From assembly GCA_016212375.1 (NCBI GenBank), contig JACRGH010000044.1, positions 1,428 to 65,427 of the forward strand: a DNA stretch of 64,000 nt, in the 5' to 3' direction. The translations under genes were made by a program, and so were the position numbers. This DNA is from Candidatus Micrarchaeota archaeon (GTDB lineage Archaea; Micrarchaeota; Micrarchaeia; Norongarragalinales; Norongarragalinaceae). This document shows positions 1 through 64,000 of this stretch, one piece after another; within the stretch, counting starts at the first letter, position 1; each line of letters starts with the position of its first letter. The notes under the pieces are model-generated. The model ran no database searches. It was not told the DNA's origin and saw only the letters and a program-made list of their open reading frames with translations.

Positions 1-1523
1 CCGGTTTTCGAGCGGCGCTCGGCGATGCTCGCGAGGACCGCGATGCCGGAGGAGTCCAAGTAGTCGACATGCGTGAGGTCGAGAACCAAGGCGGGACAGG
101 CCTCACGAGGTGTTTCGTCAGCGATTTTTTCCAACATGTGGGCGGAGCCGAAAAAAAGCGGGCCGCTGATGCGATAGGTGCGGGCGACTCCGGCAATGTC
201 CGGTGCCAATGTTGTTTCGCTTGAAGCCGGGCTTTGGGAGGCAACTTGGCTGACTTCCACGTTGTCGCTCATTTTCTTGATGAACAATAAGCCGGCGAGG
301 GTGAAGCCGACCAAAATTGCCGTGGTGAGCTCAAGGAAAACGGTGGAGCCCACGGTCACGGCCAAAACCACCACGTCCGATTTACTGTCCGCCAAAAAGT
401 GCTTGATTTCCGCGATGCCGACCAAGTGGAAAGCGGTGAACATCAAAATACCGGCAAGGACGGGCATGGGAATGTATTGCGCCAAAGGCGCCAATACCAA
501 CAGCACACCCAGCAACATGACGGAGTGGACGATTGCAGAGAGGCGCGTTTTGGCGCCGTTCTTGACGTTTGTTGCCGAGCGGACGATGACCGACGTGGCC
601 GGAATACCATGAAAGAAAGGCAGGACCGTATTGGCAATGCCCTGGCCGACCAACTCCTTGGACGAGCTGTGCTTGGTGCCGGTCATGCCATCGAGAGAGA
701 CGGCCGAAAGGAGGCTTTCGATGCTTGCCAACAAGGCGATGGCCAACGCCGAGGGAAATAGGTCGTTGAGTTTGCCAATGTCAACGGCCGGGATTGAAAA
801 TGTGGGCAAACCGCTGGGCACGATACCGATGGTCTTAACGGTAAGCCCAAGGGCCAAGGCCACGGCGGTGACGGCCACCAAAGCGGCAAAGGACGCGGGA
901 ATTTTCTTGGAAAAGCGGGGAATAGCGAACAACAAAACGAGAGTCAGCATGCCCAAACCAAAAGCGGCGACATTGAATTGGCCGAAATGAAGGACGAAGG
1001 CGCTCAGCTGTCCAAAGGCGTTTTCGGCCTTGGTATCGATGCCGGTGAGGTTTCCGAGCTGTTGGATGAAGATAAGCAGGCCGATTCCGGTGGTGAAGCC
1101 GACCACGACGGTATAGGGGATGAACTTCACAACACGGCCGATGCCGGACAGTCCCATGGCAATCTGGATAAGACCTGCCAAAATGGCGGCAACCATCAAC
1201 CCGTCCAAGCCGAACTTCGCTACTATACTATAGAGGAGTACGGTCATGGCGGCGGCAGGGCCGGCAACCCCCAACTCGGTGCCCCCGAAGAGCGCGACCA
1301 AGAAGCCGGCGATAATGGCCGTATAAATCCCATACACCGGAGGAACGCCGGAGGCGATGGCGATGGCCAAACAAAGCGGAATGGCCACGACCATGACGAT
1401 GGTGCCGGCAATGAAGTCTTCTTTGGCGTACTTGAACGAAACGGAATTGGGCTTGAGCAGTTCAAGAAACGAATGGCTGATTTCCTTGGCACGGGATTTG
1501 AAGCGTTGGGCTTTGGCTTTCAC
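1..1523 (-). CDS. SulP-family anion transporter with a C-terminal STAS domain, partial. The C-terminus runs off the window start and the gene appears to begin with GTG at 1521-1523
   Basis: Minus-strand translation gives a SulP core (LAIAIASGVPPVYGIYTAIIAGFLVALFGGT...) and a STAS-like C-terminus (ALVLDLTHVDYLDSSGIAVLASIAERRS). The frame is consistent at both ends of the region. The plus-strand ORFs at 178-1532 are antisense artefacts. Confidence 0.6.
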   Translation of the reverse strand, partial: MKAKAQRFKSRAKEISHSFLELLKPNSVSFKYAKEDFIAGTIVMVVAIPLCLAIAIASGVPPVYGIYTAIIAGFLVALFGGTELGVAGPAAAMTVLLYSIVAKFGLDGLMVAAILAGLIQIAMGLSGIGRVVKFIPYTVVVGFTTGIGLLIFIQQLGNLTGIDTKAENAFGQLSAFVLHFGQFNVAAFGLGMLTLVLLFAIPRFSKKIPASFAALVAVTAVALALGLTVKTIGIVPSGLPTFSIPAVDIGKLNDLFPSALAIALLASIESLLSAVSLDGMTGTKHSSSKELVGQGIANTVLPFFHGIPATSVIVRSATNVKNGAKTRLSAIVHSVMLLGVLLVLAPLAQYIPMPVLAGILMFTAFHLVGIAEIKHFLADSKSDVVVLAVTVGSTVFLELTTAILVGFTLAGLLFIKKMSDNVEVSQVASQSPASSETTLAPDIAGVARTYRISGPLFFGSAHMLEKIADETPREACPALVLDLTHVDYLDSSGIAVLASIAERRSKT

Positions 1524-1830
1524 GAATCATAACACCTTCAGGTTGGAAATGGATGACTAAAATAGCTATATCGGAAATGAACGCTACCGCACTTTGAAAA
1601 CCGGGTTACATTTTGCGCGGATGTGCGCTTTAAACGGAAAAAAAGCCGCGAAGGGGGCCTTGAACAAATCGAAACGTTCCGTATGATGGATTTTTCAGGT
1701 CGTATTAGACCGTAACCGTTACAAGTTTAAAAAACCGATTGAAAGAAGCCCAAACTCGTATCGAAGAAAAAAGAGGATGACCCGTTACACCCAGTTACAC
1801 AATTGGAGAATGCAAAAAGCACGCAACCTC

Positions 1831-1840
1831 TTTTTTATAG
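1831..1840 (+). promoter_or_regulatory. TATA-like box (TTTTTTATAG) upstream of the pilus ATPase, implying a leaderless or near-leaderless transcript
   Basis: A/T box 16-25 nt upstream of ATG 1856, or 28-37 nt upstream of the alternative ATG at 1868. Confidence 0.3.
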
Positions 1841-1855
1841 TCCGCCGCAGTAAGG

Positions 1856-4147
1856 ATGCATGATTCCATGGCACCCGGACAGGCCGTCGTCAAAAGCGAC
1901 GGCGGCAAAAAAAGACTGGTTATCGACTACCGCGGCATGGCCTGGGGGCCGGACATCGCGCAATACGGACAGGCGTTTGCCGACGTGGTGGAAAAACTGC
2001 GCGAAGCCGATGCGGACGAAGTCGTGCTCAGCGAATATTACGAGCGCATTTACGACGAAAAGCAGACCAGTTGGCTGCGCGAAGTCGCCGATTTGATCAA
2101 CAACTTGGAAGCGGATGCCGTCTGGAGTCCCTCGCACCTGGGCAAGACCACGGAGTCCAAGACATTGGGGCCGCGCCACGATGCCGTCCTGAGGATATTG
2201 AACCTTATCAAGTCCGACCCGTTCAAAGCCTATCTGACGCTCATTCAGGAAATGAAAGGAGTAGCAGGGCAGGCGGCCAATGCCGGGCCGAACCTGGAAG
2301 ACGTCCAAATTTACCTCGGCACCCTGCGGTACATCCGGCAGAAAATGGAAGAGATGAAGCTCATCCAAGCCATGAAGGATTACCTGTCGCAGTTGGGTAG
2401 CATCCCCGAAGGCCGGACGGCATACCACGCGTTTTTCGAAAGTTCAATCAAGCCGTCGTTCATCGGCTCGCGCATCTTTTTCACGGCCACCGAACAGCTC
2501 GAATTGGTGGACCAGTACGACGTGGACGGGACCAAGGTGTACATCTATCGCCACCCCGACCAGGTGCAATACCAGTATTTCATCAACCCGCCGGAATACA
2601 GCCTGCCGCCGGAAAAATACTTCTTGTTGGAAAAAACCAAGGAAGTGGTGGCCCAGCACCGTCCTGAATCCGTCCAATTCCTCGACATCACCCAGGCGCG
2701 CAAATATTTCCGCAAAGTCTACGTGGCGACCATCGCGGATTTGGCCCTGAAAAACAACATCAAACTGACGGTCGAGGAAAAAGAGGACTTGGCCTCCATC
2801 GTGGCCCGCTACACCATCGGTTACGGCATCTTGGAAATCCTGCTTTCCGATCGCCGGGTCACCGATGTGTACATCGATTCCCCCCTAGGCGACAAACCCA
2901 TCTACTTGGTGCATGGCAAATACGGCCAATGCCAGACCAACGTCATCTTTTCCAATGAAGAGGCGCGAAGCATCGTGTCCCGTTTCCGTGCCCTTTCGGG
3001 TCGTCCGTTTGATGAGGGCCACCCCATCTTGGACTTTGATTTGGAAGACTTGCAGACGCGCATCGCCGTCATCGGAAAACCCCTTGCTTTGGATGGAATC
3101 GCATTCGCATTCCGGTTGCACAAACAGACGCCGTGGACCTTGGCGCAATTCGTGGACGGAAAAGCGTTCGACTCCTTTACCGCCGGCGTCCTGTCCTTTT
3201 TCGTCGACGCACAGGCGTCGATGTTGATTGTCGGATCCAGAGGCGCAGGGAAAACTTCACTTTTGCAGGCCATGATGTTGGAACTGCCGCAAAACCTACG
3301 CACCCTTGTCCAGGAAGACACCCAGGAGCTCCCCGTCCCCCAGATGAAGAAACTGGGACTGAACATCCAGCGCCTCAAGACCCGCCCGCCTTTGGGCGGT
3401 GGCACGGAAAGCGAAGTGTCAGCCGAAGACGCCCTACGAACTGCCTTGCGGTTGGGAGATTCCGTGTTGATTGTCGGTGAAGTCCGGAGTACCGAAGCTA
3501 AAGCCCTATATGAGGCCATGCGTGTCGGTGCCGTCGGTAACGTCGTCATGGGCACCATCCACGGCGAGTCGGCGTACAGCATCTGGGACCGGGTGGTGAA
3601 CGACTTGGGCGTTCCAACTACGTCCTTCAAGGCCACCGATTTTTGCGTCGTTGCCGCACCCATCCGGTTCAAAGGCTCGCTCAAGCGCTTCCGCCGGCTC
3701 ATCGAGCTGACCGAAGTGAAGAAAGACTGGTCGGAAGATCCCGGAAAGGAAGACGGATTTTTGCAGTGGATGACCTTCGATGCCAACAAGGACGGCTTGG
3801 ATTTGTTCAAGGAGGCCATCAAAAGCAAAAGCGAGTGGTTGCAAAAAGTGCAGCGCATGCGCGGCTTGGATTTCGACGCGGTTTGGAGCGAAATCGAGGC
3901 TAGGGGGCAGACCAAACAATACCTGGTTGACGCCAAGAACAAGTTGGAGATTCCACGCCTGCTAGAGGCTGAATACGCCGTCCGAGCGCATATGCACTAC
4001 TTATTGGCCTCGGAAAAACAACGCGAGGAAACCGGAAAAGTCGACTACCCCACCTTGATGGCCGGCTGGAAAGAATGGGTGGACCGCGAACTGGTCGCGG
4101 ATTTGGTGCGGCAAAAAGAAAGTGCGGCGCAAGGCGCGGCGGAATAG
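1856..4147 (+). CDS. Type IV pilus/archaellum-family secretion ATPase (FlaI/PilB/TadA/VirB11 superfamily) with a long N-terminal extension
   Basis: Walker A GSRGAGKTS, Walker B-like LIVGEVR, and the overall GspE-type architecture. It sits beside a TadC-like membrane protein and the pre-pilin genes. Confidence 0.8.
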   Translation: MHDSMAPGQAVVKSDGGKKRLVIDYRGMAWGPDIAQYGQAFADVVEKLREADADEVVLSEYYERIYDEKQTSWLREVADLINNLEADAVWSPSHLGKTTESKTLGPRHDAVLRILNLIKSDPFKAYLTLIQEMKGVAGQAANAGPNLEDVQIYLGTLRYIRQKMEEMKLIQAMKDYLSQLGSIPEGRTAYHAFFESSIKPSFIGSRIFFTATEQLELVDQYDVDGTKVYIYRHPDQVQYQYFINPPEYSLPPEKYFLLEKTKEVVAQHRPESVQFLDITQARKYFRKVYVATIADLALKNNIKLTVEEKEDLASIVARYTIGYGILEILLSDRRVTDVYIDSPLGDKPIYLVHGKYGQCQTNVIFSNEEARSIVSRFRALSGRPFDEGHPILDFDLEDLQTRIAVIGKPLALDGIAFAFRLHKQTPWTLAQFVDGKAFDSFTAGVLSFFVDAQASMLIVGSRGAGKTSLLQAMMLELPQNLRTLVQEDTQELPVPQMKKLGLNIQRLKTRPPLGGGTESEVSAEDALRTALRLGDSVLIVGEVRSTEAKALYEAMRVGAVGNVVMGTIHGESAYSIWDRVVNDLGVPTTSFKATDFCVVAAPIRFKGSLKRFRRLIELTEVKKDWSEDPGKEDGFLQWMTFDANKDGLDLFKEAIKSKSEWLQKVQRMRGLDFDAVWSEIEARGQTKQYLVDAKNKLEIPRLLEAEYAVRAHMHYLLASEKQREETGKVDYPTLMAGWKEWVDRELVADLVRQKESAAQGAAE

Positions 4148-4220
4148 GAGAAGACACCAAAGCGGGACAGCAACAGAGTAGTGAATTGGTACCAACACCG
4201 TAAAACGCAACTATACGGAC

Positions 4221-4601
4221 CTAATACCCTTCGACTTTCAACCCGCCAACCCGTGAAAAATGCTTGAGGTTGGGCGTCAGAAGCAACTCGTTTTCCACAA
4301 GGGCAACGGCGGCCATCATGCAATCCAACGCGCCGATATCCTGGCCTTGGTTTTTGAGGGTGCGGTAAAGGGCGCCGGCGGCTTCGGCATGCGCTTCGGT
4401 GAAAGGCACGGACTCCAAATGGTCCAACAACCGCCGTCGGCGTTGTTCAATCCCAGGAGGCGAGCCGGCACTTAATTCAAATACGGCCGGAGTGGGAACG
4501 CGGATACGCTGTCCGGAATTCTCATAACCGGCAATCTTCGCGATGAGCGCCTTGTTTTCCTGCGACAGGTGGATGACGGCGGCGGTGTCTAAGAGGACCA
4601 T
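4221..4601 (-). CDS. vapC: PIN-domain toxin VapC. The likely start is the internal Met of MVLLDTAAVIHL
   Basis: MVLLDTAAV N-terminus typical of VapC; acidic PIN residues; overlaps the upstream antitoxin gene. Confidence 0.65.
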   Translation of the reverse strand: MVLLDTAAVIHLSQENKALIAKIAGYENSGQRIRVPTPAVFELSAGSPPGIEQRRRRLLDHLESVPFTEAHAEAAGALYRTLKNQGQDIGALDCMMAAVALVENELLLTPNLKHFSRVGGLKVEGY

Positions 4602-4807
4602 GAGCGCACCTTGACTGACTCGCGGACCTTTTGGACGCCAGCCTGCCATTCGCGGGCTTCCTCGTCGGTGATGATGCGGCCCAAATCCGACACTTTTTCC
4701 TGGCGCAATAAGCGGGAGATTTCATCCGAGAAACTCTCATGGGCGTCCTTGCGTTTTTTGAGGCGGGCGTAGACCTCTTCGGAAATGCTGATATTTTTGA
4801 ATCCCAT
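4589..4807 (-). CDS. vapB: VapB-type antitoxin. The likely start is MGFKNISISEEVYARLKKRK
   Basis: Small protein with an ISISEEVYARLKK motif; paralogous to the antitoxin at 61560-61757; overlaps vapC by 13 nt. Confidence 0.55.
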   Translation of the reverse strand: MGFKNISISEEVYARLKKRKDAHESFSDEISRLLRQEKVSDLGRIITDEEAREWQAGVQKVRESVKVRSWSS

Positions 4808-4828
4808 ACTACACACATACCCACACCG

Positions 4829-4836
4829 ATATAAAA
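4829..4836 (-). promoter_or_regulatory. TATA box (TTTTATAT on the minus strand) for vapBC-1, giving a leaderless transcript
   Basis: Located 24-31 nt upstream of the vapB ATG. Confidence 0.3.
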
Positions 4837-4964
4837 CAGTTTGGGCGTTGTTCAACACCACCGCCACCACAACCACCAACGATGAACTACCGACCGCACC
4901 CACGAGAAAAAAATACAGGAAGCCGAAGACCTTTTATCCTGAGTTTCCGTCGATTCTAATCAGT

Positions 4965-7256
4965 ATGCCCCCCCGTAACCCATCCGGCAAACCTGAAAAA
5001 CCCCAAAAAGCCCAGAGCCTCTACTCTCAGGGCGATTCGGGGTACTCCGATTTTGACGAAGTCAAGACGGGTCCGCCCCAAGTGCCGGCATTTGTCAAGA
5101 CCACGCAAAGCTACGCCAAGATGTTCGCCTCGTACGGCAAGAACGGAAAATTCACGGATGAGGAGGCCGACGCGTTCGCATTTTTGGGCTGGGACGTGAC
5201 GCCGGAACAATTCTGCGCCGCGTACAAAGGCATCCGGACCGTCGGGTTGATGATCGGCGTAGTGATGGCGGTCGCGTTTTTCTTTTTGGCGGAAAATTTC
5301 CTGACCGATTTGCTGATGCGCGGCGTGTTTTGCGCCATCTTCATCGCCATGCCGCTTTTGATTTCACAAAACTACCGCAAAACACCATTCCAGCAGGTGG
5401 AAAAGGAAAAAATCCAGTCCTTGGCGTACGTCCCGGAAATCATCAATTATCTCACGATGAGCATGCGGCTGACGCCCAACTTGGAGCGCGCCGTCGAATT
5501 CGCCGCAAGCCACGGCCGCGGAAAAATCGCCGAGGACTTGAAGAAAATCGTCTGGGATGTCCAATTGGGACGTTACGAATCGGTCGAAGAGGGCTTGGAC
5601 GAATTGGCGTACCGCTGGGGCGCGTACAACGACGATTTCAAGCATGCCTTGATGATGATACGCGCGTCGGTGCTGGAGGCGGACAAGGAGAGGCGCTTTG
5701 CCTTGTTGGACAAAGCGGGCCAGGACGTCTTGGAAGGAAGTAAGGAAAAAATGGACCATTACGCGAGGAAATTGCAACAACCCACCGTGTACCTCTATTA
5801 CTTCGGCATCCTCCTGCCGCTGTTAATGGCGATTTTATTGCCCATCGGCTCCTCGCTTGCAAACATCGACTTGCTTTCCCGCGGCGAATTTTTGTTCGTC
5901 GTGTACAACATCATGATTCCCATCGGCGTGTTCGTTTTCGGCAAGAACATCCTGTCCAACAAGCCGCCCACCGGAACTCCGCCTAAGATTCCGGCCAACT
6001 TCCCGGGCCTGCCCAAAACCAAGCCCTTCACGTTCGTGGCCATTGCCTTGATTTTAGGCGGCGTCACCTTGGGCTATTTGACGGACATCGGCACCACGGC
6101 GGACGTCATCAACGGAGCCATCTATTTACCCGCCATGCACGCATTCATCGACCCGACGAACGACAATCCCGACCCGCTTTTGATTCCCGGCACCCTGGGG
6201 GGCATCAACACGTTTTTGGTCCGGCCCGAGGAACGTCAGGAAAAAATCCTCGACCAATTGGCCGTGCTGACCAAACCGGAGGAAGCCGGCGTACCTCGCA
6301 ACAGCCAGATTGCGGAGGAACTGCAAAAAATCCCCTACATCCGCCTTTTCGCACAACTGGGCATTTTCGTAGGCGAATTTGCCATTTTCGGCTTTTTGTT
6401 AGGCACCGGCATCGCCATCAGCATCTACCTGAATGGGAAATATTCCGAACGAAAAAAAGTCCAGGATGACGTTCGCGCCATGGAAACGGAATTCAAAGAC
6501 GCCATGTACGTCCTCGCATCCCGCATGGGCGAGAACAAACCCATTGAGGAAGCGTTGCGCTCCGCGGTCGCATTTTTGCCAAAAAGCAAAATCGGCCGCG
6601 ACGTATTCCGGCGGATTATCGAGAACATCTCCACGTTGGGCATGACTCTGGAAACCGCGATTTTTGACAAGACGTTCGGCGCCCTGCGCCTGGTACCCTC
6701 GCAAATCATCCGCAGCGGCATGCAATTTTTGGTCGACTCCGTGGATTTGGGCGTGGACGTGGCGGCGCGCTCCCTGATTGCGTTGTCCATGCAGTTGCGC
6801 AATTCGGAAAAAATCAACGAGTCCTTGCGCAAATTGTTGCAGGACGTGACCGTGATGCTGTCCACCATGGCAAGCTTTGTCGCACCCATCGTTTTGGGCG
6901 TCGTATCGGCGATGCAACGGCTCATCATCTCATCCTTGGCATCGCAGGGGTCCACAGGCGTGGAAGCAGGGGTGGACGCCGGCACCGGAGGAAGCGCCGT
7001 AGGCGGCCTAGGCGGGGGAGGCTTAAGCAGCATGTTCCAGGGAAAAGGCTTGGAAAACGCGGCAGAGCCCGGCTTGTTCATCCTGGTCCTTGGCATCTAC
7101 GCCTTGCAAATCGTCATCCTCCTGACGTACTTCAACTCGCAAATCGAGGACACCGGCAACGAACTGCACACCTACACCGCCATTGCAAAAAATGTTCCAC
7201 TCGCAATCGGCCTGTACTGTGCCACGGTGTACCTGGCGGGTACGTTTTTCAGTTAG
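4965..7256 (+). CDS. Polytopic membrane protein of the TadC/FlaJ/PilC (T2SS-F) family, the pilus assembly platform. The ORF opens at 4785 but the likely start is Met 4965
   Basis: Cytoplasmic alpha-helical domains alternate with transmembrane helix pairs. It lies directly downstream of the secretion ATPase and upstream of the pilins. The 5' part of the ORF overlaps vapB. Confidence 0.6.
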   Translation: MPPRNPSGKPEKPQKAQSLYSQGDSGYSDFDEVKTGPPQVPAFVKTTQSYAKMFASYGKNGKFTDEEADAFAFLGWDVTPEQFCAAYKGIRTVGLMIGVVMAVAFFFLAENFLTDLLMRGVFCAIFIAMPLLISQNYRKTPFQQVEKEKIQSLAYVPEIINYLTMSMRLTPNLERAVEFAASHGRGKIAEDLKKIVWDVQLGRYESVEEGLDELAYRWGAYNDDFKHALMMIRASVLEADKERRFALLDKAGQDVLEGSKEKMDHYARKLQQPTVYLYYFGILLPLLMAILLPIGSSLANIDLLSRGEFLFVVYNIMIPIGVFVFGKNILSNKPPTGTPPKIPANFPGLPKTKPFTFVAIALILGGVTLGYLTDIGTTADVINGAIYLPAMHAFIDPTNDNPDPLLIPGTLGGINTFLVRPEERQEKILDQLAVLTKPEEAGVPRNSQIAEELQKIPYIRLFAQLGIFVGEFAIFGFLLGTGIAISIYLNGKYSERKKVQDDVRAMETEFKDAMYVLASRMGENKPIEEALRSAVAFLPKSKIGRDVFRRIIENISTLGMTLETAIFDKTFGALRLVPSQIIRSGMQFLVDSVDLGVDVAARSLIALSMQLRNSEKINESLRKLLQDVTVMLSTMASFVAPIVLGVVSAMQRLIISSLASQGSTGVEAGVDAGTGGSAVGGLGGGGLSSMFQGKGLENAAEPGLFILVLGIYALQIVILLTYFNSQIEDTGNELHTYTAIAKNVPLAIGLYCATVYLAGTFFS

Positions 7257-7410
7257 GCATTTGAAAGCAGGATATAACCCATATCCAACGAAGTTGGAAA
7301 GCTTAAAAACGTCGCGTTTCGTAATGCCTGCGGCCCGTTTGGGAGCCTATCCGTCAAGTGATTGGCAAAGTTAAATCTTGAATCCAAAAACCATGTTTGG
7401 GGGAGTTTAC

Positions 7411-7911
7411 ATGAAGTTTTCCAAGAAAAACACACGTGCCTTGCGCGGCCAAGCCTTTGACACCATGATGTTGGTCATTTCCGTCATTATTGCTATCGCC
7501 ATCTTGGGCGTTTTGATGAACATCCTAGGCGGCATCAAAATCGGGGTGAACGACCCGTCATCGGTGATGAAAACGGACTTGAAAAGCATCGTCTCCAGCG
7601 GATATGGCATTTCAACTCCCAAGAAAGTCAGTTTCGACTCCGGGGTAGCGATTTTGCCCGGCTCCGTTATCGGCGACTCACCGTTGCAACCGGGAGATAT
7701 CAAATTTACAACACACTCAGGTGACTTCGATACGTCCGTAATGGAAATCAACGATGACTCCATTAAAGTAAACAAGAATTCCCAAGGGTACGTCGTAGTC
7801 TGTGGAAATGATAACCCCGGCCGCTCAGGCAATCCCAAATACTGCATCAGTATCGCCCGACAGGCCAATGATGCCCGGGATACGTGCGTCCAAAAATGCA
7901 ATCTCCGTTGA
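7411..7911 (+). CDS. Pre-pilin with a class III (type IV pilin-like) signal peptide
   Basis: MKFSKKNTRALRG|QAFDTMMLVISVIIAIAILGVL: a basic N-region, then G followed by Q, then a hydrophobic helix. Confidence 0.65.
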   Translation: MKFSKKNTRALRGQAFDTMMLVISVIIAIAILGVLMNILGGIKIGVNDPSSVMKTDLKSIVSSGYGISTPKKVSFDSGVAILPGSVIGDSPLQPGDIKFTTHSGDFDTSVMEINDDSIKVNKNSQGYVVVCGNDNPGRSGNPKYCISIARQANDARDTCVQKCNLR

Positions 7912-7985
7912 TTTAACCCGGGAGTGGGCCGCGCACCCCCCCATCTCCCGAAACCTTTTTCTTCAACCGTTCCATTGACATCACT

Positions 7986-8285
7986 ATGCGCGGCACCGAG
8001 TGGGCTCCTTTGTATCTGTTGGTGGTACTAGCCATTGCCGCCATCCTGTTGGTCACGTTCGTCAAGCCGCTATTCCGCCAAGCCGCAGTAAGCGCCGAGG
8101 ATGCCAGCAAAGCGGCCAAAGACGCGGCCAAATCCGCAATGCCTTTCCTGGCGTTCATCCCATTTGGGCGCAACGTCAAAAAAAGCAAAAACGCGGTAAT
8201 CCAAATGTTGCAAAACGCGTGCTCCCTTTTCTTACCGCCAAGTCCGGTTCCAGTACGCGACGTTACCTACGGGGGTAAGCCGTAG
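7986..8285 (+). CDS. Small pre-pilin-like protein (class III signal peptide MRG|TEWAPLYLLVVLAIAAILLV)
   Basis: Short positively charged N-terminus followed by a hydrophobic helix. Confidence 0.5.
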   Translation: MRGTEWAPLYLLVVLAIAAILLVTFVKPLFRQAAVSAEDASKAAKDAAKSAMPFLAFIPFGRNVKKSKNAVIQMLQNACSLFLPPSPVPVRDVTYGGKP

Positions 8286-9110
8286 ATGCTCAGCCCAATA
8301 AAAATAAAATTCGCCCACAAAAACGAGGGGGGAATCCGGAGGAACCTCAAACTGAAGGGACGACGCAAGTCTTCGAAGGACTTGCGAAGGCCACAATTCC
8401 TGGAAGGAATTGTGTGCGGACGCTCACCCCTGCGGTTCCGGCGGGGACAAATGGACGCCCCCATTGAATTGGTCATCGCCATCATTATCATGGTCACCAG
8501 CCTCGGATTGGGGTTTTACGTAATGGAAACCAGCAAAAACAACCAGTGCATATCCGCGCTACAGACGCAGACGCAACAGTTGCAGCAAGCCATCTTGGAC
8601 GTAGGGTTGGGCTCTGCCGGAAGCAAAAAAACGATCCGATTTTCCATGCCCAGTTGCGGGGACCAAGCCGTACAGGGCATCCAGTTCGTCAAATACACGT
8701 CCGCTGAATTGTGCCGCCGCTGTCCGGGCCATTATTCGGGGTGTTGGCAAATCGTGCCGGTTGCGCGCACCCGTGACGGCATGACGGCGGTCAGCGACGC
8801 GATTACCTGCATCGAATTGCCGGCAGAACGGGTGAGCATCGAGCAGGCACAGACACCGGACCAAAGTTGCACACCGTTAAGCACCACGCCCTGTCCGGAT
8901 GGTACGACCAGTTGCCTGAGCCAATTGGGCATCGGTTCTTCATTGTATAACCCGGCCTCCGGCACCGGCTCATCCAACTGGCTGACGTTGGGAAGCCAAA
9001 ACGCCCGCCAGTACCTCATCACGTTCAACAAGGTCCTTTCAGTCGGCGATGTGACGGGGCACACCCAAATCACGATGTGCGCGGTACCGGTGGGCGTTCG
9101 GACCAATTGA
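8286..9110 (+). CDS. Pre-pilin-like secreted protein. The true start is probably GTG 8412 (MCGRSPLRFRRG|QMDAPIELVIAIIIMV) or ATG 8451
   Basis: An RRGQ motif followed by a hydrophobic helix; Cys-rich C-terminal region. Confidence 0.5.
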   Translation: MLSPIKIKFAHKNEGGIRRNLKLKGRRKSSKDLRRPQFLEGIVCGRSPLRFRRGQMDAPIELVIAIIIMVTSLGLGFYVMETSKNNQCISALQTQTQQLQQAILDVGLGSAGSKKTIRFSMPSCGDQAVQGIQFVKYTSAELCRRCPGHYSGCWQIVPVARTRDGMTAVSDAITCIELPAERVSIEQAQTPDQSCTPLSTTPCPDGTTSCLSQLGIGSSLYNPASGTGSSNWLTLGSQNARQYLITFNKVLSVGDVTGHTQITMCAVPVGVRTN

Positions 9111-9221
9111 GAAAAGCCGCACCGCAAAACCGTGTAAAAAAAGACGCGTAAAAACGGATTCAAACCCGGGTCGGCCCAAATGTTCCAAACGGTTTAAAAC
9201 GCACGTAACGTTGTTGCTCTG

Positions 9222-9995
9222 ATGCGAGCCCGAAAAACAGTTGCCAGGACAAGCCACACCACAAAGGTCGGCAGTTTCCGCGGTCCACGTGATTCTTTTC
9301 GCGCCCAAATCGCATTGTGGATGATGACCAAATTTGCGATGGTCTTTTTCATCATCTTACTTGCCGGCATCATGATCAGTTTTTCCGACACGCAAAAAAC
9401 CGCCATCTGCCGCACGCAGGCGCAATCCATGGCCAACAACATCGCCTCGACGTTGAGCAACGTCATCAATTCCCCGGTGGAGGACGAACGCAAGGTCGTT
9501 TCCTTCGTGTCCTCGCTTTCGGTGGGCAAAAGCCAGCTGGAACGATACACCATCAACGTCACTAATATCCCGGCGCAGAACGACCCGAAAACCGGATCAT
9601 TGGTGGTGCACGTATTGTCCGGCATGGGGTGCGAAGGATACGCCCGCGCGTCTTATGACAAGACCATGACCATCATGGACCCGACAACGTTAAGTTCACG
9701 TTGGAATGCGGGTTTGAGCCTGGAAATGAGGCCATCGGACATCCAGAAACGGGATTACTACCTCATTATTGCCAAATGCAAACCAAAACAGGCCGGTTTT
9801 TCCAGCTATTTGTACTTGCGCCAATGCAACGGCGTGTTGGGGACGGAATTGAATCCGGAAACGTCATGTCCGCCTTATTTGGAAAGCGCGGAACCGGACA
9901 TGACCAAACGGTTGGTCGCAAATCCGCTGCTTCGATGCTGCGGATGGGAAGCAGTTGAAAACGGAGGAACACCCCAATGCCCGGCCCCCATCTGA
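9222..9995 (+). CDS. Pre-pilin-like protein (...FRA|QIALWMMTKFAMVFFIILLAGIMI)
   Basis: Class III-like N-terminus; part of the pilin gene array. Confidence 0.5.
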   Translation: MRARKTVARTSHTTKVGSFRGPRDSFRAQIALWMMTKFAMVFFIILLAGIMISFSDTQKTAICRTQAQSMANNIASTLSNVINSPVEDERKVVSFVSSLSVGKSQLERYTINVTNIPAQNDPKTGSLVVHVLSGMGCEGYARASYDKTMTIMDPTTLSSRWNAGLSLEMRPSDIQKRDYYLIIAKCKPKQAGFSSYLYLRQCNGVLGTELNPETSCPPYLESAEPDMTKRLVANPLLRCCGWEAVENGGTPQCPAPI

Positions 9996-10591
9996 ACACT
10001 AAACACCGCTCAAGGGGTTTCGTTGGCCCTTTGGGCGATGATTTACCCAGCATTTTCCCCATCGTTGCCGCCGTGGTATTGTTCATCGGCACATTGGCGT
10101 ATGCCAACGGCTTGGTCGAGGGCAAGAACCGCTTGCTTGAAACGCGCCAAGCCGCATTGGCGCTGTCCTACCTTGCGACGGAAACGGGCCTCATCAACAA
10201 TCGCACCGATTTTGAGCAAAACACCTGCAAAGACCATCTGATGAAATATGCGCTGTCCAACCGCATCCAATTTGCCGTGACCGTGAAGCGGTATTGCCAG
10301 AGCATCCAATTTTATTATCCACAAGCCAACCCGTCTCCTGAATACTTGAAAAAAAACCCGTCATACATTCAAAAAAACGATTTGGAAACGCAGGGCCAGA
10401 CGTGGGCGTATTGCACCAACAAGGTGGACATCAACGGAAATTCCCCGGCGGACGGGCTTTTGGGCGTGCCAGAAGATGCCGTCGTCTTCACGTACCCGGT
10501 AGCCGTGCCATGTCCATTGCCAAACCAGCCGCCGACCAACGGATTGGGCCTTATCAACGTGATTGCATGGAAGGAACGCGGAAAAATATGA
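9977..10591 (+). CDS. Pre-pilin-like protein (...SRG|FVGPLGDDLPSIFPIVAAVVLFIGTLAYA)
   Basis: Class III-like N-terminus; its stop overlaps the next ORF as ATGA. Confidence 0.5.
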   Translation: MPGPHLNTKHRSRGFVGPLGDDLPSIFPIVAAVVLFIGTLAYANGLVEGKNRLLETRQAALALSYLATETGLINNRTDFEQNTCKDHLMKYALSNRIQFAVTVKRYCQSIQFYYPQANPSPEYLKKNPSYIQKNDLETQGQTWAYCTNKVDINGNSPADGLLGVPEDAVVFTYPVAVPCPLPNQPPTNGLGLINVIAWKERGKI

Positions 10592-10682
10592 TTCACACAC
10601 GCGGAGTGCCGCATGACCGAGCCTTGGCATTGGAACGGGGTCGGACCAAGGAAAATGCCAGCGCCAACTCAAATGACATCCT

Positions 10683-10760
10683 CCCCGGGCTAAAGCCCGG
10701 GGTATCCCCGCAGGGGCAAGTTAAACAGCATTTGGGACATATTGCCGGCCTAAAGGCCGG
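10683..10760 (+). repeat. Two tandem ~45-bp units, each with a perfect GC-rich palindrome (CCCCGGGC-TAAA-GCCCGGGG and CCGGCC-TAAA-GGCCGG)
   Basis: Read directly from the sequence. They lie just upstream of the signal-peptide coding region of the sixth pilin. Confidence 0.8.
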
Positions 10761-10833
10761 GGTATGGCCCAAAGCGGAAGTCAAACAAAGACAAAAACTG
10801 AAAAACAAGCACCAATCGGCCGAACCCCAACCC

Positions 10834-11637
10834 GTGATTGGCAAACGGGGCCAGGCGGCCATTTTCGACGGCATCACCTTGTTGTTGCTGGCATCGATTT
10901 CGTCAGCGTTGATTTTCAGCTTTGTCAGCGGCTATGGGGTGCAACAGGACCGGGTGTTGCGTTCCGCCTACATCCTCAACTACATGCAAAGCGTGGTCAA
11001 GGCATCCTACTACGTCGACGCATCCACCTTGAGCAAGGTGGACAACCGGGAATACGGGCTCGACAGCCGCGGAATACCACGGGTAAACCAGTTGGAAATC
11101 TACCAGGACCTCAAGGACGACTGCCAAAAACTCAGCAAATACAGCGGAAGCTTTTCCGTCTCGGAATTGCTCAAGCGGGATTTGGCGGAAAAAAAACCTT
11201 TATTGGACGACAAGTTCGACGGCACCAACGCGCTGGGCATCACGGCGTACAAATGCGCCATCAAGGAACTGATGAAGCCGTTTTGGTACTCGGGTTTTTA
11301 CTACGGGTTCGACGTGATTGATTCGGACCGCGCCGATGGCCAGACCGTGCAAGTATTGCCCAAGACAGAAGTCGTGAATTCCACCACGACGTACAGTAAC
11401 AACCGGCTGGTGACGGACTATCCGGATTTCCTCAAAGGCACGATTCCGGTCGGCCAAAACGGCATCTGCGCCAGTATCGCGCAGAACAAAGGACCGAACG
11501 GGCGGGAATTGAGCCCGGACGTGGTGACGGTGGACGTGCCGTTCAAGGTCGTCTACGTCGACTCGCTCGTGAGTCCACCGGTGCGCCAATTACGGAATTA
11601 CGCATTGGCGTTTTGCATCTGGCATCCGGCGCAGTAA
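10834..11637 (+). CDS. Pre-pilin-like protein. I favour the GTG start at 10834 (MIGKRG|QAAIFDGITLLLLASISSALIFSFV); the ATG at 10588 would give a 270-aa protein with an atypical 80-aa leader
   Basis: A canonical class III signal appears only if translation begins near 10834. The 10402-10587 part of the listed ORF overlaps the previous gene. Confidence 0.45.
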   Translation: MIGKRGQAAIFDGITLLLLASISSALIFSFVSGYGVQQDRVLRSAYILNYMQSVVKASYYVDASTLSKVDNREYGLDSRGIPRVNQLEIYQDLKDDCQKLSKYSGSFSVSELLKRDLAEKKPLLDDKFDGTNALGITAYKCAIKELMKPFWYSGFYYGFDVIDSDRADGQTVQVLPKTEVVNSTTTYSNNRLVTDYPDFLKGTIPVGQNGICASIAQNKGPNGRELSPDVVTVDVPFKVVYVDSLVSPPVRQLRNYALAFCIWHPAQ

Positions 11638-11779
11638 ACGGAAAGGCCCGGTTCCAGAAATAGAAATATGCAACGGAAACCACCAAGACAAACCGCAACT
11701 GAAGAAAAGACATAAAAAAAGTTTTCGTACCGTCGTTTTTTTCTTTTACACTGCTATCGCACTAACGATGAGCGCGGCA

Positions 11780-12943
11780 TCAGACCGGCGCCTGTTTTTT
11801 CTTCACCGGAATATCTTCCTGGCACTTCGGGCACGCGTAGGTAAACCCATCGGGACCGGGCGTGACTTTGGGCGAACAATTGGCGCACATGCCGGTGCCG
11901 CAGTACGGGCAAAATACGATGCGGGAGTTCTTTTGGTGGCACGTCGGGCAGATGGGCGGGATGGCAATCGGAACGGACGTGACTTCCTTGTCCAATTGGG
12001 CAAAGACGCTCTTGGGCGACGTAGTAGAGTATGCTTTGGAAGGGCTTTCGCCGAACAAATCGGCCATGCTGACCGAACCGGCCTTTGCCGGAACAACGTT
12101 TGCCGCAGGAATCGATTTGGATGCAGGTACCACGGATTTTGTTGGGTTTTCGTCTTTAAGCAAATCGGGCGTTTTTTGGCTCCTGGCTTCGTCTTTTTTC
12201 TTATTGGCATCGGCGGCGTCATGGAAAGACAGATAGACGTCATCCACGATTTGTTTTTCCTCGGATTCCTGCGGTTTTTGGCGCGATGCCAGGTACAACC
12301 GGCGGTGGCGGCCGGCATCCGGACTTGCCGACAAAGCAGCCGGATAATCCAGCTGCAAATCCGTCAGGATGGCTTCCACTTCCGTCTCCCGGGCCTGCTC
12401 CAGGACGCGTTTGGCCTCCTTTACGTTTTGCGTTACGGCCGGACCGGATACAAACGAGGGGTCTGCAGTGCCCGAATCGGAAGCGGAACTACCGATGGCA
12501 TCGGACAATATGCCTTTTTTACGCAAGGCATCCATTTTCGCGGCCATCTCGTTGTCTCCGGGCGGTTTTTGCTCCAGACTTTCCAATTCCTTTTGCAACA
12601 AGGCCAGGCGTTTGGTCGCCGGAACGGCCACTTCAGGTTTGTCGGATTTCCGCAAGCCGACGAACATGACGACGAACGACAAACCAGAGGCGGAAAGCCA
12701 AAAGGCGGGCCAATAGCCTTGGCCGCGAAATACGGCATCCAACCCGGTGGATACCACGTCGGCAAGGATTGCCAAAACCGCGACAAAGGCACCCAAGAGG
12801 ACGGATGCGCCCAATTTTTCCTCCTGGCTGAAAGTGCGGACGTCCGGATAGGTGTAGCGGACGGCAAGATATCCAGGCGTTATGGAACCTAGGATGATGA
12901 ACAGATAATAGGCCAATGCGGCGACGATGTCCAATTCAGCCAT
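11780..12943 (-). CDS. Membrane protein with three N-terminal transmembrane helices, a coiled-coil or disordered middle, and a C-terminal double zinc ribbon (CPTC...CPYC...CANC...CPKC)
   Basis: Hydrophobic N-terminus and a four-CxxC C-terminus; sits at the end of the pilus locus. Confidence 0.5.
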   Translation of the reverse strand: MAELDIVAALAYYLFIILGSITPGYLAVRYTYPDVRTFSQEEKLGASVLLGAFVAVLAILADVVSTGLDAVFRGQGYWPAFWLSASGLSFVVMFVGLRKSDKPEVAVPATKRLALLQKELESLEQKPPGDNEMAAKMDALRKKGILSDAIGSSASDSGTADPSFVSGPAVTQNVKEAKRVLEQARETEVEAILTDLQLDYPAALSASPDAGRHRRLYLASRQKPQESEEKQIVDDVYLSFHDAADANKKKDEARSQKTPDLLKDENPTKSVVPASKSIPAANVVPAKAGSVSMADLFGESPSKAYSTTSPKSVFAQLDKEVTSVPIAIPPICPTCHQKNSRIVFCPYCGTGMCANCSPKVTPGPDGFTYACPKCQEDIPVKKKQAPV

Positions 12944-13166
12944 AGGATAGGTTTAACGGAGACGCCATTAAAAAAGCCGGGTGCTTTAGGTTAACAACAT
13001 TAAAAATGAAAACCGCAGGGCCATCCGGATCCCACGGAAAGACCCTAAAAAAAGAACAAAACCGAAAAAGAGCAAGAAAGAAAAAAAATCAACTGAAAAA
13101 AAGCATCAAAAAGAAAACACAAAAAAACAACAAAAAAGGAAAACGTACGACGGTCGGACACCAATC

Positions 13167-13430
13167 ATGCCCCTTGAAACGTTATTGCAGGATTTATGGC
13201 CCTTGGCGCTTTTGTCCGCCATGATGGGCATCGCAATCTTTCCATTGGCCCTATTTTGCTCATTTTTGTATTCATACTTGAAAACGCGGTTCGAACAGGT
13301 GCCAAAACCGGTGTTGTTTTTCGCCGTCACCTTGCTCGGCACGTTCCTCGCCGTTTTGGTAATTTATTTGTATTTGGACCTGACGTTTGCAGACATCGTG
13401 CAAAACCTGCCGGACAACCCGGCGGCATAA
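13167..13430 (+). CDS. Small hypothetical membrane protein
   Basis: Two predicted transmembrane helices; no homolog recognised. Confidence 0.3.
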   Translation: MPLETLLQDLWPLALLSAMMGIAIFPLALFCSFLYSYLKTRFEQVPKPVLFFAVTLLGTFLAVLVIYLYLDLTFADIVQNLPDNPAA

Positions 13431-13662
13431 AGGCGCCGCCCATAATCCATAGGAAAAAGCTGGAAAATCCAGTGAAACGTTCCGGTCACCATAGCGCATC
13501 CCAAAAAAAACGTAGGGCTAAGCTGGAAAAAAAGACCATCCGGCCATAAAAATTCGCCCCTTTTCGAACCTGGTTTTTGGTCGTTTTTCGTTCCGTGCAA
13601 ATGTACAACTCCAACCCGGCCCAAGAAAGCGTATTAAATGGGCGCGCCGTGAGTATTGGCAT

Positions 13663-16600
13663 ATGCGCCGCACGCGTTTTTCCCTCTTCATTTTGATGAT
13701 GCTGGTTTTGGAAATGACCGCACCCATCGTGTGGGCCGACAGCTTCCAAAGCCGGACACAAAGCGCCATTTACTTCGCCGGAACTCCACCCGCAAGCGGT
13801 GCACCTTCCGGCAGTTCAACCTCCGGAACAACCACCACCACTGGAGGCACGGCAGGTACTGGCGCTGGAACTCCCGGCACGCCTGCAACCGGCAGCGGAA
13901 CAGGCCCCGCCGCAAGCACCCCTCCATCCGGAGCGCCGTCCACTGCCGCGTCACCCGGCACTACCACGACCGGCGGCGTTACGCCACCCGTTCCCACAAC
14001 ACGCCCGGCGTCGGCATCCAGCGGACCTGCATGCCAAATCCACTCCATGAGCGATAGCGAGCGTAACCAGTTGCACCAATTCCTGTTTTCATCGAACGGC
14101 GCATTCCGCGGGGATTCGTTCAATGATTTGTCCGATTTGGATGCCCTGGTGCAAGCGGGGGAAAAGCCGACGGACCCGTTCAGCAAGGAGCGCAAAAAAC
14201 AGGACGCGCAGACTCCGGACCCCAATGCCACCGTTGACGTGATGTCCATCGCGGGATTGGCGGGAATGGATAAAATCGGCAAGGATGAAATCGCCAAGAA
14301 ATTCGGCGTGTGGGATAGCAAGACCAACTCCATCAAGAGCAACACGAATATCCCGATTGCCGATGCCAAGAAAATCCTCGCGCAACAACCGGCCGACTCG
14401 CCGTACCAGGAAGCGTTCAGGCAAATCCAGGAGTACATCAACGGCCAGGTCAACAGCAAGGAAAAGGCCGCGGCGGAAAAAGAACAGACCAAGGAATTGG
14501 CGCCGTACGAGCGGTACAAAGTCATCATGCCCGGCTCTGGCAAGGAAGTCAGCTTGGCGGAGGTCTTTCGCGCGCAAAAAATCGACCCGGAAAGCTGTTT
14601 GCTCAAGGATGCGCACATCAACGGCCGCGTCGGGTATATCGCGATTCTGGACACCGACATCACATACGGCACCAAGAACTCGCCCCTTTTGCAAGGCAAC
14701 CAAGTCTCACCGGCCACGGGCAAACCCAATGCCGAACTGACTTCCGTGCGCGGCGGGGAAACCATCAACCAGCACGTCTACGGCCAAAGCGTGGTGGGGT
14801 ACCTGAACCTCAACGGCGGAGGCAATCTGATCGTTCCGGAATTCTACCGCGACTGGATTGTCTTCACCACGGCCTACACCAAAGCCGACTTTTATTTTTC
14901 CATGATCACCTCGATCGCCGCATTTGGCGCCATCAAGGATCTTGAAGCGGTCAAGGATATCAAGCAAAAACAGTTGCAAAACCTCAAGACGCGCGAGCCC
15001 AATCCCCTGCTTGCCGCCCAGATACGGGAACAAACCACCGGCGTGGTCCAAAAGGACGCGGCAGGACGGTATCTTCTGAAAGAAGGCGGCATACAAGTGC
15101 CCGGCGGACAGGCCGCGAGCGTGGAAATCGACAGCGCCACGAACACGCTTAAGTATTACAACACGGCCGGCGCGCACATTGCACCGGCGGACGTAGCCGC
15201 GGTTCCAGACATCGATACGGCGCTAAAAAAACAGCCGGACTTGAGTTTCCGGACAAAAGGCGGGCTTGAAAACGACATCAAGGACGCTGAATTCAACATC
15301 GACTCGCTCCGAAAAGTCAAAGGTACCCTCGAAGGACGCGTCATAACCAGTTTCATGCTCGCGGGCGGCTGGCTGGGCCCTGCCCGCATGGCGTTCAGCT
15401 TGAACAACGGTATCTTATTCCAGGCCCGAAGCCAGGCCGACGACAAATTCCTACGTTTATTGGCCAACAAGGAAGTGCTCAGCGATTTCAAGAAGGCGTC
15501 CAGTTTCTTGGCCATCGGAAAAATCGAGGAAACGGTCGCCAAATACGCCGGATTGGGCCAGACGCCTCAAAAAGCATTTTTCGCCAAGAATTTGTTGTTC
15601 CTCAATTACCCCGAATCGCAAAAGACGCCCAACTACGAATCCAGCACGGTCCTGCGAAGCGAGGACGATGGCACCATCGGCATCAACACCCGTTGGCGGG
15701 GCGGGGCGTACACGCTGAACTACGAGGATATGCGGGCGTTTGCCGACAAACAAGGACCCGAGTCGTTCACGTCATTGGCCATGGTGTCCAACAACATCCT
15801 GGCCGAACCGGCGCTGGAGGATAAGAACCTCAAATCGCTTACCGCGTTTTTCTCCGTCGCCGTCCCGTTCATTGTTACGCGGAAAATATTCCAACTGCAG
15901 GAACGCACCCTGGGCGCCGGCATCTTCCTGACTACATTGGAGTATCTGGACATCAATGAAAACTATGCCAAAGACGTCCAGTGCAACATCGATGAGTACA
16001 ATGATTTGAAAACCGCTTATCGGCAAGCATTCACCGCCAGCGCAGCGACCACAATCCTGCTTTTGTCCCGCTCATTCCTCACCCCGTTCCGCAAATTCCT
16101 TCAAACCACGGATTTTGGAAAATCCCTCGGTGCCGGCATATTGAATGTCTTGGACTACACCAACCCCGGGGATGCCTGGCGCGTGCACGTCGGGAACCGC
16201 GGCATCACCTACACCTCCAATTGCAAGGACCAGATGCAGACCATCCTGTCCTGGCAAAGCATCCCGGAACGCGTGAGCACGACGTCCAATGCCTTGGCGG
16301 ACAAGTTGCCGGCGGTCAACGACCAGTTGTCCAAAATCGGGCTGTCCAAAGTATTGGGCGCCAACGCGGAGGCGGCGCAGACCGAAGCCAAAATCAAGAA
16401 CCTAAAGGACGTGTTGAACCTGCGCGCCGTGACGCAGAACCAAGGCGGATTCGTGCGCACGCCCGAACTGCTTTACCTGCACATCGACCAATCCACATCC
16501 ATGACCAAAGGAGCGCTGTATGATTTGGTCAACAACGCATGCGGATTGCAGGACCGCATCCAAAGCAAGGACGGCCGCAGTTTGTCGTTCGGCGAAGGGT

Positions 16601-17883
16601 TGGAGGCCAACAACGCCGACGGCTCAAAGGCGCTTTCCTTCAAATCCGCCATCTGGAAATTGCGCGCATTGGCCAACAACAAAGTACAGGCGTTGGGCCG
16701 CATCATCATCCCAAACACCATCATCCAGAGCAACTTGATGGGCGGGACGGATGCGTTTGTGGAAATCGCAAGCACGGGTCAAAGCACGCTGGTCAACCCG
16801 CCCTGCGACCTGACGTCGGCCATCCGACAGCTGACCGGACGGGACATCGGGACCGACTTGACGCAGGCCATCGGCAAGGTCCGCACCGTCGAGACGTCGG
16901 AAGGGCAAGCCGGATTGCTGGATGGGCAGATTGATTACGTCGGGCGCAACGGCGTCGGCGCGTCGGTGCCAACTCCGGAAGACTTGCGAAAATCCATTAT
17001 TTCCGGCGGCCGCATCAGCGTGCGCAACAACGGACAGGCCGTCCTTTATGGCGCCACGGGAAACAGCCAACAGCCCATCGGTACCCTCAAGAGCATCATC
17101 GGTGACAGCGGGGCATTGCATTATGACCAACCCACAGGGCAAATCAGCCTCATCATCTACTCGATTTTTGAAACGTCCAACCAGAACATCCAGAATTACA
17201 ACCTGGACACGCGGGGTTCGGGGGCGCAAATCCAGGTGCAAGCCAAGCGTGGTTTTGAGGACTCGGCCAACAAATTGAACGCCGGATTGGACAAGATTGC
17301 CGGAAAGGACGGCATCACGTCGTTTGAGACCAAGGACCACATCTACTACATCACCCCGGATGGAAAGCTCAGGGTCATCGACAAGAACACGGGCAAAGCC
17401 ACGGATTACAACATCACCGGACCGATTACAAAAGACGGCAACGGCAACTTGGTCATTCCCACGGACAAGGGCGACTTCAAACTGAATTTGACCAACGAAA
17501 ACGGACAGCCGACGCTCAACGCGGAAGGGCCGGACGGCCTAAAGGAAGTGCTTGCCTTGTTGGCAGCGCGCGGCGAAAACGGCATCATGACGTTCAATCC
17601 CTCCACCGGCGCCATCAACGTGTACAACGGCCAGGACGTGCCACTTAACCCGGCGTTTGCGCAGAACGGCATCGGCTTTTCCGGCAACAAGGACGGCACC
17701 ACGTCCGGCGTCCCCGCGGATAGCCCCTTTTTCGCACCCTCGTCGAGCAGTTCGACGACCACGGATTCGGCACCGCCTAAGCTGTTCCTCCCGTCGTGGC
17801 CGGAAGAGTTGCCTTGGGCGGCACTGTTTGCGGGATTGATTTTGTTCGGAGTCGTGGCGATACGGTACCGGAAAGTCGGATAA
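13663..17883 (+). CDS. Giant secreted cell-surface protein (1406 aa). It has a signal peptide, a Thr/Gly/Pro-rich stalk and a C-terminal transmembrane anchor with a basic tail that resembles a PGF-CTERM/archaeosortase sorting signal
   Basis: N-terminal MRRTRFSLFILMMLVLEMTAPIVWA; a TTTTGGTAGTGAGTPGTPATGSG linker; C-terminal SSSSSTTTDSAPPKLFLPSWPEELPWAALFAGLILFGVVAIRYRKVG. Confidence 0.65.
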   Translation: MRRTRFSLFILMMLVLEMTAPIVWADSFQSRTQSAIYFAGTPPASGAPSGSSTSGTTTTTGGTAGTGAGTPGTPATGSGTGPAASTPPSGAPSTAASPGTTTTGGVTPPVPTTRPASASSGPACQIHSMSDSERNQLHQFLFSSNGAFRGDSFNDLSDLDALVQAGEKPTDPFSKERKKQDAQTPDPNATVDVMSIAGLAGMDKIGKDEIAKKFGVWDSKTNSIKSNTNIPIADAKKILAQQPADSPYQEAFRQIQEYINGQVNSKEKAAAEKEQTKELAPYERYKVIMPGSGKEVSLAEVFRAQKIDPESCLLKDAHINGRVGYIAILDTDITYGTKNSPLLQGNQVSPATGKPNAELTSVRGGETINQHVYGQSVVGYLNLNGGGNLIVPEFYRDWIVFTTAYTKADFYFSMITSIAAFGAIKDLEAVKDIKQKQLQNLKTREPNPLLAAQIREQTTGVVQKDAAGRYLLKEGGIQVPGGQAASVEIDSATNTLKYYNTAGAHIAPADVAAVPDIDTALKKQPDLSFRTKGGLENDIKDAEFNIDSLRKVKGTLEGRVITSFMLAGGWLGPARMAFSLNNGILFQARSQADDKFLRLLANKEVLSDFKKASSFLAIGKIEETVAKYAGLGQTPQKAFFAKNLLFLNYPESQKTPNYESSTVLRSEDDGTIGINTRWRGGAYTLNYEDMRAFADKQGPESFTSLAMVSNNILAEPALEDKNLKSLTAFFSVAVPFIVTRKIFQLQERTLGAGIFLTTLEYLDINENYAKDVQCNIDEYNDLKTAYRQAFTASAATTILLLSRSFLTPFRKFLQTTDFGKSLGAGILNVLDYTNPGDAWRVHVGNRGITYTSNCKDQMQTILSWQSIPERVSTTSNALADKLPAVNDQLSKIGLSKVLGANAEAAQTEAKIKNLKDVLNLRAVTQNQGGFVRTPELLYLHIDQSTSMTKGALYDLVNNACGLQDRIQSKDGRSLSFGEGLEANNADGSKALSFKSAIWKLRALANNKVQALGRIIIPNTIIQSNLMGGTDAFVEIASTGQSTLVNPPCDLTSAIRQLTGRDIGTDLTQAIGKVRTVETSEGQAGLLDGQIDYVGRNGVGASVPTPEDLRKSIISGGRISVRNNGQAVLYGATGNSQQPIGTLKSIIGDSGALHYDQPTGQISLIIYSIFETSNQNIQNYNLDTRGSGAQIQVQAKRGFEDSANKLNAGLDKIAGKDGITSFETKDHIYYITPDGKLRVIDKNTGKATDYNITGPITKDGNGNLVIPTDKGDFKLNLTNENGQPTLNAEGPDGLKEVLALLAARGENGIMTFNPSTGAINVYNGQDVPLNPAFAQNGIGFSGNKDGTTSGVPADSPFFAPSSSSSTTTDSAPPKLFLPSWPEELPWAALFAGLILFGVVAIRYRKVG

Positions 17884-17953
17884 AACAAAAGCAATAACAA
17901 AAAAGAAAAACAATTGCAAACGTAGCCCTGCTCCCCACAAACGTGACGTCCAG

Positions 17954-18373
17954 ATGCTCGACATCCTTCTTGCGTTAAAAGAATCCCACCGCTTCCACGC
18001 CAGCCGACTGGAGCTGCACGTCGTACCCAAGCATAAGACGCTGGGACTCAACGGCTACATTCGGTTGCGCAACTACGCCCCCCTGTCGGATAAGGCGGAG
18101 CCGGAGCGCTTTTTGGGCGAAGAAAGCAAGCAAATCAAAGCCGCCATCAAAACAGTCGTGCCAAAAGAGTGCGTCATCGAAGTCAAATTGGAGCCCAACG
18201 TCCAGCAGTTCAAAGGCGGCGCCTACTTTTTCAGCATCACGCGCACATTCAAAACCAAAAAAGAGCTGGACGAAACGTTGGCTCAGATGATTGCCGACGG
18301 CACCATCGATGAGCACATCTTCCACGTCGCGTCGAAATGGGCGGCCGAGATTTCGGGCGGGCATATGCATTGA
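17954..18373 (+). CDS. Hypothetical protein
   Basis: ORF with ordinary composition; no recognisable motif. Confidence 0.35.
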   Translation: MLDILLALKESHRFHASRLELHVVPKHKTLGLNGYIRLRNYAPLSDKAEPERFLGEESKQIKAAIKTVVPKECVIEVKLEPNVQQFKGGAYFFSITRTFKTKKELDETLAQMIADGTIDEHIFHVASKWAAEISGGHMH

Positions 18374-18474
18374 AACGCATAGGATAACTGAAAAAAAGAA
18401 TAGGAGTGGAGGAGGGGGGAGTTGCAACGGACCTTCTTTTCGAAAGAAGCGCCACCAAGAAAAATCCGATTAGA

Positions 18475-18635
18475 CCCCGAACCCCCCGAGTCTTGTTTTG
18501 CGAATCAAAATGGAGGAGGGGGGATTCGAACCCGCCGCGGGACCACAGGGGGAGCACCCCCTATAGTCCTACGTTACCCCGAACCCCCCGAGTCTTGTTT
18601 TGCGAATCAAAATGGAGGAGGGGGGATTCGAACCC
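18475..18635 (-). repeat. Two direct copies of a 59-bp tRNA-like unit (18475-18533 and 18577-18635). Each is a T-arm plus acceptor 3' strand plus a conserved trailer
   Basis: On the minus strand each copy reads GGGTTCGAATCCCCCCTCCTCCA-TTTTGATTCGCAAAACAAGACTCGGGGGGTTCGGGG. Only copy 2 has a perfectly paired T-stem (GGGGG/CCCCC). Confidence 0.6.
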
Positions 18636-18800
18636 CCGAAGGCGCTAGGCCACAGGATGGCTTACCCAAATCTGATTCGCGCACAAAAATAATTTTCTTT
18701 CTTTTGGCCGACCAGATTTTCTTTCTTTTCGGGAAAAGAAAGAAAAAATGGGCCTTAAGTCCTGCCCTTTTGGCCAGACTCAGGACACTCCTCCGCACAG
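18612..18800 (-). ncRNA. Candidate atypical tRNA-like gene. A 5' acceptor strand GGAGGAG at about 18790 would match the 3' acceptor CTCCTCC-A at about 18612, with roughly 115 nt between them. Possibly a tRNA with very large or non-canonical introns, or a split or decayed tRNA
   Basis: The acceptor strands are complementary and the T-arm is archaeal-type, but I could not fold a canonical D-arm or anticodon arm by hand. Confidence 0.25.
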
Positions 18801-18866
18801 AAGATGCCTCAAATCCGTTTTAAGCCGCTCGGTTGGCACAAAAAGAGAAGTCAAAGAAAGCCGAAA

Positions 18867-19484
18867 TCAGTAACCGCGTTTGGCTTTGCCTTTGAGCGCT
18901 TTAAGATGGCCCACGTCGTTGAGTTTGACGACGTAAACGCCGGATTTTTCCCACCATAGCTCGTTGATGCACGCGTTGGCCTGTGAGAAATGCCCGTGTG
19001 TTTTCAGCAGGATGCGGAGCAGTTCGCCGTTTAAGATGCCATGACCCGCAACAAAGACCGTTGCATTATCTGGAAGCGGCCGGATGAGCTTCAGAAACCG
19101 GCGCACACGCTTCCGGATGTCGAGCAGGCTTTCACCCCCTTTGGGCCGAAAAGCGGTCTTGCGGAAGTTCTCCTGCAACCGTGGGTCCTTCGCATACGCA
19201 TCAACAAAACGCATACCTTCCCAAACACCTTTGCCGCGCTCCATCAAATCGTCGACAAAAACGGCTTGCAGATGCGGATGATGCTTGCGCACCGCTTCCA
19301 GCGTGTCACGGGCTCGGTCCAGGGGACTGCCGAAAAAGTAATCGATTTTTTCAGTCTTCAACACCAAACCCAAAGCCTTCGTTTGGCGTTTTCCCAACGC
19401 CGACAGCCGGCCGTGGATGTGGCCCTGGAAACGCATTTCAGCGTTTTCGATGGTTTGGCCGTGGCGGACTAGCAAAATTCTCAT
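18867..19484 (-). CDS. Histidine phosphatase superfamily protein (phosphoglycerate mutase-like)
   Basis: N-terminal LVRHGQT (RHG catalytic motif). Confidence 0.7.
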   Translation of the reverse strand: MRILLVRHGQTIENAEMRFQGHIHGRLSALGKRQTKALGLVLKTEKIDYFFGSPLDRARDTLEAVRKHHPHLQAVFVDDLMERGKGVWEGMRFVDAYAKDPRLQENFRKTAFRPKGGESLLDIRKRVRRFLKLIRPLPDNATVFVAGHGILNGELLRILLKTHGHFSQANACINELWWEKSGVYVVKLNDVGHLKALKGKAKRGY

Positions 19485-19585
19485 CCAGACATCAGACCCC
19501 CGGCAACGCGTAAAAAGTTACCACAATACAGGACGATAAGACATCGTAGCAAAACCAAATTAAGGTTGCCCACGTCTTTCGAATC

Positions 19586-20122
19586 ATGGAAGAACCGGGG
19601 CGCATCCATTTTCTGGACCTAGGGGCGGGGCAAAATCCAGATCGGATCAAAGCGCTGGCCATGCGGCATCCGGACCGACGAATCATCGCAGTAGATATCC
19701 ACCCGCTAGGGGATTTTGAACCGCTCCCACCGAACGCGGTATATGTGTCGTCCAATGTCCTGCAGTACCTCAAGACTCTAAAAGAAAAAAGCGTCCAAAT
19801 CGCGAATGCGGATTTCTTGCTCAACGAAATGCCAGATAAAGAAATCATGGAATTAATCCGGCACATCAAGAAGGCATTGGCGCCCAACGGCCGTTTTTAC
19901 ATTAGCGAGGACCGTCAAAACGTTGAAGACATCCGAAGAATGCTGCACCAACATGGGTTTTCCACCCGGGCGCGGGAATTGTCAGCCGAAGAAGCCATGG
20001 AACCGAAAACCTGGTTTACCCAGGAACGAATCCACCATCCCCATCGTTGGAATGAAAGCCGGAAAAACATGCAGGTCACCTGGCCGGTCCGCATCGTTGC
20101 AGTAAAGCGGCAGAAGAGATAA
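19586..20122 (+). CDS. SAM-dependent methyltransferase
   Basis: Motif I FLDLGAGQN with a Rossmann-like layout. Confidence 0.55.
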   Translation: MEEPGRIHFLDLGAGQNPDRIKALAMRHPDRRIIAVDIHPLGDFEPLPPNAVYVSSNVLQYLKTLKEKSVQIANADFLLNEMPDKEIMELIRHIKKALAPNGRFYISEDRQNVEDIRRMLHQHGFSTRARELSAEEAMEPKTWFTQERIHHPHRWNESRKNMQVTWPVRIVAVKRQKR

Positions 20123-20217
20123 TGGGAAAAACAGCCAAAAGGAAAAAAGCCGAAACTGGGCGTTTGAAAGAAAAAAAACCCGAAACGGCGGAAATCAGGA
20201 CCGAAGAGAAAAGCCGA

Positions 20218-20382
20218 TTACTTGGCCCCGCCTTTGGCGTCCTTGCGCTTGACGCGCTTGGGCCGAAGGTTAGGATAATCGCACTTGCGGCACTTAAGGG
20301 CGGCTTTGGGGTTGCGCGCCTTGCACTTCTTGCAGACGATGACGTCCAAAAACGCACGGTCGGCTACTGGAAATTTACCCAT
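20218..20382 (-). CDS. rpl40e: Ribosomal protein eL40
   Basis: MGKFPVADRAFLDVIVCKKCKARNPKAALKCRKCDYPNLRPKR is the C4 zinc-ribbon eL40 signature. The listed ORF extends spuriously upstream. Confidence 0.8.
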   Translation of the reverse strand: MGKFPVADRAFLDVIVCKKCKARNPKAALKCRKCDYPNLRPKRVKRKDAKGGAK

Positions 20383-20534
20383 AAACAAATACACCTTGAA
20401 AGCAAAAACGGCCCAAACACGGCTGAACCGATAAACGCTTGAGTTTTGTTGAAAAAAGAGGTTCTTTAACCTTTTCCGGAACCAAAACGCGACGGGAACG
20501 TACGCATCTGGAGTGGACCGACCCGACGCCCGGT

Positions 20535-20882
20535 TCATTCGAAAACTTTTCCAGCCTTGTTCTTCTCGCGCGGCACCCAGGTCAGTTTCACTTTCTTCGC
20601 TACCACCAAGCGCTTGGCGTCCATCACCAACGGCCGCAAATGCGCGAAGTTGACCTTCCACCCGGCGGTGACCTGGCCCACCAGAAGCTGGCTGTCGGTG
20701 AAAAGGTGGTCGCCGGTTTGAGCCTCTTGGAGGGCGCGAATCAGTGCGGCGTATTCCATCTCGTTGTTGGTCTTATTTTCGTGCAAACGGACGACGATGG
20801 GCGCACGCACATTACCTTCGAAGACGACGGCGTATCCCGAAGTCTTGCCGTTGAAGCCGGAGCCGTCGAGGAAGATGTTCAT
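20535..20882 (-). CDS. rnhA: Ribonuclease HI-like protein. The likely start is MNIFLDGSG
   Basis: DGS...E...D layout (FLDGSG, NNEMEYAAL, TDSQ) typical of RNase H. Confidence 0.6.
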   Translation of the reverse strand: MNIFLDGSGFNGKTSGYAVVFEGNVRAPIVVRLHENKTNNEMEYAALIRALQEAQTGDHLFTDSQLLVGQVTAGWKVNFAHLRPLVMDAKRLVVAKKVKLTWVPREKNKAGKVFE

Positions 20883-20922
20883 CCAAGTTACGAAGAATGC
20901 GTAAGAATAAATAAGCGAAAAA

Positions 20923-22095
20923 ATGATGCATGCCATGGTTTACCGGAAAACACCACGAAAACAGCACGGGTTGCTCACCGCCGTCGCAAACAACGACGTG
21001 GACGCATTGTTGGAATTAAAGGAAAAAGGCAAGCCGATAAACAATGCAACATTGGGACACGCATTACGGATAGCATCGGAAGTCGGAAGCCTAGAATTAA
21101 TACCATTAATTTTCAGCGACATCAAAAAATTAAAAGCGGCAACAAAAACAACGGATGAACAAGGAAAAACAGCACTCCACATCGCTTCGGAAAAAGGACA
21201 TGAAAATTTCGCCGATTTTTTGATTGAAGCCGGGGCCAACGTCAATGTTGCGGACAAGCTAGGACATACGCCACTGCATGCCGCGGCCAAAGAAGGACGA
21301 GCAAACATCATCCGGCTACTCCTCCGGCATAAAGCCGACCCCGAACAAGTTGACGAAAAAGGGGAAACGCCGCTCTACCATGCGGTCGTCTATAACCGAA
21401 TCAATGCAGTCCATGCGTTAGGCGAAAAATCAGACGTCAACCGGCATTTCGAACACCAAACCAACCCATTCGGCCCGGTCAGGGACAAATATGATTTGAA
21501 AATACTCGAAAATCTCGGTTTTCCAAAATTGGAGCAAAGCGAACAGGGAAACACGTTGCTGCATGTCGCCACACTCCGTGGAGATTCGGAAATGGCAACG
21601 GCGCTCATGCACCATGGGGCAGACCCGACCGAGCGCAACGGATACGGGGTGACTCCGATCCATTTGGCGGCCTACCGGGGCGATTTTTCTACGCTAAAAC
21701 AACTCGTGGGAAAAAGTACAAACCGCATCAAAATTAAAGACAACGCAGGCTTCACCCCGCTGCATTATGCGGCAAAAGCGAGATTGGATGATGCGAACGA
21801 ACACACCGAATTGATGGATTGGCTGATTAGCCAGGGGGCGAACGTTTCCGCCGAAAGCCACAAAAAAATTACACCGCTTCACTTGGCAGCAGACCGATAC
21901 GATGCGGAAAAAGCCATGGGATTACTCTTGGAAAAAGGCGCAAGAATCGATGCCCAAGACCACGAAGGCAATACCCCGCTTCATTATGCCGCACAAGGTA
22001 GGAGGAAAAATTTTGACTACTTGGTTTCAAGAGGCGCCGGTACAACAATACGGAATCAAAAGGGGCATCTACCGGCATACGACCGAATGGTTTAA
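20923..22095 (+). CDS. Ankyrin-repeat protein with about nine repeats
   Basis: Repeated G-TPLH-AA...G......LL..GA..N motifs. Confidence 0.8.
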   Translation: MMHAMVYRKTPRKQHGLLTAVANNDVDALLELKEKGKPINNATLGHALRIASEVGSLELIPLIFSDIKKLKAATKTTDEQGKTALHIASEKGHENFADFLIEAGANVNVADKLGHTPLHAAAKEGRANIIRLLLRHKADPEQVDEKGETPLYHAVVYNRINAVHALGEKSDVNRHFEHQTNPFGPVRDKYDLKILENLGFPKLEQSEQGNTLLHVATLRGDSEMATALMHHGADPTERNGYGVTPIHLAAYRGDFSTLKQLVGKSTNRIKIKDNAGFTPLHYAAKARLDDANEHTELMDWLISQGANVSAESHKKITPLHLAADRYDAEKAMGLLLEKGARIDAQDHEGNTPLHYAAQGRRKNFDYLVSRGAGTTIRNQKGHLPAYDRMV

Positions 22096-22105
22096 AAAAA
22101 AGACA

Positions 22106-22177
22106 AGCCCCGGACGAGGATCGAACTCGTGACCCCCTGTTTACGAAACAGGTGCTCTACCGCTGAGCTACCGAGGC
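22106..22177 (-). tRNA. tRNA-Thr (anticodon CGU), no encoded CCA
   Basis: Minus-strand fold: GCCTCGG-TA-GCTC-AGCGGTA-GAGC-A-CCTGT-TTCGTAA-ACAGG-GGGTC-ACGAG-TTCGATC-CTCGT-CCGGGGC-T. Confidence 0.85.
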
Positions 22178-22212
22178 AACTTGTTAATTCTTTTTTGCTT
22201 CCTTTTTGTTTG

Positions 22213-22346
22213 TTTTCTTTTCGGCAGGCCGCATTTCCCGGGCAAACGCATCTGCGTTTGCTGGGCCCCGCAAAGCCGAATGCTTTGCGCGGGTCTTTTC
22301 AAAAAAGAAAAGGCGACCGTGTCTGTACCGCTGAGCTACCGAGGCG
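22213..22346 (-). repeat. Promoter-proximal module upstream of tRNA-Thr(CGU), plus a 21-nt duplicate of the tRNA 5' end (22326-22346)
   Basis: In RNA sense: GCCTCGGTAGCTCAGCGGTA | CAGACACGGTCGCC | half hairpin CTTTTC-AAAAAA-GAAAAG | 63-bp nested palindromic insert | ATGCGGCCTGCCGAAAAGAAAAC | ~45 nt | tRNA. Confidence 0.7.
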
Positions 22347-22417
22347 TCTTGAGCAAAACCATCGACCCTGCCGGGTACGATGGCAAACTGGTTTTATCTA
22401 TCGACAATCTTTGAGCA

Positions 22418-23224
22418 ATGGCGGTTACTTACGCAACCGGCGGCAAACATACTGAGCCAACGGGTGCACAAAAAGGCGCAATTGCGAACTTTGTTAATGG
22501 AACAATGCGTTCTAAAACGTTTTCTTTGAAGCCGAAATCGCGGTTGGGTAAAGCTTTAGATATCCGCCAAACCACCATTGCGATTATGTTCGACCCCCAC
22601 ATCTGGAAAAAGCTCCGCCGCGGGCCCCAAGTCATCCTGCTAAAGGATGCGGCCATGATTTCTGCATTGACAGGCCTCCAAAGCGGTGACCGCGTCATCG
22701 ACTGCGGCGCGGGCTCCGGGTTTTTGTCCTGCTATTTGGGCTCCATCGTCGCGCCGGCAGGCAAAGTCTACGCGTACGAAAAGCGCGAAGAATTCCAACA
22801 ATTGTCCGCCAAGAACGTGGAAAAGGCCCGCTTGTCGGACGTGGTGGACGTCAAACTCAAAGACAACGTCCTAGAGAGCGGTTTTGAAGAAAAAGACGTC
22901 GACTTGGTCACCTTGGACATGGGCGATTCGCACCTGGCATTACCACATGCGTTTGCCGCGCTGAAAGGCGGCGGGTTTTGCGTCGGCTACCTCCCGCATG
23001 CCGAACAGGTGCAGACCTTTGTGAAAGCGGCATTGGTAGCCGGGTTTGAGCAGGGCGAAACCATCGAGGTCATCGTGCGGCCCATGTTGGTAAGGGAGAG
23101 GGGCTTCCGTCCCGAGAACTCGGGGTTGTTGCACACGGCATACTTGACGTTTCTCCGAAAGCCGCGCTCCGGCCCACACACGCCGAAGCAACCGCACGTC
23201 CAAGACGCGACGAAAACCACTTAA
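22418..23224 (+). CDS. trmI: tRNA (m1A) methyltransferase TrmI/Gcd14 family. The start codon is uncertain; internal Mets are at residues 30, 47 and 70
   Basis: DCGAGSGFLS SAM motif, VYAYEKREEF, and a C-terminal TrmI-type domain. Confidence 0.6.
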   Translation: MAVTYATGGKHTEPTGAQKGAIANFVNGTMRSKTFSLKPKSRLGKALDIRQTTIAIMFDPHIWKKLRRGPQVILLKDAAMISALTGLQSGDRVIDCGAGSGFLSCYLGSIVAPAGKVYAYEKREEFQQLSAKNVEKARLSDVVDVKLKDNVLESGFEEKDVDLVTLDMGDSHLALPHAFAALKGGGFCVGYLPHAEQVQTFVKAALVAGFEQGETIEVIVRPMLVRERGFRPENSGLLHTAYLTFLRKPRSGPHTPKQPHVQDATKTT

Positions 23225-23247
23225 GCAACGGCATCATTCTTGACACC

Positions 23248-24366
23248 ATGGAAAAAAGCGCTACCGGCGGACTCAGTTTACTCCTAGTGTCGGTGTTTCT
23301 TTTTTCGGCGTCACTCCAGGCCGCAACGTCCGCGTCCAACGCCATCCCATCCTGCCCCAATAACCAAGTGTGCATGTTTTACGGCGCGTCTTTGGAAAAA
23401 AACACACCCGGACCTTCCGGCACCGGGTTTTCCACCTCGAAATTCGTCTGCCCGGTCAATATCCCCATCACCGGCACGTTCGGCGCCCCATATACCAACG
23501 CCAATGGAGAAACCCGCAGACGGCCCGGAATCGAAATGCGGGTGCCGGAAAACACGGACGTTAAATCTCCGGCAGCGGGAAAAGTGCTGGAGACCGGTTT
23601 TGAACAAACCGGTGCCGGACATTTCATCCTCATCCGCCACGCGACAAATCCCAACGTGGAGAGCAAAATCGGTTACCTGCAAGGACCGTCCACCAAACGG
23701 GGGGGAGAATCGGTCAAAGCGGGCGAAACAATAGGCAAATCCGGAAAAAGCGGTGCCGCGCTATGGCCCTCAGTTTATTTCGAACTGACACGCGCCACCA
23801 TTCCACAAATCGAGGTAGAAGACATCTGTAAATCCACCCCCGTCGTGTCAAGTTCGACCGTTGCTCCGGTAAAGGCGACGGTTGCAGGCCGAGTGGACTG
23901 TACGCAATTTTCGAACAATCCGGTGCCGGAGTCCTGGAGCGTCGTGCCGGGCGGCCGCTTCGGCAGCCAACGGGCGTACCCGGGCGGACACAGCGGATTC
24001 GATTACGGGGGATTCAACTGCGGGCAACCCGTCAAAGCGGTTTGGGCAGGCCAAGTGCGATACTACCGGAACACCGCTGCAGGCTACGGCAACGAAGTTT
24101 CCATCAAAACCGCGTGCACCGACGGGACTGAAAAAATTGTGACGTACGACCACCTCCAGGGGTTCAACGCGGCCGTATTGGACAAAGGTGCAGTACAAGC
24201 CGGAGACGTCATCGCCTACCTTGGAAATACCGGAGGCAACTATGAATGCCACTTGCACGTCAACGTCTTTGCATCGCCATTTCGAATCCAAAACGGATTG
24301 GATGCCGGCAACGTCATGAATCCAGAAGGACTGGTCAGGGGCGGCTTGCAGGGCCATTTGGCATAA
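23248..24366 (+). CDS. Secreted protein with a degenerate LytM-like domain and a C-terminal catalytic M23 peptidase domain
   Basis: Signal peptide; HSGFDYG (HxxxD) and CHLHVNV (HxH) zinc motifs in the C-terminal half; Cys pairs; paralog of 24463-25563. Confidence 0.7.
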   Translation: MEKSATGGLSLLLVSVFLFSASLQAATSASNAIPSCPNNQVCMFYGASLEKNTPGPSGTGFSTSKFVCPVNIPITGTFGAPYTNANGETRRRPGIEMRVPENTDVKSPAAGKVLETGFEQTGAGHFILIRHATNPNVESKIGYLQGPSTKRGGESVKAGETIGKSGKSGAALWPSVYFELTRATIPQIEVEDICKSTPVVSSSTVAPVKATVAGRVDCTQFSNNPVPESWSVVPGGRFGSQRAYPGGHSGFDYGGFNCGQPVKAVWAGQVRYYRNTAAGYGNEVSIKTACTDGTEKIVTYDHLQGFNAAVLDKGAVQAGDVIAYLGNTGGNYECHLHVNVFASPFRIQNGLDAGNVMNPEGLVRGGLQGHLA

Positions 24367-24462
24367 ACATACACATTCCACCATCACGAAATCCACCGCA
24401 TGCAGTTCAATAAAGATGCCGGAAACTGAACGGTTTTAAGTCCGGCTTGCATCGATTGATTC

Positions 24463-25563
24463 ATGCACGCGCGATGGACCGGAGCCATTTTTTTCCTAGG
24501 CTTGCTATTTATTGCGACATCCGTACAGGCCGCAACCATGCCAACGTGTCCGGCCAACCAGGTCTGCTTCTTTTACGGTGCCAGTTTGGAAAAAACGGCA
24601 AGCCAAAAATCGTTTTCGACCACCGGATTTTCCTGCCCGGTGGCGGCGGCCATAACCGTTCCGTTCAGCCACGCACGAAACGCCAATGGCAAAATCCGGG
24701 CCCATTTGGGCATCGGCTTGGACACACCCGTAGGCACGGCCGTGAAAGCGGCGGCGAACGGGAAAGTCATACAGACTCCGACCGATTATTCGGATTTAGG
24801 CACCGTCATCATTCTGCGCCATTCGGATAATCCCAAAGTGGAAACCCAATACGGCCACCTGCAAAAAGCCAATGTTAGACCCGGCGACACCGTCAAAAAA
24901 GGCGACATCATCGGATTATCAGGCCAAAGCGGACAGGGCACAGACAGGCCGATGCTGTATTTTGAACTGGACCGCGACGGCAATCCCAGCTCGGAAGTGC
25001 AGGACATCTGCAAGAACGCCTATGTGGCGCCGGCTCCGATAAGCAAACCCGGTCAAACCCCAAAACCGGCTATTCCAAATTCAGGCAATAGCGTGGTGGG
25101 CGGTCCATCGCTCGGAACCACTCAAATTCTGAGCATCCTAAAAGCGGTACGCTCGCCAGCGGCCGATGCGGACACGGCAACGTGTTTCTATGAAAAAAGC
25201 CAGCAGTACAACATCGATGTCGCGTATATGCTCGCGTTTTTTGGGCAAGAATCCACATGGGGAACAGCATCCGGCTACGCCAGCACGCATACCGTTGGTA
25301 ACATCGTCAAAAACGCACCGGGAAGCTACTTATGCGATCAGGCATCCAATGGCCGGTTTTGTTCCTACAGCAGTTGGTGCCGGGGTGCAGAGCATTGGTA
25401 TTACTACATCAAAAATTCGCCACTTTATCTGCCCCAGGGTAAAACGACACCGGAACAAATCATCCCGATTTACGCGCCCGCCAGTGAAAATAACGTGGGA
25501 TCGTACGTCGCATTCGTCAACCGGTGCGTAACCAATTGGAGAGCGGGTTCTTCGATCTGTTGA
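24463..25563 (+). CDS. Secreted protein with an N-terminal LytM/M23-like domain and a C-terminal glucosaminidase-like domain
   Basis: Signal peptide; the N-terminal module shared with 23248 (CP.NQVC.FYGASLEK...F.CPV); C-terminal AFFGQESTWGTASGYASTHTVGNIVKN resembles the N-acetylglucosaminidase family. Confidence 0.55.
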   Translation: MHARWTGAIFFLGLLFIATSVQAATMPTCPANQVCFFYGASLEKTASQKSFSTTGFSCPVAAAITVPFSHARNANGKIRAHLGIGLDTPVGTAVKAAANGKVIQTPTDYSDLGTVIILRHSDNPKVETQYGHLQKANVRPGDTVKKGDIIGLSGQSGQGTDRPMLYFELDRDGNPSSEVQDICKNAYVAPAPISKPGQTPKPAIPNSGNSVVGGPSLGTTQILSILKAVRSPAADADTATCFYEKSQQYNIDVAYMLAFFGQESTWGTASGYASTHTVGNIVKNAPGSYLCDQASNGRFCSYSSWCRGAEHWYYYIKNSPLYLPQGKTTPEQIIPIYAPASENNVGSYVAFVNRCVTNWRAGSSIC

Positions 25564-25585
25564 GAAAAAAATTGAAAGACAGAAT

Positions 25586-25921
25586 TTACCCGTTGCTAGG
25601 ATGCTCGTCGGAGTACAACCACGCGCCGATCAGGACACGGCCGATTCGGCCCATCTGCCATAAAACGGCGTCGTCCGGGGAGACGATGGTCGAACCAATC
25701 GCTTCCAACGCCAGGTAAAGGCCGATCCATTTGGCGTAGCTTTTTGGCAGTTTTCCGACCACCAAAAGCAAGCCCACAGTCAGCCGCACGATGCGGCCCA
25801 CGGCGAACAGCAAAATCAAGTCCGTGGAATAGACCAAACTGATGAGGGCATCCACGATGAGAAAAACGCCGGCCAAAAGGTGGACGCGGCGGTCGTTGAA
25901 GTCAAGGCCGAAACGTTTCAC
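25586..25921 (-). CDS. Hypothetical membrane protein (three transmembrane helices)
   Basis: Hydrophobic segments only. Confidence 0.35.
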   Translation of the reverse strand: MKRFGLDFNDRRVHLLAGVFLIVDALISLVYSTDLILLFAVGRIVRLTVGLLLVVGKLPKSYAKWIGLYLALEAIGSTIVSPDDAVLWQMGRIGRVLIGAWLYSDEHPSNG

Positions 25922-26013
25922 GGACGATTAAGGATGAAGCCGGTTAAAAAAAGCGGTTGAAAATGCGCCTGGAAAAAAGTATAGAAAAACGACGACAGAT
26001 GCTAATTGGAAAA

Positions 26014-26040
26014 AAAGAAGCCCCCGACGCGAAGTGCAAC
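26014..26040 (-). repeat. Degenerate duplicate of the 3' end of tRNA-Thr(GGU) (TTCGCGTCGGGGGCT), with a conserved leader
   Basis: Minus-strand GGACTAAGGGGCGCTTCCCGTGGTCC...TTCGCGTCGGGGGCTTC. The leader resembles the GGACTATAGGGGGTGCTCCCCCTGTGGTCC found beside the 18475 repeat. Confidence 0.5.
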
Positions 26041-26127
26041 CCGGACCACGGGAAGCGCCCCTTAGTCCCAGGTTCCCCCGAACCCCCAACGAATGCTCGC
26101 GAATCACAAAATGAAAGAAAAAGAAAG

Positions 26128-26239
26128 AGCCCCCGACGCGAATTGAACGCGCGACCTCGTCCTTTTCGGAAAAGCCAATGGCAAAGTGCCGTTTGCTTTC
26201 TTACCATGGACGCGCTCTACCAGGCTGAGCTACAGGGGC
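26128..26239 (-). tRNA. tRNA-Thr (anticodon GGU) with a ~39-nt intron at or near the canonical 37/38 position
   Basis: GCCCCTG-TA-GCTC-AGCCTGGTA-GAGC-G-CGTCC-AUGGUAA-[intron GAAAGCAAACGGCACUUUGCCAUUGGCUUUUCCGAAAAG]-GGACG-AGGTC-GCGCG-TTCAATT-CGCGT-CGGGGGC-T. Confidence 0.75.
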
Positions 26240-26273
26240 AACTCGGTTACTCTTGATTTTTTCCTTTTTCTTC

Positions 26274-26355
26274 GTTTTCTTTTTCGGCAGGCCGCATTTT
26301 TCTTTTCGCAAAAGAAAAAGGCGACCGCGCCTGTACCAGGCTGAGCTACAGGGGC
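26274..26355 (-). repeat. Promoter-proximal module upstream of tRNA-Thr(GGU), plus a 22-nt duplicate of the tRNA 5' end (26334-26355)
   Basis: In RNA sense: GCCCCTGTAGCTCAGCCTGGTA | CAGGCGCGGTCGCC | hairpin TTTTTCTTTT-GCG-AAAAGAAAAA | TGCGGCCTGCCGAAAAAGAAAAC | ~35 nt | tRNA. Confidence 0.7.
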
Positions 26356-26625
26356 AATGGGCAAAGTCGATCGGACTGCCGCCAACATCGACAAGCTTCG
26401 ATACTAGTTCGTCGTGTTTTTCGGCATTGAAGCAAAGACGTTTGCAACCGCCGGTGACGCGACAAAAAAGGAAAACAAACTGGGGAGTTGGGGGTAAAAA
26501 AACCCTCCTACGGCCCGAAACGGGATGCTAAAAACGGGATGTAAAGGAAAAGGGGAAAAAGAAAAGATTTTGCCGGAAAACCGGCGTCAAAAAGGAGTCA
26601 ATCGTTCTAACGGACGTCGTGCCGT

Positions 26626-27402
26626 TTAACCCAACTGGGCGTCCAGCGTCTGCTGGAACACCGAGTACGGCTGCGCGCCGACCAATTGCGTGGATTTACC
26701 GGATTTGTCCACGATGAAGAACGTGGGCGTGCCTTGGACGCCGTAGCTCAAACCCAGGTTCTGATCCGAGGTGACTTCGGCATCATACGGCTTCTTGGCA
26801 AAACAATCGGCGAATTTTGCCGCATCCACGCCCGCGCTCTTGGCATAGGTGGCGTAAATCGATTCGTTGACTAAAGTGCCCACGTTGATGACGTCGATGT
26901 TGTCGTAGACGGCATTGTGGAATTTCCAGAACGCCGCATTGCTACCCACGCGGAACGCGCACAATGCGGCATTGGCGGCCGGGCGGGCGTTGGGGTGGAT
27001 TTGGTCCAACGGGAAGTGCATATAGATGAACTTGATCTTACCGGTGTCGACGTAATTCTTGATGAGCTGACCTTCCGAATCCGAGTAGAACCGGGCGCAG
27101 AACGGACACTGCAAATCGGAAAACTCAACCACCGTCAGGGGGGCATCGGCCTTTCCGAGGAACGGCTTGTCAGCGGCGGCGGATAAGTCAAACTTGGTCG
27201 GAGCCGCGGCAGTGGGTGCCGGCGTGGGCTGCAATTGTTGGCCGCTTCCGGAACCGCTTCCACCGGATGGCGCAGCGGCGGTCAGCTGGATTTTGGATAA
27301 ACCGGTGCTGATGGTGGTGCCGGCGGACCAGACGGCAACGGATAACATGAGGGACGATATAACCACGGCAATGGCCAGGATCAGTATAGTTTTTTCAGTC
27401 AT
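26626..27402 (-). CDS. Membrane-anchored DsbA-like thiol:disulfide oxidoreductase (thioredoxin fold)
   Basis: N-terminal transmembrane helix, a Gly/Ser/Pro linker and a CPFC active site. Confidence 0.7.
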   Translation of the reverse strand: MTEKTILILAIAVVISSLMLSVAVWSAGTTISTGLSKIQLTAAAPSGGSGSGSGQQLQPTPAPTAAAPTKFDLSAAADKPFLGKADAPLTVVEFSDLQCPFCARFYSDSEGQLIKNYVDTGKIKFIYMHFPLDQIHPNARPAANAALCAFRVGSNAAFWKFHNAVYDNIDVINVGTLVNESIYATYAKSAGVDAAKFADCFAKKPYDAEVTSDQNLGLSYGVQGTPTFFIVDKSGKSTQLVGAQPYSVFQQTLDAQLG

Positions 27403-27716
27403 ATTGTATTAACGACCTCCATCTGATTGTTCAAAAAATGATTGTGACGGAACAGGCGCACCCCTAAAAGCAATTGTCAATGGAATGGCAAAGACAACGA
27501 CACGAAGGCGCACCGATTCCCACCCAACCGGTTGGTTAGTTATCCGATATCCGTTATTTTAAATGTTGGGATTTGGTCAAGGCAACGCGCCAACCAAAGC
27601 TTTTTCTTCGGACCTAAATTATACATCACCATAACAACCAACAACCACCCGGTTCATGCACAACCCATGATATGGAACAGATAGGATATTGAATAGAGTA
27701 CGAGGGGAGCACGCAC

Positions 27717-28124
27717 ATGCAAAAGGAAGAATTCGAAGTATCCAAACGCCTCCTGATCGAGTACAACGTCAGTTTGTCCCTATTGAAGGAATTGGATGAG
27801 TTCTTGCACAGCATCCAGGAGTTTTCGCAGTATCTGGGCACCAACCAGTACTATTCCGACGGCGTCAACAAGAAAATCTTTTTGATGACCCTGGACGTGG
27901 ACACCCTCATCCTCCGGTTGCAACGGTTGCACCTGAACGCCACGGAATTCCAGGACGTCCTGTTTAAAGGCGTCTTAAGCAAGAAAAAAACGACGCTTGA
28001 TGCCAAAAAAGTGGCGGCATACCAAAGCGAATTCACAATCATCATGGCCGATGTCAACGCCTTGCACCAGCGCGCCATGGAATTGACGCAGGACATCCGG
28101 GCGGATTATTCGCGAAAGCTCTAA
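27717..28124 (+). CDS. Hypothetical protein
   Basis: ORF only. Confidence 0.3.
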   Translation: MQKEEFEVSKRLLIEYNVSLSLLKELDEFLHSIQEFSQYLGTNQYYSDGVNKKIFLMTLDVDTLILRLQRLHLNATEFQDVLFKGVLSKKKTTLDAKKVAAYQSEFTIIMADVNALHQRAMELTQDIRADYSRKL

Positions 28125-28443
28125 GGAAAGAAAAAAAAAGGAAAAACGAATATTTTTAGTTTTTCCGTTTCCGAAAAGTTCAAAAATAAGCCCTAATGAG
28201 CCCCCAATTTGGAAACGAGCACATTTGGTGCCCTTTTGGCATTTTTCGGGTTCGTGCGCCGGAAGCTTTATTAATATCTTCGAAGACCAATAAGTCCACG
28301 AATTCATAAGCGCTTCTTTTATTGGCTGATGTTCGCGTCGCCAAAATCAGGAAAAAGTCGCTGAAAATTCATAAACTGCACGATTAGAAGTCGTGCGGCA
28401 AGACAGGAACGGATTAGAATATCCAAAAACCAGGTCTCAAAAT

Positions 28444-28575
28444 ATGTATGTTTGCGCCAAATGCGGGAAAGTGTTCGCCGACGACGAACTGACGTTCGTC
28501 CGATGCCCCTACTGCTCCAGCAAGGTATTGAACAAGCAGACGCCGCCGACGGTCAAGAAAGTCAAAGCGATTTGA
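28444..28575 (+). CDS. rpoP: DNA-directed RNA polymerase subunit P (Rpo12/RpoP)
   Basis: MYVCAKCGKVF...RCPYCSSKVL...TVKKVKAI: a C4 zinc ribbon of about 44 aa with a subunit P-like tail. Confidence 0.55.
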   Translation: MYVCAKCGKVFADDELTFVRCPYCSSKVLNKQTPPTVKKVKAI

Positions 28576-28610
28576 ACGGCTGCAAAGATAAAAGTTTACA
28601 CTGATTCACG

Positions 28611-29552
28611 ATGGGAAAGAAAGGTCCGAAACGGGGTTCACGCGCCTACTGGCATCGGTCACGTGCGTCGTCGATGACGCCGCGCATCCGCGCTTGGTCC
28701 ACTATCGGAAAGGGCATGCAAGGATTCGCCGGCTACAAAGTCGGCATGGCCCACATCGTCATGAACGAATACAAGGACAACCCCCTCAAAGGCCAGGAAG
28801 TGGCCAAAGCCGTTACCTTCGTCCTGACGCCGCCCATGTACGTCTACTCCATCGTTGCTTACAACTTGACGCCGTACGGCTGGAAAATCGTCGGCGAAGT
28901 GCCGGCCACCAACGCGCCCAAAGAATTGCTCCGTTTGCGCACGGTTGCCAAAAAAACCGAAAAAACAATCGAATCCATCCAGAACGCCGAGGCATTCCGC
29001 CTGCTGACATTTACGCTTCCCCACAAGACCGGCATCAAAAAAACGCCGGAAGTCATGGAAATCGCATTGGGTGGGACGGCCGCCGAAAGCTTGGAATACG
29101 CCAAATCGGTGTTGGGCAAGGACGTGTCCATGAAAGACGTTTACAAAGAAGGCGAGGCCACCGACGTGGTCGCCGTCACCAAGGGACATGGCTGGCAAGG
29201 CGTGGTCAAACGCTTCGGCGTCGCCCTTAACACACACAAGTCCACCGGCGCCCGCCGTCACGGCGGTGCATTGGGTGGAGAAACACAAGCCAAAGTCATG
29301 TTCACCGTTCCGCGTGCAGGACAGATGGGATTCCACCGCCGCACCGAGCGCAATAAGCGCATTTTGGTCATTACCGAAGATGCCACCGAATATCAGCCCA
29401 AAGGCGGATTCCCCCATTTTGGCAACCTCAAAGGCACATTTGCCATGATTGAAGGAAGCTTGCCGGGACCTTCCAAGCGCCTCATCCGATTCCGCAAACC
29501 CTTGCAAGTCCAAAGCACGCAGAAAGTCGAACTTAAAGCCGTGGTCCTCTGA
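28611..29552 (+). CDS. rpl3: Ribosomal protein uL3
   Basis: Archaeal L3 N-terminus and conserved core; first gene of the L3-L4-L23-L2 block. Confidence 0.9.
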   Translation: MGKKGPKRGSRAYWHRSRASSMTPRIRAWSTIGKGMQGFAGYKVGMAHIVMNEYKDNPLKGQEVAKAVTFVLTPPMYVYSIVAYNLTPYGWKIVGEVPATNAPKELLRLRTVAKKTEKTIESIQNAEAFRLLTFTLPHKTGIKKTPEVMEIALGGTAAESLEYAKSVLGKDVSMKDVYKEGEATDVVAVTKGHGWQGVVKRFGVALNTHKSTGARRHGGALGGETQAKVMFTVPRAGQMGFHRRTERNKRILVITEDATEYQPKGGFPHFGNLKGTFAMIEGSLPGPSKRLIRFRKPLQVQSTQKVELKAVVL

Positions 29553-29553
29553 T

Positions 29554-30351
29554 ATGAAAGTCAAAGTATTTGCATTGGATGGCAAACAAAACGGTGAAGT
29601 CGACCTGCCGGACCAATTTTCCGAGCCGTACCGGCCCGACCTGATCCGCCGCGCCTACCATGCCTACAAAACACAATTCTACCAGCCCAAAGGCGCCTAC
29701 CCCCTCGCGGGCCTGCAGACCACGGCAGCATATTACGGTCGCCGTCATGCCTGGCGCCAGATGATCAACACGGGCCAGTCCCACTTGCCGCGTGAAAAAA
29801 TCCCCGGCGGCCGCTCCGGACACGTACGCATCGTGCCGCACTCCAACAAAGGTCGCCGCGCGCACCCCCCGAAGCCCTGGAAGATTTTGCGCGAACGCAT
29901 CAACTTAAAGGAAAAATTCAAGGCCATCCGCTCCGCACTCAACGCCAGCTTAGAAAAGATGCTGGTCGAAAAACGCCACCGCTATGCCGGTATCTTACCC
30001 ATCGTAGTCAACGGCTCCTTCGAGGAAGTCAAACGCGTGCAGGATGCCCGAAAAGTCCTGGACGCTCTTGGCTTGGATGCGGACTTACAAAAGGCCCACG
30101 AAGGCCGCAAGATGCGCTCCGGCCGCTCGCGCCTGCGCAAGGGTGGATATTACGAACCCAAAAGCATCCTCATCGTCTACGCCAAAGACAAAGGCTTGCA
30201 AAAAGCGGTCAGAAACTTACCGGGCGTGGACGCCATCGATGTCAAGAACCTCAACGCCGAGTTATTGGCGCCAGGCGGCGATGCCGGACGCTTGATCGTC
30301 TGGACGCAGGATGCCTTGGCTGAAATGAACCAGGAAAAATTATTCGCATAG
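29554..30351 (+). CDS. rpl4: Ribosomal protein uL4. The start is at MKVKVFALDG; the listed ORF begins earlier in the L3 overlap
   Basis: SEPYRPDLIRRA motif and operon position. Confidence 0.85.
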   Translation: MKVKVFALDGKQNGEVDLPDQFSEPYRPDLIRRAYHAYKTQFYQPKGAYPLAGLQTTAAYYGRRHAWRQMINTGQSHLPREKIPGGRSGHVRIVPHSNKGRRAHPPKPWKILRERINLKEKFKAIRSALNASLEKMLVEKRHRYAGILPIVVNGSFEEVKRVQDARKVLDALGLDADLQKAHEGRKMRSGRSRLRKGGYYEPKSILIVYAKDKGLQKAVRNLPGVDAIDVKNLNAELLAPGGDAGRLIVWTQDALAEMNQEKLFA

Positions 30352-30369
30352 AATTGAAAAAAATCAATT

Positions 30370-30627
30370 GTGAAAACCATGATTATCAAACACGTCCTGA
30401 CCACTGAAAAAGCCGTTGCCGGCATCGAAAAAGACAACCGGTTGGTCTTCGTCGTCATCAGCTCGGCCACCAAGCCGCAAATCAGGGCGGAATTGGAAAG
30501 TGAATACAAGGAAAAAGTCAAATCCATCCAGACCATCAACAGCATCCGCGGACACAAAAAAGCAATCGTGCTGTTCGCGCGCAAAGGCGCCGCATCGGAA
30601 CTCGCGGGCAAACTCAAAGTCATCTAA
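30370..30627 (+). CDS. rpl23: Ribosomal protein uL23
   Basis: Sequence and operon position. Confidence 0.85.
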   Translation: MKTMIIKHVLTTEKAVAGIEKDNRLVFVVISSATKPQIRAELESEYKEKVKSIQTINSIRGHKKAIVLFARKGAASELAGKLKVI

Positions 30628-30637
30628 GTGAAAACAT

Positions 30638-31378
30638 ATGGGCACACGCTTAATCCCACAACGCAGAGGCAAAGGAGGACCGGCCTTCAAATCGCCCAGC
30701 CACCGCTACTACGAGGCCACGCAATACGTCCACATCCCGGGCACCATGCGCGGACAAGTCATCCAAATCCTCACCGACCCTGCACACTCCACCGTCATGG
30801 CGGACATCTTGCTGGAAAATGGCACGACCATGACCTACCTCGCCGCGGAAGGGCTCAAGACGGGCGACCTCATCCAAGTGGGCGCCGATGCGACGCTCAA
30901 CACGGGCAACGTGATGCCGCTTGAAAAAGTGCCGGAAGGCGTATCTGTTTTCAACGTCGAATTGCGTCCAGGCGATGGCGGCCGCGTGTCGCGCGCATCC
31001 GGTTCATCCTCCTTGATTGTAGGACACGACGAGGACACCCACAAAGTCAGTGTTCGTCTCTCGTCCAAGCGCGTGCGCCGGTTATCCCCGCTCTGTTGGG
31101 TCACCATCGGAGTTGCTTCAGGCGGCGGACGGTTGGAAAAACCCCTGCAAAAAGCGGGTAACAGCTTCTACGCCATGAAATCGCGCAACAAATACTGGCC
31201 GGTCGTTCGGGGTACGGCAAAATCCGCATACGATCACCCGCACGGCGGTCGCAGTTTCGGCAAGTCATCGTCGGTTTCACGCAACGCGCCTCCGGGCCAG
31301 AAAGTCGGTCACATCGCCTCCAGCCGCACGGGCCGCCGGCGTGGCCGCGTCGAGCTCAAAGAGGATAAAGGGGACTAA
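30638..31378 (+). CDS. rpl2: Ribosomal protein uL2
   Basis: Conserved uL2 core (GRNAPGGKVGHIAS...). Confidence 0.9.
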   Translation: MGTRLIPQRRGKGGPAFKSPSHRYYEATQYVHIPGTMRGQVIQILTDPAHSTVMADILLENGTTMTYLAAEGLKTGDLIQVGADATLNTGNVMPLEKVPEGVSVFNVELRPGDGGRVSRASGSSSLIVGHDEDTHKVSVRLSSKRVRRLSPLCWVTIGVASGGGRLEKPLQKAGNSFYAMKSRNKYWPVVRGTAKSAYDHPHGGRSFGKSSSVSRNAPPGQKVGHIASSRTGRRRGRVELKEDKGD

Positions 31379-31380
31379 AA

Positions 31381-31767
31381 ATGGCTAAGATTACGCGCTA
31401 CAAAGGAAAGACCGTCGATGAGCTCAAGGCCATGCCGTTGGAGCAGTTCATCCAGATTTTGCCGTCCAAAGTGCGCCGCACCATGATGCGCAACGGCGTC
31501 CAAACCAAACGCTTCTTAAAATCGTTCCACCGCCGCATGAAGAAAAACAAACCCATCAAGACGCACTTCCGTGAGATGGTTATCATCCCGGAGATGCTGG
31601 GCTTTCGCTTCCAAGTGTACAACGGCAAACAATACATCGATTTTACCGCAGACATCGCCATGATTGGAAACCGCCTGGGTGAATTTTCCAACCCGGTGCA
31701 GATGGTGCGCCACTCCGGTCCGGGTATCGGCGCCACGCGTGGATCGAAGTCCGTCGAACTGAAATAA
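31381..31767 (+). CDS. rps19: Ribosomal protein uS19
   Basis: Sequence and operon position. Confidence 0.9.
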   Translation: MAKITRYKGKTVDELKAMPLEQFIQILPSKVRRTMMRNGVQTKRFLKSFHRRMKKNKPIKTHFREMVIIPEMLGFRFQVYNGKQYIDFTADIAMIGNRLGEFSNPVQMVRHSGPGIGATRGSKSVELK

Positions 31768-32454
31768 GTGAACAAAATGGGATTGTACAAGTACTCCGTC
31801 AAACACGCCGAAAAAGTCGGCAAGGCCCAAGCGCACGATTTGGATGCGTCCTACAAGGACCTCACCCAGGTCTTGCGCGCCATCACGGGCCTATCGGTTG
31901 AAAAAGCATTTGCCAAATTGGACGCGGCCATCAAAGGTGAGCATGCCATCTTGTACACCCGTTTTAACACTGGTTCGGGCCACCGTTCCGAATTGGGCGG
32001 CAAAAAAGGCCGTTACCCCAAGAAGGAATGCAAGATGGTCTACGCCACGCTCAAAAACGCGGCGGCCAACGCCGTCAACCTCGGATTGGATGAAAAATCG
32101 TTGGTCGTCATGCACGGCTCGGCGAATAAGCAGAACACCTTCCGCCGTTACCGCACCTTCTGGGTGGGTAGCACGACGTTGGGTTATGGCAAGCACGCCA
32201 TGTGGGCTGACTACGTGACGGCTTGGATGCAGATCATCGTGGGCGGCAAACCCGCGGAAAAGAAAGAGGTCAAACCAAAAGCCGCGAAGGAAAAATCCGA
32301 ATCAAAAGAATCCACGGAAAAAACGCCTAAACCCGTTGAAGCCAAAGCAATAACGGACGCTAAAGCGGACGAAAAACCGCCAGCAAAAACCGAATCCAAA
32401 CCGCCGGCGCCCAAGGCCGAAAAAGCCAAAGGCGCGACGACCGCGAGCCAATAG
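31768..32454 (+). CDS. rpl22: Ribosomal protein uL22 with a Lys/Glu/Ala-rich C-terminal extension
   Basis: uL22 core, then a low-complexity tail. Confidence 0.85.
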   Translation: MNKMGLYKYSVKHAEKVGKAQAHDLDASYKDLTQVLRAITGLSVEKAFAKLDAAIKGEHAILYTRFNTGSGHRSELGGKKGRYPKKECKMVYATLKNAAANAVNLGLDEKSLVVMHGSANKQNTFRRYRTFWVGSTTLGYGKHAMWADYVTAWMQIIVGGKPAEKKEVKPKAAKEKSESKESTEKTPKPVEAKAITDAKADEKPPAKTESKPPAPKAEKAKGATTASQ

Positions 32455-32472
32455 AATTCAAAGGATGATGCA

Positions 32473-33336
32473 ATGACGATTCAAAGCAAGATGATTCAAA
32501 AAGCGCTGGCGGACCTGACGGTCAAATTGTTCCTGTACAAGGACTTGGCCAAAGCCGGCGTTTCCGACATCCAAATCCAACGCACCCCCATCGCCACCCG
32601 CATTACCGCCCGCGTCCGCAAACCGGGCATGGTCGTCGGCAAAAAAGGCAACACCATCAAGGAAGTGTGCGACGAACTCTCACGCCGCTTCGGCATTGAA
32701 AATCCGCAGTTCGAAGTGGTCGAAGTGACCCAACCGGCATTGGATGCCAAATTGATGGCCGAGAAAATCGGACAACGCATCGAAATGCGCCCCAACATCA
32801 AACCGATCATGCGCATGGCATTGCGCGAAATCATGGAAGCCGGAGCCTTGGGAGCGGAACTCCAAGTCGCCGGTAAGGTCGTTGGAAAAGGCGGAAAAGC
32901 AAAGGCCTTGCGCGTGCGCGACGGCTACTTGCGCAAATCCGGCGAGCCGATGAAACAGGTCCGCAAAGGCCACTACGTGGCATACCTCAAAGCCGGCGCC
33001 ATTGGCGTATCGGTCAAGATTGTCCCGCCCAACGCACACTTCCCGGACACCGTCCACGTGCAAAAGCCATCGGCTGAGACGGATAAGCTGTTCGCGGACC
33101 AAGCGAGCGCACAGATTGCCGCGGACATCGCCACGGACGCTGCCGCGAATGCCGCACCTGCTGAAAGCAATTCTGAATCGTCCGATTCGAAAAAAGCCAC
33201 TCCGGCAAAAAAACGCCCGGTTCGTAAGGCAAAGAAAGCCGACGAACAAAGCGCCACGGTAAAGCAACCAGTAGAAAAAACCGAATCCAAAGCCGAGGCG
33301 CAAAGTGAAAAGCCGGTCGAACCTGCCGCGTCATAA
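32473..33336 (+). CDS. rps3: Ribosomal protein uS3 with a low-complexity C-terminal tail
   Basis: KH-domain motif VVGKKGNTIKE. Confidence 0.9.
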   Translation: MTIQSKMIQKALADLTVKLFLYKDLAKAGVSDIQIQRTPIATRITARVRKPGMVVGKKGNTIKEVCDELSRRFGIENPQFEVVEVTQPALDAKLMAEKIGQRIEMRPNIKPIMRMALREIMEAGALGAELQVAGKVVGKGGKAKALRVRDGYLRKSGEPMKQVRKGHYVAYLKAGAIGVSVKIVPPNAHFPDTVHVQKPSAETDKLFADQASAQIAADIATDAAANAAPAESNSESSDSKKATPAKKRPVRKAKKADEQSATVKQPVEKTESKAEAQSEKPVEPAAS

Positions 33337-33366
33337 AAATAATGAAAAACGATGTGAACACCCCTG

Positions 33367-33579
33367 ATGGCCATCATCCAAAAAAGCAAACTCAACGACA
33401 TGACCTCCGCCGACATGGAGGCCGAATTACAGAAGGTCCGCTCGGAATACCGCGCGGAAATGGCAGCCTTTGGCTCGTCGGGCAAACCGAAGAACCCCGG
33501 ACGCTACAAGGAGTTGCGCCGCATGGTCGCACGCCTGATTACCAAGATGGCGCAGAAAAACGTTTCAAAGAAAAAATGA
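33367..33579 (+). CDS. rpl29: Ribosomal protein uL29
   Basis: Sequence and operon position. Confidence 0.85.
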   Translation: MAIIQKSKLNDMTSADMEAELQKVRSEYRAEMAAFGSSGKPKNPGRYKELRRMVARLITKMAQKNVSKKK

Positions 33580-33713
33580 AAGCGAAAGAAAAGCAACGAT
33601 TGAAAAAATGAAACCACATCCAAACGACGAACAACACAAGAACGCCAATAATAAAGATTATTAAACAACCAATTCAGAATAAAGCTCTCGCGAAAGCGAA
33701 GGATTTATCAAAA

Positions 33714-34016
33714 ATGTCAGAAATTTGTTCCACGTGCGGCCTGCCCAAAGAGATTTGTGCATGCCAAACCATTGAAAAAGAAACCACAACGAAATTGAAG
33801 GTGTACACCACCAAGAAACGGTTCAACAAGCTGGTCACCTTGGTTGAAGGGTTGACGGGCGGGGAGTTGGATACGGCGGCCAAAGAGCTGAAACGCAAAT
33901 TGGCCTGCGGGGGTTCCGTCAAGGACGGCATCATCGTGCTGCAAGGCGATCATCTTCAAAAGACCATCGAATATTTGGTCAAGTTGGGGTATCCCAGAGA
34001 GATTATCAAGACGTGA
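33714..34016 (+). CDS. sui1: Translation initiation factor aSUI1 (eIF1 homolog)
   Basis: CxxC N-terminus plus the SUI1 core (GGSVKDG.IVLQGDH). Confidence 0.85.
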   Translation: MSEICSTCGLPKEICACQTIEKETTTKLKVYTTKKRFNKLVTLVEGLTGGELDTAAKELKRKLACGGSVKDGIIVLQGDHLQKTIEYLVKLGYPREIIKT

Positions 34017-34288
34017 AAAACACGCCCGTGCCATCCGCGCGCCAAAAGCGGGACATGCTACAACATGAATTCATCGGTTGCGATGTTTGCGTGTTGGAGA
34101 TATCCGGCAAAGCCGTACGGAATTTGCAGGGCGCGGTGTTGGACGAAACCAAGTCCACGTTTTTGGTCCAGACCCGACGCGGTCAGAAGCGTGTTCCTAA
34201 AAAAGGGGCCCGTTTTTCATTCGCGTTCGGCGTGGTGGACGGAAACGACATCTTGTGCGCTCCATCTGAGCGGCTCAAGCGTCTGTAA
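34013..34288 (+). CDS. rnp1: RNase P protein component 1 (Rpp29/Pop4)
   Basis: Position between sui1 and S17; sequence consistent with the Rpp29 fold. Confidence 0.65.
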   Translation: MKNTPVPSARQKRDMLQHEFIGCDVCVLEISGKAVRNLQGAVLDETKSTFLVQTRRGQKRVPKKGARFSFAFGVVDGNDILCAPSERLKRL

Positions 34289-34317
34289 CCGGTAAAAACG
34301 AAAAGGTAAGAAACAAC

Positions 34318-34605
34318 ATGGCCGAAACCAAATCCAAAAAAGAACATCAACCGCTCCGCGTACGCGGTGCCATTGTCGAGGGCACCGTGGTCAGCACGCG
34401 CCCCAAGAAAACCGCCATCATCCAGATTGCCTACGTCAAGAAAGTGCCGAAGTACGAACGCCTGGAAAAACGCCGCTCACGCCTGGCCATCCACGTGCCG
34501 GACGGCATGACCGTACAGGTGGGACAGAAAGTCCGCGCCGGTGAGACGCGCAAAATCAGCAAGACAAAATCATTCGTTTTAATGGAAGTTTTGGGTGCTA
34601 ACTAA
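34318..34605 (+). CDS. rps17: Ribosomal protein uS17
   Basis: Sequence and operon position. Confidence 0.85.
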   Translation: MAETKSKKEHQPLRVRGAIVEGTVVSTRPKKTAIIQIAYVKKVPKYERLEKRRSRLAIHVPDGMTVQVGQKVRAGETRKISKTKSFVLMEVLGAN

Positions 34606-34607
34606 GA

Positions 34608-35003
34608 ATGCTCGGTTTAACTGCAACACCCACCAAATCCCTGACCATTGGAACGACCTTGCTCTGCGATGATAATTCTGGGGCCAAAATGGTCGCCATC
34701 ATCGGCGTAAAAGGCTACCGCGCCCGCCTGCGCGCGTACCCCAAAGCCGGCATAGGCGACATCGTCATCGTGGCCGTCAAGAAAGGAAAGCCGGACATGG
34801 TCAAGAAAAAGGAAAAAGCGGTCATCATCCGCCAATGCAAGGAGTTCCGCCGAGGTTCCCGCCGCGTCAAATTCGAGGACAACGCCTGCGTCCTGATTGA
34901 TGACGCCGGATTACCGAAGGGTACGGAAATCAAAGGCTGCGTCGCCCGTGAAATCGCCGAACGCTACCCCAAAGTAGTGGGCATCGCGTCTAGCGTCGTT
35001 TAA
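34608..35003 (+). CDS. rpl14: Ribosomal protein uL14
   Basis: CDDNSGAK motif. Confidence 0.9.
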   Translation: MLGLTATPTKSLTIGTTLLCDDNSGAKMVAIIGVKGYRARLRAYPKAGIGDIVIVAVKKGKPDMVKKKEKAVIIRQCKEFRRGSRRVKFEDNACVLIDDAGLPKGTEIKGCVAREIAERYPKVVGIASSVV

Positions 35004-35031
35004 GAAATAATGAGTTGAGTGCATTCCACAC

Positions 35032-35364
35032 ATGGTCAAAAGCTCCCTCCCCCGCAAACAACGCCTCGCACGCTACAACGCGCCGCTGCACGTCCGCCAA
35101 AAACAGGTCGCCGCGCATTTGAGCAAGGAGTTGCGCACGGCACACAAGAAACGCTCGATGCCCCTCCACAAGGGCGACACGGTCAAGGTCATGACGGGAA
35201 AATACCGCGGACTGTCCGGAAAAGTCATCGATGTGAGCCTGACACGCCGCATCGTGGCCATCGAGGGCGTCAACGTCAAGAAGCAATCCGGAAAGGAAAT
35301 CCCGGCGAACCTGGATCCCTCCAACGTGATGATTACAGTCTTGTCCGAACGCAAGAAATCATAG
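35032..35364 (+). CDS. rpl24: Ribosomal protein uL24
   Basis: KOW motif KGDTVKVMTGKYRG. Confidence 0.85.
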   Translation: MVKSSLPRKQRLARYNAPLHVRQKQVAAHLSKELRTAHKKRSMPLHKGDTVKVMTGKYRGLSGKVIDVSLTRRIVAIEGVNVKKQSGKEIPANLDPSNVMITVLSERKKS

Positions 35365-35396
35365 GAAAAATGATTCGAAAAAACAGCAAAAAAAAA

Positions 35397-35427
35397 CATT
35401 ACTGAAAAGCGCAAGGAAGAAAAATCC
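35397..35427 (+). repeat. Copy of the dispersed A-rich intergenic motif CAYTACYGAAAAGCGCAAGGAAGAAAA
   Basis: One of at least six copies in long spacers: 35397, 36944, 37459, 40083, 57027 and 57608. Weaker variants lie at about 13056 and 42735. Confidence 0.6.
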
Positions 35428-35513
35428 AAAAAAAAGCAAAAATCAAAGAAAATACAAATCAAACCCCGACAAAAAAAAATCACATTGAAACGAAAACTTG
35501 AGGAAAACTGAAA

Positions 35514-36227
35514 ATGGCATCCCACGGTTCATCCAAACACCAAAAACGCATGGCCGCACCCAAATCATCGCCCATCGCCCGCAAAGTCCACGTCTGGCTG
35601 CAAAAACCCAACCCGGGCCCGCATGCCAAGGAACACGCCATGGCATTGGGCACGATGCTGGTCGAGCGCTTACACATCTGCGAAACGCAACGGTTGGCCA
35701 AGAAATTGGTAACGCAGGGAAAAGTGTTGGTGGACGGCCGCAAGGTGGCAAGCGTCAAATTCCCGCTGGGATTGATGGACATCATCTCCATTCCGGCGCT
35801 CAAAAAACAGTTCATGATCATCATCCAATCCGGCGAGCTTCACGCAATTGAAATTTCCGAAAAAACGGCAGCCACCAAACTGTGCCGCATCATGGACAAG
35901 ACCGTCCTTGACGGCGGACGCATCCAACTGCACCTGCACGACGGGCGCAACATCATCATCGTGCGCGAGGAAGACCGCTTCAAGACCGGCGACACGCTCA
36001 AATTGTCAATCCCCAAGCAGACCGTGCAAGGGTTCCTGAAAATGGAAAAAGGCGCCATTTGCTACATCCACCAAGGCCGCCACTCCGGACAAACGGCCAA
36101 ATTGGACCAAATCGTGGACCGGGAAGGCTCACGCCGGGCTGAGGCCGCATTGACCTCCGACGGCCATAGCCTCATCACACTGAAAGATTACCTGTTCGTG
36201 GTCGAACAAGGATTTGCAGTAAAATAG
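35514..36227 (+). CDS. rps4e: Ribosomal protein eS4
   Basis: Sequence and operon position. Confidence 0.9.
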   Translation: MASHGSSKHQKRMAAPKSSPIARKVHVWLQKPNPGPHAKEHAMALGTMLVERLHICETQRLAKKLVTQGKVLVDGRKVASVKFPLGLMDIISIPALKKQFMIIIQSGELHAIEISEKTAATKLCRIMDKTVLDGGRIQLHLHDGRNIIIVREEDRFKTGDTLKLSIPKQTVQGFLKMEKGAICYIHQGRHSGQTAKLDQIVDREGSRRAEAALTSDGHSLITLKDYLFVVEQGFAVK

Positions 36228-36745
36228 TGATCACCAACATGACGGATATGAACCAAGTGGTATTGGAAAAAGTGACGGTCAACATCGGCGTAGGCCAAGG
36301 GGGACAACCCTTGGAAAACGCCAAGAAACTGTTGGAACAGCTGACCGGAGCCAAGGCCATCCACACGCTTTCGCGCACGCGCAACCCGACGTTCAACCTC
36401 AAAAAGGGCGAGCCCATCGGCGTCAAAGTGACGCTTCGGGGCACGCCAGCCATTGAATTTGTAAAAAAAGCGCTGGTCGCACGGGAGAATAAGATTCTGT
36501 CCCGTAATTTTGACCGCACGGGCAACGTGGCGTTCGGCGTGCCGGAATACATCGACTTTCCGGGCATGAAATACATCCCCGAAATCGGCATCCTGGGATT
36601 CGACGTCTGCCTCACCCTCCAAAAACCCGGCGCACGCATCAAACGCCGCAAAGTCGCCCCCCGCTCGTTGCCGCAGAAACAGCGCGTGAACCAGGCCGAA
36701 GCGGAAGCATACATGAAGAAAACATTTGCCGTGAACGTGGTCTGA
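36227..36745 (+). CDS. rpl5: Ribosomal protein uL5
   Basis: Sequence and operon position. Confidence 0.9.
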
Positions 36746-36750
36746 AACCT

Positions 36751-36906
36751 ATGATGAAGCTTGAAACCAAATTCAAAAAACGCGCATTCCGTCGCTGCCG
36801 CTTCTGCGGAGGAACCCGTGGCTTGATCCAAAAATACGGATTGTACGTCTGCCGCAAGTGTTTCCGCGAAAAGGCGGAAGACATCGGATTCAAAAAATAT
36901 TCATAG
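36751..36906 (+). CDS. rps14: Ribosomal protein uS14 (zinc-binding type, 51 aa). It is absent from the ORF track because it is under 60 aa
   Basis: Manual translation gives [51 protein letters not shown] with the CxxC...CxxC pattern. Confidence 0.8.
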
Positions 36907-36943
36907 GACGAACCTAAGGAAAAATGGAGCAACTCAAAAAAAA

Positions 36944-36974
36944 CCATTATCGAATGCGCAAGGAAAAAGAGAAC
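36944..36974 (+). repeat. Variant copy of the dispersed A-rich intergenic motif (CCATTATCGAATGCGCAAGGAAAAAGAGAAC)
   Basis: Sequence similarity to the other copies. Confidence 0.45.
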
Positions 36975-37040
36975 GCAATAAAAAAATATTCCAAGCAATC
37001 TGAAACAACAATCAACTGAAATGAACGAGACTGAAAAACC

Positions 37041-37424
37041 ATGGACACGCTTGCCAACGCACTCAACAGCATGAAAGTCGCCGAAACCAAGGGCCGCAGC
37101 TCCTCCAGGGTCAAGCCCACATCGCGGCTGATCAAGGAAGTATTGCAGGTATTGCAGGACAACGGCTACATCACGGGTTGCGAATACCAGACGGATGCAC
37201 AAGGCGGCTTTTTCACGGTCACGCTCAACGGCAAGATCAATGACTGCGGCACCATCAAACCCCGCTTTTCCGTCACGGCATTGACATGGGAAAAATTCGA
37301 ACAACGCTTCCTGCCATCCAAGGACACCGGCATCCTGATCGTCTCGACCCCGCAGGGCGTGATGACGCATTTGCAGGCCAAAGAAAAGAAGACGGGCGGA
37401 CGGCTCATCGCGTACACATATTAG
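37041..37424 (+). CDS. rps8: Ribosomal protein uS8
   Basis: Sequence and operon position. Confidence 0.9.
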   Translation: MDTLANALNSMKVAETKGRSSSRVKPTSRLIKEVLQVLQDNGYITGCEYQTDAQGGFFTVTLNGKINDCGTIKPRFSVTALTWEKFEQRFLPSKDTGILIVSTPQGVMTHLQAKEKKTGGRLIAYTY

Positions 37425-37458
37425 AGGGAAAAACCCGAAAAGAAAACAACACGGAAAA

Positions 37459-37489
37459 GCATTACCGAAAAGCGCAATGGAAAAAAATC
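37459..37489 (+). repeat. Copy of the dispersed A-rich intergenic motif (GCATTACCGAAAAGCGCAATGGAAAAAAATC)
   Basis: Sequence similarity. Confidence 0.6.
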
Positions 37490-37569
37490 AATTGAAATAA
37501 AAAAAAACGAAACACAAAACAATTGAAAAAAAACAAACGTAAACAAAAACGCAATTCAAGATTCAACAC

Positions 37570-38082
37570 GTGAAACACATGCAACTTCCCCAAGGCGTCA
37601 GCATTTCATTGGAACCCGGACTCATCAAAGTCAGTGGCCCGAAAGGCGAGGTCCAGAAGAAATTCGACGTCAAGACCATCGGCGTCAAAGTCGACGGAAC
37701 GGAAGTGACGGTTAGCACGGTGGGCAAAAAACTCACCAAACCGCTCAAAGCCGCATTGGGCGCGGTCGAATCACACATCCGCAACATGGTCCACGGCGTG
37801 CAGCACGGTTACGACGTCAAATTGGCGTTGGTCTACTCGCATTTCCCCGTCACCGTCGAGAGCAAAGGCGAAACGGTATTGATAAAGAACTTCCTGGGCG
37901 AAAAAACGCCACGCGTGGTCAAGGTCAAAGGGAAAGTCAAAGTAAGCATCGCCGGACAGGAAATCACCGTCTCCGGCATCAACAAGGAAGAAGTGGGCCA
38001 AGTCGCATCCAGCCTCATCGAGGCCACGGATGTCGGCCACCGCGACGAGCGGGTCTTCCAAGACGGAATTTATTACGCATAG
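37570..38082 (+). CDS. rpl6: Ribosomal protein uL6. The listed start is GTG 37570; an ATG follows at 37579
   Basis: Sequence and operon position. Confidence 0.85.
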   Translation: MKHMQLPQGVSISLEPGLIKVSGPKGEVQKKFDVKTIGVKVDGTEVTVSTVGKKLTKPLKAALGAVESHIRNMVHGVQHGYDVKLALVYSHFPVTVESKGETVLIKNFLGEKTPRVVKVKGKVKVSIAGQEITVSGINKEEVGQVASSLIEATDVGHRDERVFQDGIYYA

Positions 38083-38096
38083 AATTGTGATACGAT

Positions 38097-38429
38097 ATGG
38101 CACCGCATCCCAAAACCCCCAATTTCGTCCGCGCCAACAGCTACAAACGCCGCGTGTCGCGCACCGGTTGGCGCAAGCCCCGCGGCATCGACAGCAAGCA
38201 GCGCATCATGTGGAAGTCCACGCCGAACATGCCGAAAATCGGTTACGGCACGGCCAAAGCCACGCGCCATTTCCACCCCTCAGGCAAGGCGGAAGTATTG
38301 GTCCATAATGAAAAGGAACTGGCCGGCGTCAAAAACGCGGTCGTCCGCTTTTCCGGATCCATGGGCCGCAAAAAATATCTGGTCTTGAAGAAAAAGGCGC
38401 ACGATATGAAACTCAAGGTGCTTAACTGA
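38097..38429 (+). CDS. rpl32e: Ribosomal protein eL32
   Basis: Sequence and operon position. Confidence 0.85.
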   Translation: MAPHPKTPNFVRANSYKRRVSRTGWRKPRGIDSKQRIMWKSTPNMPKIGYGTAKATRHFHPSGKAEVLVHNEKELAGVKNAVVRFSGSMGRKKYLVLKKKAHDMKLKVLN

Positions 38430-38430
38430 T

Positions 38431-38865
38431 ATGTCCATGCAAACCGTCCGCAGATTGGCCGCCCGCATCCTGGGCATCGGCCAGAGCCGCGTCCGCATAA
38501 TGGATGAGGAAAAAGCATCCAAAGCCATCACCGCGGACGACGTCCGGGAACTCATGGGGGAGGGCGCCGTCGTAATCCTGGATGAAAAATTCGCAAGCAC
38601 CGCCAAGGCGCGTAAAAAAACGGCCAGCAAATCGGCCGGACGCCGCCGCGGACCGGGTAGCCAAAAAGGCAGCAAGTTCGCCGGATTGAGCCGCAAGGAC
38701 CGCTGGATGCAGCAAGTCCGCGCGCAACGCAATTATTTGGCAGCCAACAAGGTCCGCCTCAAAGAAGGCACCTATCCGAAAGTATACAAGATGATCAAAG
38801 GCAACGCATTCAAAAGCCGAAAGAATCTGATGACGTATCTGGACGAAAACCAGATGTGGGCGTAA
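38431..38865 (+). CDS. rpl19e: Ribosomal protein eL19
   Basis: Sequence and operon position. Confidence 0.85.
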   Translation: MSMQTVRRLAARILGIGQSRVRIMDEEKASKAITADDVRELMGEGAVVILDEKFASTAKARKKTASKSAGRRRGPGSQKGSKFAGLSRKDRWMQQVRAQRNYLAANKVRLKEGTYPKVYKMIKGNAFKSRKNLMTYLDENQMWA

Positions 38866-38870
38866 ATATT

Positions 38871-39380
38871 ATGACTCAAGCTACAGGACCTTTATTCCAA
38901 GTGCATTTCCGCCGTCGCCGCGAAGGCCGCACCGACTACCAGAAACGGTTGTCCCTGCTGAAAAGCCACAAGCCGCGCCTGGTGGTCCGCAAGACCTTAC
39001 GCAGCGTCATCGCGCAAGTGGTCCAGTTCTCTGAAAAAGGCGACTTGGTCTTGGCGCGTGCCGATTCCAAGGAATTGACCGAATTCGGATTCGCAGGAAA
39101 ACGCAACACGCACTCCGCATACCTGACCGGCTTGTTGGTCGGCAAAAAAGCGGCCATGGCGGGCGTGAAGGACTTCGTGCTGGACATCGGCTTGTATGCG
39201 CCGACCAAAGGCAACCTGTTGTTCGCCTGCTGCAAAGGCGCCGTGGACGCCGGCCTTAACACGGCATTTTCCATCGAATCATTCCCGTCCGAAGCCCGCA
39301 TGCACGGCGAACACGTCAAAGCAAAAGACGCCGTCCTCTTAGCAAAGCAAAAAATCCTCAAAGCGGTGATGACCTCATGA
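38871..39380 (+). CDS. rpl18: Ribosomal protein uL18. The start is at MTQATG; the listed ORF begins earlier in the overlap
   Basis: Sequence and operon position. Confidence 0.85.
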   Translation: MTQATGPLFQVHFRRRREGRTDYQKRLSLLKSHKPRLVVRKTLRSVIAQVVQFSEKGDLVLARADSKELTEFGFAGKRNTHSAYLTGLLVGKKAAMAGVKDFVLDIGLYAPTKGNLLFACCKGAVDAGLNTAFSIESFPSEARMHGEHVKAKDAVLLAKQKILKAVMTS

Positions 39381-40036
39381 AGTTCAAAAAAGACCGCTTC
39401 ACATCCCAACGCGACACCGGGGCCCTGCAAAAATGGGTGCCGAAGACCGCGCTTGGAAAAAAAGTCCAAACAGGAGAAATCAAGACGTACGAGGAATTGT
39501 TGGCGACGCAACGGCCCATCTTGGAGCCGGAAATCATCGACACGCTGCTTCCTGATTTGGCCGACGAAGTGTTGGAAATACGCAGCACCCAGCGCATGAC
39601 GGCCTATGGCCGCAAACAACAGATGCGCGCCGTGGTCTTGGTGGGTAACCGCAAGGGCGTCATCGCCGTCGGAATCGGAAAGGGCACGGAAGTGCGCGAC
39701 GCCATTGCCGAAGGCGTCAAGAATGCCAAGAAAAACCTGGTCACCGTCCCGTTCGGTTCCGGTTCCTGGGAAGACTTGTCCGGATTCGCCAATTCATTGC
39801 CGCGCATGGTCAGCGGAAAATCCGGCTCGACGCAGATTTCCATCCGCCCGGCACCCCGCGGCGTCGGCATCGTGGCCGGCAAAGTCGCCAAGAAAGTGCT
39901 GGAAATGGCAGGACTCAAGGACGCCTGGACGTTCACCAAAGGCCGCACCCGCAACGTCTTGAACGTGGCACAGGCTTGCATCGTCGCATTGGACACGCTG
40001 AACCATCTGAAAACCGGAACGGGTGTCAAGGCGTAA
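39377..40036 (+). CDS. rps5: Ribosomal protein uS5
   Basis: Sequence and operon position. Confidence 0.9.
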   Translation: MKFKKDRFTSQRDTGALQKWVPKTALGKKVQTGEIKTYEELLATQRPILEPEIIDTLLPDLADEVLEIRSTQRMTAYGRKQQMRAVVLVGNRKGVIAVGIGKGTEVRDAIAEGVKNAKKNLVTVPFGSGSWEDLSGFANSLPRMVSGKSGSTQISIRPAPRGVGIVAGKVAKKVLEMAGLKDAWTFTKGRTRNVLNVAQACIVALDTLNHLKTGTGVKA

Positions 40037-40082
40037 CGATAACAAAACAATTCAAAAAAAAAAACGCAACCAATCGGAAAAA

Positions 40083-40110
40083 GCACTACCGAAAAGCGCA
40101 AGGAAAAAAC
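40083..40110 (+). repeat. Copy of the dispersed A-rich intergenic motif (GCACTACCGAAAAGCGCAAGGAAAAAAC)
   Basis: Sequence similarity. Confidence 0.6.
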
Positions 40111-40220
40111 AAAGTTTCAAACAAGAAAAAAACACAATCCAAAAAGAAACAAAAAAAAAGACGCTGAAAAAACGGAACTGCAACTACGATTCAAAATAAA
40201 ATAAACGGATTTGAACTCCC

Positions 40221-40610
40221 ATGGCAAACAAATCAAAATCACCCAAAAAAGAAGGAACCGCACAGCCTGCGATGGGCGTCCCGATGTTCGTCATCTTAGT
40301 CCGCGGCTTGCGCAACGTCCGCCAGGCCCAAAAGGACACGTTAAAGCAATGGGGACTTTCGCGCATCTTCCACGGCGCATTGGTCAAGAACAGCACCCAA
40401 TTGAAACAACAATTGCACACAGTCAACTCGTTGGTGGCTTTCGGCCAGGCAAATGATGAAACGGTCAAGAAGTTGCAGGCCAAAGGCAGCGTGCCCTACC
40501 GCCTGCATGCGCCCACGGGTGGATTCGGCACGGTCAAAAAACGGTATCCGGAAGGCGCCTACGGCAATTGGGGCGACAAAATCAACGAACTCGTCCAAAA
40601 AATGATGTGA
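40221..40610 (+). CDS. rpl30: Ribosomal protein uL30
   Basis: Sequence and operon position. Confidence 0.85.
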   Translation: MANKSKSPKKEGTAQPAMGVPMFVILVRGLRNVRQAQKDTLKQWGLSRIFHGALVKNSTQLKQQLHTVNSLVAFGQANDETVKKLQAKGSVPYRLHAPTGGFGTVKKRYPEGAYGNWGDKINELVQKMM

Positions 40611-40619
40611 TTTTTACTT

Positions 40620-41057
40620 ATGGCACGACGCATTACTTCACGCAAATTCAAACACCGCGGCAACCGCACCCACGGCGGCGGCAATACCAAGAACCGACGT
40701 GGCAAGGGTAACCGTGGCGGTGTGGGGCGTGCCGGATACCACAAGCACAACTGGTTGCGCACCATCAAAACCGAAGGAACCAACAAAAAAGATAAGGGCT
40801 TGACCGGTTTTTACAACCCGACGCGCAAGATTTACGCCACCATGGACCTCGAAGAGCTGACGCACGCCATCAATCGCGGCGTTGAAGCCGGCAAAATCCA
40901 GAAAAACGATGCCGGATTGCTGGTCGTGAGCCTGCCGAAAACCAAGATTCTCTCCGGTGGAACGCTGGGACACAAGGCGGCCATCAAGGCCTACGCCTTT
41001 TCGGCCAAAGCCAAGGAAAAACTGGAAAAGGCCGGTTGCACGACGGCGACGGAATAG
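40620..41057 (+). CDS. rpl15: Ribosomal protein uL15
   Basis: Gly/Arg-rich N-terminus and operon position. Confidence 0.85.
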   Translation: MARRITSRKFKHRGNRTHGGGNTKNRRGKGNRGGVGRAGYHKHNWLRTIKTEGTNKKDKGLTGFYNPTRKIYATMDLEELTHAINRGVEAGKIQKNDAGLLVVSLPKTKILSGGTLGHKAAIKAYAFSAKAKEKLEKAGCTTATE

Positions 41058-41232
41058 TTTTTTTTTAATTTCCTTTCAACAGTCCGCAATCCGGACATTT
41101 TTCTTTTCAAAGGTGAGCCGAAGGCGCGTTGCAAAACAGACCGGACGCACGGGTAAAAAAAAGCAATACAATAACTAAAAAAATGGACAAAACCTAAAAT
41201 AGGATTTTTCCCTCTCAAACCCGACGCAAACC

Positions 41233-41244
41233 TTTTTATTAAAA
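41233..41244 (+). promoter_or_regulatory. TATA-like box (TTTTTATTAAAA) about 22-33 nt upstream of the secY ATG. An oligo-T terminator follows the L15 stop at 41058-41070
   Basis: A/T box at the expected distance for a leaderless transcript; TAGTTTTTTTTT directly after rpl15. Confidence 0.3.
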
Positions 41245-41265
41245 CCAGGCCTCAAACGTAGAGAA

Positions 41266-42708
41266 TTGTTTATGGGATTACTCGATATTTTCAGGCCCAT
41301 CACCCGGATTTTGCCGGAAGTGAAAAAACCGGACCGCGCACCCCCACTGCCCCAGCGGCTGATGTGGACGCTTGCGTGCCTGTTGATTTTCTTCATTTTG
41401 GGCCAGATTTTCCCCATCGGTTCGGACCCGTCCCAGATTGCCGCCACGTTCGAACGCCTGGACATCTTGCTGGGCTCATCCACCGGTTCCTTGATTACCG
41501 CGGGAATCGGCCCCATCGTACTGGCATCCATCTTCCTGCAGTTGGCCGTAGGCGCCAAACTCATCAACTTGGACATGGCCAATCCGGAAAACAAGAAATT
41601 CTTCCAAGGATTGCAAAAATTGCTCGCCATCGTGTTGAGCTTCTTTGAAGCGGCCATCTTTTCCTTCTCCGGCTACATCCCGTTGAGCCCGACGCACTTG
41701 TTCGGAAGCCTGTTCGCGACGCAACTGATTGTGATGTTCCAAATCGCGTTGGGCGCGTTGTTGCTGTTGTACCTTGACGAAGTGTGCCAAAAATACGGCA
41801 TCGGCTCGGGTATTTCATTATTCATCGCAGCAGGCGTTAGCAAAACAATATTTGTGGGCGCATTCAGCTTCGTGTCCTTGAGTGCATCGGGCGAGCCATC
41901 GGGACTGATTCCAAGATTCATCTGGAACCTGATTAATCCTGCAGGCTCCGTGACCACGTCGTTCTTCTCACTGGTACCCATCATTTTCACTATCGCGGTC
42001 TTTTTGGTGGTCGTTTTTGCCGAAGGCATGAAAATCGAACTGCCGCTGGCATATGGGAAAGCCCGCGGCTTGGGCGCGCGGTACCCAATCAAATTCTTAT
42101 ACGTGTCGAACATCCCGGTCATCTTGGCCTCGGCCGTCCTTTTGAACATCCAATTGCTCGGTGCGGTGATGGCCGTTCCGGTGGACGGACAGCCCGATAT
42201 CAAGATGGGCATTTTCGGCACGTTCCAGAACAACCGACCGGTAGACGGATTCGCGTATTATATCAACTCCCTGCCATCACCCATCTTGTTGGGCGGCTAT
42301 GAACAGTATCTCCAAATCATCACCCAGCCCAATGAAATATTGCACATATTCACGTACGGCATCGCGCTGATCATTCTCTGCATAATTTTCGGATGGTTCT
42401 GGATCGAAAGTACGGGAATGGGGGCGTCCGACGTCGCACGACAGCTGGAACGCTCCGGATTGCAGATTCCCGGATTCCGGCAGGACCCCCGCATCACCCA
42501 AGGCATCTTGGAGCGGTACATCCCCATCATCACCATATTGGGCAGTATCTTCGTGGGAATCCTTGCCTGGTTTGCCGACATCACCGGCGCCTTGGGTACC
42601 GGCACCGGCATCCTGCTGACCGTGGGTGTCATCTACCGCTTCTATGAAGAGCTGGCGCAACAGCAATTGTTTGAAATGTACCCCATGCTCAAATCGGTCG
42701 TGCAATAA
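41266..42708 (+). CDS. secY: Preprotein translocase subunit SecY
   Basis: Ten-transmembrane SecY pattern; follows L15. Confidence 0.9.
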   Translation: MFMGLLDIFRPITRILPEVKKPDRAPPLPQRLMWTLACLLIFFILGQIFPIGSDPSQIAATFERLDILLGSSTGSLITAGIGPIVLASIFLQLAVGAKLINLDMANPENKKFFQGLQKLLAIVLSFFEAAIFSFSGYIPLSPTHLFGSLFATQLIVMFQIALGALLLLYLDEVCQKYGIGSGISLFIAAGVSKTIFVGAFSFVSLSASGEPSGLIPRFIWNLINPAGSVTTSFFSLVPIIFTIAVFLVVVFAEGMKIELPLAYGKARGLGARYPIKFLYVSNIPVILASAVLLNIQLLGAVMAVPVDGQPDIKMGIFGTFQNNRPVDGFAYYINSLPSPILLGGYEQYLQIITQPNEILHIFTYGIALIILCIIFGWFWIESTGMGASDVARQLERSGLQIPGFRQDPRITQGILERYIPIITILGSIFVGILAWFADITGALGTGTGILLTVGVIYRFYEELAQQQLFEMYPMLKSVVQ

Positions 42709-42801
42709 GGCAAAGGACGCCGGAAAAAAAAATCCGTAAAACGAAAGGAAGAAAAAAACGCAATGCAATAACAAAAAAACAATTCAAAATCGATTAAAAA
42801 A

Positions 42802-43410
42802 GTGCACGCGAAAAAAAAACCGGTCAAAAAAACGGTGCGGGGGCATTTACGGTATTATCCAAACGTGCAATGGACCATGGCGTACGAAATCATCCTGCTG
42901 ACCATATTGGCATTGGCCTATTCCGTACTTTCATTGGTACTACAATACACCTTAGGTAACCGCCGGCGGGTCCAACAAATCCAGAAAGACATGCAGGATC
43001 TTCAAAAAGAATTCCAAAAAGCCGCCCAATCAGGGGATGAAAAGGAAATCAAGCGGCTGGAAGAAAAACAAAAACACATGACGGGCCTGATGTTGGAGTC
43101 CATGAAGTACCAATTCAAGCCCATGCTAGTCATCCTGCCCTCGTTTCTTATTATGTTCGGCGGATTCGGCTTTGAAGGCATCCTATTCAGCCTGTTTCCC
43201 GGGTTCAATATCACGTTGCCCATCGCCTTGCACTTGGACGGAAGCGAGCTTTTAGGACTGAACGTCTTGCACAACAGCCACTATGGCGTGCGGGGCTTTT
43301 TCCTCGTCATCCTGTTTTTCAGCGGGATTTTGTTGCAACTGGCGGTCGTCCCGATAGCCGAAAAGCTTTTTTACGGCCCGAAACAAGAAAAAACCGTACA
43401 AACGCCTTAG
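42802..43410 (+). CDS. DUF106/YidC-Oxa1-like archaeal membrane protein
   Basis: Three transmembrane helices plus a coiled-coil, in the conserved archaeal position after secY; GTG start in the listing. Confidence 0.55.
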   Translation: MHAKKKPVKKTVRGHLRYYPNVQWTMAYEIILLTILALAYSVLSLVLQYTLGNRRRVQQIQKDMQDLQKEFQKAAQSGDEKEIKRLEEKQKHMTGLMLESMKYQFKPMLVILPSFLIMFGGFGFEGILFSLFPGFNITLPIALHLDGSELLGLNVLHNSHYGVRGFFLVILFFSGILLQLAVVPIAEKLFYGPKQEKTVQTP

Positions 43411-43565
43411 AAGTCGCCTTACAGAAAGATGCCAAAAACCCCAAACGCATGAAGGCAAAACAAAAGGCAAAACTTAAAAAAAGCAAACCCAATCCTAAAA
43501 AAAACTAAAACGCCCGCCCTTTTCATCCATTGAAAACCAAGGCCAAAAGTGTTGTGAACCCCCCT

Positions 43566-43892
43566 ATGAACCGCTCCCGTTACCGCATGAAAAAACGCTC
43601 GCGTCGCACCCCGTCGGGTCGAACGTCCCTGTTAATCCGCAACAAAAAGCCGAAAATCGCGCCGTGCGCCTTGTGCCGCACGCCCATGGGTGGCATTCCG
43701 CGCGCCACGCGCACCGAAATGCGCAAGCTTTCAGCCACGCAACGCCGGCCGCAACGCGCCTTTGGAGGCGTCTTGTGCGGCGCCTGCACGGCATCCGTCA
43801 TCAAGACGCGCACCCGCCTACAATCCGGCATCGCCGATGAGACCAAAGTGCCCTTGACGCTGATGAAGTACGTCAAGATGCTCAAGGCGTAA
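43566..43892 (+). CDS. rpl34e: Ribosomal protein eL34. The likely start is MNRSRYRM
   Basis: C4 zinc motif CALC...CGAC and a basic N-terminus. Confidence 0.8.
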   Translation: MNRSRYRMKKRSRRTPSGRTSLLIRNKKPKIAPCALCRTPMGGIPRATRTEMRKLSATQRRPQRAFGGVLCGACTASVIKTRTRLQSGIADETKVPLTLMKYVKMLKA

Positions 43893-44067
43893 AATACGGG
43901 TTCAATAGGCGAAAAGTAAAAAAAACCAATCTTGAATTTTTTTAAAGCCGCGTCGGACCGATTTGCCGGCGCCGTTTCCATTTTTTCAAAGGCCAGCGTC
44001 ACGCTTCCAAAATTATCGAAAGCGATGAACAGACAACCCATTTAAACCCGTTTTCCTTTTATTTCCC

Positions 44068-44646
44068 ATGCGCATCGCCATTTCCTCATTATCCGGTTGC
44101 GGCAACACCACGGTCTCGCGTTTGGTGGCCGAAGGATTGAAACTGCACTTCATTAACTACACCTTCCGGAATCTCGCGGTCGACCTCAAAGTCCCATTTG
44201 AGAAAATACAAACCGAGTCCAAAACCACACCCAAATACGATTACGACGTGGACCGCCGGCAGGTCGCGCTGATTGAAAAAACCAAAAACTGCGTGGTCGG
44301 CTCGCGCCTGTCCGTCTGGCTGGATGACGACCGCATCAAGAACAAAATCGGCGTAAAATCCCCCGCCTTTGACTTAAAAGTTTGGATTTACGCCCCCTTG
44401 AACGAGCGGGCCAAACGCATTTCCAAGCGCGAGAAAAAAACATTTGCCCGCGTCTTGGAAGAGACGCTCTATCGGGATGAGGAAAACGAACAGCGCTACT
44501 TGTCATTGTATGGCATCAACGTGGCCCGCTTTGCCCGCGCCGTGGACTTAACGGTCAATACCGAACGCTTTTCTGCCGAACAGACGGCGGAACTGATTAT
44601 TGCGTGCGCCCAGAAAATCAAAACCAACACGAAGGCCAAAAAGTGA
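44068..44646 (+). CDS. cmk: Cytidylate kinase, archaeal type
   Basis: P-loop IAISSLSGCGNTTV; conserved cmk/L14e/cbf5 neighbourhood. Confidence 0.75.
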   Translation: MRIAISSLSGCGNTTVSRLVAEGLKLHFINYTFRNLAVDLKVPFEKIQTESKTTPKYDYDVDRRQVALIEKTKNCVVGSRLSVWLDDDRIKNKIGVKSPAFDLKVWIYAPLNERAKRISKREKKTFARVLEETLYRDEENEQRYLSLYGINVARFARAVDLTVNTERFSAEQTAELIIACAQKIKTNTKAKK

Positions 44647-44652
44647 CGCACC

Positions 44653-45081
44653 GTGCATTTGCTTGAACACACGTTTAAAAAAGCCGGGTTCGTCCACGCT
44701 CAATTATCGCCAACTGGTTTTTTTGAAATGCTCCAGGGACGCGAATACAGCGAAATGAATCCCAATGAGAGGGAAAAAATTGCGCACCAATATGCGCGCG
44801 GAGAATTTGACCAAGTCCACGCGTACCGGTTGACGAAATGGGATCCTGCATTTGAAAAGGAAAATCGGGATCCGGTTCGGGCCGTCGTGAGTGCGATTGA
44901 GACATTCAAACAAAAGCAAAAAGAAAAACCGCGCCCCGCCATCGTCTATTCTATGCAAATACCCCAAAAAGCGCGTGCGGTTGAAGAAAAAGGAGTCACC
45001 TGGCAAGTTCTGGTTCTGACCCCGCAACCCACCATTGGCCAAAAAATCGCCAAAGTCGTATTCAAGCTATTCAATGGATGA
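44653..45081 (+). CDS. Hypothetical protein inserted between cmk and L14e
   Basis: ORF only. Confidence 0.35.
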   Translation: MHLLEHTFKKAGFVHAQLSPTGFFEMLQGREYSEMNPNEREKIAHQYARGEFDQVHAYRLTKWDPAFEKENRDPVRAVVSAIETFKQKQKEKPRPAIVYSMQIPQKARAVEEKGVTWQVLVLTPQPTIGQKIAKVVFKLFNG

Positions 45082-45190
45082 ATGACTCCAAAGACGCCAT
45101 AACAACAACCTTGAAAAACCCCTCCCGCCACCGTTTATGAAGTCGAGTCGATTCAATCCAAAAATCCAACACTTACAGGTGAGTTTCCAT

Positions 45191-45358
45191 ATGACAGCGT
45201 TTGACGTAGGACGTAAATGCATCCGCCTCCGCGGGCGCAAGGCAGGGCAGACCGTGACGGTCAGCAAGGTCATCGACAATCACTTCGTCGAAGTGACCGA
45301 CGCCTCTGGCAAAGCCAAGAAAGCCAACATGGCCCACTTGGAACCGTTGCCGGCTTAA
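45191..45358 (+). CDS. rpl14e: Ribosomal protein eL14. The likely start is MTAFDVGRKC
   Basis: KOW-like GRKCIRLRGRKAGQ...HLEP. Confidence 0.75.
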   Translation: MTAFDVGRKCIRLRGRKAGQTVTVSKVIDNHFVEVTDASGKAKKANMAHLEPLPA

Positions 45359-45756
45359 ACAAGAGTAAGAAACTGGTTTGGCGAAACAATCGGGATTCCG
45401 GCCCACTCTTTCAAGACGAGCAAATGCTTTTTGTCCTGAGTGATTATATACGCGGCATTCGACTCCAAAGCGCATTCCAAGACACGATTGTCGGATGGGT
45501 CTGATCGGATTACGGACACAGTACGACCCGGCGTCACAAGAATGCAGGCGGACGCGATTTTTTCAACGGCTTGCGCTGAATCAACAGGATTGAAATGGAA
45601 ATCGCGTTGCAAAACATGCTCAAATTCATCCAGCAAATATTGCGAAGTAAAAATCCGATGGCCACCTCGGATTAAGAAATCCAAAACATCGAAGCTGGGA
45701 CCTTTCCAAAAAAAAGAGGAAACCCATACGTTGGTATCCAAAATAACGTCAGTCAT
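45355..45756 (-). CDS. vapC: PIN-domain toxin (VapC-like)
   Basis: MTDVILDTNVWVSSF N-terminus with conserved PIN acidic residues. Confidence 0.75.
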   Translation of the reverse strand: MTDVILDTNVWVSSFFWKGPSFDVLDFLIRGGHRIFTSQYLLDEFEHVLQRDFHFNPVDSAQAVEKIASACILVTPGRTVSVIRSDPSDNRVLECALESNAAYIITQDKKHLLVLKEWAGIPIVSPNQFLTLV

Positions 45757-46021
45757 AGAGAACGCCGCGGCCTTCGTGAATGAGTCTTACGACGTCTTTT
45801 TCACGTAGACCTCTGGCCTTGGCATGCGCACGAGCTTTTTTGCCTAATTCCCCAAATAGTTCCGATGCGGATGGAACGGTGATCCGTTTCAAAATAACCG
45901 TATCCCCATTTCCCGCCACAGCAAACCTGTCGCCGGCATGGATATGCATCGATTTCCGAATCCAATCCGGAATTACCACTTGCCCTTTCGCCGATATCGT
46001 CGTCATACTCACTTCACTCAT
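45749..46021 (-). CDS. vapB: AbrB/MazE/SpoVT-family antitoxin
   Basis: TISAKGQVVIP swapped-hairpin motif; overlaps vapC by 8 nt. Confidence 0.7.
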   Translation of the reverse strand: MSEVSMTTISAKGQVVIPDWIRKSMHIHAGDRFAVAGNGDTVILKRITVPSASELFGELGKKARAHAKARGLREKDVVRLIHEGRGVLYD

Positions 46022-46059
46022 CCGCCTTCCCGTACAACTATTTTACTTTCTTACTTAAA

Positions 46060-47073
46060 ATGCTTTGGCTGGACCGTATCGCTATAAAGATTGGAAAACA
46101 AAGAAATCCAAACACCAAAATACTCCGGGATGACCCAATGATAAAACTACACGAGGAGGAATCCGTCTGGGGCAAACGCCTCGCCGAAAAGACCGTCGCC
46201 GACATCCTGCCTTACAGCATCGTGGTCATCGACAAACCCTGCGGACCCTCGTCGCACGAAGTATCCGCATATGTCAAGCGGATGCTAGGCGTTCCAAAAG
46301 CGGGACATTCCGGCACGTTGGACCCGGAAGTCTCAGGCGTCCTGCCCGTATTGCTGGGTGAGGCGACCAAAGCGGCGGGCCACTTGTTGAAGGATCGCAA
46401 GACGTACGTGGCGTTGATGAAATTGCGCGAGGCGCAGACCGATGCCCAGCTTGAAAAAGTTTTCGCCCGCTTCCGAGGCAAAATCTACCAAACGCCGCCG
46501 AAAAAAAGCGCGGTCAAGCGGGCTTTGCGCGTGCGGGAAATCCACACGCTGAAACTGTTGGAAAACGACGGCCATTTCGTATTGTTTGAATCCGACGTGG
46601 AGGCCGGCACCTACATTCGCAAGCTCTGTTACGACATGGGCGAAGTGCTTTTGTGCGGCGGACTCATGGCCGAGCTTCGAAGAACAGTGGCCGCCGGATT
46701 CGGGGAAAAAACGACCCACACCATGCAGGACCTCTCGGACGCCATCTGGTTGTGGAAGGAAAAGGGCGATGAAAAACCCCTCCGCGCCATGTTGATTCCG
46801 GTGGAAAACGCCATCCAACTCAAGAAAGTCGTCGTCTCGGATGGCGCCATCCAGCCCATCACCACCGGCGCGAACCTCGCCATTCCCGGAATCCTCGCTC
46901 TAGACGAAAAAATCAAAGCCGATGACGCGGTCCAAATCGTGTCCGGAAAAGGCGAACTGGTCTGTTTGGCCAAAGCCCTGCTCTCGACGGAAGACATCCA
47001 AAGCCGGGAAAAAGGGATTGCCTTTGACATCGAACGCGTCATCCGGCGCCACACGGCCTACGCGCCGGCTTGA
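46060..47073 (+). CDS. cbf5: tRNA/rRNA pseudouridine synthase Cbf5 (H/ACA RNP catalytic subunit) with a PUA domain. The start may be Met 46138
   Basis: GHSGTLDP catalytic motif (Asp), a C-terminal PUA-like region, and the conserved position after L14e. Confidence 0.85.
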   Translation: MLWLDRIAIKIGKQRNPNTKILRDDPMIKLHEEESVWGKRLAEKTVADILPYSIVVIDKPCGPSSHEVSAYVKRMLGVPKAGHSGTLDPEVSGVLPVLLGEATKAAGHLLKDRKTYVALMKLREAQTDAQLEKVFARFRGKIYQTPPKKSAVKRALRVREIHTLKLLENDGHFVLFESDVEAGTYIRKLCYDMGEVLLCGGLMAELRRTVAAGFGEKTTHTMQDLSDAIWLWKEKGDEKPLRAMLIPVENAIQLKKVVVSDGAIQPITTGANLAIPGILALDEKIKADDAVQIVSGKGELVCLAKALLSTEDIQSREKGIAFDIERVIRRHTAYAPA

Positions 47074-47109
47074 AAGGCTTTTTATCCACGCTTTCCCTCG
47101 GAATATACT

Positions 47110-50100
47110 ATGCCGAATCCGGAAATCAAAGGCCTACTTTTCGTGCTGGTTTTGTCGCTTCTTTTGGGCACGTCCGTTTCGGCGGCGGTCACAAACGGGG
47201 ATGAATCAGCCCAACCCCGATACACGTCGATCAGCGCGTTGGACACGACGACGCTGTATAATATGAACAAGTTTCCAACACGGGTCGACACTGTCAAGGA
47301 CTGCTCGCAGAACGCGGACCCGGAAACGAAACTATACTGCGCATTAATCCAAGCGGCGCCATCCCTATTCCAATCCTCCGTATTGGAAATAAACTTGGTC
47401 GTCAATTACGGCCCTAAAAGCCTACAAAGCATTTCCAAAAGCCCGAAAACATTGCATCCGCAAAAAGACACCTCAACCGCGACGCAATACGCGTTTGACT
47501 CCAGCGGCGACGGATATAACGCCATCTTTTTGGACCAAGGTACGCTGTACGTGAACGTCGCGGATTTGAGCACCGATACCGCGACGGCCATCATCAAGCA
47601 CCTGTACGACGAGAGTTACGCATTCAAACTGAACGCGGAGTGCATCATCCGGACGTCCACCAATGCGAAAGCCTTGGCGTTCAAGAACTGCCAGGTACTG
47701 GACGCGGCCAAGACGCCATTGGATAAATTGGACGTCAAGAAAATCGAATGCACGAAGCCCGCCAAAACAGGCATCATCGCCATAACGCAACCAATCAACG
47801 GGCAATGTCCCGCGACGGTGCCAAACTCAGGACAAACCGCCGCGTTGCAACCGGCTGGAAAAGGCACGCTGGATTCGGACCAAACGCCAAATTCCAATCC
47901 AGGCGAATGCAATGCCGCCGATTTTGACCCACCTATTAATGACCCGAAACCGAGGGCAGATGATTCACATGGAAATTATTGGTTTGGAGACCCGTCGAAT
48001 AACCAAGCCGGACATCACGAAGGCGTGGACATTATAGGCGAAGTTGGAAAAACAAAAATAATGGCAATAGGGCCGGGAATAGTCGAAAAATACGAAACAA
48101 CATTTTGCGGAAACGCAGTACTGATCAAACACGATTGCACGATTAACGGAAAAGTATTCCGGACCAAATATTGCCATCTTGACAAAACAAGCAAAAAACC
48201 GGCCGTAGGTTCGCAAGTGACCAAAGGCCAAACCCTTGGCTTGGTTGGAAAAACCGGCAACGCAGCAAATTCGGACGTCCCACACCTCCACATCGAATAC
48301 AACGCAGGAGGCACATTTACTCTGGGACAACCATCAAAAGGCGGGGATTTCGACCCGGTGGCTAAAGGGTTTATGCCCGCAACATTCAATAAGCCGTCTT
48401 CGGGCACACGGGTCGCCTCGCCACAAGGCATAACATTACTTGATTTCGCCGGATCCGAACAACTTCCCACAATCCAAGAATATATCCAAAACACATTCCC
48501 AAATGCGGGCGAGTTCAAGGCAGGCTCTCGCCATAATCCGAAAAGCACTAACTTCAACCCGGATCCGTGTTTGGCGACTAACCCAGACGATGACGCCAAT
48601 GGATTTTTCGGATATCGCAATCGCGGGACGGCGGCAAAACCCAACCCAGGTTGTGTCCACGCCGGAATCGATATTCGGGGAATCAAAGCCGGGATCGGTG
48701 GAAAACCGGTCAAAGCCATGCTTTCTGGAAAAATCTCAATAGTAAAGCCTCAATACCAAATTCAAACAGACTGCGCCATCATCGTGGACTCCGGGGATTG
48801 GGTCGTTTCATACGGGCACGTCCAACTGGATGAATATTGTGACACGAAACGAATAGGGGAACAAATATCCGCAGGACAGGAAATAGCAAAAATAGCGACC
48901 CAATTGTCTCCAAGTAACGGCAATGAATTGGACATTAAAATGCTTTACAAAGGAAACGTCCCTGAATTGAAAGCATTGACTATCCAACAGTTGAAATCGA
49001 ACACCAACCCTCCATATTCCAAGTATTTCAAACGTTATCCTGAAACAAAGACAATTTTTGCTGCCAAAGACTTCACCTTCGACGTGCCCAACTACGATGA
49101 CTACTTTTTATGGGAAGCGTACAGCACTTCATTAAAAGTTAAAAGTGCCGTGACGCCTTCAACGCCTACGCCAAGCAAAGGGACCCAAAAACCAACTCCA
49201 CCCAATACTCAAACCCCGACAACTGCCACGAATACCGACACCCCCGTTACCGACACCCTGTCCCAATTATGCGTCTATTACTACATCGATTCCACCGACG
49301 GCGCCAAGGACAAATTCTTCGACGTGGGCTTTGCCGCGTACGCCGGGGAAGGCGGTGCGTGCATCGTGGGAAGGGCGGGGGCCCAAAAACCCGGGATTAC
49401 GTATCCATCCGGATATACGGCATACGTCAACACCGCCCAATTGCCCGAATCCGAGTCGTACGAAGGCTGTTACTTGGCGAAAATGCCGCTGAACAAGCAC
49501 GGAGCAGATTACCCGACCGGCGCGGTCGTCAAGTTGTTCTTGAGCAAAAGCGCGGACGTATTCAAGGAAACGGGGCCGGCCATGTTGGACAAAGGCATCG
49601 TCCGCACCGAGGCGTCAGCGATGAAAATCGGCAATCCGGTTTGTGGCGTGCAAAAAACCACCAAAGGACCGGTAGTGGATAATGGGGAAGCGGGGAAGAA
49701 GTTCTTGGAATATGCGATGGAATTGAAGGGAATTCCTTACGCCCTTTGTGATACATGCATCCCAGATGGAGTCGCTTGCGCCACCATACCAATGTATGCA
49801 TACACGAAAATGATTGCGGCAGGCTATACGCTTCCGCAAGAATTTTACAACCTAGCAAAAAAAGAAAAGGTCCCATTCAAAGGTAAGGAGGTAAAAAACC
49901 CTGCAAATGCAGGCGTTTGGATGGACATCATCAATATTCCGGATATGACTCAACTACCGAAAAAAATCCAACTACCGTCAAATGCATACCCCAAGTCATT
50001 GCATAATTCTGACACGTGGGGAGGCGCAGCGGAAATTTTGGGTTGGGAAGTGTCTAAACAAAACGCAAAACCAGGCGACTTGGTAGTTTTCAACCGTCCC

Positions 50101-51492
50101 ACGGGCCAATGTAGCGGAGAAACAACGGATGAACAGCCCTATGACGCACAAGGATGCTGGAAGCGGGAAAGCCACATCGAAATAGTTTATGCAAACGATG
50201 GGGGGAAAATTTCCACGTTCGGAAGCGGAAGCAGGCCAGGACAAGGCCCGCCTGCCCGAATTAAAACGGACCGATCTGACGGGTTCAAATATTTCCACAT
50301 CCCCTGGATCGCACCCGGCGGAATCCAAACCAAAGGCGGTAGCGGACAGGCTGTGGCAGGCGGTTGCACCGACGCGGGATTGGCGGCCAAACTGAAAGAA
50401 TACGAGCTAACAATCGAAACAAGCATAAACGGAAGGAGCACATTGAGGGACCTGTCGGATTGGAAGCCGAAAATCCAGACCTACTCCAAACGCCACTACG
50501 GGGAGGACACCGCGGATTTGACGCCCACCATCATCGTTGAACACTTTACGGTTTCATCTTCCTTTGCATGGAATCTCGTCACTGCGTCCAGTTTGGCGGG
50601 GGAAGCACCCGGCGAAGCCAGCCATTTCGAAGTCGACGGCAAAAACATTTACCAGATTCTTCCAATCAACGTGCGTTCACGGGGCACTTTTGGCGCCAAT
50701 CACAAGTCCGTCAACATTGAAATGGTGGCCAAGACGGCCGAAGACCTAGCGGCAAAAACGCAAACACTGGACACGGCTTCGAAATTGACCGCCGCATTGA
50801 TGGCCCAGTGCGCCATTCCACTTGAAAAAGTCTTCAGCCATGAATCGTTCAACGGCGGCAAAAAAACCAATTCCGAATACAAAGACAATACGGCCTCCGA
50901 TTACGGGAGCGAGACCCGCACCGACCCCGGGGATAACAACCTGAAGACCATGAAGGGTAAAATTAGCCAATTAGGGGCACTGACTCCGGTAGAAGGAAGA
51001 GGTGGAGCCGAAGGTGGAGGCGGAAGTGGGGGCGGAGCGGTCAGCGTAGATGTGAATCAAGTGAGGGTGTTCAACACCGCGGATTGCGTGTCCCAAGCCA
51101 AATCATGCGGAAGCACGGATTACGATTGCATGCTGAAAAAAGCCGCGGAACTGGCACATATCGATTCCAGAATCAACACAGCGGTTGCGATGACGGAAAG
51201 CGGAGGAAACACCCGCAACTACAAGCTTGATGCGCTATCAAGTGCAGGAGCACAGGGAATAATGCAATTGATGCCCGGAACCGCCTCCGGGCAAGGAGTG
51301 ACAAACAGACTTGACCCCTACCAGAACATTTGCGGCGGAACCCGATACATCGCATATCAGCTAAAGCGATACGGCTCAATCGAATGCGCGTTCGCGTCAT
51401 ACGATGCCGGCAGTGTCAGCAACAAAGACTCCAATTCATGCGCCAAAACCGCATACACCATCAAGACTATGAACAATATGAAAATGGCATAA
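47110..51492 (+). CDS. Giant secreted multi-domain peptidoglycan hydrolase (1460 aa). Domains in order: M23 peptidase, a second M23-like domain, a CHAP/NlpC-P60-like domain, an amidase_2 (PGRP)-like domain, and a lytic transglycosylase (SLT)
   Basis: Signal peptide; HHEGVDIIG...PHLHIEY (M23, ~nt 47990-48310); CVHAGIDIRG...YGHVQLD (~48640-48910); a Thr/Pro linker (~49150-49250); C...GDLVVFN...SHIEIVYANDGG (CHAP-like, ~49700-50230); IIVEHFTVSS...SHFEVDG...NIEMV (amidase_2-like, ~50470-50860); a Gly/Ser linker; AMTESGGN...GIMQLMPGTA...Y (SLT, ~51140-51400). Confidence 0.75.
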   Translation: MPNPEIKGLLFVLVLSLLLGTSVSAAVTNGDESAQPRYTSISALDTTTLYNMNKFPTRVDTVKDCSQNADPETKLYCALIQAAPSLFQSSVLEINLVVNYGPKSLQSISKSPKTLHPQKDTSTATQYAFDSSGDGYNAIFLDQGTLYVNVADLSTDTATAIIKHLYDESYAFKLNAECIIRTSTNAKALAFKNCQVLDAAKTPLDKLDVKKIECTKPAKTGIIAITQPINGQCPATVPNSGQTAALQPAGKGTLDSDQTPNSNPGECNAADFDPPINDPKPRADDSHGNYWFGDPSNNQAGHHEGVDIIGEVGKTKIMAIGPGIVEKYETTFCGNAVLIKHDCTINGKVFRTKYCHLDKTSKKPAVGSQVTKGQTLGLVGKTGNAANSDVPHLHIEYNAGGTFTLGQPSKGGDFDPVAKGFMPATFNKPSSGTRVASPQGITLLDFAGSEQLPTIQEYIQNTFPNAGEFKAGSRHNPKSTNFNPDPCLATNPDDDANGFFGYRNRGTAAKPNPGCVHAGIDIRGIKAGIGGKPVKAMLSGKISIVKPQYQIQTDCAIIVDSGDWVVSYGHVQLDEYCDTKRIGEQISAGQEIAKIATQLSPSNGNELDIKMLYKGNVPELKALTIQQLKSNTNPPYSKYFKRYPETKTIFAAKDFTFDVPNYDDYFLWEAYSTSLKVKSAVTPSTPTPSKGTQKPTPPNTQTPTTATNTDTPVTDTLSQLCVYYYIDSTDGAKDKFFDVGFAAYAGEGGACIVGRAGAQKPGITYPSGYTAYVNTAQLPESESYEGCYLAKMPLNKHGADYPTGAVVKLFLSKSADVFKETGPAMLDKGIVRTEASAMKIGNPVCGVQKTTKGPVVDNGEAGKKFLEYAMELKGIPYALCDTCIPDGVACATIPMYAYTKMIAAGYTLPQEFYNLAKKEKVPFKGKEVKNPANAGVWMDIINIPDMTQLPKKIQLPSNAYPKSLHNSDTWGGAAEILGWEVSKQNAKPGDLVVFNRPTGQCSGETTDEQPYDAQGCWKRESHIEIVYANDGGKISTFGSGSRPGQGPPARIKTDRSDGFKYFHIPWIAPGGIQTKGGSGQAVAGGCTDAGLAAKLKEYELTIETSINGRSTLRDLSDWKPKIQTYSKRHYGEDTADLTPTIIVEHFTVSSSFAWNLVTASSLAGEAPGEASHFEVDGKNIYQILPINVRSRGTFGANHKSVNIEMVAKTAEDLAAKTQTLDTASKLTAALMAQCAIPLEKVFSHESFNGGKKTNSEYKDNTASDYGSETRTDPGDNNLKTMKGKISQLGALTPVEGRGGAEGGGGSGGGAVSVDVNQVRVFNTADCVSQAKSCGSTDYDCMLKKAAELAHIDSRINTAVAMTESGGNTRNYKLDALSSAGAQGIMQLMPGTASGQGVTNRLDPYQNICGGTRYIAYQLKRYGSIECAFASYDAGSVSNKDSNSCAKTAYTIKTMNNMKMA

Positions 51493-51907
51493 CGTCAAGG
51501 TCAGTTCCAAGCTGCACCGTGCAATTCAAACCCCCGATTCATTTAAAAACTCCCCCATCCAACACAAAGAAGGAATTCATAAGCTCGTTTTGCCTTTGTT
51601 TAAAGGTTTAAATATCCGCGGACGCAAGAAGTTGTTTCTTCGCGCCGGGATGGCAGAACGGCAATGCGCAGACCTGGAAACCCGACATCCTACAAGGAAG
51701 GACCCATTGGGTCGTCATCGGGCCATTAAGTCTGTGGGCGAAAGCCCTTCTGAGTTCGAAATCAAAGCGGATTGATTTAATCCTGGATAAGGGTTTATTT
51801 CGCTTTACGGAAGTCTCAGTCCCGGCGTTTTATTTTCAAGACGCAGAAATTGAGCGAATAGTCAAACAAACGCGTTACGCGCGTGTATCAAAAAAGGTAT
51901 TACAACA

Positions 51908-52549
51908 ATGGAAAAGATCGACGATCAAAAATCCGAAAAGACCAAAGCCAAGTTCGGCCAGAACAAGAACGTGGGCGAAGCGCCGAAAGTCAACCCCAAT
52001 GCGCCGAAGTTGGTCGCGGCCAAGAAAACGGGCAAGGAAAAAGATAACTTCCGCGGCATCATCCGCATCGTGGGCAAGGATATGCCGGGCCAGACCACGG
52101 TCAAAAACGCATTGCGCAAAGTTCCAGGCATCGGTCACAATTTGTCCATGTCGCTCACCCGCATCGTACTTACGAAATCTGATTTCAAGGCCGATGAATT
52201 GGTCGGCAACCTCACGGACGAACAGCTCAGGACGTTCGAGGACATCATCAAGAACCCGGCCACACATGGCGTTCCCACCTTTTTGTTGAACCGCCCCATT
52301 GACCCCGAATCGGGAAAACCCATGCACCGGGTGATGGCGGACCTCAAATTTTCCGTTAAAAACGACATTGACAAGCAAGTCGACATCCATAGCTACCGCG
52401 GCTGGCGCCACCAAATGGGCCAGAAAGTCCGTGGGCAGCGCACGCGCTCGACGGGCCGCTCAGGCATGACGGTCGGCGTGATGAAGAAATCATTGGCTAA
52501 AGCTGCAGCCCCCGGACCGACTGGGGACAAGAAAGACGCTAAAAAGTGA
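51908..52549 (+). CDS. rps13: Ribosomal protein uS13 with a Lys-rich N-terminal extension
   Basis: Sequence and operon position (S13-S4-S11-RpoD). Confidence 0.85.
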   Translation: MEKIDDQKSEKTKAKFGQNKNVGEAPKVNPNAPKLVAAKKTGKEKDNFRGIIRIVGKDMPGQTTVKNALRKVPGIGHNLSMSLTRIVLTKSDFKADELVGNLTDEQLRTFEDIIKNPATHGVPTFLLNRPIDPESGKPMHRVMADLKFSVKNDIDKQVDIHSYRGWRHQMGQKVRGQRTRSTGRSGMTVGVMKKSLAKAAAPGPTGDKKDAKK

Positions 52550-52553
52550 TTGA

Positions 52554-53135
52554 ATGGGAGACCCTGGAAGATTGCGCAAACGCTTTGAAGGCCCCAAGCG
52601 ATTGTGGGACAAAAAGCGCATTGACGACGAAAAAGCCTTACGCACCGAGTTCGGATTGAAAAACGCCCGCGAATTGTGGCGCATGCAGACGATGTTGCGT
52701 CGCATCCGCCGTGAAGCGCGCCGGTTGTTGTCCAGCAAGGGCAAGGATTTGGACCGTCGGCAAGCCCAATTGTTGGATCGCATCAAGAAGTTCTTGATCC
52801 AGAACCCCGATGCCAAGGTGGACGATGTATTGCTGTTGACGACCAAGGACATCTTGGGCCGACGGCTACAAACCATCGTGACGCGCAAGCATTTGGCTAA
52901 AACCATGACGCAGGCGCGGCAGATGATTACGCACGGCCACATCGCAGTCAATGGAAACAAAGTATCGTCCCCGTCTTACTTGGTCAGCTTCTCCGAAGAG
53001 GACCACGTGTCATGGTACAAAAAACCCATCCAATCCACCGCGCCGGTTGAAAATGCCAAAGTCGAAGGCAAGCCGGTGGCAACGGATGCCAAAGTAGAAC
53101 CCTCAACCTCTGAAGTGGTTGCGCAAGCAGCTTGA
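52554..53135 (+). CDS. rps4: Ribosomal protein uS4
   Basis: S4 domain; operon position. Confidence 0.9.
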
Positions 53136-53617
53136 TGTTTATGGAAAACAACTCCCGTCCCGCAGGTCAAGGAAGCCAAGGAGGCCGCCCGCCGTTCCGC
53201 CGCGACGACCGTCCCACTAAAGTCACACCCAAGGAAGGCAAGTGGGGAGTGGCCCACATGTACTCATCCAAGAACGACACGATTATCACCATCACCGATT
53301 TGTCCGGCGCGGAGACCATTGCTGTGGCATCCGGCGGCATGATGGTCAAAAGCTCGCGCGAAGAAGGCTCGCCGTACGCCGCCATGCAGGCCGCGTTCAA
53401 AGCGGCGGAGACGGCCAAAGAGCGCGGTCTAATCGGCATTCACATCCGTGTGCGCGCACCGGGTGGACATGGTTCCAAGACGCCCGGTACGGGCGCGCAG
53501 GCGGCCATCCGTGCCTTGGCCCGCAGTGGCTTACGCATCGGACGCATCGAAGACGTCACGCCGATTCCAACCGACAGCACCAAACGCCCGGGTGGAAAGC
53601 GCGGACGCCGTGTCTAG
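53132..53617 (+). CDS. rps11: Ribosomal protein uS11
   Basis: Sequence and operon position. Confidence 0.9.
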
Positions 53618-53641
53618 ATTCAAACATCAAGGTTAACGCAT

Positions 53642-54376
53642 ATGGCTATGAAAGTGCAATTGCTTGCTGAAAACGGACAAAGCCGCGCCTGGTATCTGAT
53701 TAGCGGTGCTAGGTTGTCCTTTTTGAACGCCTTGCGCCGCGCACTGATTGCGGATTTGCCGGCGTTTGCCATGGACGAAATCAGTTTTTACGAAAACACG
53801 TCCGCCATGTTCAACGAGTACATGGCCAACCGGTTGGGCTTGGTTCCGTTGAAATATGAGGAAACCTCGGCCAACTCAACGGTATCATTTTCATTGGACG
53901 CGGAAGCGCTTGATGAGGAAAAAACCGTGTACAGCGGGGATTTGGTATCCCAGGACGAGGTCATCGTGCCGGCATTCATGCATATTCCCTTGATGAAATT
54001 AGGTAAAGGCCAGCGCTTGCGTTTGGAAGCGACGGCCACGGTTGGAACGGCTAAAACGCATGCCAAATTCCAAAGTGCCATTGGGAGCTTCGGAAAAGTG
54101 GCGGAATTCAAACTCACGGACAAATGCAAAAAGTGCGCACGCGCCATGAAACCGGCGGAGCCTGAATTGATGGGCAAGATTCCGAACGCATCATTGCCGG
54201 AGCACTCGGTATTGTGCGAAGCGTGCGAGACAAAAGTTTCGCCGCCCGAAAAGGACGACGTATTATTTTTGGTCGAATCATACAACAACATCCCCGCGCG
54301 CCAGCAATTCTCCCGGGCCATTAAAATCCTGGAAGAGCGCTACAAGACGCTTGGGGAATTCGTGAAAACGGCATAA
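53642..54376 (+). CDS. rpoD: DNA-directed RNA polymerase subunit D (Rpo3)
   Basis: Dimerisation domain plus a Cys-rich insert (CKKCARA...CEACE). Confidence 0.85.
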   Translation: MAMKVQLLAENGQSRAWYLISGARLSFLNALRRALIADLPAFAMDEISFYENTSAMFNEYMANRLGLVPLKYEETSANSTVSFSLDAEALDEEKTVYSGDLVSQDEVIVPAFMHIPLMKLGKGQRLRLEATATVGTAKTHAKFQSAIGSFGKVAEFKLTDKCKKCARAMKPAEPELMGKIPNASLPEHSVLCEACETKVSPPEKDDVLFLVESYNNIPARQQFSRAIKILEERYKTLGEFVKTA

Positions 54377-54397
54377 AGAGGAAATTGATTTTTGGAT

Positions 54398-54508
54398 GCA
54401 GGGGTGGCAGAGCTTGGTCAAATGCGCTAGCTTGAGGTGCTAGTCTCCTAGCGAGTGCCTGGGTTCAAAATCCCTCACAACATAGGGATGAAAGTCCCAG
54501 CCCCTGCA
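54398..54508 (+). tRNA. tRNA-Leu (anticodon GAG) with a ~25-nt non-canonical intron inside the T-loop
   Basis: GCAGGGG-TG-GCA-GAGCTTGGTCAAA-TGC-G-CTAGC-TTGAGGT-GCTAG-[variable arm TCTCCTAGCGAGTGC]-CTGGG-TTCAAA[ATCCCTCACAACATAGGGATGAAAG]T-CCCAG-CCCCTGC-A. The insert carries the inverted repeat TCCCT/AGGGA. Confidence 0.7.
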
Positions 54509-54530
54509 TATTTTTGGTGGAAAAAACAAC

Positions 54531-54881
54531 ATGGCAATAAGCGGACCCGAAAGCATCGTCAAACTTCGCCTGATCAACCAGCTGCGCAAAGCCAAACGCC
54601 CCGTCTGGGCCCGCGTGCGCGAAATCCTGCTGAAGTCCAAGCGTCGCGAAGCGCAGGTTAATTTGTACAGGTTGGACAAATTCACAAAAGCCAACGACAC
54701 CGTCGTAATCGCGGGCAAATTGCTGGCCGTCGGGAAATTGACGCACCCGCTGACCGTGGCATACGTCGACGCCTCCCAGTCGGCCTTGGAGGGCCTAAAG
54801 GAGAGCAAATCCAAATTCATGCCGTTGCAGGAATTCCTGGAAAAGCATGCAGACGCTAAAAATATCAAGATTGTGATATAG
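54531..54881 (+). CDS. rpl18e: Ribosomal protein eL18
   Basis: Sequence and operon position. Confidence 0.85.
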   Translation: MAISGPESIVKLRLINQLRKAKRPVWARVREILLKSKRREAQVNLYRLDKFTKANDTVVIAGKLLAVGKLTHPLTVAYVDASQSALEGLKESKSKFMPLQEFLEKHADAKNIKIVI

Positions 54882-54883
54882 AT

Positions 54884-55315
54884 ATGATTGTCATTGACGC
54901 CACAGATGCCATAATCGGCCGCCTTGGTACGTATGTTGCCAAAAAGGTCATTGAAAATGAGTCCGTCGTCATTGTCAACGCCGAAAAAGCCGTGTTCAGC
55001 GGAACGGCCGAATACGTGACCGGCATTTACTTCCGCCGCCGCCAGATGACGGATAAAGCCAATCCGGACCACGGCGCCAAATGGCCCCGCCGCCCCGACA
55101 TCCTCCTCAAGCGCATCATCCGAGGCATGTTGCCCAAACGCAACACCCGCATGAAAGCGGCATTGGGTAACTTGCGCATTTACATGGGTAAGCCGGTCGA
55201 CATCAAAGAGACGGCTGAGCCGTTCCGTGATTTGGGCAAGGACCGCGCCCGCACCTGCGTCTCATTGGAAGTCGTGTGCGAACGGCTTGGGTGGAAGGCG
55301 CCCAAAGCCGCATAA
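54884..55315 (+). CDS. rpl13: Ribosomal protein uL13
   Basis: Sequence and operon position. Confidence 0.9.
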   Translation: MIVIDATDAIIGRLGTYVAKKVIENESVVIVNAEKAVFSGTAEYVTGIYFRRRQMTDKANPDHGAKWPRRPDILLKRIIRGMLPKRNTRMKAALGNLRIYMGKPVDIKETAEPFRDLGKDRARTCVSLEVVCERLGWKAPKAA

Positions 55316-55368
55316 AGACAAAAACCATTAGATGATTCATCCAGATTGAATTTGAGGTAAAACCACAA

Positions 55369-55830
55369 ATGAGCACTCCAACTGCACCGACAACCACTCC
55401 CGCCGTACCCAAAGCCAAAAAGAGCGCCAGCCGCAAAAAGAAAGGCATCGGCGTGGTGCGTGGCAAGCGCAAGGAAGCCACGGCGCGCGCCCGCGTCCAA
55501 TTGGGCACCGGCCGCATCTACTACAATGGCCTTGCTCTGGATGCCGTGCCCTCTGCATACGTTCGCCAGATCATCACCGAGCCGCTCCGCATGACGGACG
55601 GCTCCAAATACGATGTCTTCGTGATTACGCACGGTGGCGGCACCATGGGCCAGGCCCAGGCCGCCCGCGTCGCCATTGCCAACTCATTGGTCGCCCACGA
55701 AGGTGACGAATTGAAGGCCAAGATGATGGAATCGGACCGCTCGCTCCTTGTCGAAGACAGCCGCCGGGTCGAGCCGAAGAAGTTCCGTGGCCCGGGTGCA
55801 CGCGCCCGCTTCACCAAGTCGTACCGTTAG
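55369..55830 (+). CDS. rps9: Ribosomal protein uS9
   Basis: C-terminal ...RFTKSYR. Confidence 0.9.
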   Translation: MSTPTAPTTTPAVPKAKKSASRKKKGIGVVRGKRKEATARARVQLGTGRIYYNGLALDAVPSAYVRQIITEPLRMTDGSKYDVFVITHGGGTMGQAQAARVAIANSLVAHEGDELKAKMMESDRSLLVEDSRRVEPKKFRGPGARARFTKSYR

Positions 55831-55899
55831 ATTTTTTATTTTCCAAACCCAAAAGAACATAATCAATTCCGCAGGATTCCAACTAAGGTGTTTTGAAAG

Positions 55900-56115
55900 A
55901 TGCTTATCCCCGTCCGCTGTTTCACGTGTGGCAAACCCGTCGCCGAGTGGTTCGACGAATTCAAGAAGCGCACGCGTAGCCATGAGGAAGGCGGACAAGC
56001 CGAAGACACCGCCGTCGTCTTGGACGAACTGGGATTCCAACGCTATTGCTGCCGCCGCATGATGTTGAGCCAAGTCGACCTGATTGACGAAATCATGCCG
56101 TACCGGCGGTTCTAA
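55900..56115 (+). CDS. rpoN: DNA-directed RNA polymerase subunit N (Rpo10)
   Basis: [13 protein letters not shown]...CCRRM zinc-binding motif. Confidence 0.85.
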
Positions 56116-56227
56116 AACCGAATCCAAGCGAACTTTTTTTCATTTTATTTTGAAGGGCGAGCGTACGCTCTTGAAAAAAATGAACGCCACCGAAACGGCC
56201 GGCTATAGGGCACAAAAAGGAACCAAG

Positions 56228-56953
56228 TTAGCGTTTACTAATCTTACTTCCGCCCCTCAGAAACCCGCCTTTGGGCTTTTGCGCGCTCATCCACCGCAAC
56301 AAATGCCCCGACACCCAATACGGCTGCAAAACGCCCCGCAACACCAAATCGGTCATGACGTGTTGCAACTTCTCTTTTGGCACGGAAAAGCCGTGTTTGG
56401 ATTTGAGCTCTTCGGCGACCATGTCCAGCGATTTTTTGTCCTCGGATTTAGCGTCAAAAATGCCGGCCACGAGGTTGGATACGTCTTCAGCAAAGTTCCA
56501 CGGGAAGACCATCCATTTCCACGGCTTGCGGGAGACGAAGTAATCGGGCGTGAACTTACAATTTTCCAGCACGAAAAGGCTTGCAGTTTTGACGGATTTG
56601 GGCTTGTGCTTGCGGACTTCGCCAAGGGCCACGTCAAAACTTTGCCCGGTATCGCCGAGATCGTCCACGACCAGCACGTTTTTGCCCTTGAGGTCGGCGG
56701 AAAGGGCGTGCCACAATTTGGCCTTTGGCAAGCTCTTCTGACCCGTATTGCCCCAGTGGTGCACCTGGACCGAATACAACCGGTCAATCATCAGAAAGTC
56801 GCACAACGCGCGGGCCGGCACATAACCGCCGCGGGCAATGGCCACGACTGCGTCCGGCCTCCAGTGGTCCTCACGGATTTTCCCGCTTAAGATGCGGCCG
56901 TATTCGTACATGTCATCCCAGGAGACCAATTCGCAGGGAAATGAGGATTTAAG
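56228..56953 (-). CDS. Phosphoribosyltransferase (purine/hypoxanthine-type). The likely start is MLKSSFPCEL
   Basis: PRPP-binding motif VLVVDDLGDTGQS. Confidence 0.65.
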   Translation of the reverse strand, partial: LKSSFPCELVSWDDMYEYGRILSGKIREDHWRPDAVVAIARGGYVPARALCDFLMIDRLYSVQVHHWGNTGQKSLPKAKLWHALSADLKGKNVLVVDDLGDTGQSFDVALGEVRKHKPKSVKTASLFVLENCKFTPDYFVSRKPWKWMVFPWNFAEDVSNLVAGIFDAKSEDKKSLDMVAEELKSKHGFSVPKEKLQHVMTDLVLRGVLQPYWVSGHLLRWMSAQKPKGGFLRGGSKISKR

Positions 56954-57026
56954 CATAGGTATCAAGAAAAGCAAAGCAGCCCGACGATTTAAAGGAAGCG
57001 AAAACGCGAATTCCAGAAGAAAAAAA

Positions 57027-57057
57027 TCACTACCAAAAAGCACAAGGGAAAAAAAAG
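57027..57057 (+). repeat. Copy of the dispersed A-rich intergenic motif (TCACTACCAAAAAGCACAAGGGAAAAAAAAG)
   Basis: Sequence similarity. Confidence 0.5.
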
Positions 57058-57102
57058 AAAAGAAAACGCAGGCGGACAAAGGAAAAAAAACCGGTTCCAA
57101 AA

Positions 57103-57531
57103 TCAGATATCCAATAAAACCCGGACCGTCCACTTGCCCTTCTTTTCAAACGCTTTGGTCTCATGGTGCGTCACGGCTTTGACGTCCAACAAGCCGGCAG
57201 TCGGACTCATGGCCGAGCCTTTGGCCACGCCTTCCAGAGAAAAGCCACCGTCTTTTGCAACTAAGTTGGTCACAGTAAATGTTTTGAAGAACAACCCGCG
57301 GGCATCCCGCTGGGCCACCAAATCCGATAAGACCCTTACTGCAAGCTCGTCGTAATTGGGCGCCCACTCCCGAATCGCGACCGATTTGGTCGTTTTGACC
57401 TTTTTGAGGTCGGCAATGGTCTCAAACAGCGCCAACGAGGCGTTTTCCAGAGCCTCCTCAAAGGTAGCCCCGTATCCTTCATAGAGGATGTCCGCGGTGT
57501 GGTCGAAAAACTTAAAGGCCTTCGGAGTCAT
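57103..57531 (-). CDS. Archease (tRNA-splicing ligase activator)
   Basis: MTPKAFKFFDHTADI N-terminal archease signature. Confidence 0.75.
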   Translation of the reverse strand: MTPKAFKFFDHTADILYEGYGATFEEALENASLALFETIADLKKVKTTKSVAIREWAPNYDELAVRVLSDLVAQRDARGLFFKTFTVTNLVAKDGGFSLEGVAKGSAMSPTAGLLDVKAVTHHETKAFEKKGKWTVRVLLDI

Positions 57532-57607
57532 GTCAAAGAGGTAAGGGGCGCCGATTGATTAAAACCCGCCGATAACCAAATTCATACAAAGAAAACGCGA
57601 GAAAAAT

Positions 57608-57643
57608 CCATTACGGAAAAGCGCAAGGAAGAAAAGAAAAACC
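57608..57643 (+). repeat. Copy of the dispersed A-rich intergenic motif (CCATTACGGAAAAGCGCAAGGAAGAAAAGAAAAACC)
   Basis: Sequence similarity. Confidence 0.6.
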
Positions 57644-57698
57644 GGCAATTCGAAAAGTCCCAGACACATTAAACAACAAAACCTAAAGATGAAACCAT

Positions 57699-57785
57699 AT
57701 GCTACCAAACATGAATCCGAAGCAGATGGCCCAAATGGTCACCTTTTCTTTTCAAAAAGAAAAGGCGGCCTGCAGAAAAGAAAAC
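57699..57785 (+). repeat. Diverged ~45-nt duplicate of the NAC gene 5' end (57699-57743), followed by the promoter-proximal module: hairpin CTTTTCTTTT-CAA-AAAGAAAAG, then GGCGGCCTGC, then AGAAAAGAAAAC
   Basis: atgctaccaaacatgaatccgaagcagatggcccaaatggtcacc versus the true atgttaccgaacatgaatccgaaacaaatggctcaaatcatgaaa at 57818. The module matches those upstream of both tRNA-Thr genes. Confidence 0.7.
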
Positions 57786-57817
57786 AATTTTGTGCGCCAA
57801 TCAAATAGGTGAAACAT

Positions 57818-58159
57818 ATGTTACCGAACATGAATCCGAAACAAATGGCTCAAATCATGAAACAAATGGGCATCAAGAACGAACCCGTGGACGCCTTGAA
57901 AGTCGTGGTCTACAAGGCCGACGGCTCTCAGATGGTGGTCGAGCCGGCGCAGGTCATCCTGGTGGAAATGCAGGGACAAAAGAGCTTACAGGTGTCCGGC
58001 ACGTTTATCGAATCCAGCGGAAACCCCGACGACGCCACCCCAACAGACCTAGACCTCATCATGGATGAGACGGGTTGCTCAAAAGTAGAGGCGCAAAGTG
58101 CGCTTGACGAATCAAAGGGCGATTTGGCGGAAGCGATTTTGAAGTTGAAGAAGGAGTAA
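57818..58159 (+). CDS. nac: Nascent polypeptide-associated complex alpha subunit (NAC plus a C-terminal UBA domain). The listed ORF starts at GTG 57809; the ATG at 57818 has an AGGTGA Shine-Dalgarno-like sequence 6 nt upstream
   Basis: MLPNMNPKQMAQIMKQMGI...; a C-terminal UBA-like region. Confidence 0.8.
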   Translation: MLPNMNPKQMAQIMKQMGIKNEPVDALKVVVYKADGSQMVVEPAQVILVEMQGQKSLQVSGTFIESSGNPDDATPTDLDLIMDETGCSKVEAQSALDESKGDLAEAILKLKKE

Positions 58160-58270
58160 ACATAAGCAGACCAAACAATTGATTCGAACCCGACTTGAAA
58201 AAAACGATCGGATTGCGTCATGCAGGTCCAACGACAAGAATACTAGCGCGGCTAGAATTCACGACGCTTT

Positions 58271-59566
58271 TTATTTTCCAAGAACCACGAAAACACGGAT
58301 GCGCAGGTCATCGGGCGGATATTTATGAATATCAAGGAATTTTTCCCGGTGTTTTTTCAGAAGCGCAGTCAATTCTTGGGCGGAAAGATGGGCATTTCTC
58401 TTCAATAGGTGCTCGATTCTGTCGTGGCCAAAAAAGTCGCCGTCTTTATTTCGGGCATCGGAAAGGCCATCGGTATAACCCACAAGTTTGTCGCCTACAT
58501 TCAAGTCGAGTTCATGCACTAGCTTAAAATTGGAGGGGGCATTGCCTTGCTTATCGTTCATCTGACCGACGCCGCCAAACCATCGGCCCAAAGCGATTGG
58601 ACCATCTTCACCGTTCGTATGACCGTGGCGCTCTAAACGATATGTGCCATCGTCTTGTTTGCGTAGAACGTAGATGGGCTCCGAACCCATGTGAACATAC
58701 CGAAAATTGACCTTTTTTTCCTCGGGACGAAGCTGGAAATAACCAGTTAACCCCTGGGCATATACTTCTGGGAAGTGTTGGTTGTGGGTTCGCTCAGCGC
58801 TGTTGCAGATAGCACGCAAAACATTATCTAAATATTGTGTGGAAACGGCATGGTTCAATCGCATGACTTTGCTGATATTCTTGCGCAACGTACGAAGTGC
58901 GGAACGAGCGGCGGAAACGTGGCCACGAAGGAAACCTTGGAACATCCCTCGAGGTTCATTGGCGGATGCGCCTTTACCGGAAAAGTCAAGCAAGGTGAAA
59001 AAAATATTCCGCTTGTCCAGAGGAATTAAATCCGAAGAATCTCCGCCGGTGCTGGGCACCTCCGGGCCCCCTCCTTTCTCAAGACCGTATTGTACCTGGA
59101 TAGAGCCGCTGGCCATTTTGGGTTTTTCCTGGTCATTCCAACGGGCAAGATCCCACGCGACCATTTGGGGGAGACCTTTGATAAAGGGCTTACGAAAACG
59201 AGGCGAAACACCTCCCAAGGAAGCGACTTCGTCGACTGATAAATTTTGCAACACATTCATATGACTATTGAAATCTTCAGGACTCAATTTGCTAATCTGT
59301 GAAAGGTATGCATGCGAAAAAGAACCCAACATGTGCATTTGATGGGGCGACAAAGAAGAAATGACATCCAGATGTTGAGGCGTAAGCGAAGTTAAGCGCT
59401 TCAAGTGGTCTGGTGAAAAAGCGGAAAGAGCGGCAACATGTTCTTTTGACCAATGTCTTAAAGGAAAAAATTTTTTAATAATATCTTTTTCGACGAGACG
59501 TGCACGAAGTTTGGCCATTCGCGGGGCTCCACGCAGAGAACGAAGGTTAGAAAAATTGCCAGACAT
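58271..59566 (-). CDS. PP2C/SpoIIE-family serine/threonine phosphatase with an N-terminal helical domain
   Basis: C-terminal GYTDGLSDARNKDGDFFGHDR...DDLRIRVFVV. Confidence 0.6.
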   Translation of the reverse strand: MSGNFSNLRSLRGAPRMAKLRARLVEKDIIKKFFPLRHWSKEHVAALSAFSPDHLKRLTSLTPQHLDVISSLSPHQMHMLGSFSHAYLSQISKLSPEDFNSHMNVLQNLSVDEVASLGGVSPRFRKPFIKGLPQMVAWDLARWNDQEKPKMASGSIQVQYGLEKGGGPEVPSTGGDSSDLIPLDKRNIFFTLLDFSGKGASANEPRGMFQGFLRGHVSAARSALRTLRKNISKVMRLNHAVSTQYLDNVLRAICNSAERTHNQHFPEVYAQGLTGYFQLRPEEKKVNFRYVHMGSEPIYVLRKQDDGTYRLERHGHTNGEDGPIALGRWFGGVGQMNDKQGNAPSNFKLVHELDLNVGDKLVGYTDGLSDARNKDGDFFGHDRIEHLLKRNAHLSAQELTALLKKHREKFLDIHKYPPDDLRIRVFVVLGK

Positions 59567-59584
59567 AAAGGAAAACCTGATTAA

Positions 59585-60256
59585 TCATTCCCTAAACTCT
59601 TCCTCAAATACCTTTCGAATCCCCTGCGCCCGGCTCTTCGCAATGCCCTCGACCGATTCCAGGGCGTTCTCATCGGCATTGGCGATGTTTTGAAGCGTTT
59701 TGAAGTGTTGGAGCAGGCTCAACGCCGTCTTGGGACCCAATCCGGGCAGGCTTTCTGCAATCAGGCGCTGTTGGTCCTGCATGGAGTCCCCTTTTTTGGC
59801 GAATTGGATGCGGTGCATCCGGTCCGGCGCGAGTTGTTCTTTTTGGGCCAACGCCACGAGAAAGTCGGCCAATTCGGCGTCGGTGTCGAAAAAGAACAAT
59901 GGCAGTTTATAGTCCACGGCAAGCGAAATGAGAGCCCCCCGAAGCGCGTTGGGTTGGACACGCTGGAACGTGGAACCGGTCAAGGCGATAAGGGGCGATT
60001 CAAACGCCGATTTCAACTCGCCGGCTTGGACGAAAAGCCGGCCGTCCAAGATGGAGGCTTCAAAATCCGCATCGGTCTTGCGCTCCACCACCACGCGGGA
60101 CGACGCGACAAAGTCGCCCACCGGCAAGCGGACCGGCTTCAAAGCGACGTTTTTCTTGAACAAACTTTTCGCCACGGCGGACCGAAGCTCGCGGTCGTCG
60201 ATGAACAATTGGAGTTGGCCGTTTTGCGTAAGCGTTTCATCGAAATTAAGTTCCAT
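59585..60256 (-). CDS. Short XPF/Hef-type structure-specific nuclease (an ERCC4 nuclease domain plus (HhH)2)
   Basis: VVERKTDADFEASILDGRLF (ERK motif) and a C-terminal LPGLGPKTA...VEGIAKSRAQGI. Confidence 0.65.
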   Translation of the reverse strand: MELNFDETLTQNGQLQLFIDDRELRSAVAKSLFKKNVALKPVRLPVGDFVASSRVVVERKTDADFEASILDGRLFVQAGELKSAFESPLIALTGSTFQRVQPNALRGALISLAVDYKLPLFFFDTDAELADFLVALAQKEQLAPDRMHRIQFAKKGDSMQDQQRLIAESLPGLGPKTALSLLQHFKTLQNIANADENALESVEGIAKSRAQGIRKVFEEEFRE

Positions 60257-60314
60257 GGGGCATCAAATAAACTACAGTTGAAAAGAGTTAAAGAAATCAA
60301 GAAAAGGGGCCTTG

Positions 60315-61127
60315 CTACGTCATCGATTCTTCACGATTGTAATAATGGTGGATATCCTTTTGCAAATGGTGACTGGGTTCAAAGGGACTTGATTTCCAAT
60401 TGGGGAGTTTGGAGCGGATGGCGTCAATGACACCGTCAAGGCGACGCCGAGCGGTTGAAATCGCAGCTATTGCACCAGTCGGGTAGTCGCGGATGCTGAA
60501 CGCTTGCCGTGAACGGATATCACCGCCGGATTGCTTCCCAAGGTGATGGACCGATACGGGCGTGGACATCCGCGCATGCACGTAAGATTCGCCGCGAGTG
60601 GCCTTGGCGTCCGCGGGCGCATCCAAAAGCGTCAATACCAAGTGAACTTGCGGATTGTCGCGATTAATGCGGGCGGGGTCATCATAGTGACCGAAAATCA
60701 ATTCAATGGGACCTGGATGGTTCTTCCTTGATTTCCGTTGGGCATCAAGATGGGCCAAAACATCCTCGACCTTGGCATCGGTCTTGAAACGATTGCCATC
60801 GGCAAAATAATTGTTTTTATCTTTCATGATGGCTTTGACCAACTCACGAGCCACATCCGCTCGAAGCAGGCCGCGACGGAAAGGAATCAAAATGTGTCGC
60901 GTAAGATCGACGTTGGTAGAAAGGCCAGGAGTTCCCATCGTATTCCAACGGCCATGCACGGTTTCACCGTTGATTTGGCGTTCGTCATGGTAATTTTCGT
61001 AAGGAATGCGGTAGCGGGGATCCCGATCATTGGCTTGCTTAAGCGCCTCAAAGGCGGTTTCAAAGCGTTCAGAATGGGGTGAATTGTGAACGGCATAAAG
61101 ACTGGCTTGGCGCATCATGGGTATCAC
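60315..61127 (-). CDS. Hypothetical protein
   Basis: ORF only. Confidence 0.35.
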   Translation of the reverse strand: MIPMMRQASLYAVHNSPHSERFETAFEALKQANDRDPRYRIPYENYHDERQINGETVHGRWNTMGTPGLSTNVDLTRHILIPFRRGLLRADVARELVKAIMKDKNNYFADGNRFKTDAKVEDVLAHLDAQRKSRKNHPGPIELIFGHYDDPARINRDNPQVHLVLTLLDAPADAKATRGESYVHARMSTPVSVHHLGKQSGGDIRSRQAFSIRDYPTGAIAAISTARRRLDGVIDAIRSKLPNWKSSPFEPSHHLQKDIHHYYNREESMT

Positions 61128-61185
61128 CTCTTTGAAACAGGGGGCGATTGGTTAAAACGATTTCGTAACGAGATGGGAAACCCCG

Positions 61186-61563
61186 TTAGAAAAGATGTTT
61201 CTTTAAGCCGTCGATGCGTTCAAAGTCCGAATCCACCGCTACGACTTCCGCATCGTTTTTCATGGCGGTCGCCGCGACAAGGGAATCAAGCGTGGGAACC
61301 ATTTTGCCTTTCTTGCGGCATTCAAATTGGATTTTCTTGGCCAACTGCCCTTCGGATAAATCAACGGGAAGCACGGTCACCTTGGATAAGAATAATTCGG
61401 CACGCTCAATCCAAGTCAGATGGGAATTGTTCAGGGACTCGCAGTAACACACGACGCTGGTTAAGACATCCGAATCTTGGATTAACTGGGCGATTCTCAG
61501 GCCTTCGGGAGTTCCACGCAATATATGGAGGATGGCGCTGGTGTCAAGCAAGTAGCGGCTCAT
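61186..61563 (-). CDS. vapC: PIN-domain toxin VapC. The likely start is MSRYLLDTSAILHIL
   Basis: PIN N-terminal motif; ATGA overlap with the antitoxin. Confidence 0.7.
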   Translation of the reverse strand: MSRYLLDTSAILHILRGTPEGLRIAQLIQDSDVLTSVVCYCESLNNSHLTWIERAELFLSKVTVLPVDLSEGQLAKKIQFECRKKGKMVPTLDSLVAATAMKNDAEVVAVDSDFERIDGLKKHLF

Positions 61564-61757
61564 AGATACCTGCGTCTCTCTTTTTTCATTTCCGCCATGG
61601 CTTTGTCGATATCCATGTCCTTGCAACAGCCGACGAATTGGTCCCAATCGATATGGGGTTTGGCATTTTCCTTGACCCAGTCACTGAAGCTTTGACCCTC
61701 TTTCTTTGCCGCTTTTAGCCGGGCATACGCCTCGTCCGTCAGGTAAACGTTTGCCAT
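61560..61757 (-). CDS. vapB: VapB-type antitoxin. The likely start is MANVYLTDEAYARLKAAKKEG
   Basis: Paralog of the 4589-4807 antitoxin, sharing the Y/VYARLKK...SFSD motif. Confidence 0.6.
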   Translation of the reverse strand: MANVYLTDEAYARLKAAKKEGQSFSDWVKENAKPHIDWDQFVGCCKDMDIDKAMAEMKKERRRYL

Positions 61758-61760
61758 GTC

Positions 61761-61774
61761 TATACTATAGTATA
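61761..61774 (-). promoter_or_regulatory. Perfect 14-bp palindrome TATACTATAGTATA directly upstream of vapB-3, a probable antitoxin operator. A TATA-like box TTTTTAATA (61778-61786 on plus coordinates) lies beyond it
   Basis: The palindrome is perfect in the sequence and lies 3 nt upstream of the vapB ATG, between the TATA-like box and the start codon. Confidence 0.5.
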
Positions 61775-61946
61775 GTGTAGTATTAAAAACAGAGGTATTG
61801 GGTGCAGAGGGTGGACGTAAGGGCGGGAATGGATTTTGGAACGGAGCAATCCGTGAAACCATAAAGTATCGGATTACATCCGACGATTTGGGCTTAAAAA
61901 CAAAAGCAGGGTAGCTGGCCGGTGACCGACCATGAGACCGAGATAT

Positions 61947-63593
61947 TCAGAATTCGCCCAGCCCTTTCTGCCCGCCAACGGTTTTTTTAGTGGAGTCTGT
62001 TTCGGAAGCCGGGTTTGAAGGGGCGTTTGAACCGGAGTCCGCATCATCACCACCCGATGCCACCGCCTTGTCGGCCGCATTCTGCGCATGCCGAATCCGG
62101 CTCATGTCCCGCGACATCGAATCCAGCGTGTCGTGCATTTGCCGTTCCTTCCGGCGGGAAATCCAGAAAAACGCCTCGTCTTTGGTGTTTTTGGCCAGCA
62201 ACACGATGGCGTTTCCGGCACGGACGCGGCCGGCCCGTCCCCGCCGTTGGATGGAGCGGATTTCCGAAGGCACGGCTTCGTAGAAGATGACGGTGTCCAC
62301 CGCTTCGATGTCCAAACCTTCCTCGCCAACCGAGGTGCAGACTAAGACGTTGAACTCCTTGTCCCGGAATTGGTCCAGCAGGGCTTTTTGTTTTTTCTGG
62401 CTCATGCCGGCACGGCCGACGAGCATCCGAGCCGTCACTCCCGGCAATCGGCAAAGCTCTTCGGACAGCCGCTGGGCCGTATCGCGGAAATGGGCAAAAA
62501 CAATCAACGTCTTACCCCGGCTGACCTGTTCGTCCACAATAGCCTTGAGTCGGGCGATTTTGGGATGCACAATACCTTGGCTTAAAAGTTCATCAGATTG
62601 GATGATGAGTTTGGTGATGCGAAAATCACTAACCAATCCTGCAACGGCCTTGCTTTGCGTCTTGCGCTCTTTCAGGCCGAGGAGGAAGGCGTGAAGGGCA
62701 TCAACGCCTTGGCTTTCCAACAGGTCCAATCCGTGCGAGAGGTTCATGGCCCGAGCGTTCAGGCTGGCGGCAGCGTAACCCGCGGGATTTTTCTGGGCAA
62801 TGGCGGCGGTAATCTTGCCGCGCATGGCCAACATGGCACGATTGGTCGTCTTGTGCGGGTCCGCCGAGTCGGCAAATCCACCTTCTTTGAGTTGGCCCAA
62901 AGTTTCGGAAAGCATCTGGTTCAACAGGGTTTGGAGGACCTTGAACTCAGAAGGCAAGTCCACGAAAACGAAATCCATTTTCACAGGCGCGGAGTACTGG
63001 GAAACCGAGGGGTCCGACTCCCTTCGGAGTTCCAGATGCTTGATGCCCAAATTGTCGCAAATCAGTTGGACTTTTTCTTTCTGCGATGAAGGCGAGGCCG
63101 TAAGGCCCAAAATACGGGCGGTTGTGGCGCGGGCCATTTCGCCCAAAAAAACATACGCATATTCCCCGACGGCGCGGTGGGCTTCATCAAAGATGACCAA
63201 GCTGAAATCGGAGAGGACCAATTTACGCGCCAAGACGTCGTGCTCCACGGTCTGCGGCGTGCCGGCAATGATTTGGGCGGATTGGTACAATGCCTGGCGC
63301 TCATCCGGAGAGACGTCGCCCGTCACGGCCACTACGTTATCCGCAGGCACGTCCAGCACCTCGCGCATCCGTCCCGCTTGCTGGTCCACCAAGGGCTTCG
63401 TAGGGGCAAGGAAGAGGATTTTCTTGGTTGGCGCAACCGACAGATAGTGGGCCGCGACCAGTGCCGCGACAAAAGTCTTACCCAGCGCCGTGGGCATCAC
63501 GACCAACGTGTTGTGCATAATGACGTTTTGCGCGGCTTGCAATTGGTAGTCGCGTTTTTCCACGTGGGCTTTGAGCAAACGGAGGTCAAGCAT
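61947..63593 (-). CDS. hef: Hef/FANCM-type DEAH-box helicase with no nuclease domain. The likely start is MLDLRLLKAHVEKRDYQ
   Basis: Motif I PTALGKT, motif II VIFDEAH, a Hef-specific insert and a C-terminal helicase domain (FYEAVPSEIRSIQRRGR). Confidence 0.7.
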   Translation of the reverse strand: MLDLRLLKAHVEKRDYQLQAAQNVIMHNTLVVMPTALGKTFVAALVAAHYLSVAPTKKILFLAPTKPLVDQQAGRMREVLDVPADNVVAVTGDVSPDERQALYQSAQIIAGTPQTVEHDVLARKLVLSDFSLVIFDEAHRAVGEYAYVFLGEMARATTARILGLTASPSSQKEKVQLICDNLGIKHLELRRESDPSVSQYSAPVKMDFVFVDLPSEFKVLQTLLNQMLSETLGQLKEGGFADSADPHKTTNRAMLAMRGKITAAIAQKNPAGYAAASLNARAMNLSHGLDLLESQGVDALHAFLLGLKERKTQSKAVAGLVSDFRITKLIIQSDELLSQGIVHPKIARLKAIVDEQVSRGKTLIVFAHFRDTAQRLSEELCRLPGVTARMLVGRAGMSQKKQKALLDQFRDKEFNVLVCTSVGEEGLDIEAVDTVIFYEAVPSEIRSIQRRGRAGRVRAGNAIVLLAKNTKDEAFFWISRRKERQMHDTLDSMSRDMSRIRHAQNAADKAVASGGDDADSGSNAPSNPASETDSTKKTVGGQKGLGEF

Positions 63594-64000
63594 GCGTGAA
63601 TCATTGGGCAAGTGAAAGATTATAATCCGCGTGACGGCAATTTGAAGTAATGGTGCATGAAACGGTTTGGGAAGCATTTGAGCGGCATTATCCGGGACGT
63701 TTGACGGTTTCAAAACGGGCGTATGAGCGGCCGGCTGGTTCTTTGGAAGAGGCCAAGGAACGCTTCCCACCCAAGGCACCGGCACGATTCATCACCGAAA
63801 GAATCAGGACAAACCGGCCTGGAATCGGGAAAATCCAAATGCCGGAAGCCGAAGCCGTACACATACGAATCAATGACGCAGCGGGAGTGGACCGTTTGAA
63901 GGGCATTTTGGAAAACGCCCAAAAAGAGTTTAACGTCGTATTATTACCAAGGGCGAATTGGGCCAAAACGCGGGCGACCATCATCCTGAATTGCGGATTT

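Follow-up and report, generated by a model that had tools for sequence, protein, structure and literature searches.

The window analysed here, a stretch of 64,000 nucleotides from Candidatus Micrarchaeota (a DPANN archaeon), carries an intron-containing tRNA gene and, directly behind it, a short array of repeats that end like the tRNA itself. On the minus strand, positions 18613-18794 almost certainly represent a functional 182-nt gene for tRNA-Leu(UAA) from which one BHB intron would be spliced out, a reading based on ARAGORN run with introns, on tRNA calls after splicing in silico and on cloverleaf covariation. Exon 1 (41 nt, 18754-18794) comprises the acceptor 5' strand GGAGGAG (18788-18794), the D-arm, the 5' strand of the anticodon stem and the anticodon TAA (18755-18757). 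Exon 2 (46 nt, 18613-18658) supplies the 3' strand of the anticodon stem, the variable arm, the T-arm, the CTCCTCC acceptor 3' strand and the discriminator A. The predicted mature product is an 87-nt class II tRNA with a long variable arm, and CCA is not encoded. An initial annotation of this DNA had correctly placed the GGAGGAG strand near 18790 and had been unable to fold a D-arm or an anticodon arm; both follow the 5' acceptor strand in exon 1, and the cloverleaf folds. Because the two exons are contiguous and in order inside 182 nt, its suggestion of a split or permuted tRNA does not apply. About 24-30 nt upstream of tRNA position 1, the A/T-rich motif CTTAAAA (18818-18824, minus strand) reads as a candidate archaeal TATA box with a putative promoter role, and an A/T box is found at the same distance upstream of tRNA-Leu in all relatives.

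Default ARAGORN and Rfam at its gathering threshold missed tRNA-Leu(UAA) and gave tRNA-Thr(CGU) as the sole match, and a permissive Rfam search of 18200-19000 returned nothing beyond weak tmRNA- or miRNA-like noise, which is explained by the T-arm and the A/U hairpin. When run with its intron option, ARAGORN called Leu(UAA) with a 95-nt intron at position 37/38; the same setting detected just one of the ten homologues. All ten homologous loci (the window and nine relatives) splice in silico to an 87-nt tRNA-Leu(UAA). Their cloverleaf comprises 24 pairs that are 100% paired, with five compensatory pairs in four helices. Between 0 and 2 of 500 shuffles matched the observed percentage paired, the compensatory pairs and cells, or the covariation score, and controls with slid pairings gave at most one compensatory pair; the number of further pair types was not above that of shuffles. 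An exact search of viral and genome collections with the 20-nt tRNA end found only unrelated bacterial tRNA- or tmRNA-like ends with an encoded CCA. A low-threshold ARAGORN call of a 'tRNA-Leu(CAA)' with a 136-nt intron at 13276-13505 was rejected, as it had no Rfam support and resembled coding or intergenic DNA.

The 95-nt intron (18659-18753, minus strand) sits at the canonical position 37/38, and a direct check of its junctions revealed a strict hBHBh' motif with 3-nt bulges (AG-G and CC-A), a 4-bp central helix (CUUA/UAAG) and a 4-bp outer helix (CCCA/UGGG). Across the ten loci the motif is strict with a covarying outer helix in six and relaxed in four, the outer helix reading CCCA/TGGG, TCCG/CGGA, GCCG/CGGC or CCCGA/TCGGG among the relatives. 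The archaeal splicing endonuclease would cut such a BHB substrate after nucleotide 37, and ligation would then yield the 87-nt class II tRNA. With both a BHB-bounded intron and a cloverleaf found, the interrupted tRNA of the initial annotation is borne out as tRNA-Leu(UAA) with a large insert. The interruption measures 95 nt rather than about 115, and the very large or multiple non-canonical introns that had been considered reduce to a single large one at the canonical position with a strict BHB.

The interior of the intron is unusually conserved. It contains a pyrimidine/purine hairpin, the AAAAGAAAGAAA tract in two copies and the motif GCGAAT. The hairpin, UUUUUUCUUUCUUUU / AAAAGAAAGAAAA (18712-18751, minus strand), was recovered both as an inverted repeat and in the consensus structure of nine introns; it is the T/A palindrome already seen in the initial annotation, with 19-nt arms that are 89% complementary. 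A second copy of the purine tract AAAAGAAAGAAAA lies at 18693-18705 and is kept in all relatives, and GCGAAT (18675-18680) occupies invariant columns in the alignment of nine introns (both on the minus strand). The folding z-score of the intron is -4.3. In the relatives its length varies between 84 and 151 nt while the sequence and the pyrimidine/purine hairpin are kept. Identity to the window is 71-92% in eight of nine relatives, compared with about 30% in shuffles; the intron of L029, which bears a large insertion, still shows 42% (shuffles 10%). The initial annotation had likened the GGTCGGCC...AAAAGAAAGAAAA block to a promoter module. We found this block once in the 64 kb, and AAAAGAAAGAAAA and GGTCGGCC...AAAA are confined to this intron in the window and to the homologous introns in the relatives, which speaks against the resemblance. 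A C/D-box sRNA was also considered and dismissed, since neither RUGAUGA nor CUGA boxes were seen in the intron by eye.

The 3' end of the tRNA is part of a perfect direct repeat. Two copies of 60 nt each, 100% identical and spaced by 102 nt, lie on the minus strand at 18576-18635 (copy A, the tRNA 3' end and the leader of the first module) and 18474-18533 (copy B, the end of the first module and the leader of the second), with 42 nt of unique sequence between them. Read on the minus strand, each copy consists of GGGTTCGAATCCCCCCTCCTCCA, which is the last 23 nt of tRNA-Leu and covers part of the T-stem 5' strand, the T-loop, the T-stem 3' strand, the acceptor 3' strand and the discriminator A, followed by a 37-nt trailer. 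The two tandem tRNA-like copies, with their T-arm, CTCCTCC-A end and common trailer, had thus been recognized properly, and only their lengths (given as 59 nt, with a 36-nt trailer) need correction; a partial third copy at 18407-18426 had not been listed. A chance origin can be disregarded: 0 of 100 shuffles contained a match to the trailer and the 20-mer occurred at a mean of 0.01 per shuffle, an expectation of about zero. A tandem repeat that exceeds typical k-mers in a metagenome-assembled contig might raise the suspicion of an assembly artefact, an explanation we regard as exceedingly improbable. The independent Logan assembly of run SRR12113407 provides two contigs, both identical to the window, that stop exactly 30 nt (k-1) into the 60-nt repeat from opposite sides; this requires two different read contexts and thus a genuine repeat. 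Moreover, the copies are kept apart by the unique 42 nt, and the same architecture occurs in relatives from other samples.

Between 18407 and 18612, two non-coding modules, each about 100 nt long, directly follow the discriminator base in tandem and end in TCCCCCCTCCTCCA. This core is the tRNA's own last 14 nt, from T-loop nucleotide 60 to the discriminator (core copy 1, 18613-18626). The modules share a layout in which a T-rich leader is followed by a G-run, a central hairpin that covaries, a T-loop-like motif (GTTGCAA-like) and the copy of the last 14 nt. Module U1 (102 nt, 18511-18612) has a 37-nt leader TTTTGATTCGC...GGGGGGTTCGGGGT, the central hairpin GGAC-TATA-GGGGG-TGCT-CCCCC-TGTG-GTCC, GGGTTCGAA and core copy 2 (18511-18524). 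Module U2 (104 nt, 18407-18510) repeats the 37-nt leader in front of a different body with the hairpin CTTCTTT-CGA-AAAGAAG, then GTCCGTTGCAAC and core copy 3 (18407-18420). Archaeal RNA polymerase terminates at oligo-T, and the T7 tract behind the last core copy (18391-18397, like all these features on the minus strand) therefore probably terminates the whole unit. The modules are free of ORFs. They also lack recognizable terminal inverted repeats, as the left end matched the reverse-complemented right end no better than shuffles did in eight modules. Blocks of identity start in the T-loop and extend to the tRNA end; the minimal shared block has 14-15 nt in four cases, other cases show 19-23 nt, and the window reaches 60 nt. 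With two or three copies only, a repeat that is a tRNA end and intervening units that are homologous to each other, the array is not a CRISPR array, in agreement with the initial annotation. The exact start of the 14-nt core at T-loop nucleotide 60 also brought up the idea of a giant T-loop (59/60) intron; by eye, such an intron would have only 2-3 of 4 bp in its central helix and no outer helix, and the idea was dropped.

The modules belong to a family that is found in related genomes and behind a second tRNA. Behind the orthologous tRNA-Leu of ten lineages we counted 0-3 complete modules, plus a truncated fourth in L029; five lineages have modules, with one to three complete ones each. Module order and subtype differ between related genomes in a mosaic fashion, and blocks that are 87-100% identical recur in varied combinations between genomes whose neighbouring protein is 51-75% identical. 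For instance, the right-hand 58 nt of U2 are 93% identical to a module of L029. In L031 the distal core copy shares the T-stem variant CCCTCC with that genome's tRNA. The segment from the tRNA-Leu 3' end to a conserved 139-aa gene is the sole variable spot of an otherwise syntenic neighbourhood, and relatives carry toxin-antitoxin-like pairs, an rve (transposase-like) gene or small ORFs there; these cargo genes are not enclosed by the core copies but lie beyond them.

The second tRNA (26128-26239, minus strand) has a 38-nt intron and was identified by the Rfam tRNA model (46.1 bits, E 6.6e-9, local search) and by ARAGORN with introns; its homologue in L027 (L027:1203-1310) reads as tRNA-Thr(GGU). 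Behind it, at 26019-26127 on the minus strand, lies a module (nhmmer E 2.7e-10) of 94 nt (26034-26127) plus a core at 26019-26033, a 15-nt copy of this tRNA's own 3' end, TTCGCGTCGGGGGCT. The tRNA-Thr(GGU) of L027 is likewise trailed by a family module that duplicates the last 14-15 nt of that tRNA. The body of U1 aligns more closely with this Thr-linked module of L027 than with the window's own Thr-linked module: in the alignment, blocks of 32 nt and 15 nt are identical, and BLAST gives 100% for the first 19 nt. A family profile run over about 440 kb of sequence found copies only directly downstream of tRNAs and on the tRNA strand. No downstream copy of the tRNA-Thr(CGU) 3' end was detected in the window or in five relatives. 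In L028, an unrelated intron-less tRNA-Leu is followed by a similar 76-nt tandem repeat that begins with the tRNA end.

For the locus as a whole, we lean towards an intron-bearing tRNA-Leu whose modules arose by repeated site-specific insertion. That the non-coding modules were themselves produced by insertion at the T-loop/3' end of tRNA genes, in an att-like or target-duplication-like manner, we infer with about even confidence. Repeated site-specific insertion at this position would yield the modules, and the duplicated tRNA end would represent the att core or the target duplication. New units would enter beside the tRNA and shift older ones outward. The perfect 60-nt repeat would reflect the latest event, which could be an insertion or gene conversion of adjacent junctions. 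The modules may be miniature non-autonomous elements moved in trans or the scars of larger elements. Several observations support insertion: the 14-mer is present three times (at 18613, 18511 and 18407) next to an intact tRNA, the second tRNA has also duplicated its own 3' end (cores at 26128 and 26019), occupied and empty sites exist among the ten lineages (0-3 complete modules), and in one relative, L031, a tyrosine integrase gene abuts the nearby tRNA-Thr(CGU). The variable spot behind tRNA-Leu, the mosaic sharing of module blocks, the T-stem variant of L031, the match of U1 to the Thr-linked module of L027 and the confinement of profile copies to sequence behind tRNAs point in the same direction. 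Elements that target tRNA genes in Thaumarchaeota have att cores from 8 bp upwards with a median of 17 bp, and tyrosine-recombinase elements build arrays through re-use of a single integration site (PMC6563490). On the other hand, at 100 bp an element falls short of the size that a conventional circular intermediate would need, and a covarying hairpin with U-G pairs on the sense strand only would be less usual in a dead scar than in a selected RNA or in single-stranded DNA. The lack of ORFs and of terminal inverted repeats in the modules, and the location of the relatives' cargo genes outside the cores, weigh against insertion too. A tblastn search of the window with the relative's integrase and the rve protein matched only the tRNA-Thr overlap, and a scan of the flanking ORFs gave no recombinase domain. 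No full-length element bounded by module cores was seen in the loci examined, nor did IMG/VR contain a free attP junction or module body in an exact-match search, whose sensitivity is low.

A serious rival, to which we assign a clearly smaller probability, is that the modules are functional non-coding RNAs selected for their hairpin. Their transcription would run on from the tRNA or begin at the T/A-rich leader, tRNA 3' processing would free them, and the copied tRNA 3' end would serve as a handle for processing or recognition. The central hairpin is 97% paired with compensatory changes in 7 of 11 pairs, values that, like its covariation, were matched by none of 500 shuffles, and its conserved U-G pairs are possible on the tRNA-sense strand only. 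The position of the modules fits as well, since they always lie on the tRNA strand immediately behind the tRNA. L013, L014 and L027 lack a T-tract between tRNA and module, while most loci (though not L031) have T4-T7 tracts behind the last core, which makes read-through transcription likely; from the sequence, the leader would also place an A/T box about 20-25 nt ahead of the G-run. Yet five of ten relatives have no module behind tRNA-Leu, copy number varies between 0 and 3 complete units, subtypes are shuffled among genomes and two of them have 46-nt apical insertions. U2 and the Thr-linked module have ordinary folding energies (z +0.28 and +0.32), and no Rfam family matches the modules. Furthermore, the 5' G-run is unable to pair with the G-rich Thr core, which leaves the copied end outside any common fold.

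Purely local events are in our view unlikely. On that reading, the 3' region of the tRNA would have been duplicated in tandem or copied by slippage and would then have decayed to pseudo-tRNA fragments, with gene conversion from the live tRNA keeping the ends identical and no mobile unit involved. U1 does retain a T-arm of 4 of 5 bp and is called a pseudo-tRNA by ARAGORN at an 80% threshold, alpha-type modules look by eye like a shortened tRNA-Leu starting GGAGGAG-CG-T..GAAACTGG, the perfect 60-nt block has sharp borders as in a conversion tract, and the tandem repeat of L028 stands behind an unrelated tRNA. However, homologous bodies are found behind a different tRNA and terminate in the end of that tRNA, and Thr-ended copies cannot arise from the decay of a tRNA-Leu copy. 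A further point against local events is that blocks are 87-100% identical, in differing order, between genomes with only 51-75% identity in the neighbouring protein. The decayed tRNA target site proposed in the initial annotation is nearest to our best explanation of the repeats; they are not simply a decayed tRNA, because the module family also trails a different tRNA and is shared as a mosaic with related genomes. It is very improbable that U1 (18511-18612) encodes a second functional tRNA of unusual form or the 3' half of a split one. Its length is tRNA-like, its T-loop reads TTCGAAT, and the G-run at its 5' end resembles an acceptor strand and could pair with CTCCTCC via G-U. However, ARAGORN calls it at the 80% threshold only, with a 6-nt anticodon loop and an unassignable anticodon, and an 800-nt search with the Rfam tRNA model gave no match up to E<=10. 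A C.C mismatch interrupts the T-stem, and most relatives are without the unit. Overall, the initial observation is confirmed and its interpretation is supported in part.

The tRNA-Leu gene, with its BHB intron at 37/38, is an ordinary archaeal gene that is easily missed. Standard tRNA finders overlook tRNA-Leu(UAA) here, and tRNA inventories of Micrarchaeota MAGs will consequently list it as absent when it is not. The intron is conserved far past splicing needs, which makes it a candidate source of a functional or circular RNA in this uncultured lineage. If mobile, the modules would constitute a very small type of site-specific archaeal element, and they would single out the 3' ends of tRNAs as hotspots at which reduced DPANN genomes change. 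Literature searches with the assembly accessions gave no results, and those on mobile elements of Micrarchaeota and on miniature integrative elements at tRNA genes gave no direct match by title or abstract. We tentatively suggest that these DPANN modules could be either undescribed non-autonomous elements, which insert precisely after a tRNA and copy its last 14 nt, or new tRNA-linked, co-transcribed small RNAs. Separately, and with the same reserve, the conserved 84-151-nt intron, with its pyrimidine/purine hairpin, duplicated purine tract and GCGAAT, may act as a functional RNA after its release by splicing, perhaps in circular form.

The tRNA-Trp intron of Haloferax has C/D boxes; by eye, the tRNA-Leu intron differs in having none. 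With other archaeal tRNA genes containing BHB introns, tRNA-Leu(UAA) shares the 37/38 position, the strict 3-4-3 hBHBh' motif and the absence of an encoded CCA (PMC3239211, PMC4090602). ARMAN-2, in which 56% of the tRNA genes are disrupted and a broad-specificity epsilon2 endonuclease is present, shows that the Micrarchaeota host lineage is likewise rich in tRNA introns (PMC3239211). At 95 nt (84-151 nt in relatives), the tRNA-Leu intron is longer than the two assayed ARMAN-2 introns of 25 and 13 nt (PMC3239211). A further difference lies in its interior, which is conserved between genomes that share only 51-75% identity in the neighbouring protein.

Tyrosine-recombinase elements resemble the modules in their direct repeats of a tRNA 3' segment that starts in the T-loop and leaves the tRNA intact (PMC6563490, PMC8371274). 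Arrays at one site and a strain-variable neighbourhood are further common features, and one relative has an integrase at a nearby tRNA. In contrast to these elements, the module units are just about 85-130 nt long, non-coding and without an integrase between the repeats; one module body is combined with two different tRNA cores, and a full-length element was not seen at the examined loci. Integrative elements at tRNA genes have reportedly been classified (Williams 2002). Family 2 casposons at the tRNA-Leu of Methanosarcina have a 14-bp target duplication and tandem copies with only the shared duplication between them, both of which recall the modules (PMC4779613). Casposons differ from the modules, which have no terminal inverted repeats, no Cas1 or PolB in sight and identity blocks of 14 to 23 nt, or up to 60 nt in the window; a casposon-derived MITE was rejected on account of the missing inverted repeats. 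Caldiarchaeum subterraneum, also an uncultured archaeon, has tRNA fragments beside an intron-bearing tRNA that were interpreted as traces of mobile-element recombination (PMC3293823). There, a 1.8-kb recombinase-encoding element is associated with a 5' fragment, whereas the modules described here are about 100 nt long, free of ORFs and linked to 3' fragments.

We searched the window with ARAGORN under its intron option and found a tRNA-Leu(UAA) gene on the minus strand at 18613-18794, in which a 95-nt intron (18659-18753) between positions 37 and 38 separates exon 1 (18754-18794) from exon 2 (18613-18658). Default ARAGORN and Rfam at the gathering threshold miss this gene, both reporting only a tRNA-Thr(CGU) at 22106-22177. 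The exon-intron junctions form a strict bulge-helix-bulge motif (hBHBh') composed of the anticodon stem CAGGA/UCCUG, a central helix of C32-U-U-A35 with UAAG, an outer helix CCCA/UGGG and bulges of 3 nt each (AG↓G and CC↓A) that contain both cleavage sites. The gene does not encode CCA. About 24-30 nt upstream of it is an A/T box, CTTAAAA (18818-18824), which has an equivalent at equal distance in relatives and which we infer to be the promoter element. The tandem repeat, the GGAGGAG (18788-18794) and the T/A palindrome (18712-18751, within the intron) described in the initial annotation were all recovered by repeat search and reading of the sequence. Its proposal of a tRNA with a large insert likewise agrees with the intron-bearing tRNA-Leu(UAA), but the D and anticodon arms reported as absent both lie in exon 1; they had been sought in the stretch separating the two acceptor halves, on the assumption of a different insert position.

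In ARMAN-2, 56% of the tRNA genes are disrupted and the epsilon2 endonuclease cleaves strict and relaxed BHBs alike (PMC3239211). ARMAN-2 is of the same lineage as the host, a Candidatus Micrarchaeota (the L3 protein of the window is MBI5226317.1 and its histidine phosphatase MBI5226305.1 at NCBI), and an intron-bearing tRNA-Leu is therefore an expected kind of gene. The window also encodes, at 23248-25563 and 47110-51492, several proteins whose domains are those of hydrolases of the bacterial cell wall (three occurrences of Peptidase_M23, SLT plus Amidase_2 in a 1460-aa protein), which is notable in a host that lacks murein.

We found the tRNA-Leu gene in nine further distinct loci, through a metagenome scan for the D-loop/anticodon pattern and on contigs that carry a homologue of the 139-aa protein gene next to it. 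All nine carry the intron at the identical site, with lengths of 84-151 nt, and give an 87-nt tRNA-Leu(UAA) after in silico splicing. When the spliced sequences are aligned, 24/24 cloverleaf pairs are 100% paired and compensatory double changes occur at five of them, spread over four helices. The observed percent paired, compensatory pairs and cells, and covariation score were matched by 0-2 of 500 shuffles, and slid controls never exceeded one compensatory pair. Covariation extends to the outer helix of the BHB (CCCA/TGGG, TCCG/CGGA, GCCG/CGGC, CCCGA/TCGGG), and the motif is relaxed in four loci.

The intron is less ordinary than the tRNA itself. Eight of the nine relatives have an intron 71-92% identical to that of the window, compared with about 30% for shuffled controls; in the relative L029, where the intron carries a large insertion, the figures are 42% and 10%. 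The protein adjoining the tRNA is only 51-75% identical among relatives with an examinable tRNA locus. Conserved in the introns are a pyrimidine/purine hairpin of 12-20 bp, a second copy of the purine tract AAAAGAAAGAAA, and GCGAAT, which is invariant in the alignment; this triple motif is confined to the tRNA-Leu intron across all sequence examined, and the intron matches no Rfam family. We speculate that it might be a stable or circular RNA, or might switch between two hairpin states as its pyrimidine tract pairs with one or the other purine tract. In the L029 locus (~5970-6264 in plus-strand coordinates, the tRNA being on the minus strand) the tRNA-Leu intron is 151 nt long, with about 60 extra nt, including a hairpin of their own, inserted at the apex of the conserved one.

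Behind the gene, a repeat search of the window found a 100% identical direct repeat of 60 nt (18474-18533 and 18576-18635; spacing 102 nt). The minus-strand sequence of each copy is GGGTTCGAATCCCCCCTCCTCCA and then a 37-nt trailer, TTTTGATTCGCAAAACAAGACTCGGGGGGTTCGGGGT, to which none of 100 window shuffles contained a match. The tRNA end recurs a third time at 18407-18426, with differences at 3 of 20 positions. An assembly artefact was ruled out by two Logan contigs from an independent assembly (run SRR12113407), which are identical to the window and end exactly 30 nt (k-1) into the repeat, one from either side. The 14-mer TCCCCCCTCCTCCA, spanning T-loop nucleotide 60 to the discriminator, occurs three times and bounds two units directly after the discriminator. 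These non-coding modules, U1 (18511-18612) and U2 (18407-18510), end in ...GGGTTCGAA and ...GTCCGTTGCAAC, respectively, plus the core, as we call the copied tRNA end; they have a common 37-nt leader but different bodies. Beyond the final core copy, which closes U2, comes a T7 tract.

In relatives, a gene for ~1380 aa and the 139-aa gene run towards a variable spot, which is faced from the other side by tRNA-Leu and, upstream of it, a His_Phos gene and others. The corresponding window ORFs of 1406 aa (13663-17883) and 139 aa (17954-18373), syntenic in all relatives examined, have no Pfam match. What occupies the spot, depending on the relative, is a GNAT+55-aa pair, a PIN+73-aa pair, an rve gene or small ORFs. 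This cargo (L029, L034-L037, L042, L030, L038) is toxin-antitoxin-like, a GNAT acetyltransferase being paired with a 52-55-aa ORF (59 aa in L042) or a PIN protein with a 73-aa ORF, and the rve-domain gene lies in L038; in the window, no cargo gene separates tRNA-Leu from the 139-aa gene. Behind tRNA-Leu, relatives carry zero to three complete modules, and L029 has an additional truncated fourth without a core. Unit subtypes are common to different relatives in differing combinations: U2 is 93% identical to an L029 unit over 58 nt, L013 87-100% to two L029 units, and L031 92-97% to L014 units around a 46-nt apical insertion. The T-stem variant CCCTCC of the L031 tRNA is found in its distal copy too. 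The L014 and L027 modules share a 46-nt apical insertion (GTGGTTGCCGACGATGC...GCATCGTCGGTTGC), which we liken to the apical insert of the L029 intron. The U2 hairpin (CTTCTTTCGAAAAGAAG, then GGTCCG; 18434-18449) resembles a shortened intron hairpin plus GGTCGG (18723-18738; 16 nt, 81%), which could reflect low-complexity chance or a common origin of intron and module.

A unit behind another tRNA extends the module finding beyond tRNA-Leu. Rfam's tRNA model detects this second intron-bearing tRNA (minus strand, 26128-26239; 38-nt intron) only when the search is local (46 bits); the run over the whole window at the gathering threshold misses it. ARAGORN assigns it to Phe(GAA), which would put the intron inside the anticodon; its homologue at L027:1203-1310 is read as Thr(GGU), the intron there being canonical at 37/38, and we regard the latter reading as more consistent for the window gene. 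A 94-nt unit and a tRNA-end copy follow on the minus strand (26019-26127); leader, G-run and hairpin are homologous, GTTGCAC is present, and the unit ends in a 15-nt copy of its own tRNA's 3' end, TTCGCGTCGGGGGCT (26019-26033 and 26128-26142). L027 has an equal arrangement behind tRNA-Thr(GGU), and two blocks of its unit body (32 nt and 15 nt) align identically with U1, the first 19 nt being supported by BLAST. When ~440 kb of sequence were searched with a profile of eight units, every member of the family lay directly downstream of a tRNA.

The tRNA-Thr(CGU) is a second tRNA-linked variable spot. It has no module behind it in every case checked, and no duplicated tRNA end in the window, where an ankyrin-repeat gene (20923-22095) lies directly downstream of its 3' end. 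An RNase H gene adjoins it instead in L029 and L043 (the L043 tRNA in opposite orientation), and at L031:7856-8417 a tyrosine integrase ORF runs into it, 20/20 aa matching the window's tRNA region. An architecture like that of the modules occurs in another lineage: on the unrelated archaeal metagenome contig L028 (4055-4217) an intron-less tRNA-Leu(UAA) precedes a perfect 76-nt tandem repeat (2.1 copies plus further degenerate ones), each unit of which begins with the tRNA's 3' end, CCTCCTCCTGC.

In the central hairpin, compared across module subtypes, pairing reaches 97% and 7/11 pairs are compensatory; none of 500 shuffles matched its pairing, compensatory-change or covariation values, slid controls reached at most 2, and its U-G pairs work only on the tRNA-sense strand. 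Such sense-strand covariation makes a functional co-transcribed RNA a serious, if less probable, alternative; against it, the unit is missing in half of the relatives, its copy number is variable and folding energies are ordinary (z +0.28 for U2, +0.32 for the Thr unit). Local duplication with decay could also generate repeats, but the Thr-ended copies are beyond its reach. The unit body stays constant from one tRNA to the other, whereas the copied end is always that of the tRNA in front, and the G-run is unable to pair with the G-rich core of the Thr unit. The copied end therefore belongs to the junction and to no fold that the units have in common. The units are moreover present in some relatives and absent in others, accumulate in tandem and are shared as mosaics, and all of this together points to repeated site-specific insertion at the T-loop/3' end of tRNA genes. 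The copied end would then be a target duplication or the core of an att site, and the perfect 60-nt block may mark the latest event or represent a conversion tract.

Two things here merit further study: the long, conserved intron and the family of tRNA-linked modules. In their short core and re-used site the units resemble tRNA-targeting integrative elements and arrays, for which att cores down to 8 bp and re-use of sites are described (PMC6563490), and they also resemble casposons at tRNA-Leu genes with their 14-bp duplication and tandem copies (PMC4779613). No recombinase was found in or near the units, no terminal inverted repeats within them and, by exact match, no free copies in IMG/VR, and identity blocks vary in length between units. 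Since these are defining features in which the units depart from integrative elements and casposons, we place them in neither family and treat them as a variant of their own.

What the first reader, a model, noticed from the sequence alone, without database searches (positions are those of the whole stretch)
22178..22346. A recurring promoter-proximal module preceded by a duplicated copy of the downstream gene's 5' end, at tRNA-Thr(CGU)
About 45-70 nt upstream of the tRNA, in the gene's sense, lies a conserved block: a T-rich/A-rich hairpin, then (A/G)TGCGGCCTGCCG, then AAAAGAAAAC. Immediately upstream of that block sits an exact 21-nt copy of tRNA positions 1-21 (GCCTCGGTAGCTCAGCGGTA), followed by CAGACACGGTCGCC and a T-tract. 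The same three-part arrangement recurs at 26274-26355 (tRNA-Thr GGU, a 22-nt copy) and at 57699-57785 (NAC, a diverged 45-nt copy). A related arrangement sits at 18690-18800. The duplicated fragments are gene-specific while the module between them is conserved. This suggests a mobile or copy-generating promoter and terminator cassette that creates long target duplications at gene 5' ends. Alternatively it could be a system that produces short decoy transcripts ending at the T-tract. I do not know of a described element with this behaviour.
Basis: seen in the sequence. Interest (0 to 1): 0.75.

Follow-up and report, generated by a model that had tools for sequence, protein, structure and literature searches.

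The report
Hairpin mini-element duplicating gene starts
A roughly 50-110-base hairpin-forming repeat, found only in one group of tiny DPANN archaea (Micrarchaeota), sits between a left-behind copy of a gene's first 20-45 bases and the intact gene; mobile elements that integrate into gene ends leave this layout, but here the insert is only about a hundred non-coding bases and belongs to the same family as true tRNA and rRNA introns.

Summary
Three copies of a conserved hairpin module lie upstream of tRNA-Thr(CGU), tRNA-Thr(GGU) and the NAC gene. Each is preceded by a direct copy of that gene's 5' end. The core motif occurs 3 times against 0.03 expected, and 6 of the 7 short-range direct-repeat families in the window lie at these tRNA/NAC loci.

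The module occurs only in Candidatus Micrarchaeota assemblies. Related genomes show filled and empty sites at both NAC and tRNA-Thr(GGU). In NAC there are three different junctions. The upstream copy keeps the gene's native flank and promoter, so it is the displaced original 5' end. The intact gene follows the module.

The closest known case is the tRNA-Thr fragment / insertion / intact tRNA-Thr arrangement in Caldiarchaeum, explained there by site-specific integration. Here the insert is only about 90-170 non-coding bases and also targets a protein-coding gene.

My best reading is a miniature or decayed integrative cassette flanked by attL- and attR-like copies. The mechanism is inferred, not shown. 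The promoter, terminator and decoy-transcript roles are untested.

The parts
22106..22177 (-). intact tRNA-Thr(CGU), the reconstituted gene (attR side)
   Evidence: ARAGORN; Rfam 66.8 bits
22178..22210 (-). A-rich spacer between module and tRNA. It is partly conserved with the tRNA-Thr(GGU) spacer and with ortholog L030.
22211..22318 (-). module A copy 1: GGTCGCC, T-rich/A-rich hairpin, GCGGCCTGCCG, AAAAGAAAAC. A 57-nt nested double hairpin (22237-22293) sits in its loop.
   Evidence: covariance model R1 46.8 bits, E 1.5e-7, not a training sequence; fold; motif hit
22319..22325 (-). 7-nt tail CAGACAC, a degenerate continuation of tRNA nt 21-27 (GAGCACC)
   Evidence: read; the pattern CA-N-R-C-R-C holds at all six tRNA-Thr loci seen
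22326..22345 (-). exact copy of tRNA-Thr(CGU) nt 1-20, the displaced native 5' end (attL-like)
   Evidence: D5; identical in ortholog L030
26128..26239 (-). intact tRNA-Thr(GGU) with a 41-nt canonical intron
   Evidence: Rfam tRNA 46.1 bits at E-value threshold
26240..26273 (-). A-rich spacer, about 90% conserved in L033 and L026
   Evidence: alignment A2
26274..26326 (-). module A copy 2
   Evidence: 74 bits; training sequence
26327..26357 (-). tail CAGGCGC (26327-26333), copy of tRNA-Thr(GGU) nt 1-22 (26334-26355) and 2 shared flank bases
   Evidence: D6
57693..57736 (+). upstream copy of the NAC start (5 nt of leader plus ATG at 57699 and codons 1-13). It lies in the native upstream context.
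   Evidence: D2; its flank aligns with module-less relatives L075 and L072
57737..57786 (+). module A copy 3 (GGTCACC variant)
   Evidence: 67 bits; training sequence
57787..57817 (+). module-associated leader ATTTTGTGCGCCAATCAAATAGGTGAAACAT, containing a GGTGA Shine-Dalgarno-like box, directly before the intact NAC gene
   Evidence: the same leader type follows modules in L019, L021, L070, L073
57818..58159 (+). intact NAC gene (113 aa)
   Evidence: Pfam NAC/UBA_HYPK recorded for homologs
18659..18753 (-). related module variant forming a bulge-helix-bulge intron at position 37/38 of tRNA-Leu(UAA) (gene 18613-18794)
   Evidence: BHB script: central helix CUUA/UAAG, outer helix 6 bp, inner helix 4 bp; R1 marginal, 22.9 bits, E 0.018

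Best explanation
The module is one member of a family of short hairpin-forming mobile intervening sequences confined to a clade of Micrarchaeota.

At tRNA-Thr(CGU), tRNA-Thr(GGU) and NAC it is the body of a miniature or decayed integrative cassette inserted in the gene's 5'-terminal part:
- The upstream fragment is the original 5' end, still attached to the native flank and promoter (attL-like).
- The cassette contributes a degenerate tail, the hairpin, an A-rich leader and its own copy of the gene's first 20-45 nt. That copy is fused to the rest of the gene and keeps the gene intact (attR-like).

This is the layout produced when an element whose attachment site contains a copy of a gene end recombines with that gene, as described for tRNA-Thr in Caldiarchaeum.

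Shown: the anatomy, family membership, lineage restriction, filled and empty sites, native identity of the upstream copy, and different junctions.

Inferred: that the recombination is site-specific (integrase in trans) rather than some other kind; that the cassettes still move; and how the intact gene is expressed (read-through from the native promoter or a promoter in the module).
For: 1. Direct repeats of the gene's 5' end flank every copy in the window.

2. The module is restricted to Micrarchaeota. A scan of 185,579 species genomes gave true copies only in two Micrarchaeota MAGs. A metagenome scan gave only two (L030, L033).

3. Insertion polymorphism. NAC carries module plus duplication in the window, L021, L070 and L073. 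It does not in L066/L067, L068, L072, L075 or the outgroups L079 and L080. tRNA-Thr(GGU) is filled in the window, L033, L026 and L078 and empty in L077.

4. The upstream copy is the native one. About 110 nt upstream of the window's NAC fragment aligns with the upstream region of module-less L075 and L072; the sequence upstream of the intact copy does not. A conserved AAACGCTTTAGAACGC tRNA promoter lies upstream of the fragment in L026, L030, L033 and L078.

5. There are three NAC junctions (+34, +39, +46), and the two copies differ almost only at synonymous sites. This fits a cassette-borne copy captured from another lineage's working gene.

6. The junction-proximal part of each fragment is degenerate (CA-N-RCRC against tRNA nt 21-27; NAC codons 13-15) while the distal part is exact. 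This fits an attP arm inherited into attL.

7. A mirror arrangement exists at tRNA 3' ends, with tandem accretion at tRNA-Leu.

8. Published precedent: the same tRNA, a fragment of nt 1-27, an insertion, then the intact tRNA, explained by attP x attB recombination with inherited mismatches (PMC3293823).
Against: - The insert is only 90-170 bp and encodes nothing. No integrase was found among 18 window ORFs scanned, and no larger element with the same ends was found.
- A DNA circle of 102-119 bp is at or near the physical limit for site-specific recombination (my own knowledge).
- The same module family occurs as bulge-helix-bulge introns without direct repeats. Simple integration does not explain that.
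- All 13 single copies seen are in sense orientation. This hints at RNA-level constraint or RNA-level mobility.
- NAC upstream copies in L021, L070 and L073 look as constrained as the real gene (pN/pS about 0.14). The model accommodates this only if insertions are recent and recurrent.
- The fragment-to-tRNA block is 86-92% identical between genomes whose coding DNA is 70-80% identical. That could mean function rather than mobility.
Confidence: 0.5

Rival explanations
1. In-situ duplication without an integrase. The hairpin element inserts by transposition with very long staggered cuts, or by replication template switching or break repair at the palindrome. This duplicates the roughly 100-nt stretch that contains the gene end.
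For: A 60-nt, 100% identical direct repeat (tRNA-Leu 3' end plus 37 nt of trailer) flanks a 42-nt hairpin insert at 18474-18635. This shows recent local duplication that extends beyond the gene. Repeat periods cluster at 102-119 nt. The palindrome centre is itself an insertion hot spot.
Against: The two NAC copies are saturated at synonymous sites and have unrelated leaders, so they are not a recent local duplicate. The right end of the 'insert' differs between loci (L019, NAC, tRNA-Thr), unlike a transposon with fixed ends. Duplication lengths range from about 22 to about 64 nt. All copies are in one orientation.
Confidence: 0.2
2. The upstream fragment is a working alternative 5' exon. Transcripts from the native promoter are spliced by the broad-specificity splicing endonuclease at a bulge-helix-bulge-like motif formed between the two copies. 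This removes the module and the second copy's start.
For: NAC upstream copies keep the ATG, the Shine-Dalgarno-like box and codons 1-12, with almost only synonymous change in four genomes. Non-synonymous changes and junction variation lie beyond codon 12. An in-register motif (G/A)AU-GGCY-[CAR]-AU(C) can form at codon 12 in the window and L070, and partly in L021 and L073. The same family forms real BHB introns. Micrarchaeum has the epsilon2 endonuclease, which has broad specificity (PMC3239211, PMC5829648). NAC modules carry only T4 runs, whereas tRNA-Thr modules carry T5-T7.
Against: The motif is inherent to every NAC gene, with or without the module. Forcing it costs +8.4 kcal/mol relative to the minimum-free-energy fold. 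The outer and inner helices are only 0-3 bp. No acceptable in-register motif exists for tRNA-Thr; there is only a 2-nt-bulge GU-AGCU-CA-GC pairing that nearly any tRNA would give. The downstream copy is complete and equally conserved.
Confidence: 0.12
3. Regulatory cassette: the hairpin with T-runs terminates transcription from the native promoter, giving a short leader or 'decoy' RNA or peptide, and the A-rich arm is a promoter for the gene.
For: T5-T7 runs follow the tRNA fragments. The A-rich box plus a weak TATA-like stretch lies about 30-45 nt upstream of the NAC ATG and the tRNA 5' end. In 3 of 4 genomes the upstream NAC ORF ends within 15 nt of the intact gene's ATG.
Against: The same module with T4-T6 runs lies inside tRNA-Leu and 23S rRNA introns and in the rRNA spacer, where transcription must continue. 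In L022 two modules face each other inside a tRNA intron. The module does not resemble the genome's TTTAAA-type promoters. Regulation does not explain why the fragment must copy the gene.
Confidence: 0.08
4. Chance similarity or an assembly artefact.
For: None beyond the small number of copies per window.
Against: There are 3 hits against 0.03 expected. The same architecture appears in independent assemblies from NCBI, JGI, ENA and Logan. The covariance model gives E-values from 1e-6 to 1e-14.
Confidence: 0.01

Closest known systems
tRNA-Thr(GGU) fragment / 1.9-kb insertion / intact tRNA-Thr in Caldiarchaeum subterraneum (Sugahara et al. 2012, PMC3293823)
   Same: The same tRNA is involved. 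A 5' fragment (nt 1-27) with its native upstream flank is followed by an insert and then a complete tRNA. The arrangement is polymorphic within a population. A tRNA-Thr(CGU) gene is also targeted. The authors link it to intron gain.
   Different: There the insert is 1,868 bp with a putative recombinase gene and a repeated 545-bp region. Here it is 90-170 bp, non-coding, built round a conserved palindrome, recurs at a protein-coding gene, and belongs to a family that is itself used as introns.
Archaeal integrative elements with SSV-type or pNOB8-type integrases (e.g. SSV1 in tRNA-Arg)
   Same: attP contains a copy of a gene end. Integration leaves a reconstituted gene plus a direct-repeat fragment, and attP/attB mismatches are inherited (as summarised in PMC3293823).
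   Different: Those elements are kilobases long and encode the integrase. No integrase or larger version was found here.
Archaeal bulge-helix-bulge introns and tRNA intron transposition (Fujishima et al. 2010, cited in PMC3218864)
   Same: Related intervening sequences recur at several sites in one genome. Module variants form BHB introns at tRNA position 37/38, in the T loop (59/60) and in 23S rRNA. The fragment ends (20/21, 58/59) coincide with known non-canonical intron positions (my own knowledge).
   Different: [quoted passage not shown]
Non-autonomous derivatives of mobile elements (bacterial CIMEs; MITEs) - from my own knowledge
   Same: They are short and non-coding, repeated, presumably mobilised in trans, and have palindromic structure.
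   Different: CIMEs are much larger. MITEs give short target duplications of fixed length and insert in both orientations. Here the duplications are 22-64 nt, gene-specific, and always in sense orientation.
Split and permuted tRNA genes (Nanoarchaeum; Chan et al. 2011, PMC3218864)
   Same: tRNA fragments lie next to GC-rich pairing segments. That paper attributes partial tRNA fragments to integration events.
   Different: Here an intact tRNA is present, and the fragment lacks a complementary partner carrying the rest of the tRNA.

Membership tests
Integrated element with att duplication of a gene end | Direct repeats of the target gene's end flank the insert, and one repeat is part of an intact gene | tested here: met
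Integrated element with att duplication of a gene end | The fragment keeps the native flank, and empty sites exist in relatives | tested here: met
   NAC. tRNA-Thr(GGU): L077 is empty and its flank resembles the flank of the L033 fragment.
Integrated element with att duplication of a gene end | The insert encodes, or is accompanied by, an integrase/recombinase | tested here: not met
   The insert is 90-170 bp and non-coding. There was no integrase family hit in the 18 window ORFs scanned. Whole genomes could not be scanned.
Integrated element with att duplication of a gene end | An excised circular form or donor replicon carries attP | tested here: inconclusive
   The viral collection gave no hit for the core motif or for fragment plus tail. 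Population reads were not available.
Archaeal bulge-helix-bulge intron | A 4-bp central helix flanked by two roughly 3-nt bulges at the exon-intron borders, whose removal restores the gene | tested here: not met
   Met for the tRNA-Leu(UAA) variant, the L002 23S rRNA copy and the L022 T-loop copy. Not met at tRNA-Thr. Only weak and energetically unfavourable at NAC.
Archaeal bulge-helix-bulge intron | Excision by the splicing endonuclease and ligation | not testable with these tools
   This needs RNA data.
MITE / DNA transposon | Terminal inverted repeats, a short target duplication of fixed length, and insertion in either orientation | tested here: not met
   A palindrome is present. However, duplications are 22-64 nt and variable, the right boundary differs between loci, and all single copies are in sense orientation.
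Archaeal BRE/TATA promoter | A TATA-like box about 26 nt upstream of the transcription start, preceded by a purine-rich BRE | tested here: inconclusive
   The A-rich box is at a suitable distance, but it is unlike the genome's TTTAAA boxes and also occurs inside introns. No transcription start data were available.
Split tRNA gene | Separately encoded halves that together make one tRNA, with complementary flanks | tested here: not met
   An intact tRNA follows each fragment.

The most novel reading that the evidence does not exclude
These are a previously undescribed class of miniature, gene-end-carrying mobile cassettes, with a unit length of 102-119 bp that is about the smallest DNA circle a site-specific recombinase can handle. 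They move between Micrarchaeota lineages, replace a gene's promoter-proximal end, and can equally settle inside RNA genes as bulge-helix-bulge introns. They would then be a living intermediate between integrative elements, archaeal introns and fragmented tRNA genes. In the strongest version the displaced fragments are still used as alternative 5' exons, which would make NAC only the second spliced archaeal mRNA after Cbf5.
Probability: 0.2. Interest if true: 0.85.

Novelty: new variant of a known kind. Interest (0 to 1): 0.58.

Why it matters
How archaeal introns, multi-intron tRNAs and split tRNA genes arise is an old open question. The leading idea is that mobile elements integrating into tRNA genes bring them in, and it rests on very few natural examples.

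This clade offers a compact, repeated and polymorphic system. One sequence family appears as att-like insertions at gene 5' ends (including a protein-coding gene), as mirror-image insertions at tRNA 3' ends, and as bona fide introns in tRNA and rRNA.

The idea can therefore be tested with population metagenomics and RNA sequencing.

There is also a practical point for annotation. Two of the three tRNA genes in this window are missed by standard finders, and NAC start codons are called inconsistently where the module is present.

Tried and rejected
1. Simple promoter reading. Upstream regions of 41 ORFs show TTTAAA-type boxes at about -30; the module is unlike them.

2. Rfam. No family matches the module or module B. 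There were only chance or partial tRNA/tmRNA-like hits.

3. In-register bulge-helix-bulge splicing. My own scanner recovers the known-type introns. It finds nothing convincing at tRNA-Thr or at L070/L021 NAC with standard geometry. The window's NAC motif costs 8.4 kcal/mol.

4. Split or trans-spliced tRNA. Rejected, because intact tRNAs are present.

5. Viral or plasmid donor. Three scans of the viral collection were run. The core motif and the fragment-plus-tail pattern gave no hit. The covariance model found nothing in the 80 loci that were fetched.

6. The IS (DDE_Tnp_1) next to NAC in L066. Its ends (GGCTTTGCGTCAA) are unrelated to the module.

7. A possible larger element downstream of tRNA-Thr in L078. 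No second copy of the tRNA 3' end flanks it.

8. Old duplication with both copies selected, versus lateral origin. Synonymous sites are saturated between all lineages, so trees of the 33-45-nt copies are uninformative.

9. Literature searches for Micrarchaeota or DPANN introns found no description of this element.

Full report
**What is in the window**

The window comes from a Candidatus Micrarchaeota (DPANN) genome. Its NAC protein is 100% identical to an NCBI entry of that name on a 66.9-kb contig, and every true relative of the element is from Micrarchaeota assemblies.

tRNA-Thr(CGU) lies at 22106-22177 on the minus strand. Reading upstream in the gene's sense, I find:
- a 33-nt A-rich spacer (22178-22210);
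- the conserved module (22211-22318);
- a 7-nt tail CAGACAC;
- an exact copy of tRNA nt 1-20 (22326-22345).

The module is GGTCGCC, TTTTCTTTT..loop..AAAAGAAAA, (T)GCGGCC, TGCCG, AAAAGAAAAC. It folds into a 16-17-bp hairpin with a GC clamp.

The same order recurs twice:
- At tRNA-Thr(GGU), 26128-26239. This gene carries an intron and was found only with Rfam at relaxed threshold. The order is spacer, module 26274-26326, tail CAGGCGC, then a copy of nt 1-22.
- At NAC. The order is a 44-nt copy at 86% identity (57693-57736), module 57737-57786, a new leader, then the ATG at 57818.

The motif occurs 3 times against 0.03 expected. Six of the seven short-range direct-repeat families in the 64 kb are at these tRNA/NAC loci.

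**Correcting the fourth site**

The region 18690-18800 is not promoter-proximal. It is the interior of a tRNA-Leu(UAA) gene (18613-18794, minus strand) that both tRNA finders miss.

The gene carries a 95-nt intron at the canonical 37/38 position with a textbook bulge-helix-bulge motif: central helix CUUA/UAAG, bulges AG|G and CC|A, outer helix 6 bp (the anticodon stem), inner helix 4 bp.

The intron contains the same T-rich/A-rich hairpin, GC-rich segment, A-rich box and GTGCGCGAATCA motif. As a sequence match it is only marginal to my covariance model (22.9 bits, E 0.018).

**The family elsewhere**

I scanned one genome per species (185,579 genomes) with GCGGCCTGCMGAAAARRAAA. True copies, meaning copies with the left arm and hairpin, turned up only in two Micrarchaeota MAGs (JACROM01 and JACPGT01). 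The remaining hits are unrelated bacterial matches and one Candidatus ainarchaeum contig (L027) without the left arm or hairpin. A metagenome scan added two more (L030, L033). The viral collection gave none for this motif.

I built covariance model R1 from seven short copies. It finds the following non-training copies:

| Copy | Bits | E-value |
|---|---|---|
| Window's CGU copy, despite its 57-nt loop insert | 46.8 | 1.5e-7 |
| L021, L078, L033 | 33-43 | 8.2e-7 to 1.3e-4 |
| L002, inside a 23S rRNA gene | 55 | 2e-9 |
| L022, inside a tRNA-Leu(GAG) T loop | 41 | 3e-6 |

R1 finds nothing in about 90 kb of related but module-less loci.

The 23S copy lies exactly between GAGAGUUCAU and AUCGACC. 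It has a 4-bp helix GUUC/GAAC with bulges AU|U and AA|A.

The T-loop intron is about 195 nt, made of two inverted modules. It has central helix UUCA/UGAA, an outer helix equal to the T stem, and an 8-bp inner helix. Family members are therefore real archaeal-type introns in some places.

All 13 single copies seen are in sense orientation relative to the host gene.

**The arrangement is an insertion polymorphism, and the upstream copy is the native one**

At NAC the archease-NAC synteny is conserved throughout.
- Module plus duplication is present in the window, L021, L070 and L073.
- It is absent in L066/L067, L068, L072, L075 and the outgroups L079 and L080.
- There are three junctions: +39 in the window, +34 in L021, and +46 in L070 and L073.
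- About 110 nt upstream of the window's fragment aligns with the upstream region of the module-less genes in L075 and L072. The sequence in front of the intact copy does not.

At tRNA-Thr(GGU):
- the window, L033, L026 and L078 are filled;
- L077 is empty, and its tRNA flank resembles the flank of the L033 fragment;
- a conserved classical promoter, AAACG(C/T)TTTAGAACGC, lies upstream of the fragment and not upstream of the intact tRNA, in L026, L030, L033 and L078.

So the fragment is the displaced original 5' end. The module, leader and second copy are on the inserted side.

**Sequence relations between the copies**

Synonymous sites are saturated between all these genomes (pS 0.37-0.80), while pN is 0.02-0.13.

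Within a genome, the two NAC copies differ almost only synonymously:
- window: 5 synonymous, 1 conservative;
- L021: 7 synonymous, 0 non-synonymous;
- L070 and L073 add non-synonymous changes, of which the two in L070 and two of the three in L073 lie in codons 13-15 next to the junction; L073 also has M5V.

The upstream copy in L021 is identical (33/33) to the downstream copy in L073.

At tRNA-Thr, nt 1-20/22 of the fragment equal the resident tRNA in every lineage. This holds in L078, whose tRNA differs at three positions. The next 7 nt follow a shared degenerate pattern (CA-N-R-C-R-C against GAGCRCN).

The block from fragment to tRNA is 86-92% identical between genomes whose coding DNA is 70-80% identical and whose flanks do not align.

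**Mirror image at 3' ends**

Downstream of tRNA-Thr(GGU) and tRNA-Leu there is a second hairpin family, which I call module B. Its pattern is GGGGGTTCGGGG..GGACTA.AGGGG-loop-CCC.GTGGTCC.G. It is followed by a copy of the tRNA's last 15-23 nt and then the native terminator.

L077 and L033 have it at tRNA-Thr(GGU); L026 does not.

At tRNA-Leu there are two tandem units, and one pair of 60-nt repeats is 100% identical.

Repeat periods are 102, 104, 109, 116 and 119 nt. The sixth is 168 nt, which equals 111 plus a 57-nt nested insert.

**Interpretation**

The anatomy matches what Sugahara et al. described at the same tRNA in Caldiarchaeum. There, a fragment of tRNA-Thr(GGU) nt 1-27 with its native flank is followed by a 1,868-bp insertion with a putative recombinase and then a complete tRNA. 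The arrangement is polymorphic in the population. The authors explain it by recombination between an attP that carries the tRNA's 5' end and the chromosomal gene, with attP/attB mismatches inherited (PMC3293823).

That model accounts for most features here:
- gene-specific direct repeats around a conserved body;
- a native flank on the fragment;
- the exact distal and degenerate proximal parts of the fragment (attP arm inherited into attL);
- synonymous-only differences (the cassette's copy was captured from another lineage's working gene);
- junctions that are a property of the element rather than of the event;
- the need for the insert to carry a leader, and possibly a promoter;
- the mirror arrangement and tandem accretion at 3' ends.

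I therefore commit to a miniature or decayed integrative cassette, with confidence 0.5.

Several things do not fit comfortably:
- the tiny non-coding insert, with no integrase found;
- the absence of any donor replicon in what I could search;
- the strict sense orientation;
- the use of the same family as introns without direct repeats;
- the gene-like constraint on NAC upstream copies (pN/pS about 0.14 between L070 and L073, the same as the whole gene). The model absorbs this only if insertions are recent and recurrent.

**Rivals**

Local duplication at the palindrome is supported by the 60-nt perfect repeat at tRNA-Leu. It is contradicted at NAC by saturated divergence and unrelated leaders.

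Splicing between the two copies would neatly explain the coding constraint limited to codons 1-12. However, the motif is inherent to all NAC genes, is weak, costs 8.4 kcal/mol, and has no counterpart at tRNA-Thr.

The terminator-plus-promoter or decoy reading is untested. It is weakened because the same T-runs lie inside introns and the rRNA spacer, and because two modules face each other inside a tRNA intron.

**Verdict**

This is a real, lineage-specific element. It is a new, miniature variant of a known kind of event (integration into a gene end with duplication of that end), with an unexplained link to archaeal introns.

Noticed in passing
window 18613-18794 (-): A tRNA-Leu(UAA) gene with a 95-nt canonical bulge-helix-bulge intron. 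ARAGORN misses it, and so does Rfam at gathering threshold.
   Followed up: yes
window 18395-18612 (-): Two extra tandem copies of the tRNA-Leu 3' end lie downstream of the gene (period 102-104 nt), each preceded by TTTTGATTCGCAAAACAAGACTCGGGGGGTTCGGGGT. One pair of 60-nt repeats (18474-18533 / 18576-18635) is 100% identical. Rfam aligns one unit weakly to the tRNA-like part of tmRNA (20.7 bits, below threshold).
   Followed up: partly
window 26005-26127 (-): Module B (GGGGGTTCGGGGGAACCTGGGACTAAGGGGCGCTTCCCGTGGTCCGGGTTGCAC) followed by a copy of the last 15 nt of tRNA-Thr(GGU) and the terminator. It is present in L033 and L077 and absent in L026.
   Followed up: partly
window 22237-22293 (-); also L021, L033, L078, L002, L019: Small GCAAA..TTTGC-type hairpins are nested exactly in the loop of the module-A palindrome. 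The palindrome centre is itself an insertion hot spot.
   Followed up: no
window 22350-22395; L002 about 4290-4500; L022 about 7740-7790; L026 about 4950-5000; L078 about 4060-4110: A recurring GC-rich hairpin followed by TT(T/C)GCTCA(A/G), just upstream of tRNA 5' ends or of their fragments.
   Followed up: no
L002 250-520 (-) and about 4190-4290 (-): An 87-nt module-type intron in 23S rRNA (E. coli region about 2449). The tRNA-Ala(UGC) gene in the rRNA spacer carries a small T-rich/A-rich-hairpin intron and is followed directly by a full module A.
   Followed up: partly
L022 3935-4235 (+) and 7620-8000 (+): Two tRNA genes are interrupted in the T loop (59/60) by pairs of inverted modules that form long palindromic introns. 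tRNA-Leu(GAG) also has a 5' fragment copy (-9..+20) about 270 nt upstream.
   Followed up: partly
window, e.g. 9190, 13630, 19555, 22390, 24430, 44040, 47080: Most protein-coding genes have a TTTAAA/TTTTAT-type box about 30 nt upstream of the ATG, which suggests leaderless mRNAs. NAC and the L019 aminotransferase instead have a GGTGA box 6-7 nt before the ATG.
   Followed up: no
window 57617-57645 and 35404-35425: The string GAAAAGCGCAAGGAAGAAAA occurs upstream of the NAC fragment and again upstream of ORF 35514. It resembles the A-rich right arm of the module and may be an older remnant.
   Followed up: no
window 8286-12892 (+): Four consecutive ORFs (274, 257, 411 and 374 aa) have no Pfam match.
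   Followed up: no
L078 about 4440-5400: About 1.2 kb of extra DNA lies downstream of tRNA-Thr(GGU). It contains a small ORF with a GRGHDF...E.K nuclease-like motif. No second copy of the tRNA 3' end flanks it.
   Followed up: partly

Follow-up and report, generated by a model that had tools for sequence, protein, structure and literature searches.

The window, a 64,000-nucleotide stretch, belongs to a contig of Candidatus Micrarchaeota (DPANN). Every element that the first-pass annotation describes was found at its coordinates. Two adjacent chromosomal genes within it, referred to here as A and B, encode proteins that combine one common N-terminal module with two different predicted murein hydrolase domains. 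The features of this locus, and of a separate locus with the same toolkit, are the following.

22418–23224, forward strand: tRNA methyltransferase gene, GCD14/Trm61-like (Pfam GCD14, 2.7e-25).
23248–24366, forward strand: gene A, an open reading frame of 372 amino acids with a predicted signal peptide, a four-cysteine degenerate LytM domain (dLytM), a linker and an intact M23 endopeptidase domain.
23353–23829, forward strand: dLytM of A, C36 to C194, from alignment with LytM, DipM and Pgp3 segments.
23980–24282, forward strand: M23 catalytic domain of A, approximately residues 245–345, with HSGFD, YDHL and CHLHV kept.
24463–25563, forward strand: gene B, an open reading frame of 366 amino acids with a predicted signal peptide, a four-cysteine dLytM, a Pro-rich linker and a GH73-like glucosaminidase domain.
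24547–25014, forward strand: dLytM of B, C29 to K184, from alignment and Foldseek.
25075–25560, forward strand: GH73-like domain of B, residues 205–366, with E263 in AFFGQESTWG and six cysteines.
25586–25921, reverse strand: open reading frame for a cysteine-free membrane protein of 111 amino acids, with homologues at L001 10302–10625 and within L006 10441–10944.
26127–26239, reverse strand: tRNA-Phe(GAA) gene with a 38-nt intron (ARAGORN with the intron option).
26626–27402, reverse strand: DsbA-like gene, an open reading frame of 258 amino acids with an N-terminal transmembrane helix, a Gly/Ser/Pro linker and a CPFC thioredoxin fold.
47110–51492, forward strand: exported-type multi-domain murein hydrolase of 1460 amino acids, at a separate locus (Pfam).

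The GCD14 gene lies directly upstream of gene A (gap of 23 nt) and forms a conserved left border: a homologue ends at most 23 nt before, or overlaps, the hydrolase gene in the related loci L001, L002, L005 and L006. The pair is flanked by this archaeal methyltransferase gene and the RpoP–L3–L4 operon in the window, L001, L005/L006 and L007, and the synteny from tRNA methyltransferase to ribosomal-protein operon is kept in at least three other assemblies. The 111-residue membrane protein is also conserved next to gene 2 of the pair in related loci; it gave no above-threshold match in Pfam, NCBIfam or PHROG, and its membership of the hydrolase system is uncertain. The tRNA-Phe gene, which neither default ARAGORN nor Rfam detected, sits between the hydrolase genes and the DsbA-like gene, separates the transcription units and is outside the system.

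The first-pass annotation described A and B as paralogues sharing a cysteine-containing N-terminal module. The module is indeed common to both (42% identity over 199 residues, E = 4e-42 by BLASTP; common length 160 residues), but paralogy is limited to it; its nature as a degenerate LytM/M23 domain had been overlooked. Pfam M23 recognizes the module with 79.7 bits in B, and its best stretch in A covers residues 93–182. At the positions of H210, D214, H260, H291 and H293 of LytM, the module carries R/E/Y/S/Y in A and H/G/H/M/Y in B, so that in B the Asp ligand and both histidines of the HxH motif are lost. All nine copies found exhibit the same degenerate pattern, with Glu for the Asp ligand in eight and S-x-Y for HxH in eight; five copies have 53 positions invariant, and the four cysteines are invariant. 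AlphaFold2 (AF2) models the module confidently (pLDDT about 90 in A and B, above 90 over residues 60–190 of A). The best Foldseek matches of the B module include the LytM domains of EnvC (4bh5, 8c0j) and DipM (7qrl), with target-normalised TM scores of 0.72–0.87, and weak NCBIfam matches to DipM, EnvC, ActS and NlpD all lie far below the equivalog cut-offs. By these alignments, dLytM is an M23/LytM domain without the zinc-binding and catalytic residues.

The C-terminal domain of A, by contrast with its dLytM, aligns with a complete active site (H/D/H/H/H at the same LytM positions). Protein A scores 101 bits against Pfam Peptidase_M23 over the whole protein, in two stretches (cut-off 28.7); residues 242–352 match NMB0315, LytU and lysostaphin in a search of PDB sequences, the NCBIfam stretches span residues 244–340, and the protein is a 100% match to the NCBI entry 'M23 family metallopeptidase [Candidatus Micrarchaeota archaeon]'. 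The catalytic M23 domain proposed earlier was thereby confirmed, and homology supports A as an exported-type murein hydrolase. A degenerate and an active M23 domain are also found together in Csd1–Csd2 of Helicobacter pylori. There they form a heterodimer in trans that serves cell-shape control of the producer, a role differing from that of A, which carries both domains in one chain, with contact between them not evident in the model (pTM 0.46; overall pLDDT 72.7).

Protein B, a 100% match to an NCBI Micrarchaeota protein, reaches by itself only 18.5 bits against Pfam Glucosaminidase (E = 0.0034), below the cut-off of 30.2, and has YAPA where a YATD motif is expected. A profile built from relatives of its C-terminus retrieved 2204 cluster representatives; PF01832 matched at E ≤ 0.001 in 34 of the 43 sampled family members (best E = 3.4e-14). 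The only structures matched by the family profile at E < 1 were of GH73 type (Acp 5wqw, the phage hydrolase 8yxk, LytB 7pj3/4q2w and FlgJ 5dn5), and they aligned at the catalytic-Glu motif. The E–S of the B family coincides with the ALESNWG motif of LytB, whose Glu585 is the GH73 proton donor (PMC4633669). Across the 43 aligned members, conservation of E263 and S264 is at least 90%, and the helices predicted in this domain include residues 253–267 (AF2 model, pLDDT 77.7). The family matches, the profile matches and the conserved catalytic Glu (QES) underlie the GH73-type call and support the view that B ends in a divergent GH73-type glucosaminidase, in keeping with the glucosaminidase-like end noted at first pass. 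In L001, L006 and L007, gene 2 carries the same dLytM module with an SLT domain in place of GH73.

EnvC, NlpD, ActS and DipM likewise have an M23 fold with the catalytic residues lost, and EnvC and DipM are among the best structural matches here. The LytM domain of DipM has an SLT-type transglycosylase and an amidase as binding partners and stimulates both (PMC10336132); these are the enzyme classes that are fused or co-encoded here. These bacterial factors act in trans at the producer's division site and have coiled-coil or LysM targeting parts, whereas the module described here is fused in cis, has a four-cysteine frame and is made by an archaeon. In PrgK, from the type IV secretion system (T4SS) of Enterococcus pCF10, a metal-free LytM domain is fused to SLT and modulates it in cis (PMC11323569). 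The degenerate LytM precedes SLT just as in gene 2 of L001, L006 and L007, and B has the same architecture with GH73 replacing SLT. The likeness drawn is one of architecture. PrgK is anchored in the membrane, carries CHAP as a third domain and, as part of a conjugation machine, acts on the wall of its own producer, whereas the present proteins have a signal peptide of cleavable type, lack CHAP, have no T4SS genes next to them and come from an archaeon not known to make murein. By analogy with DipM and PrgK, dLytM is most likely a binding or regulatory module. Inter-domain geometry is unreliable in the models of A and B (pTM 0.46–0.51), which therefore demonstrate no contact in cis between dLytM and the catalytic domain.

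The behaviour of PrgK, whose dLytM makes the SLT domain fused to it less active (PMC11323569), would also fit a latency pro-domain that blocks the catalytic domain during export and is cleaved off on activation, comparable to the N-terminal parts of LytM and lysostaphin. Occluding N-terminal regions are common in M23 enzymes (PMC9662197), and the flexible, low-confidence linkers (pLDDT < 50; residues 200–209 and 224–248 of A and 190–207 of B) could be protease sites. We nevertheless regard such a role as quite improbable. Where pro-regions are known, they consist of repeats or low-complexity sequence and not of a second M23 fold (PMC9662197), whereas dLytM is a complete fold with high conservation; its replacement residues (R..E and S-x-Y) are kept across paralogues and genomes, which favours a positive binding function over a disposable plug.

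Both proteins begin, as had been annotated for these two neighbouring genes, with a hydrophobic signal-like segment (15-residue Kyte–Doolittle maximum 2.3–2.4) followed by small residues, with the cleavage-type sequence VQA|A in B and ASA| or VSA| in relatives. Cysteines number eight in A and ten in B, both even, and make up 2.2–2.7% of residues, against 0–1.2% in cytoplasmic housekeeping proteins of the window. In protein P0049 the equivalents of C258 and C334 are both missing and those of C218 and C290 are kept; this co-loss suggests that C258 and C334 pair in a disulfide. Such sequence features suggest that A and B are exported and form disulfides. The CPFC protein reported about 1 kb downstream on the opposite strand, whose gene lies 1063 nt past the end of B, proved DsbA-like (Pfam DSBA 61.9 bits, 9e-17, cut-off 25.6; Thioredoxin_4 1.3e-30). 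Its cysteines are residues 99, 102, 148 and 200, CPFC being residues 99–102, and its N-terminal hydrophobic anchor reaches a maximum of 3.0. The gene is syntenic in four loci, with orthologues in L001, L006 and L007. On the grounds of proximity, cysteine richness, the co-lost pair and this synteny among close relatives, the hydrolase disulfides may be formed by this neighbour; its position on the other strand, beyond the membrane-protein and tRNA genes, does not imply co-regulation with the pair.

The third, giant murein hydrolase indicated at 47 kb has a signal peptide, and Pfam recognizes M23 in two stretches of it, along with Amidase_2 and SLT. Motif alignment leaves one M23 domain intact and the other without HxH, and the protein contains 31 cysteines. 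It is of the type of the large extracellular SLT proteins that Castelle et al. (2021) and Vigneron et al. (2022) reported from Woesearchaeota and Pacearchaeota. Those are likewise exported murein-degrading proteins of DPANN, read as tools for attachment to or attack on bacteria (PMC8204110, PMC9723730), but they come from other DPANN phyla and are giant SLT proteins of up to 3000 amino acids, whereas the present pair comprises M23 and GH73 proteins of about 370 amino acids from Micrarchaeota.

We consider it fairly probable that A and B are Sec-exported, disulfide-stabilised peptidoglycan hydrolases built on a common dLytM and acting on the bacterial cell wall. The dLytM module, stapled by its four invariant cysteines and devoid of zinc ligands and catalytic His, would not cut peptide bonds; it would stay attached to its enzyme, bind peptidoglycan or a partner and tune activity. 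The M23 endopeptidase of A would cut peptide cross-links and the divergent GH73 glycosidase of B the GlcNAc–MurNAc glycan strand, and together they would open the murein sacculus in both directions. The substrate would be the wall of living neighbours, of hosts or of their remains. Murein synthesis is not known from Micrarchaeota, which makes the bacterial wall the most likely substrate; the role of dLytM, the enzymatic activities and the target are all what we infer. In culture, Micrarchaeota are known as partners of Thermoplasmatales, which lack a wall, and not of bacteria; this counts against a bacterial target.

The hosts of DPANN known to date are archaea, M23 peptidases could in principle cleave other peptide links, and the locus is conserved in a housekeeping-like manner. 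The enzymes might accordingly be directed at an archaeal envelope, either the wall of the producer itself during division or an archaeal host's pseudomurein or S-layer, but this is very unlikely. The SLT, Amidase_2, Amidase_3 and GH73 domains of this genome and its relatives act on MurNAc-containing glycan, MurNAc is absent from pseudomurein, and outside the archaea the GH73-like domain has its nearest relatives in bacteria such as Kouleothrix. Such hydrolases are, moreover, almost absent from pseudomurein-making archaea (Strock et al., PMC12352652).

For the favoured bacterial target the closest precedents are archaeal M23 and glucosaminidase proteins that kill bacteria in experiments, in a study whose Table S2 already includes three Micrarchaeota genomes (Strock et al., 2025, PLoS Biol; PMC12352652). 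Woldo (M23) and Danwoldo (glucosaminidase) of Halogranum salarium are, like A and B, archaeal signal-peptide proteins with bacterial-type M23 and PF01832 domains (PMC12352652). In both cases one genome sets a peptidase and a glucosaminidase on a common non-catalytic module, the catalytic domains being swapped. Shared, too, is the shuffling of domains following their acquisition from bacteria. In the hydrolases of Strock et al. the common module is of an established cell-wall-binding type (PG_binding_1, LysM and others; C-terminal in Woldo), whereas here it is an N-terminal dLytM, which would not count as a binding domain in their screen. The Halogranum proteins carry Tat signal peptides, and A and B Sec-like ones.

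Their hydrolases are also patchy in distribution and plasmid-enriched, whereas the Micrarchaeota locus is chromosomal and syntenic. This setting bears on the idea that the same enzymes serve nutrition, releasing amino sugars and amino acids from free peptidoglycan debris (necromass) for a metabolically reduced archaeon, which is possible but unlikely. The core-chromosomal locus lies directly behind a housekeeping gene in four assemblies and not on a plasmid or variable island, unlike the weaponised hydrolases of Strock et al., neither a pore-forming toxin gene nor an immunity gene turned up beside the pair (open reading frames and Pfam), and a DPANN 'shunt' that recycles cell material has been proposed (PMC9723730). 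The sequence, however, holds nothing that separates debris from living walls, the window showed no gene for muropeptide transport or catabolism, and the four-domain 1460-residue hydrolase is typical of the proteins proposed to breach walls on contact in other DPANN (PMC8204110).

Secreted archaeal peptidoglycan hydrolases, including those of DPANN and Micrarchaeota, were already known (Strock et al., 2025; Castelle et al., 2021). Read alongside them, the pair and the large hydrolase make a lifestyle that attacks bacterial cell walls a reasonable inference for this organism, and earlier papers draw the same one for DPANN and other archaea (PMC12352652, PMC8204110, PMC9723730).

Two adjacent genes, A and B, lie between a tRNA methyltransferase gene and a ribosomal protein operon, and each product is 100% identical to an NCBI protein named 'M23 family metallopeptidase [Candidatus Micrarchaeota archaeon]', which identifies the window as DNA of a DPANN archaeon. 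A TTTTAAG sequence about 25 nt 5' of the ATG of B may be a TATA box.

Features of the hydrolase locus (window coordinates)
Upstream of gene A, separated by 23 nt: GCD14/Trm61-type tRNA methyltransferase (Pfam 2.7e-25)
23248-24366, plus strand: gene A, ORF of 372 amino acids
24463-25563, plus strand: gene B, ORF of 366 amino acids
25586-25921, minus strand: membrane-protein ORF of 111 amino acids, downstream of B
26626-27402, minus strand: DsbA-like ORF of 258 amino acids (Thioredoxin_4 and DSBA)
From 28393 onward: RpoP-like zinc ribbon and archaeal L3-L4 ribosomal protein operon

A and B share 42% identity (E = 4e-42) over their first ~200 residues and are unrelated in the remainder. The first-pass annotation had described a common Cys-containing N-terminal module, which this alignment bears out; what it overlooked is that the module is itself an M23 domain according to Pfam. 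Peptidase_M23 (PF01551) is matched in two stretches of A (101.2 bits for the whole protein, gathering score 28.7) and once in B (79.7 bits, residues 80-175). The C-terminal stretch of A is also matched by NCBIfam and PDB sequences across residues 242-352. In an M23 alignment of the domains of the window and of one related locus with LytM, DipM and Pgp3 segments from PDB alignments, its HSGFD, YDHL and CHLHV motifs are all kept and align with H210, D214, H260, H291 and H293 of LytM. With its catalytic motifs intact, the C-terminal domain of A is predicted to be an active M23 endopeptidase of the lysostaphin/LytM type, in agreement with the initial reading.

Residues at the five reference catalytic positions of LytM
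A, C-terminal domain: H210 = H, D214 = D, H260 = H, H291 = H, H293 = H
A, N-terminal module: H210 = R, D214 = E, H260 = Y, H291 = S, H293 = Y
B, N-terminal module: H210 = H, D214 = G, H260 = H, H291 = M, H293 = Y

In this five-position comparison the HxxxD and HxH motifs are absent from the N-terminal modules of both A and B. Since the zinc ligands are lost, no canonical zinc binding is expected and the modules should be inactive as peptidases; we class them as degenerate LytM (dLytM) modules. Their AlphaFold models have a pLDDT of about 90 in both proteins, and Foldseek superposes them on M23 structures, among which are the catalytically inactive LytM domains from EnvC (4bh5 and 8c0j) and DipM (7qrl), with E values of about 1e-10 and target-normalised TM scores of 0.72-0.87 for these matches. 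The inter-domain confidence is low for both A and B (pTM 0.46-0.51). Nine copies of the module were compared, two each from the window and from the related loci L001, L006 and L007, together with P0049, an orthologue of A. All nine show the degenerate pattern. Four cysteines are invariant among them, in the motifs C-P-x(3-5)-V/G-C, F-x-C-P-V and I-C-K; the Asp ligand is replaced by Glu and His-x-His by Ser-x-Tyr, each in eight of the nine. That the replacement residues are themselves conserved suggests that the module has kept a function other than catalysis. The module scores 22-57 bits against the NCBIfam LytM-factor equivalogs and reaches none of their cut-offs (270-900), and no LysM or coiled-coil domain is detected in A or B by Pfam.

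The C-terminus of B had initially been described as glucosaminidase-like. By itself B falls below the threshold of the Pfam Glucosaminidase family (PF01832; 18.5 bits against a cut-off of 30.2, E = 0.0034, residues 241-329), but its family and profile matches, and a retained catalytic Glu, support the description. Residues 205-366 of B have few close relatives, namely P0002, which comes from a different Micrarchaeota MAG, and P0004-P0007; a PF01832 match is precomputed for two of them, P0005 and P0006. Of 1.84 billion cluster representatives, 2204 are retrieved at E <= 0.001 by a profile built from these relatives, and 34 of 43 sampled family members match PF01832 at E <= 0.001 (best 3.4e-14). 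PDB matches of the domain profiles at E < 1 are exclusively GH73 structures, namely Acp (5wqw), a phage cell-wall hydrolase (8yxk), pneumococcal LytB (7pj3 and 4q2w) and FlgJ (5dn5), with E values of 0.003-0.5. The near-invariant Glu-Ser of the family aligns with ALESNWG of LytB and HETGNG of Acp. In B the Glu is E263 (AFFGQESTWG), which is invariant in one alignment of the family (A1), at least 90% conserved in two others (A5 and A6), and located inside a predicted helix (253-267) of the AF2 model; the GH73 proton donor is this Glu (Glu585 of LytB), at the end of helix alpha-3 (PMC4633669). The YATD motif region reads IYAPASE in B, with Thr-Asp replaced and Tyr337, Ala338 and Pro339 at least 90% conserved in the family; the Asp of YATD is dispensable in some GH73 enzymes (PMC4633669). 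Because the family matches PF01832, the PDB matches are GH73 only and the proton-donor Glu is kept, we treat the C-terminus of B as a putative GH73 domain, divergent in sequence but retaining the key Glu.

Micrarchaeota copies of the GH73-like domain form a Cys-rich subgroup with six cysteines, compared with two in the bacterial relatives, of which the nearest named is from Kouleothrix (Chloroflexota). Other Micrarchaeota proteins fuse the domain to further catalytic domains: P0174 combines it with an intact M23 domain and is named N-acetylmuramoyl-L-alanine amidase by NCBI, and Amidase_3 and M15 matches occur among the sampled family members taken as a set rather than per protein. Eight relatives from metagenome contigs (P0075, P0082, P0092, P0099, P0112, P0127, P0144 and P0152) belong by sequence to the Kouleothrix-like, bacterial-type subgroup; they often carry a C-terminal M23 domain, the reverse of the domain order of B, and their last M23 motif is PHLDYQ, with His-x-Asp replacing His-x-His.

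Both proteins begin with a putative signal peptide, as had been proposed, in which a hydrophobic core (15-residue Kyte-Doolittle value of 2.3-2.4) is followed by small residues and then by the invariant Cys-Pro. The predicted mature chains span residues ~26-372 of A and ~24-366 of B. Lipoprotein anchoring through this first Cys, which stands in the pattern [ILMAV]-P-x-C, is considered unlikely, as lipoboxes do not typically have Pro at -2 and the Cys belongs to the invariant C-x5-7-C pair. A and B contain eight and ten cysteines, respectively (2.2-2.7%), compared with 0-1.2% in the cytoplasmic housekeeping proteins of the window. The equivalents of C258 and C334 are both missing from P0049, which keeps C218 and C290; this joint loss suggests the pairs C258-C334 and C218-C290 in the M23 domain of A. 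For the module, C36-C42 and C68-C194 are the assumed pairs. Together, the Cys richness and the joint loss make oxidative folding outside the cell plausible.

A DsbA-like protein encoded downstream on the opposite strand had been noted at the outset, and is confirmed by its matches to DSBA (61.9 bits against 25.6) and Thioredoxin_4 (107 bits, 1.3e-30) and by CPFC at residues 99-102. Its N-terminal hydrophobic, transmembrane-like helix suggests an extracytoplasmic location for the protein. This membrane-anchored protein would be a reasonable candidate for the catalyst of the disulfides of A and B. The link is circumstantial, drawn from proximity and Cys patterns: the DsbA gene lies on the strand opposite to B, with the genes for the membrane protein and for tRNA-Phe, the latter interrupted by an intron, in between, and synteny among close relatives does not prove a functional coupling.

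This synteny is seen in L001 (GCA_040960315.1, NCBI), L005 and L006 (JGI metagenomes) and L007 (an ENA-style ORMF accession). The common order is GCD14, gene 1, gene 2, a small membrane protein and a DsbA-like protein (both on the minus strand) and ribosomal protein L3, although not every element is present in every locus: the L005 contig stops after gene 2 and L007 has no small-membrane-protein ORF. Between DsbA and L3, a 135-residue ORF and RpoP are on record for L001 and L006 only. Gene 1 encodes dLytM with an active-type M23 domain and gene 2 encodes dLytM with a glycan-cutting domain, which in L001 (9131-10276), L006 (9033-10205) and L007 (1240-2406) is SLT (LGQESGG...AAYNAGP) rather than GH73; the window is the sole case found of GH73 in the gene-2 position. 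In L002, from another Micrarchaeota MAG, GCD14 is followed by a GH73-like protein without dLytM. Orthologous proteins are 50-63% identical, at which synonymous sites are expected to be saturated. Within a single genome the paralogous modules are 49-70% identical, a level similar to the 64-77% of orthologous modules.

Beyond these loci the module is scarce. A metagenome scan recovered four loci, one additional member (P0212) came from searching 5.8 billion proteins with a profile, all other matches being generic M23 at 82 bits or less, and a scan of species-representative genomes returned only a spurious 21-residue match in a Verrucomicrobiae MAG. The dLytM family is real but tiny, and very rare. 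We reject mis-binned bacterial or chimeric DNA as an explanation, since the pair is flanked by archaeal genes in four independent assemblies. A phage origin was likewise set aside: the PHROG matches, limited to generic M23 endolysin and tape-measure families, are uninformative, and none was obtained for the small proteins encoded nearby.

The small membrane protein, of ~107-111 residues and free of Cys, is conserved tail-to-tail with gene 2 on the minus strand (window 25586-25921, L001 10302-10625 and L006 10441-10944); a family search gave no match, with Pfam DUF4233 appearing only at E = 0.02. At the left border, L001 carries a serine resolvase and ~15 small minus-strand ORFs without Pfam matches (1-7227, upstream of GCD14), which suggests an integrated mobile element; at the same place the window has tRNA-Thr and an ankyrin gene. 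The latter, adjoining tRNA-Thr just upstream of the hydrolase locus (20923-22095, plus strand), encodes 390 residues of which nearly all belong to ankyrin repeats (Pfam Ank 3.5e-54); it lacks both a signal peptide and Cys. In symbionts, proteins of the ankyrin type often serve in interaction with the host.

Several further features of the window were recorded. The genes for tRNA-Phe(GAA) (26127-26239, minus strand) and tRNA-Leu(TAA) (18613-18794, minus strand) contain introns of 38 and 95 nt, respectively; both are found only with the intron option of ARAGORN and are missed by default ARAGORN and at the Rfam gathering thresholds. Elements upstream of tRNA-Thr (~22210-22345, minus strand) and tRNA-Phe (~26270-26360, minus strand) each begin with a copy of the first ~20 nt of their own tRNA and share the motifs CGGTCGCCTTTT.CTTTT..GAAAAG and AATGCGGCCTGCCGAAAA, the second of which occurs exactly at 22218 and 26281 (chance expectation, 0.01 matches). 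Downstream of tRNA-Phe, its 3' end is partially duplicated (~26020-26050, minus strand). Candidate explanations for this arrangement are remnants of att sites, a promoter or leader element of the tRNAs, or a stranger feature. A T2SSE-type secretion/pilus ATPase (1856-4147) is followed by several proteins without a Pfam match, including an 823-residue protein, small Cys-rich proteins (8286-10591, 2-4% Cys) and a 1406-residue protein with a signal-like N-terminus (13663-17883); the region 1856-17883 may be a surface-structure or adhesion cluster. A 431-residue protein (58271-59566, minus strand) ends in a SpoIIE/PP2C-type phosphatase domain (3e-15), here in an archaeal genome.

The third exported-type hydrolase claimed near 47 kb is also present, directly after a Cbf5/TruB gene (47110-51492, plus strand). 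This protein of 1460 residues has a putative signal peptide, two M23 stretches, one intact and one without HxH (NELDIK), an Amidase_2 domain and a C-terminal SLT domain, as well as 31 cysteines and long stretches without a Pfam match. It resembles the giant proteins for murein degradation described from other DPANN; those with SLT domains in Woesearchaeota and Pacearchaeota have been read as tools against bacterial walls (PMC8204110; PMC9723730).

Based on these features, we propose that both pre-proteins would leave the cell through Sec, with cleavage just ahead of Cys-Pro, after which disulfides would form in A and B. The dLytM module, which the loss of its residues indicates would be unable to cleave, would bind peptidoglycan or the attached catalytic domain, tuning activity. 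The M23 domain of A, with its catalytic motifs intact, would cut the peptide cross-links and the GH73 domain of B, with its proton donor intact, the glycan strand, and A and B would jointly open a sacculus. The substrate is most likely bacterial murein, since the co-occurring SLT, Amidase_2 and GH73 domains act on glycan that contains MurNAc and Micrarchaeota are not known to produce murein. The interpretation in the first-pass annotation is thus partly supported: the hydrolase identities hold, while the DsbA coupling and the bacterial-wall-attacking lifestyle are more tentative, inferred readings.

Two experimentally studied bacterial systems provide precedents for the tuning role proposed for dLytM. 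In DipM, the inactive LytM domain acts in trans on an SLT-type transglycosylase and on an amidase, binding and stimulating both (PMC10336132). The metal-free LytM domain of PrgK, fused to an SLT domain in the same chain, down-regulates it (PMC11323569), so that dLytM in cis to a glycan-cutting domain is an architecture with a bacterial precedent. In archaea, modular secreted peptidoglycan hydrolases occur in about 5% of genomes and include M23 and glucosaminidase types, with binding domains in common and catalytic domains swapped; two of them kill a bacterium experimentally, and three Micrarchaeota genomes appear in the supplementary table of that study (Strock et al., 2025; PMC12352652). Its definition of a modular hydrolase comprises at least one catalytic domain and one recognised cell-wall-binding domain (PMC12352652). 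By Pfam, A and B have M23 and a weak Glucosaminidase match and no LysM, SH3, PG_binding or SPOR domain; as their non-catalytic module is dLytM and not a recognised wall-binding domain, that screen would miss them. In contrast to the plasmid-borne 'weapons' of Strock et al. (2025), the A/B locus is core-chromosomal, syntenic and directly behind a housekeeping gene, and here GH73 and SLT are swapped behind a constant dLytM. Since secreted hydrolases of DPANN and other archaea acting against bacteria have been published and partly tested, the gain from A and B is incremental.

A bolder interpretation, which we consider improbable, is that the four-Cys dLytM is a lineage-specific, interchangeable chassis that, beyond binding the wall, activates the domain fused to it, or joins A with B, and that the archaeon recruits it against a bacterial host or prey. 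The degenerate groove, with Arg/Glu for His/Asp and Ser-x-Tyr for His-x-His, would dock onto M23, GH73 or SLT and switch it on; alternatively, dLytM would pair the two enzymes into a peptidase-glycosidase complex. In both cases the bacterial LytM-factor activation mechanism would operate in a cis or hetero-dimeric form. The cultured Micrarchaeota known so far are partners of wall-less archaea; were the chassis interpretation true, some Micrarchaeota would associate with bacteria and not with Thermoplasmatales.

Apart from the chassis interpretation, A and B are candidate antibacterial enzymes of small size (about 37 kDa) with probable stabilisation by Cys, and the exchange of GH73 and SLT behind a constant dead LytM offers a compact natural experiment on dLytM in cis with different hydrolases. 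If A and B are murein-active, one Micrarchaeota lineage would join the archaea able to degrade bacterial walls.
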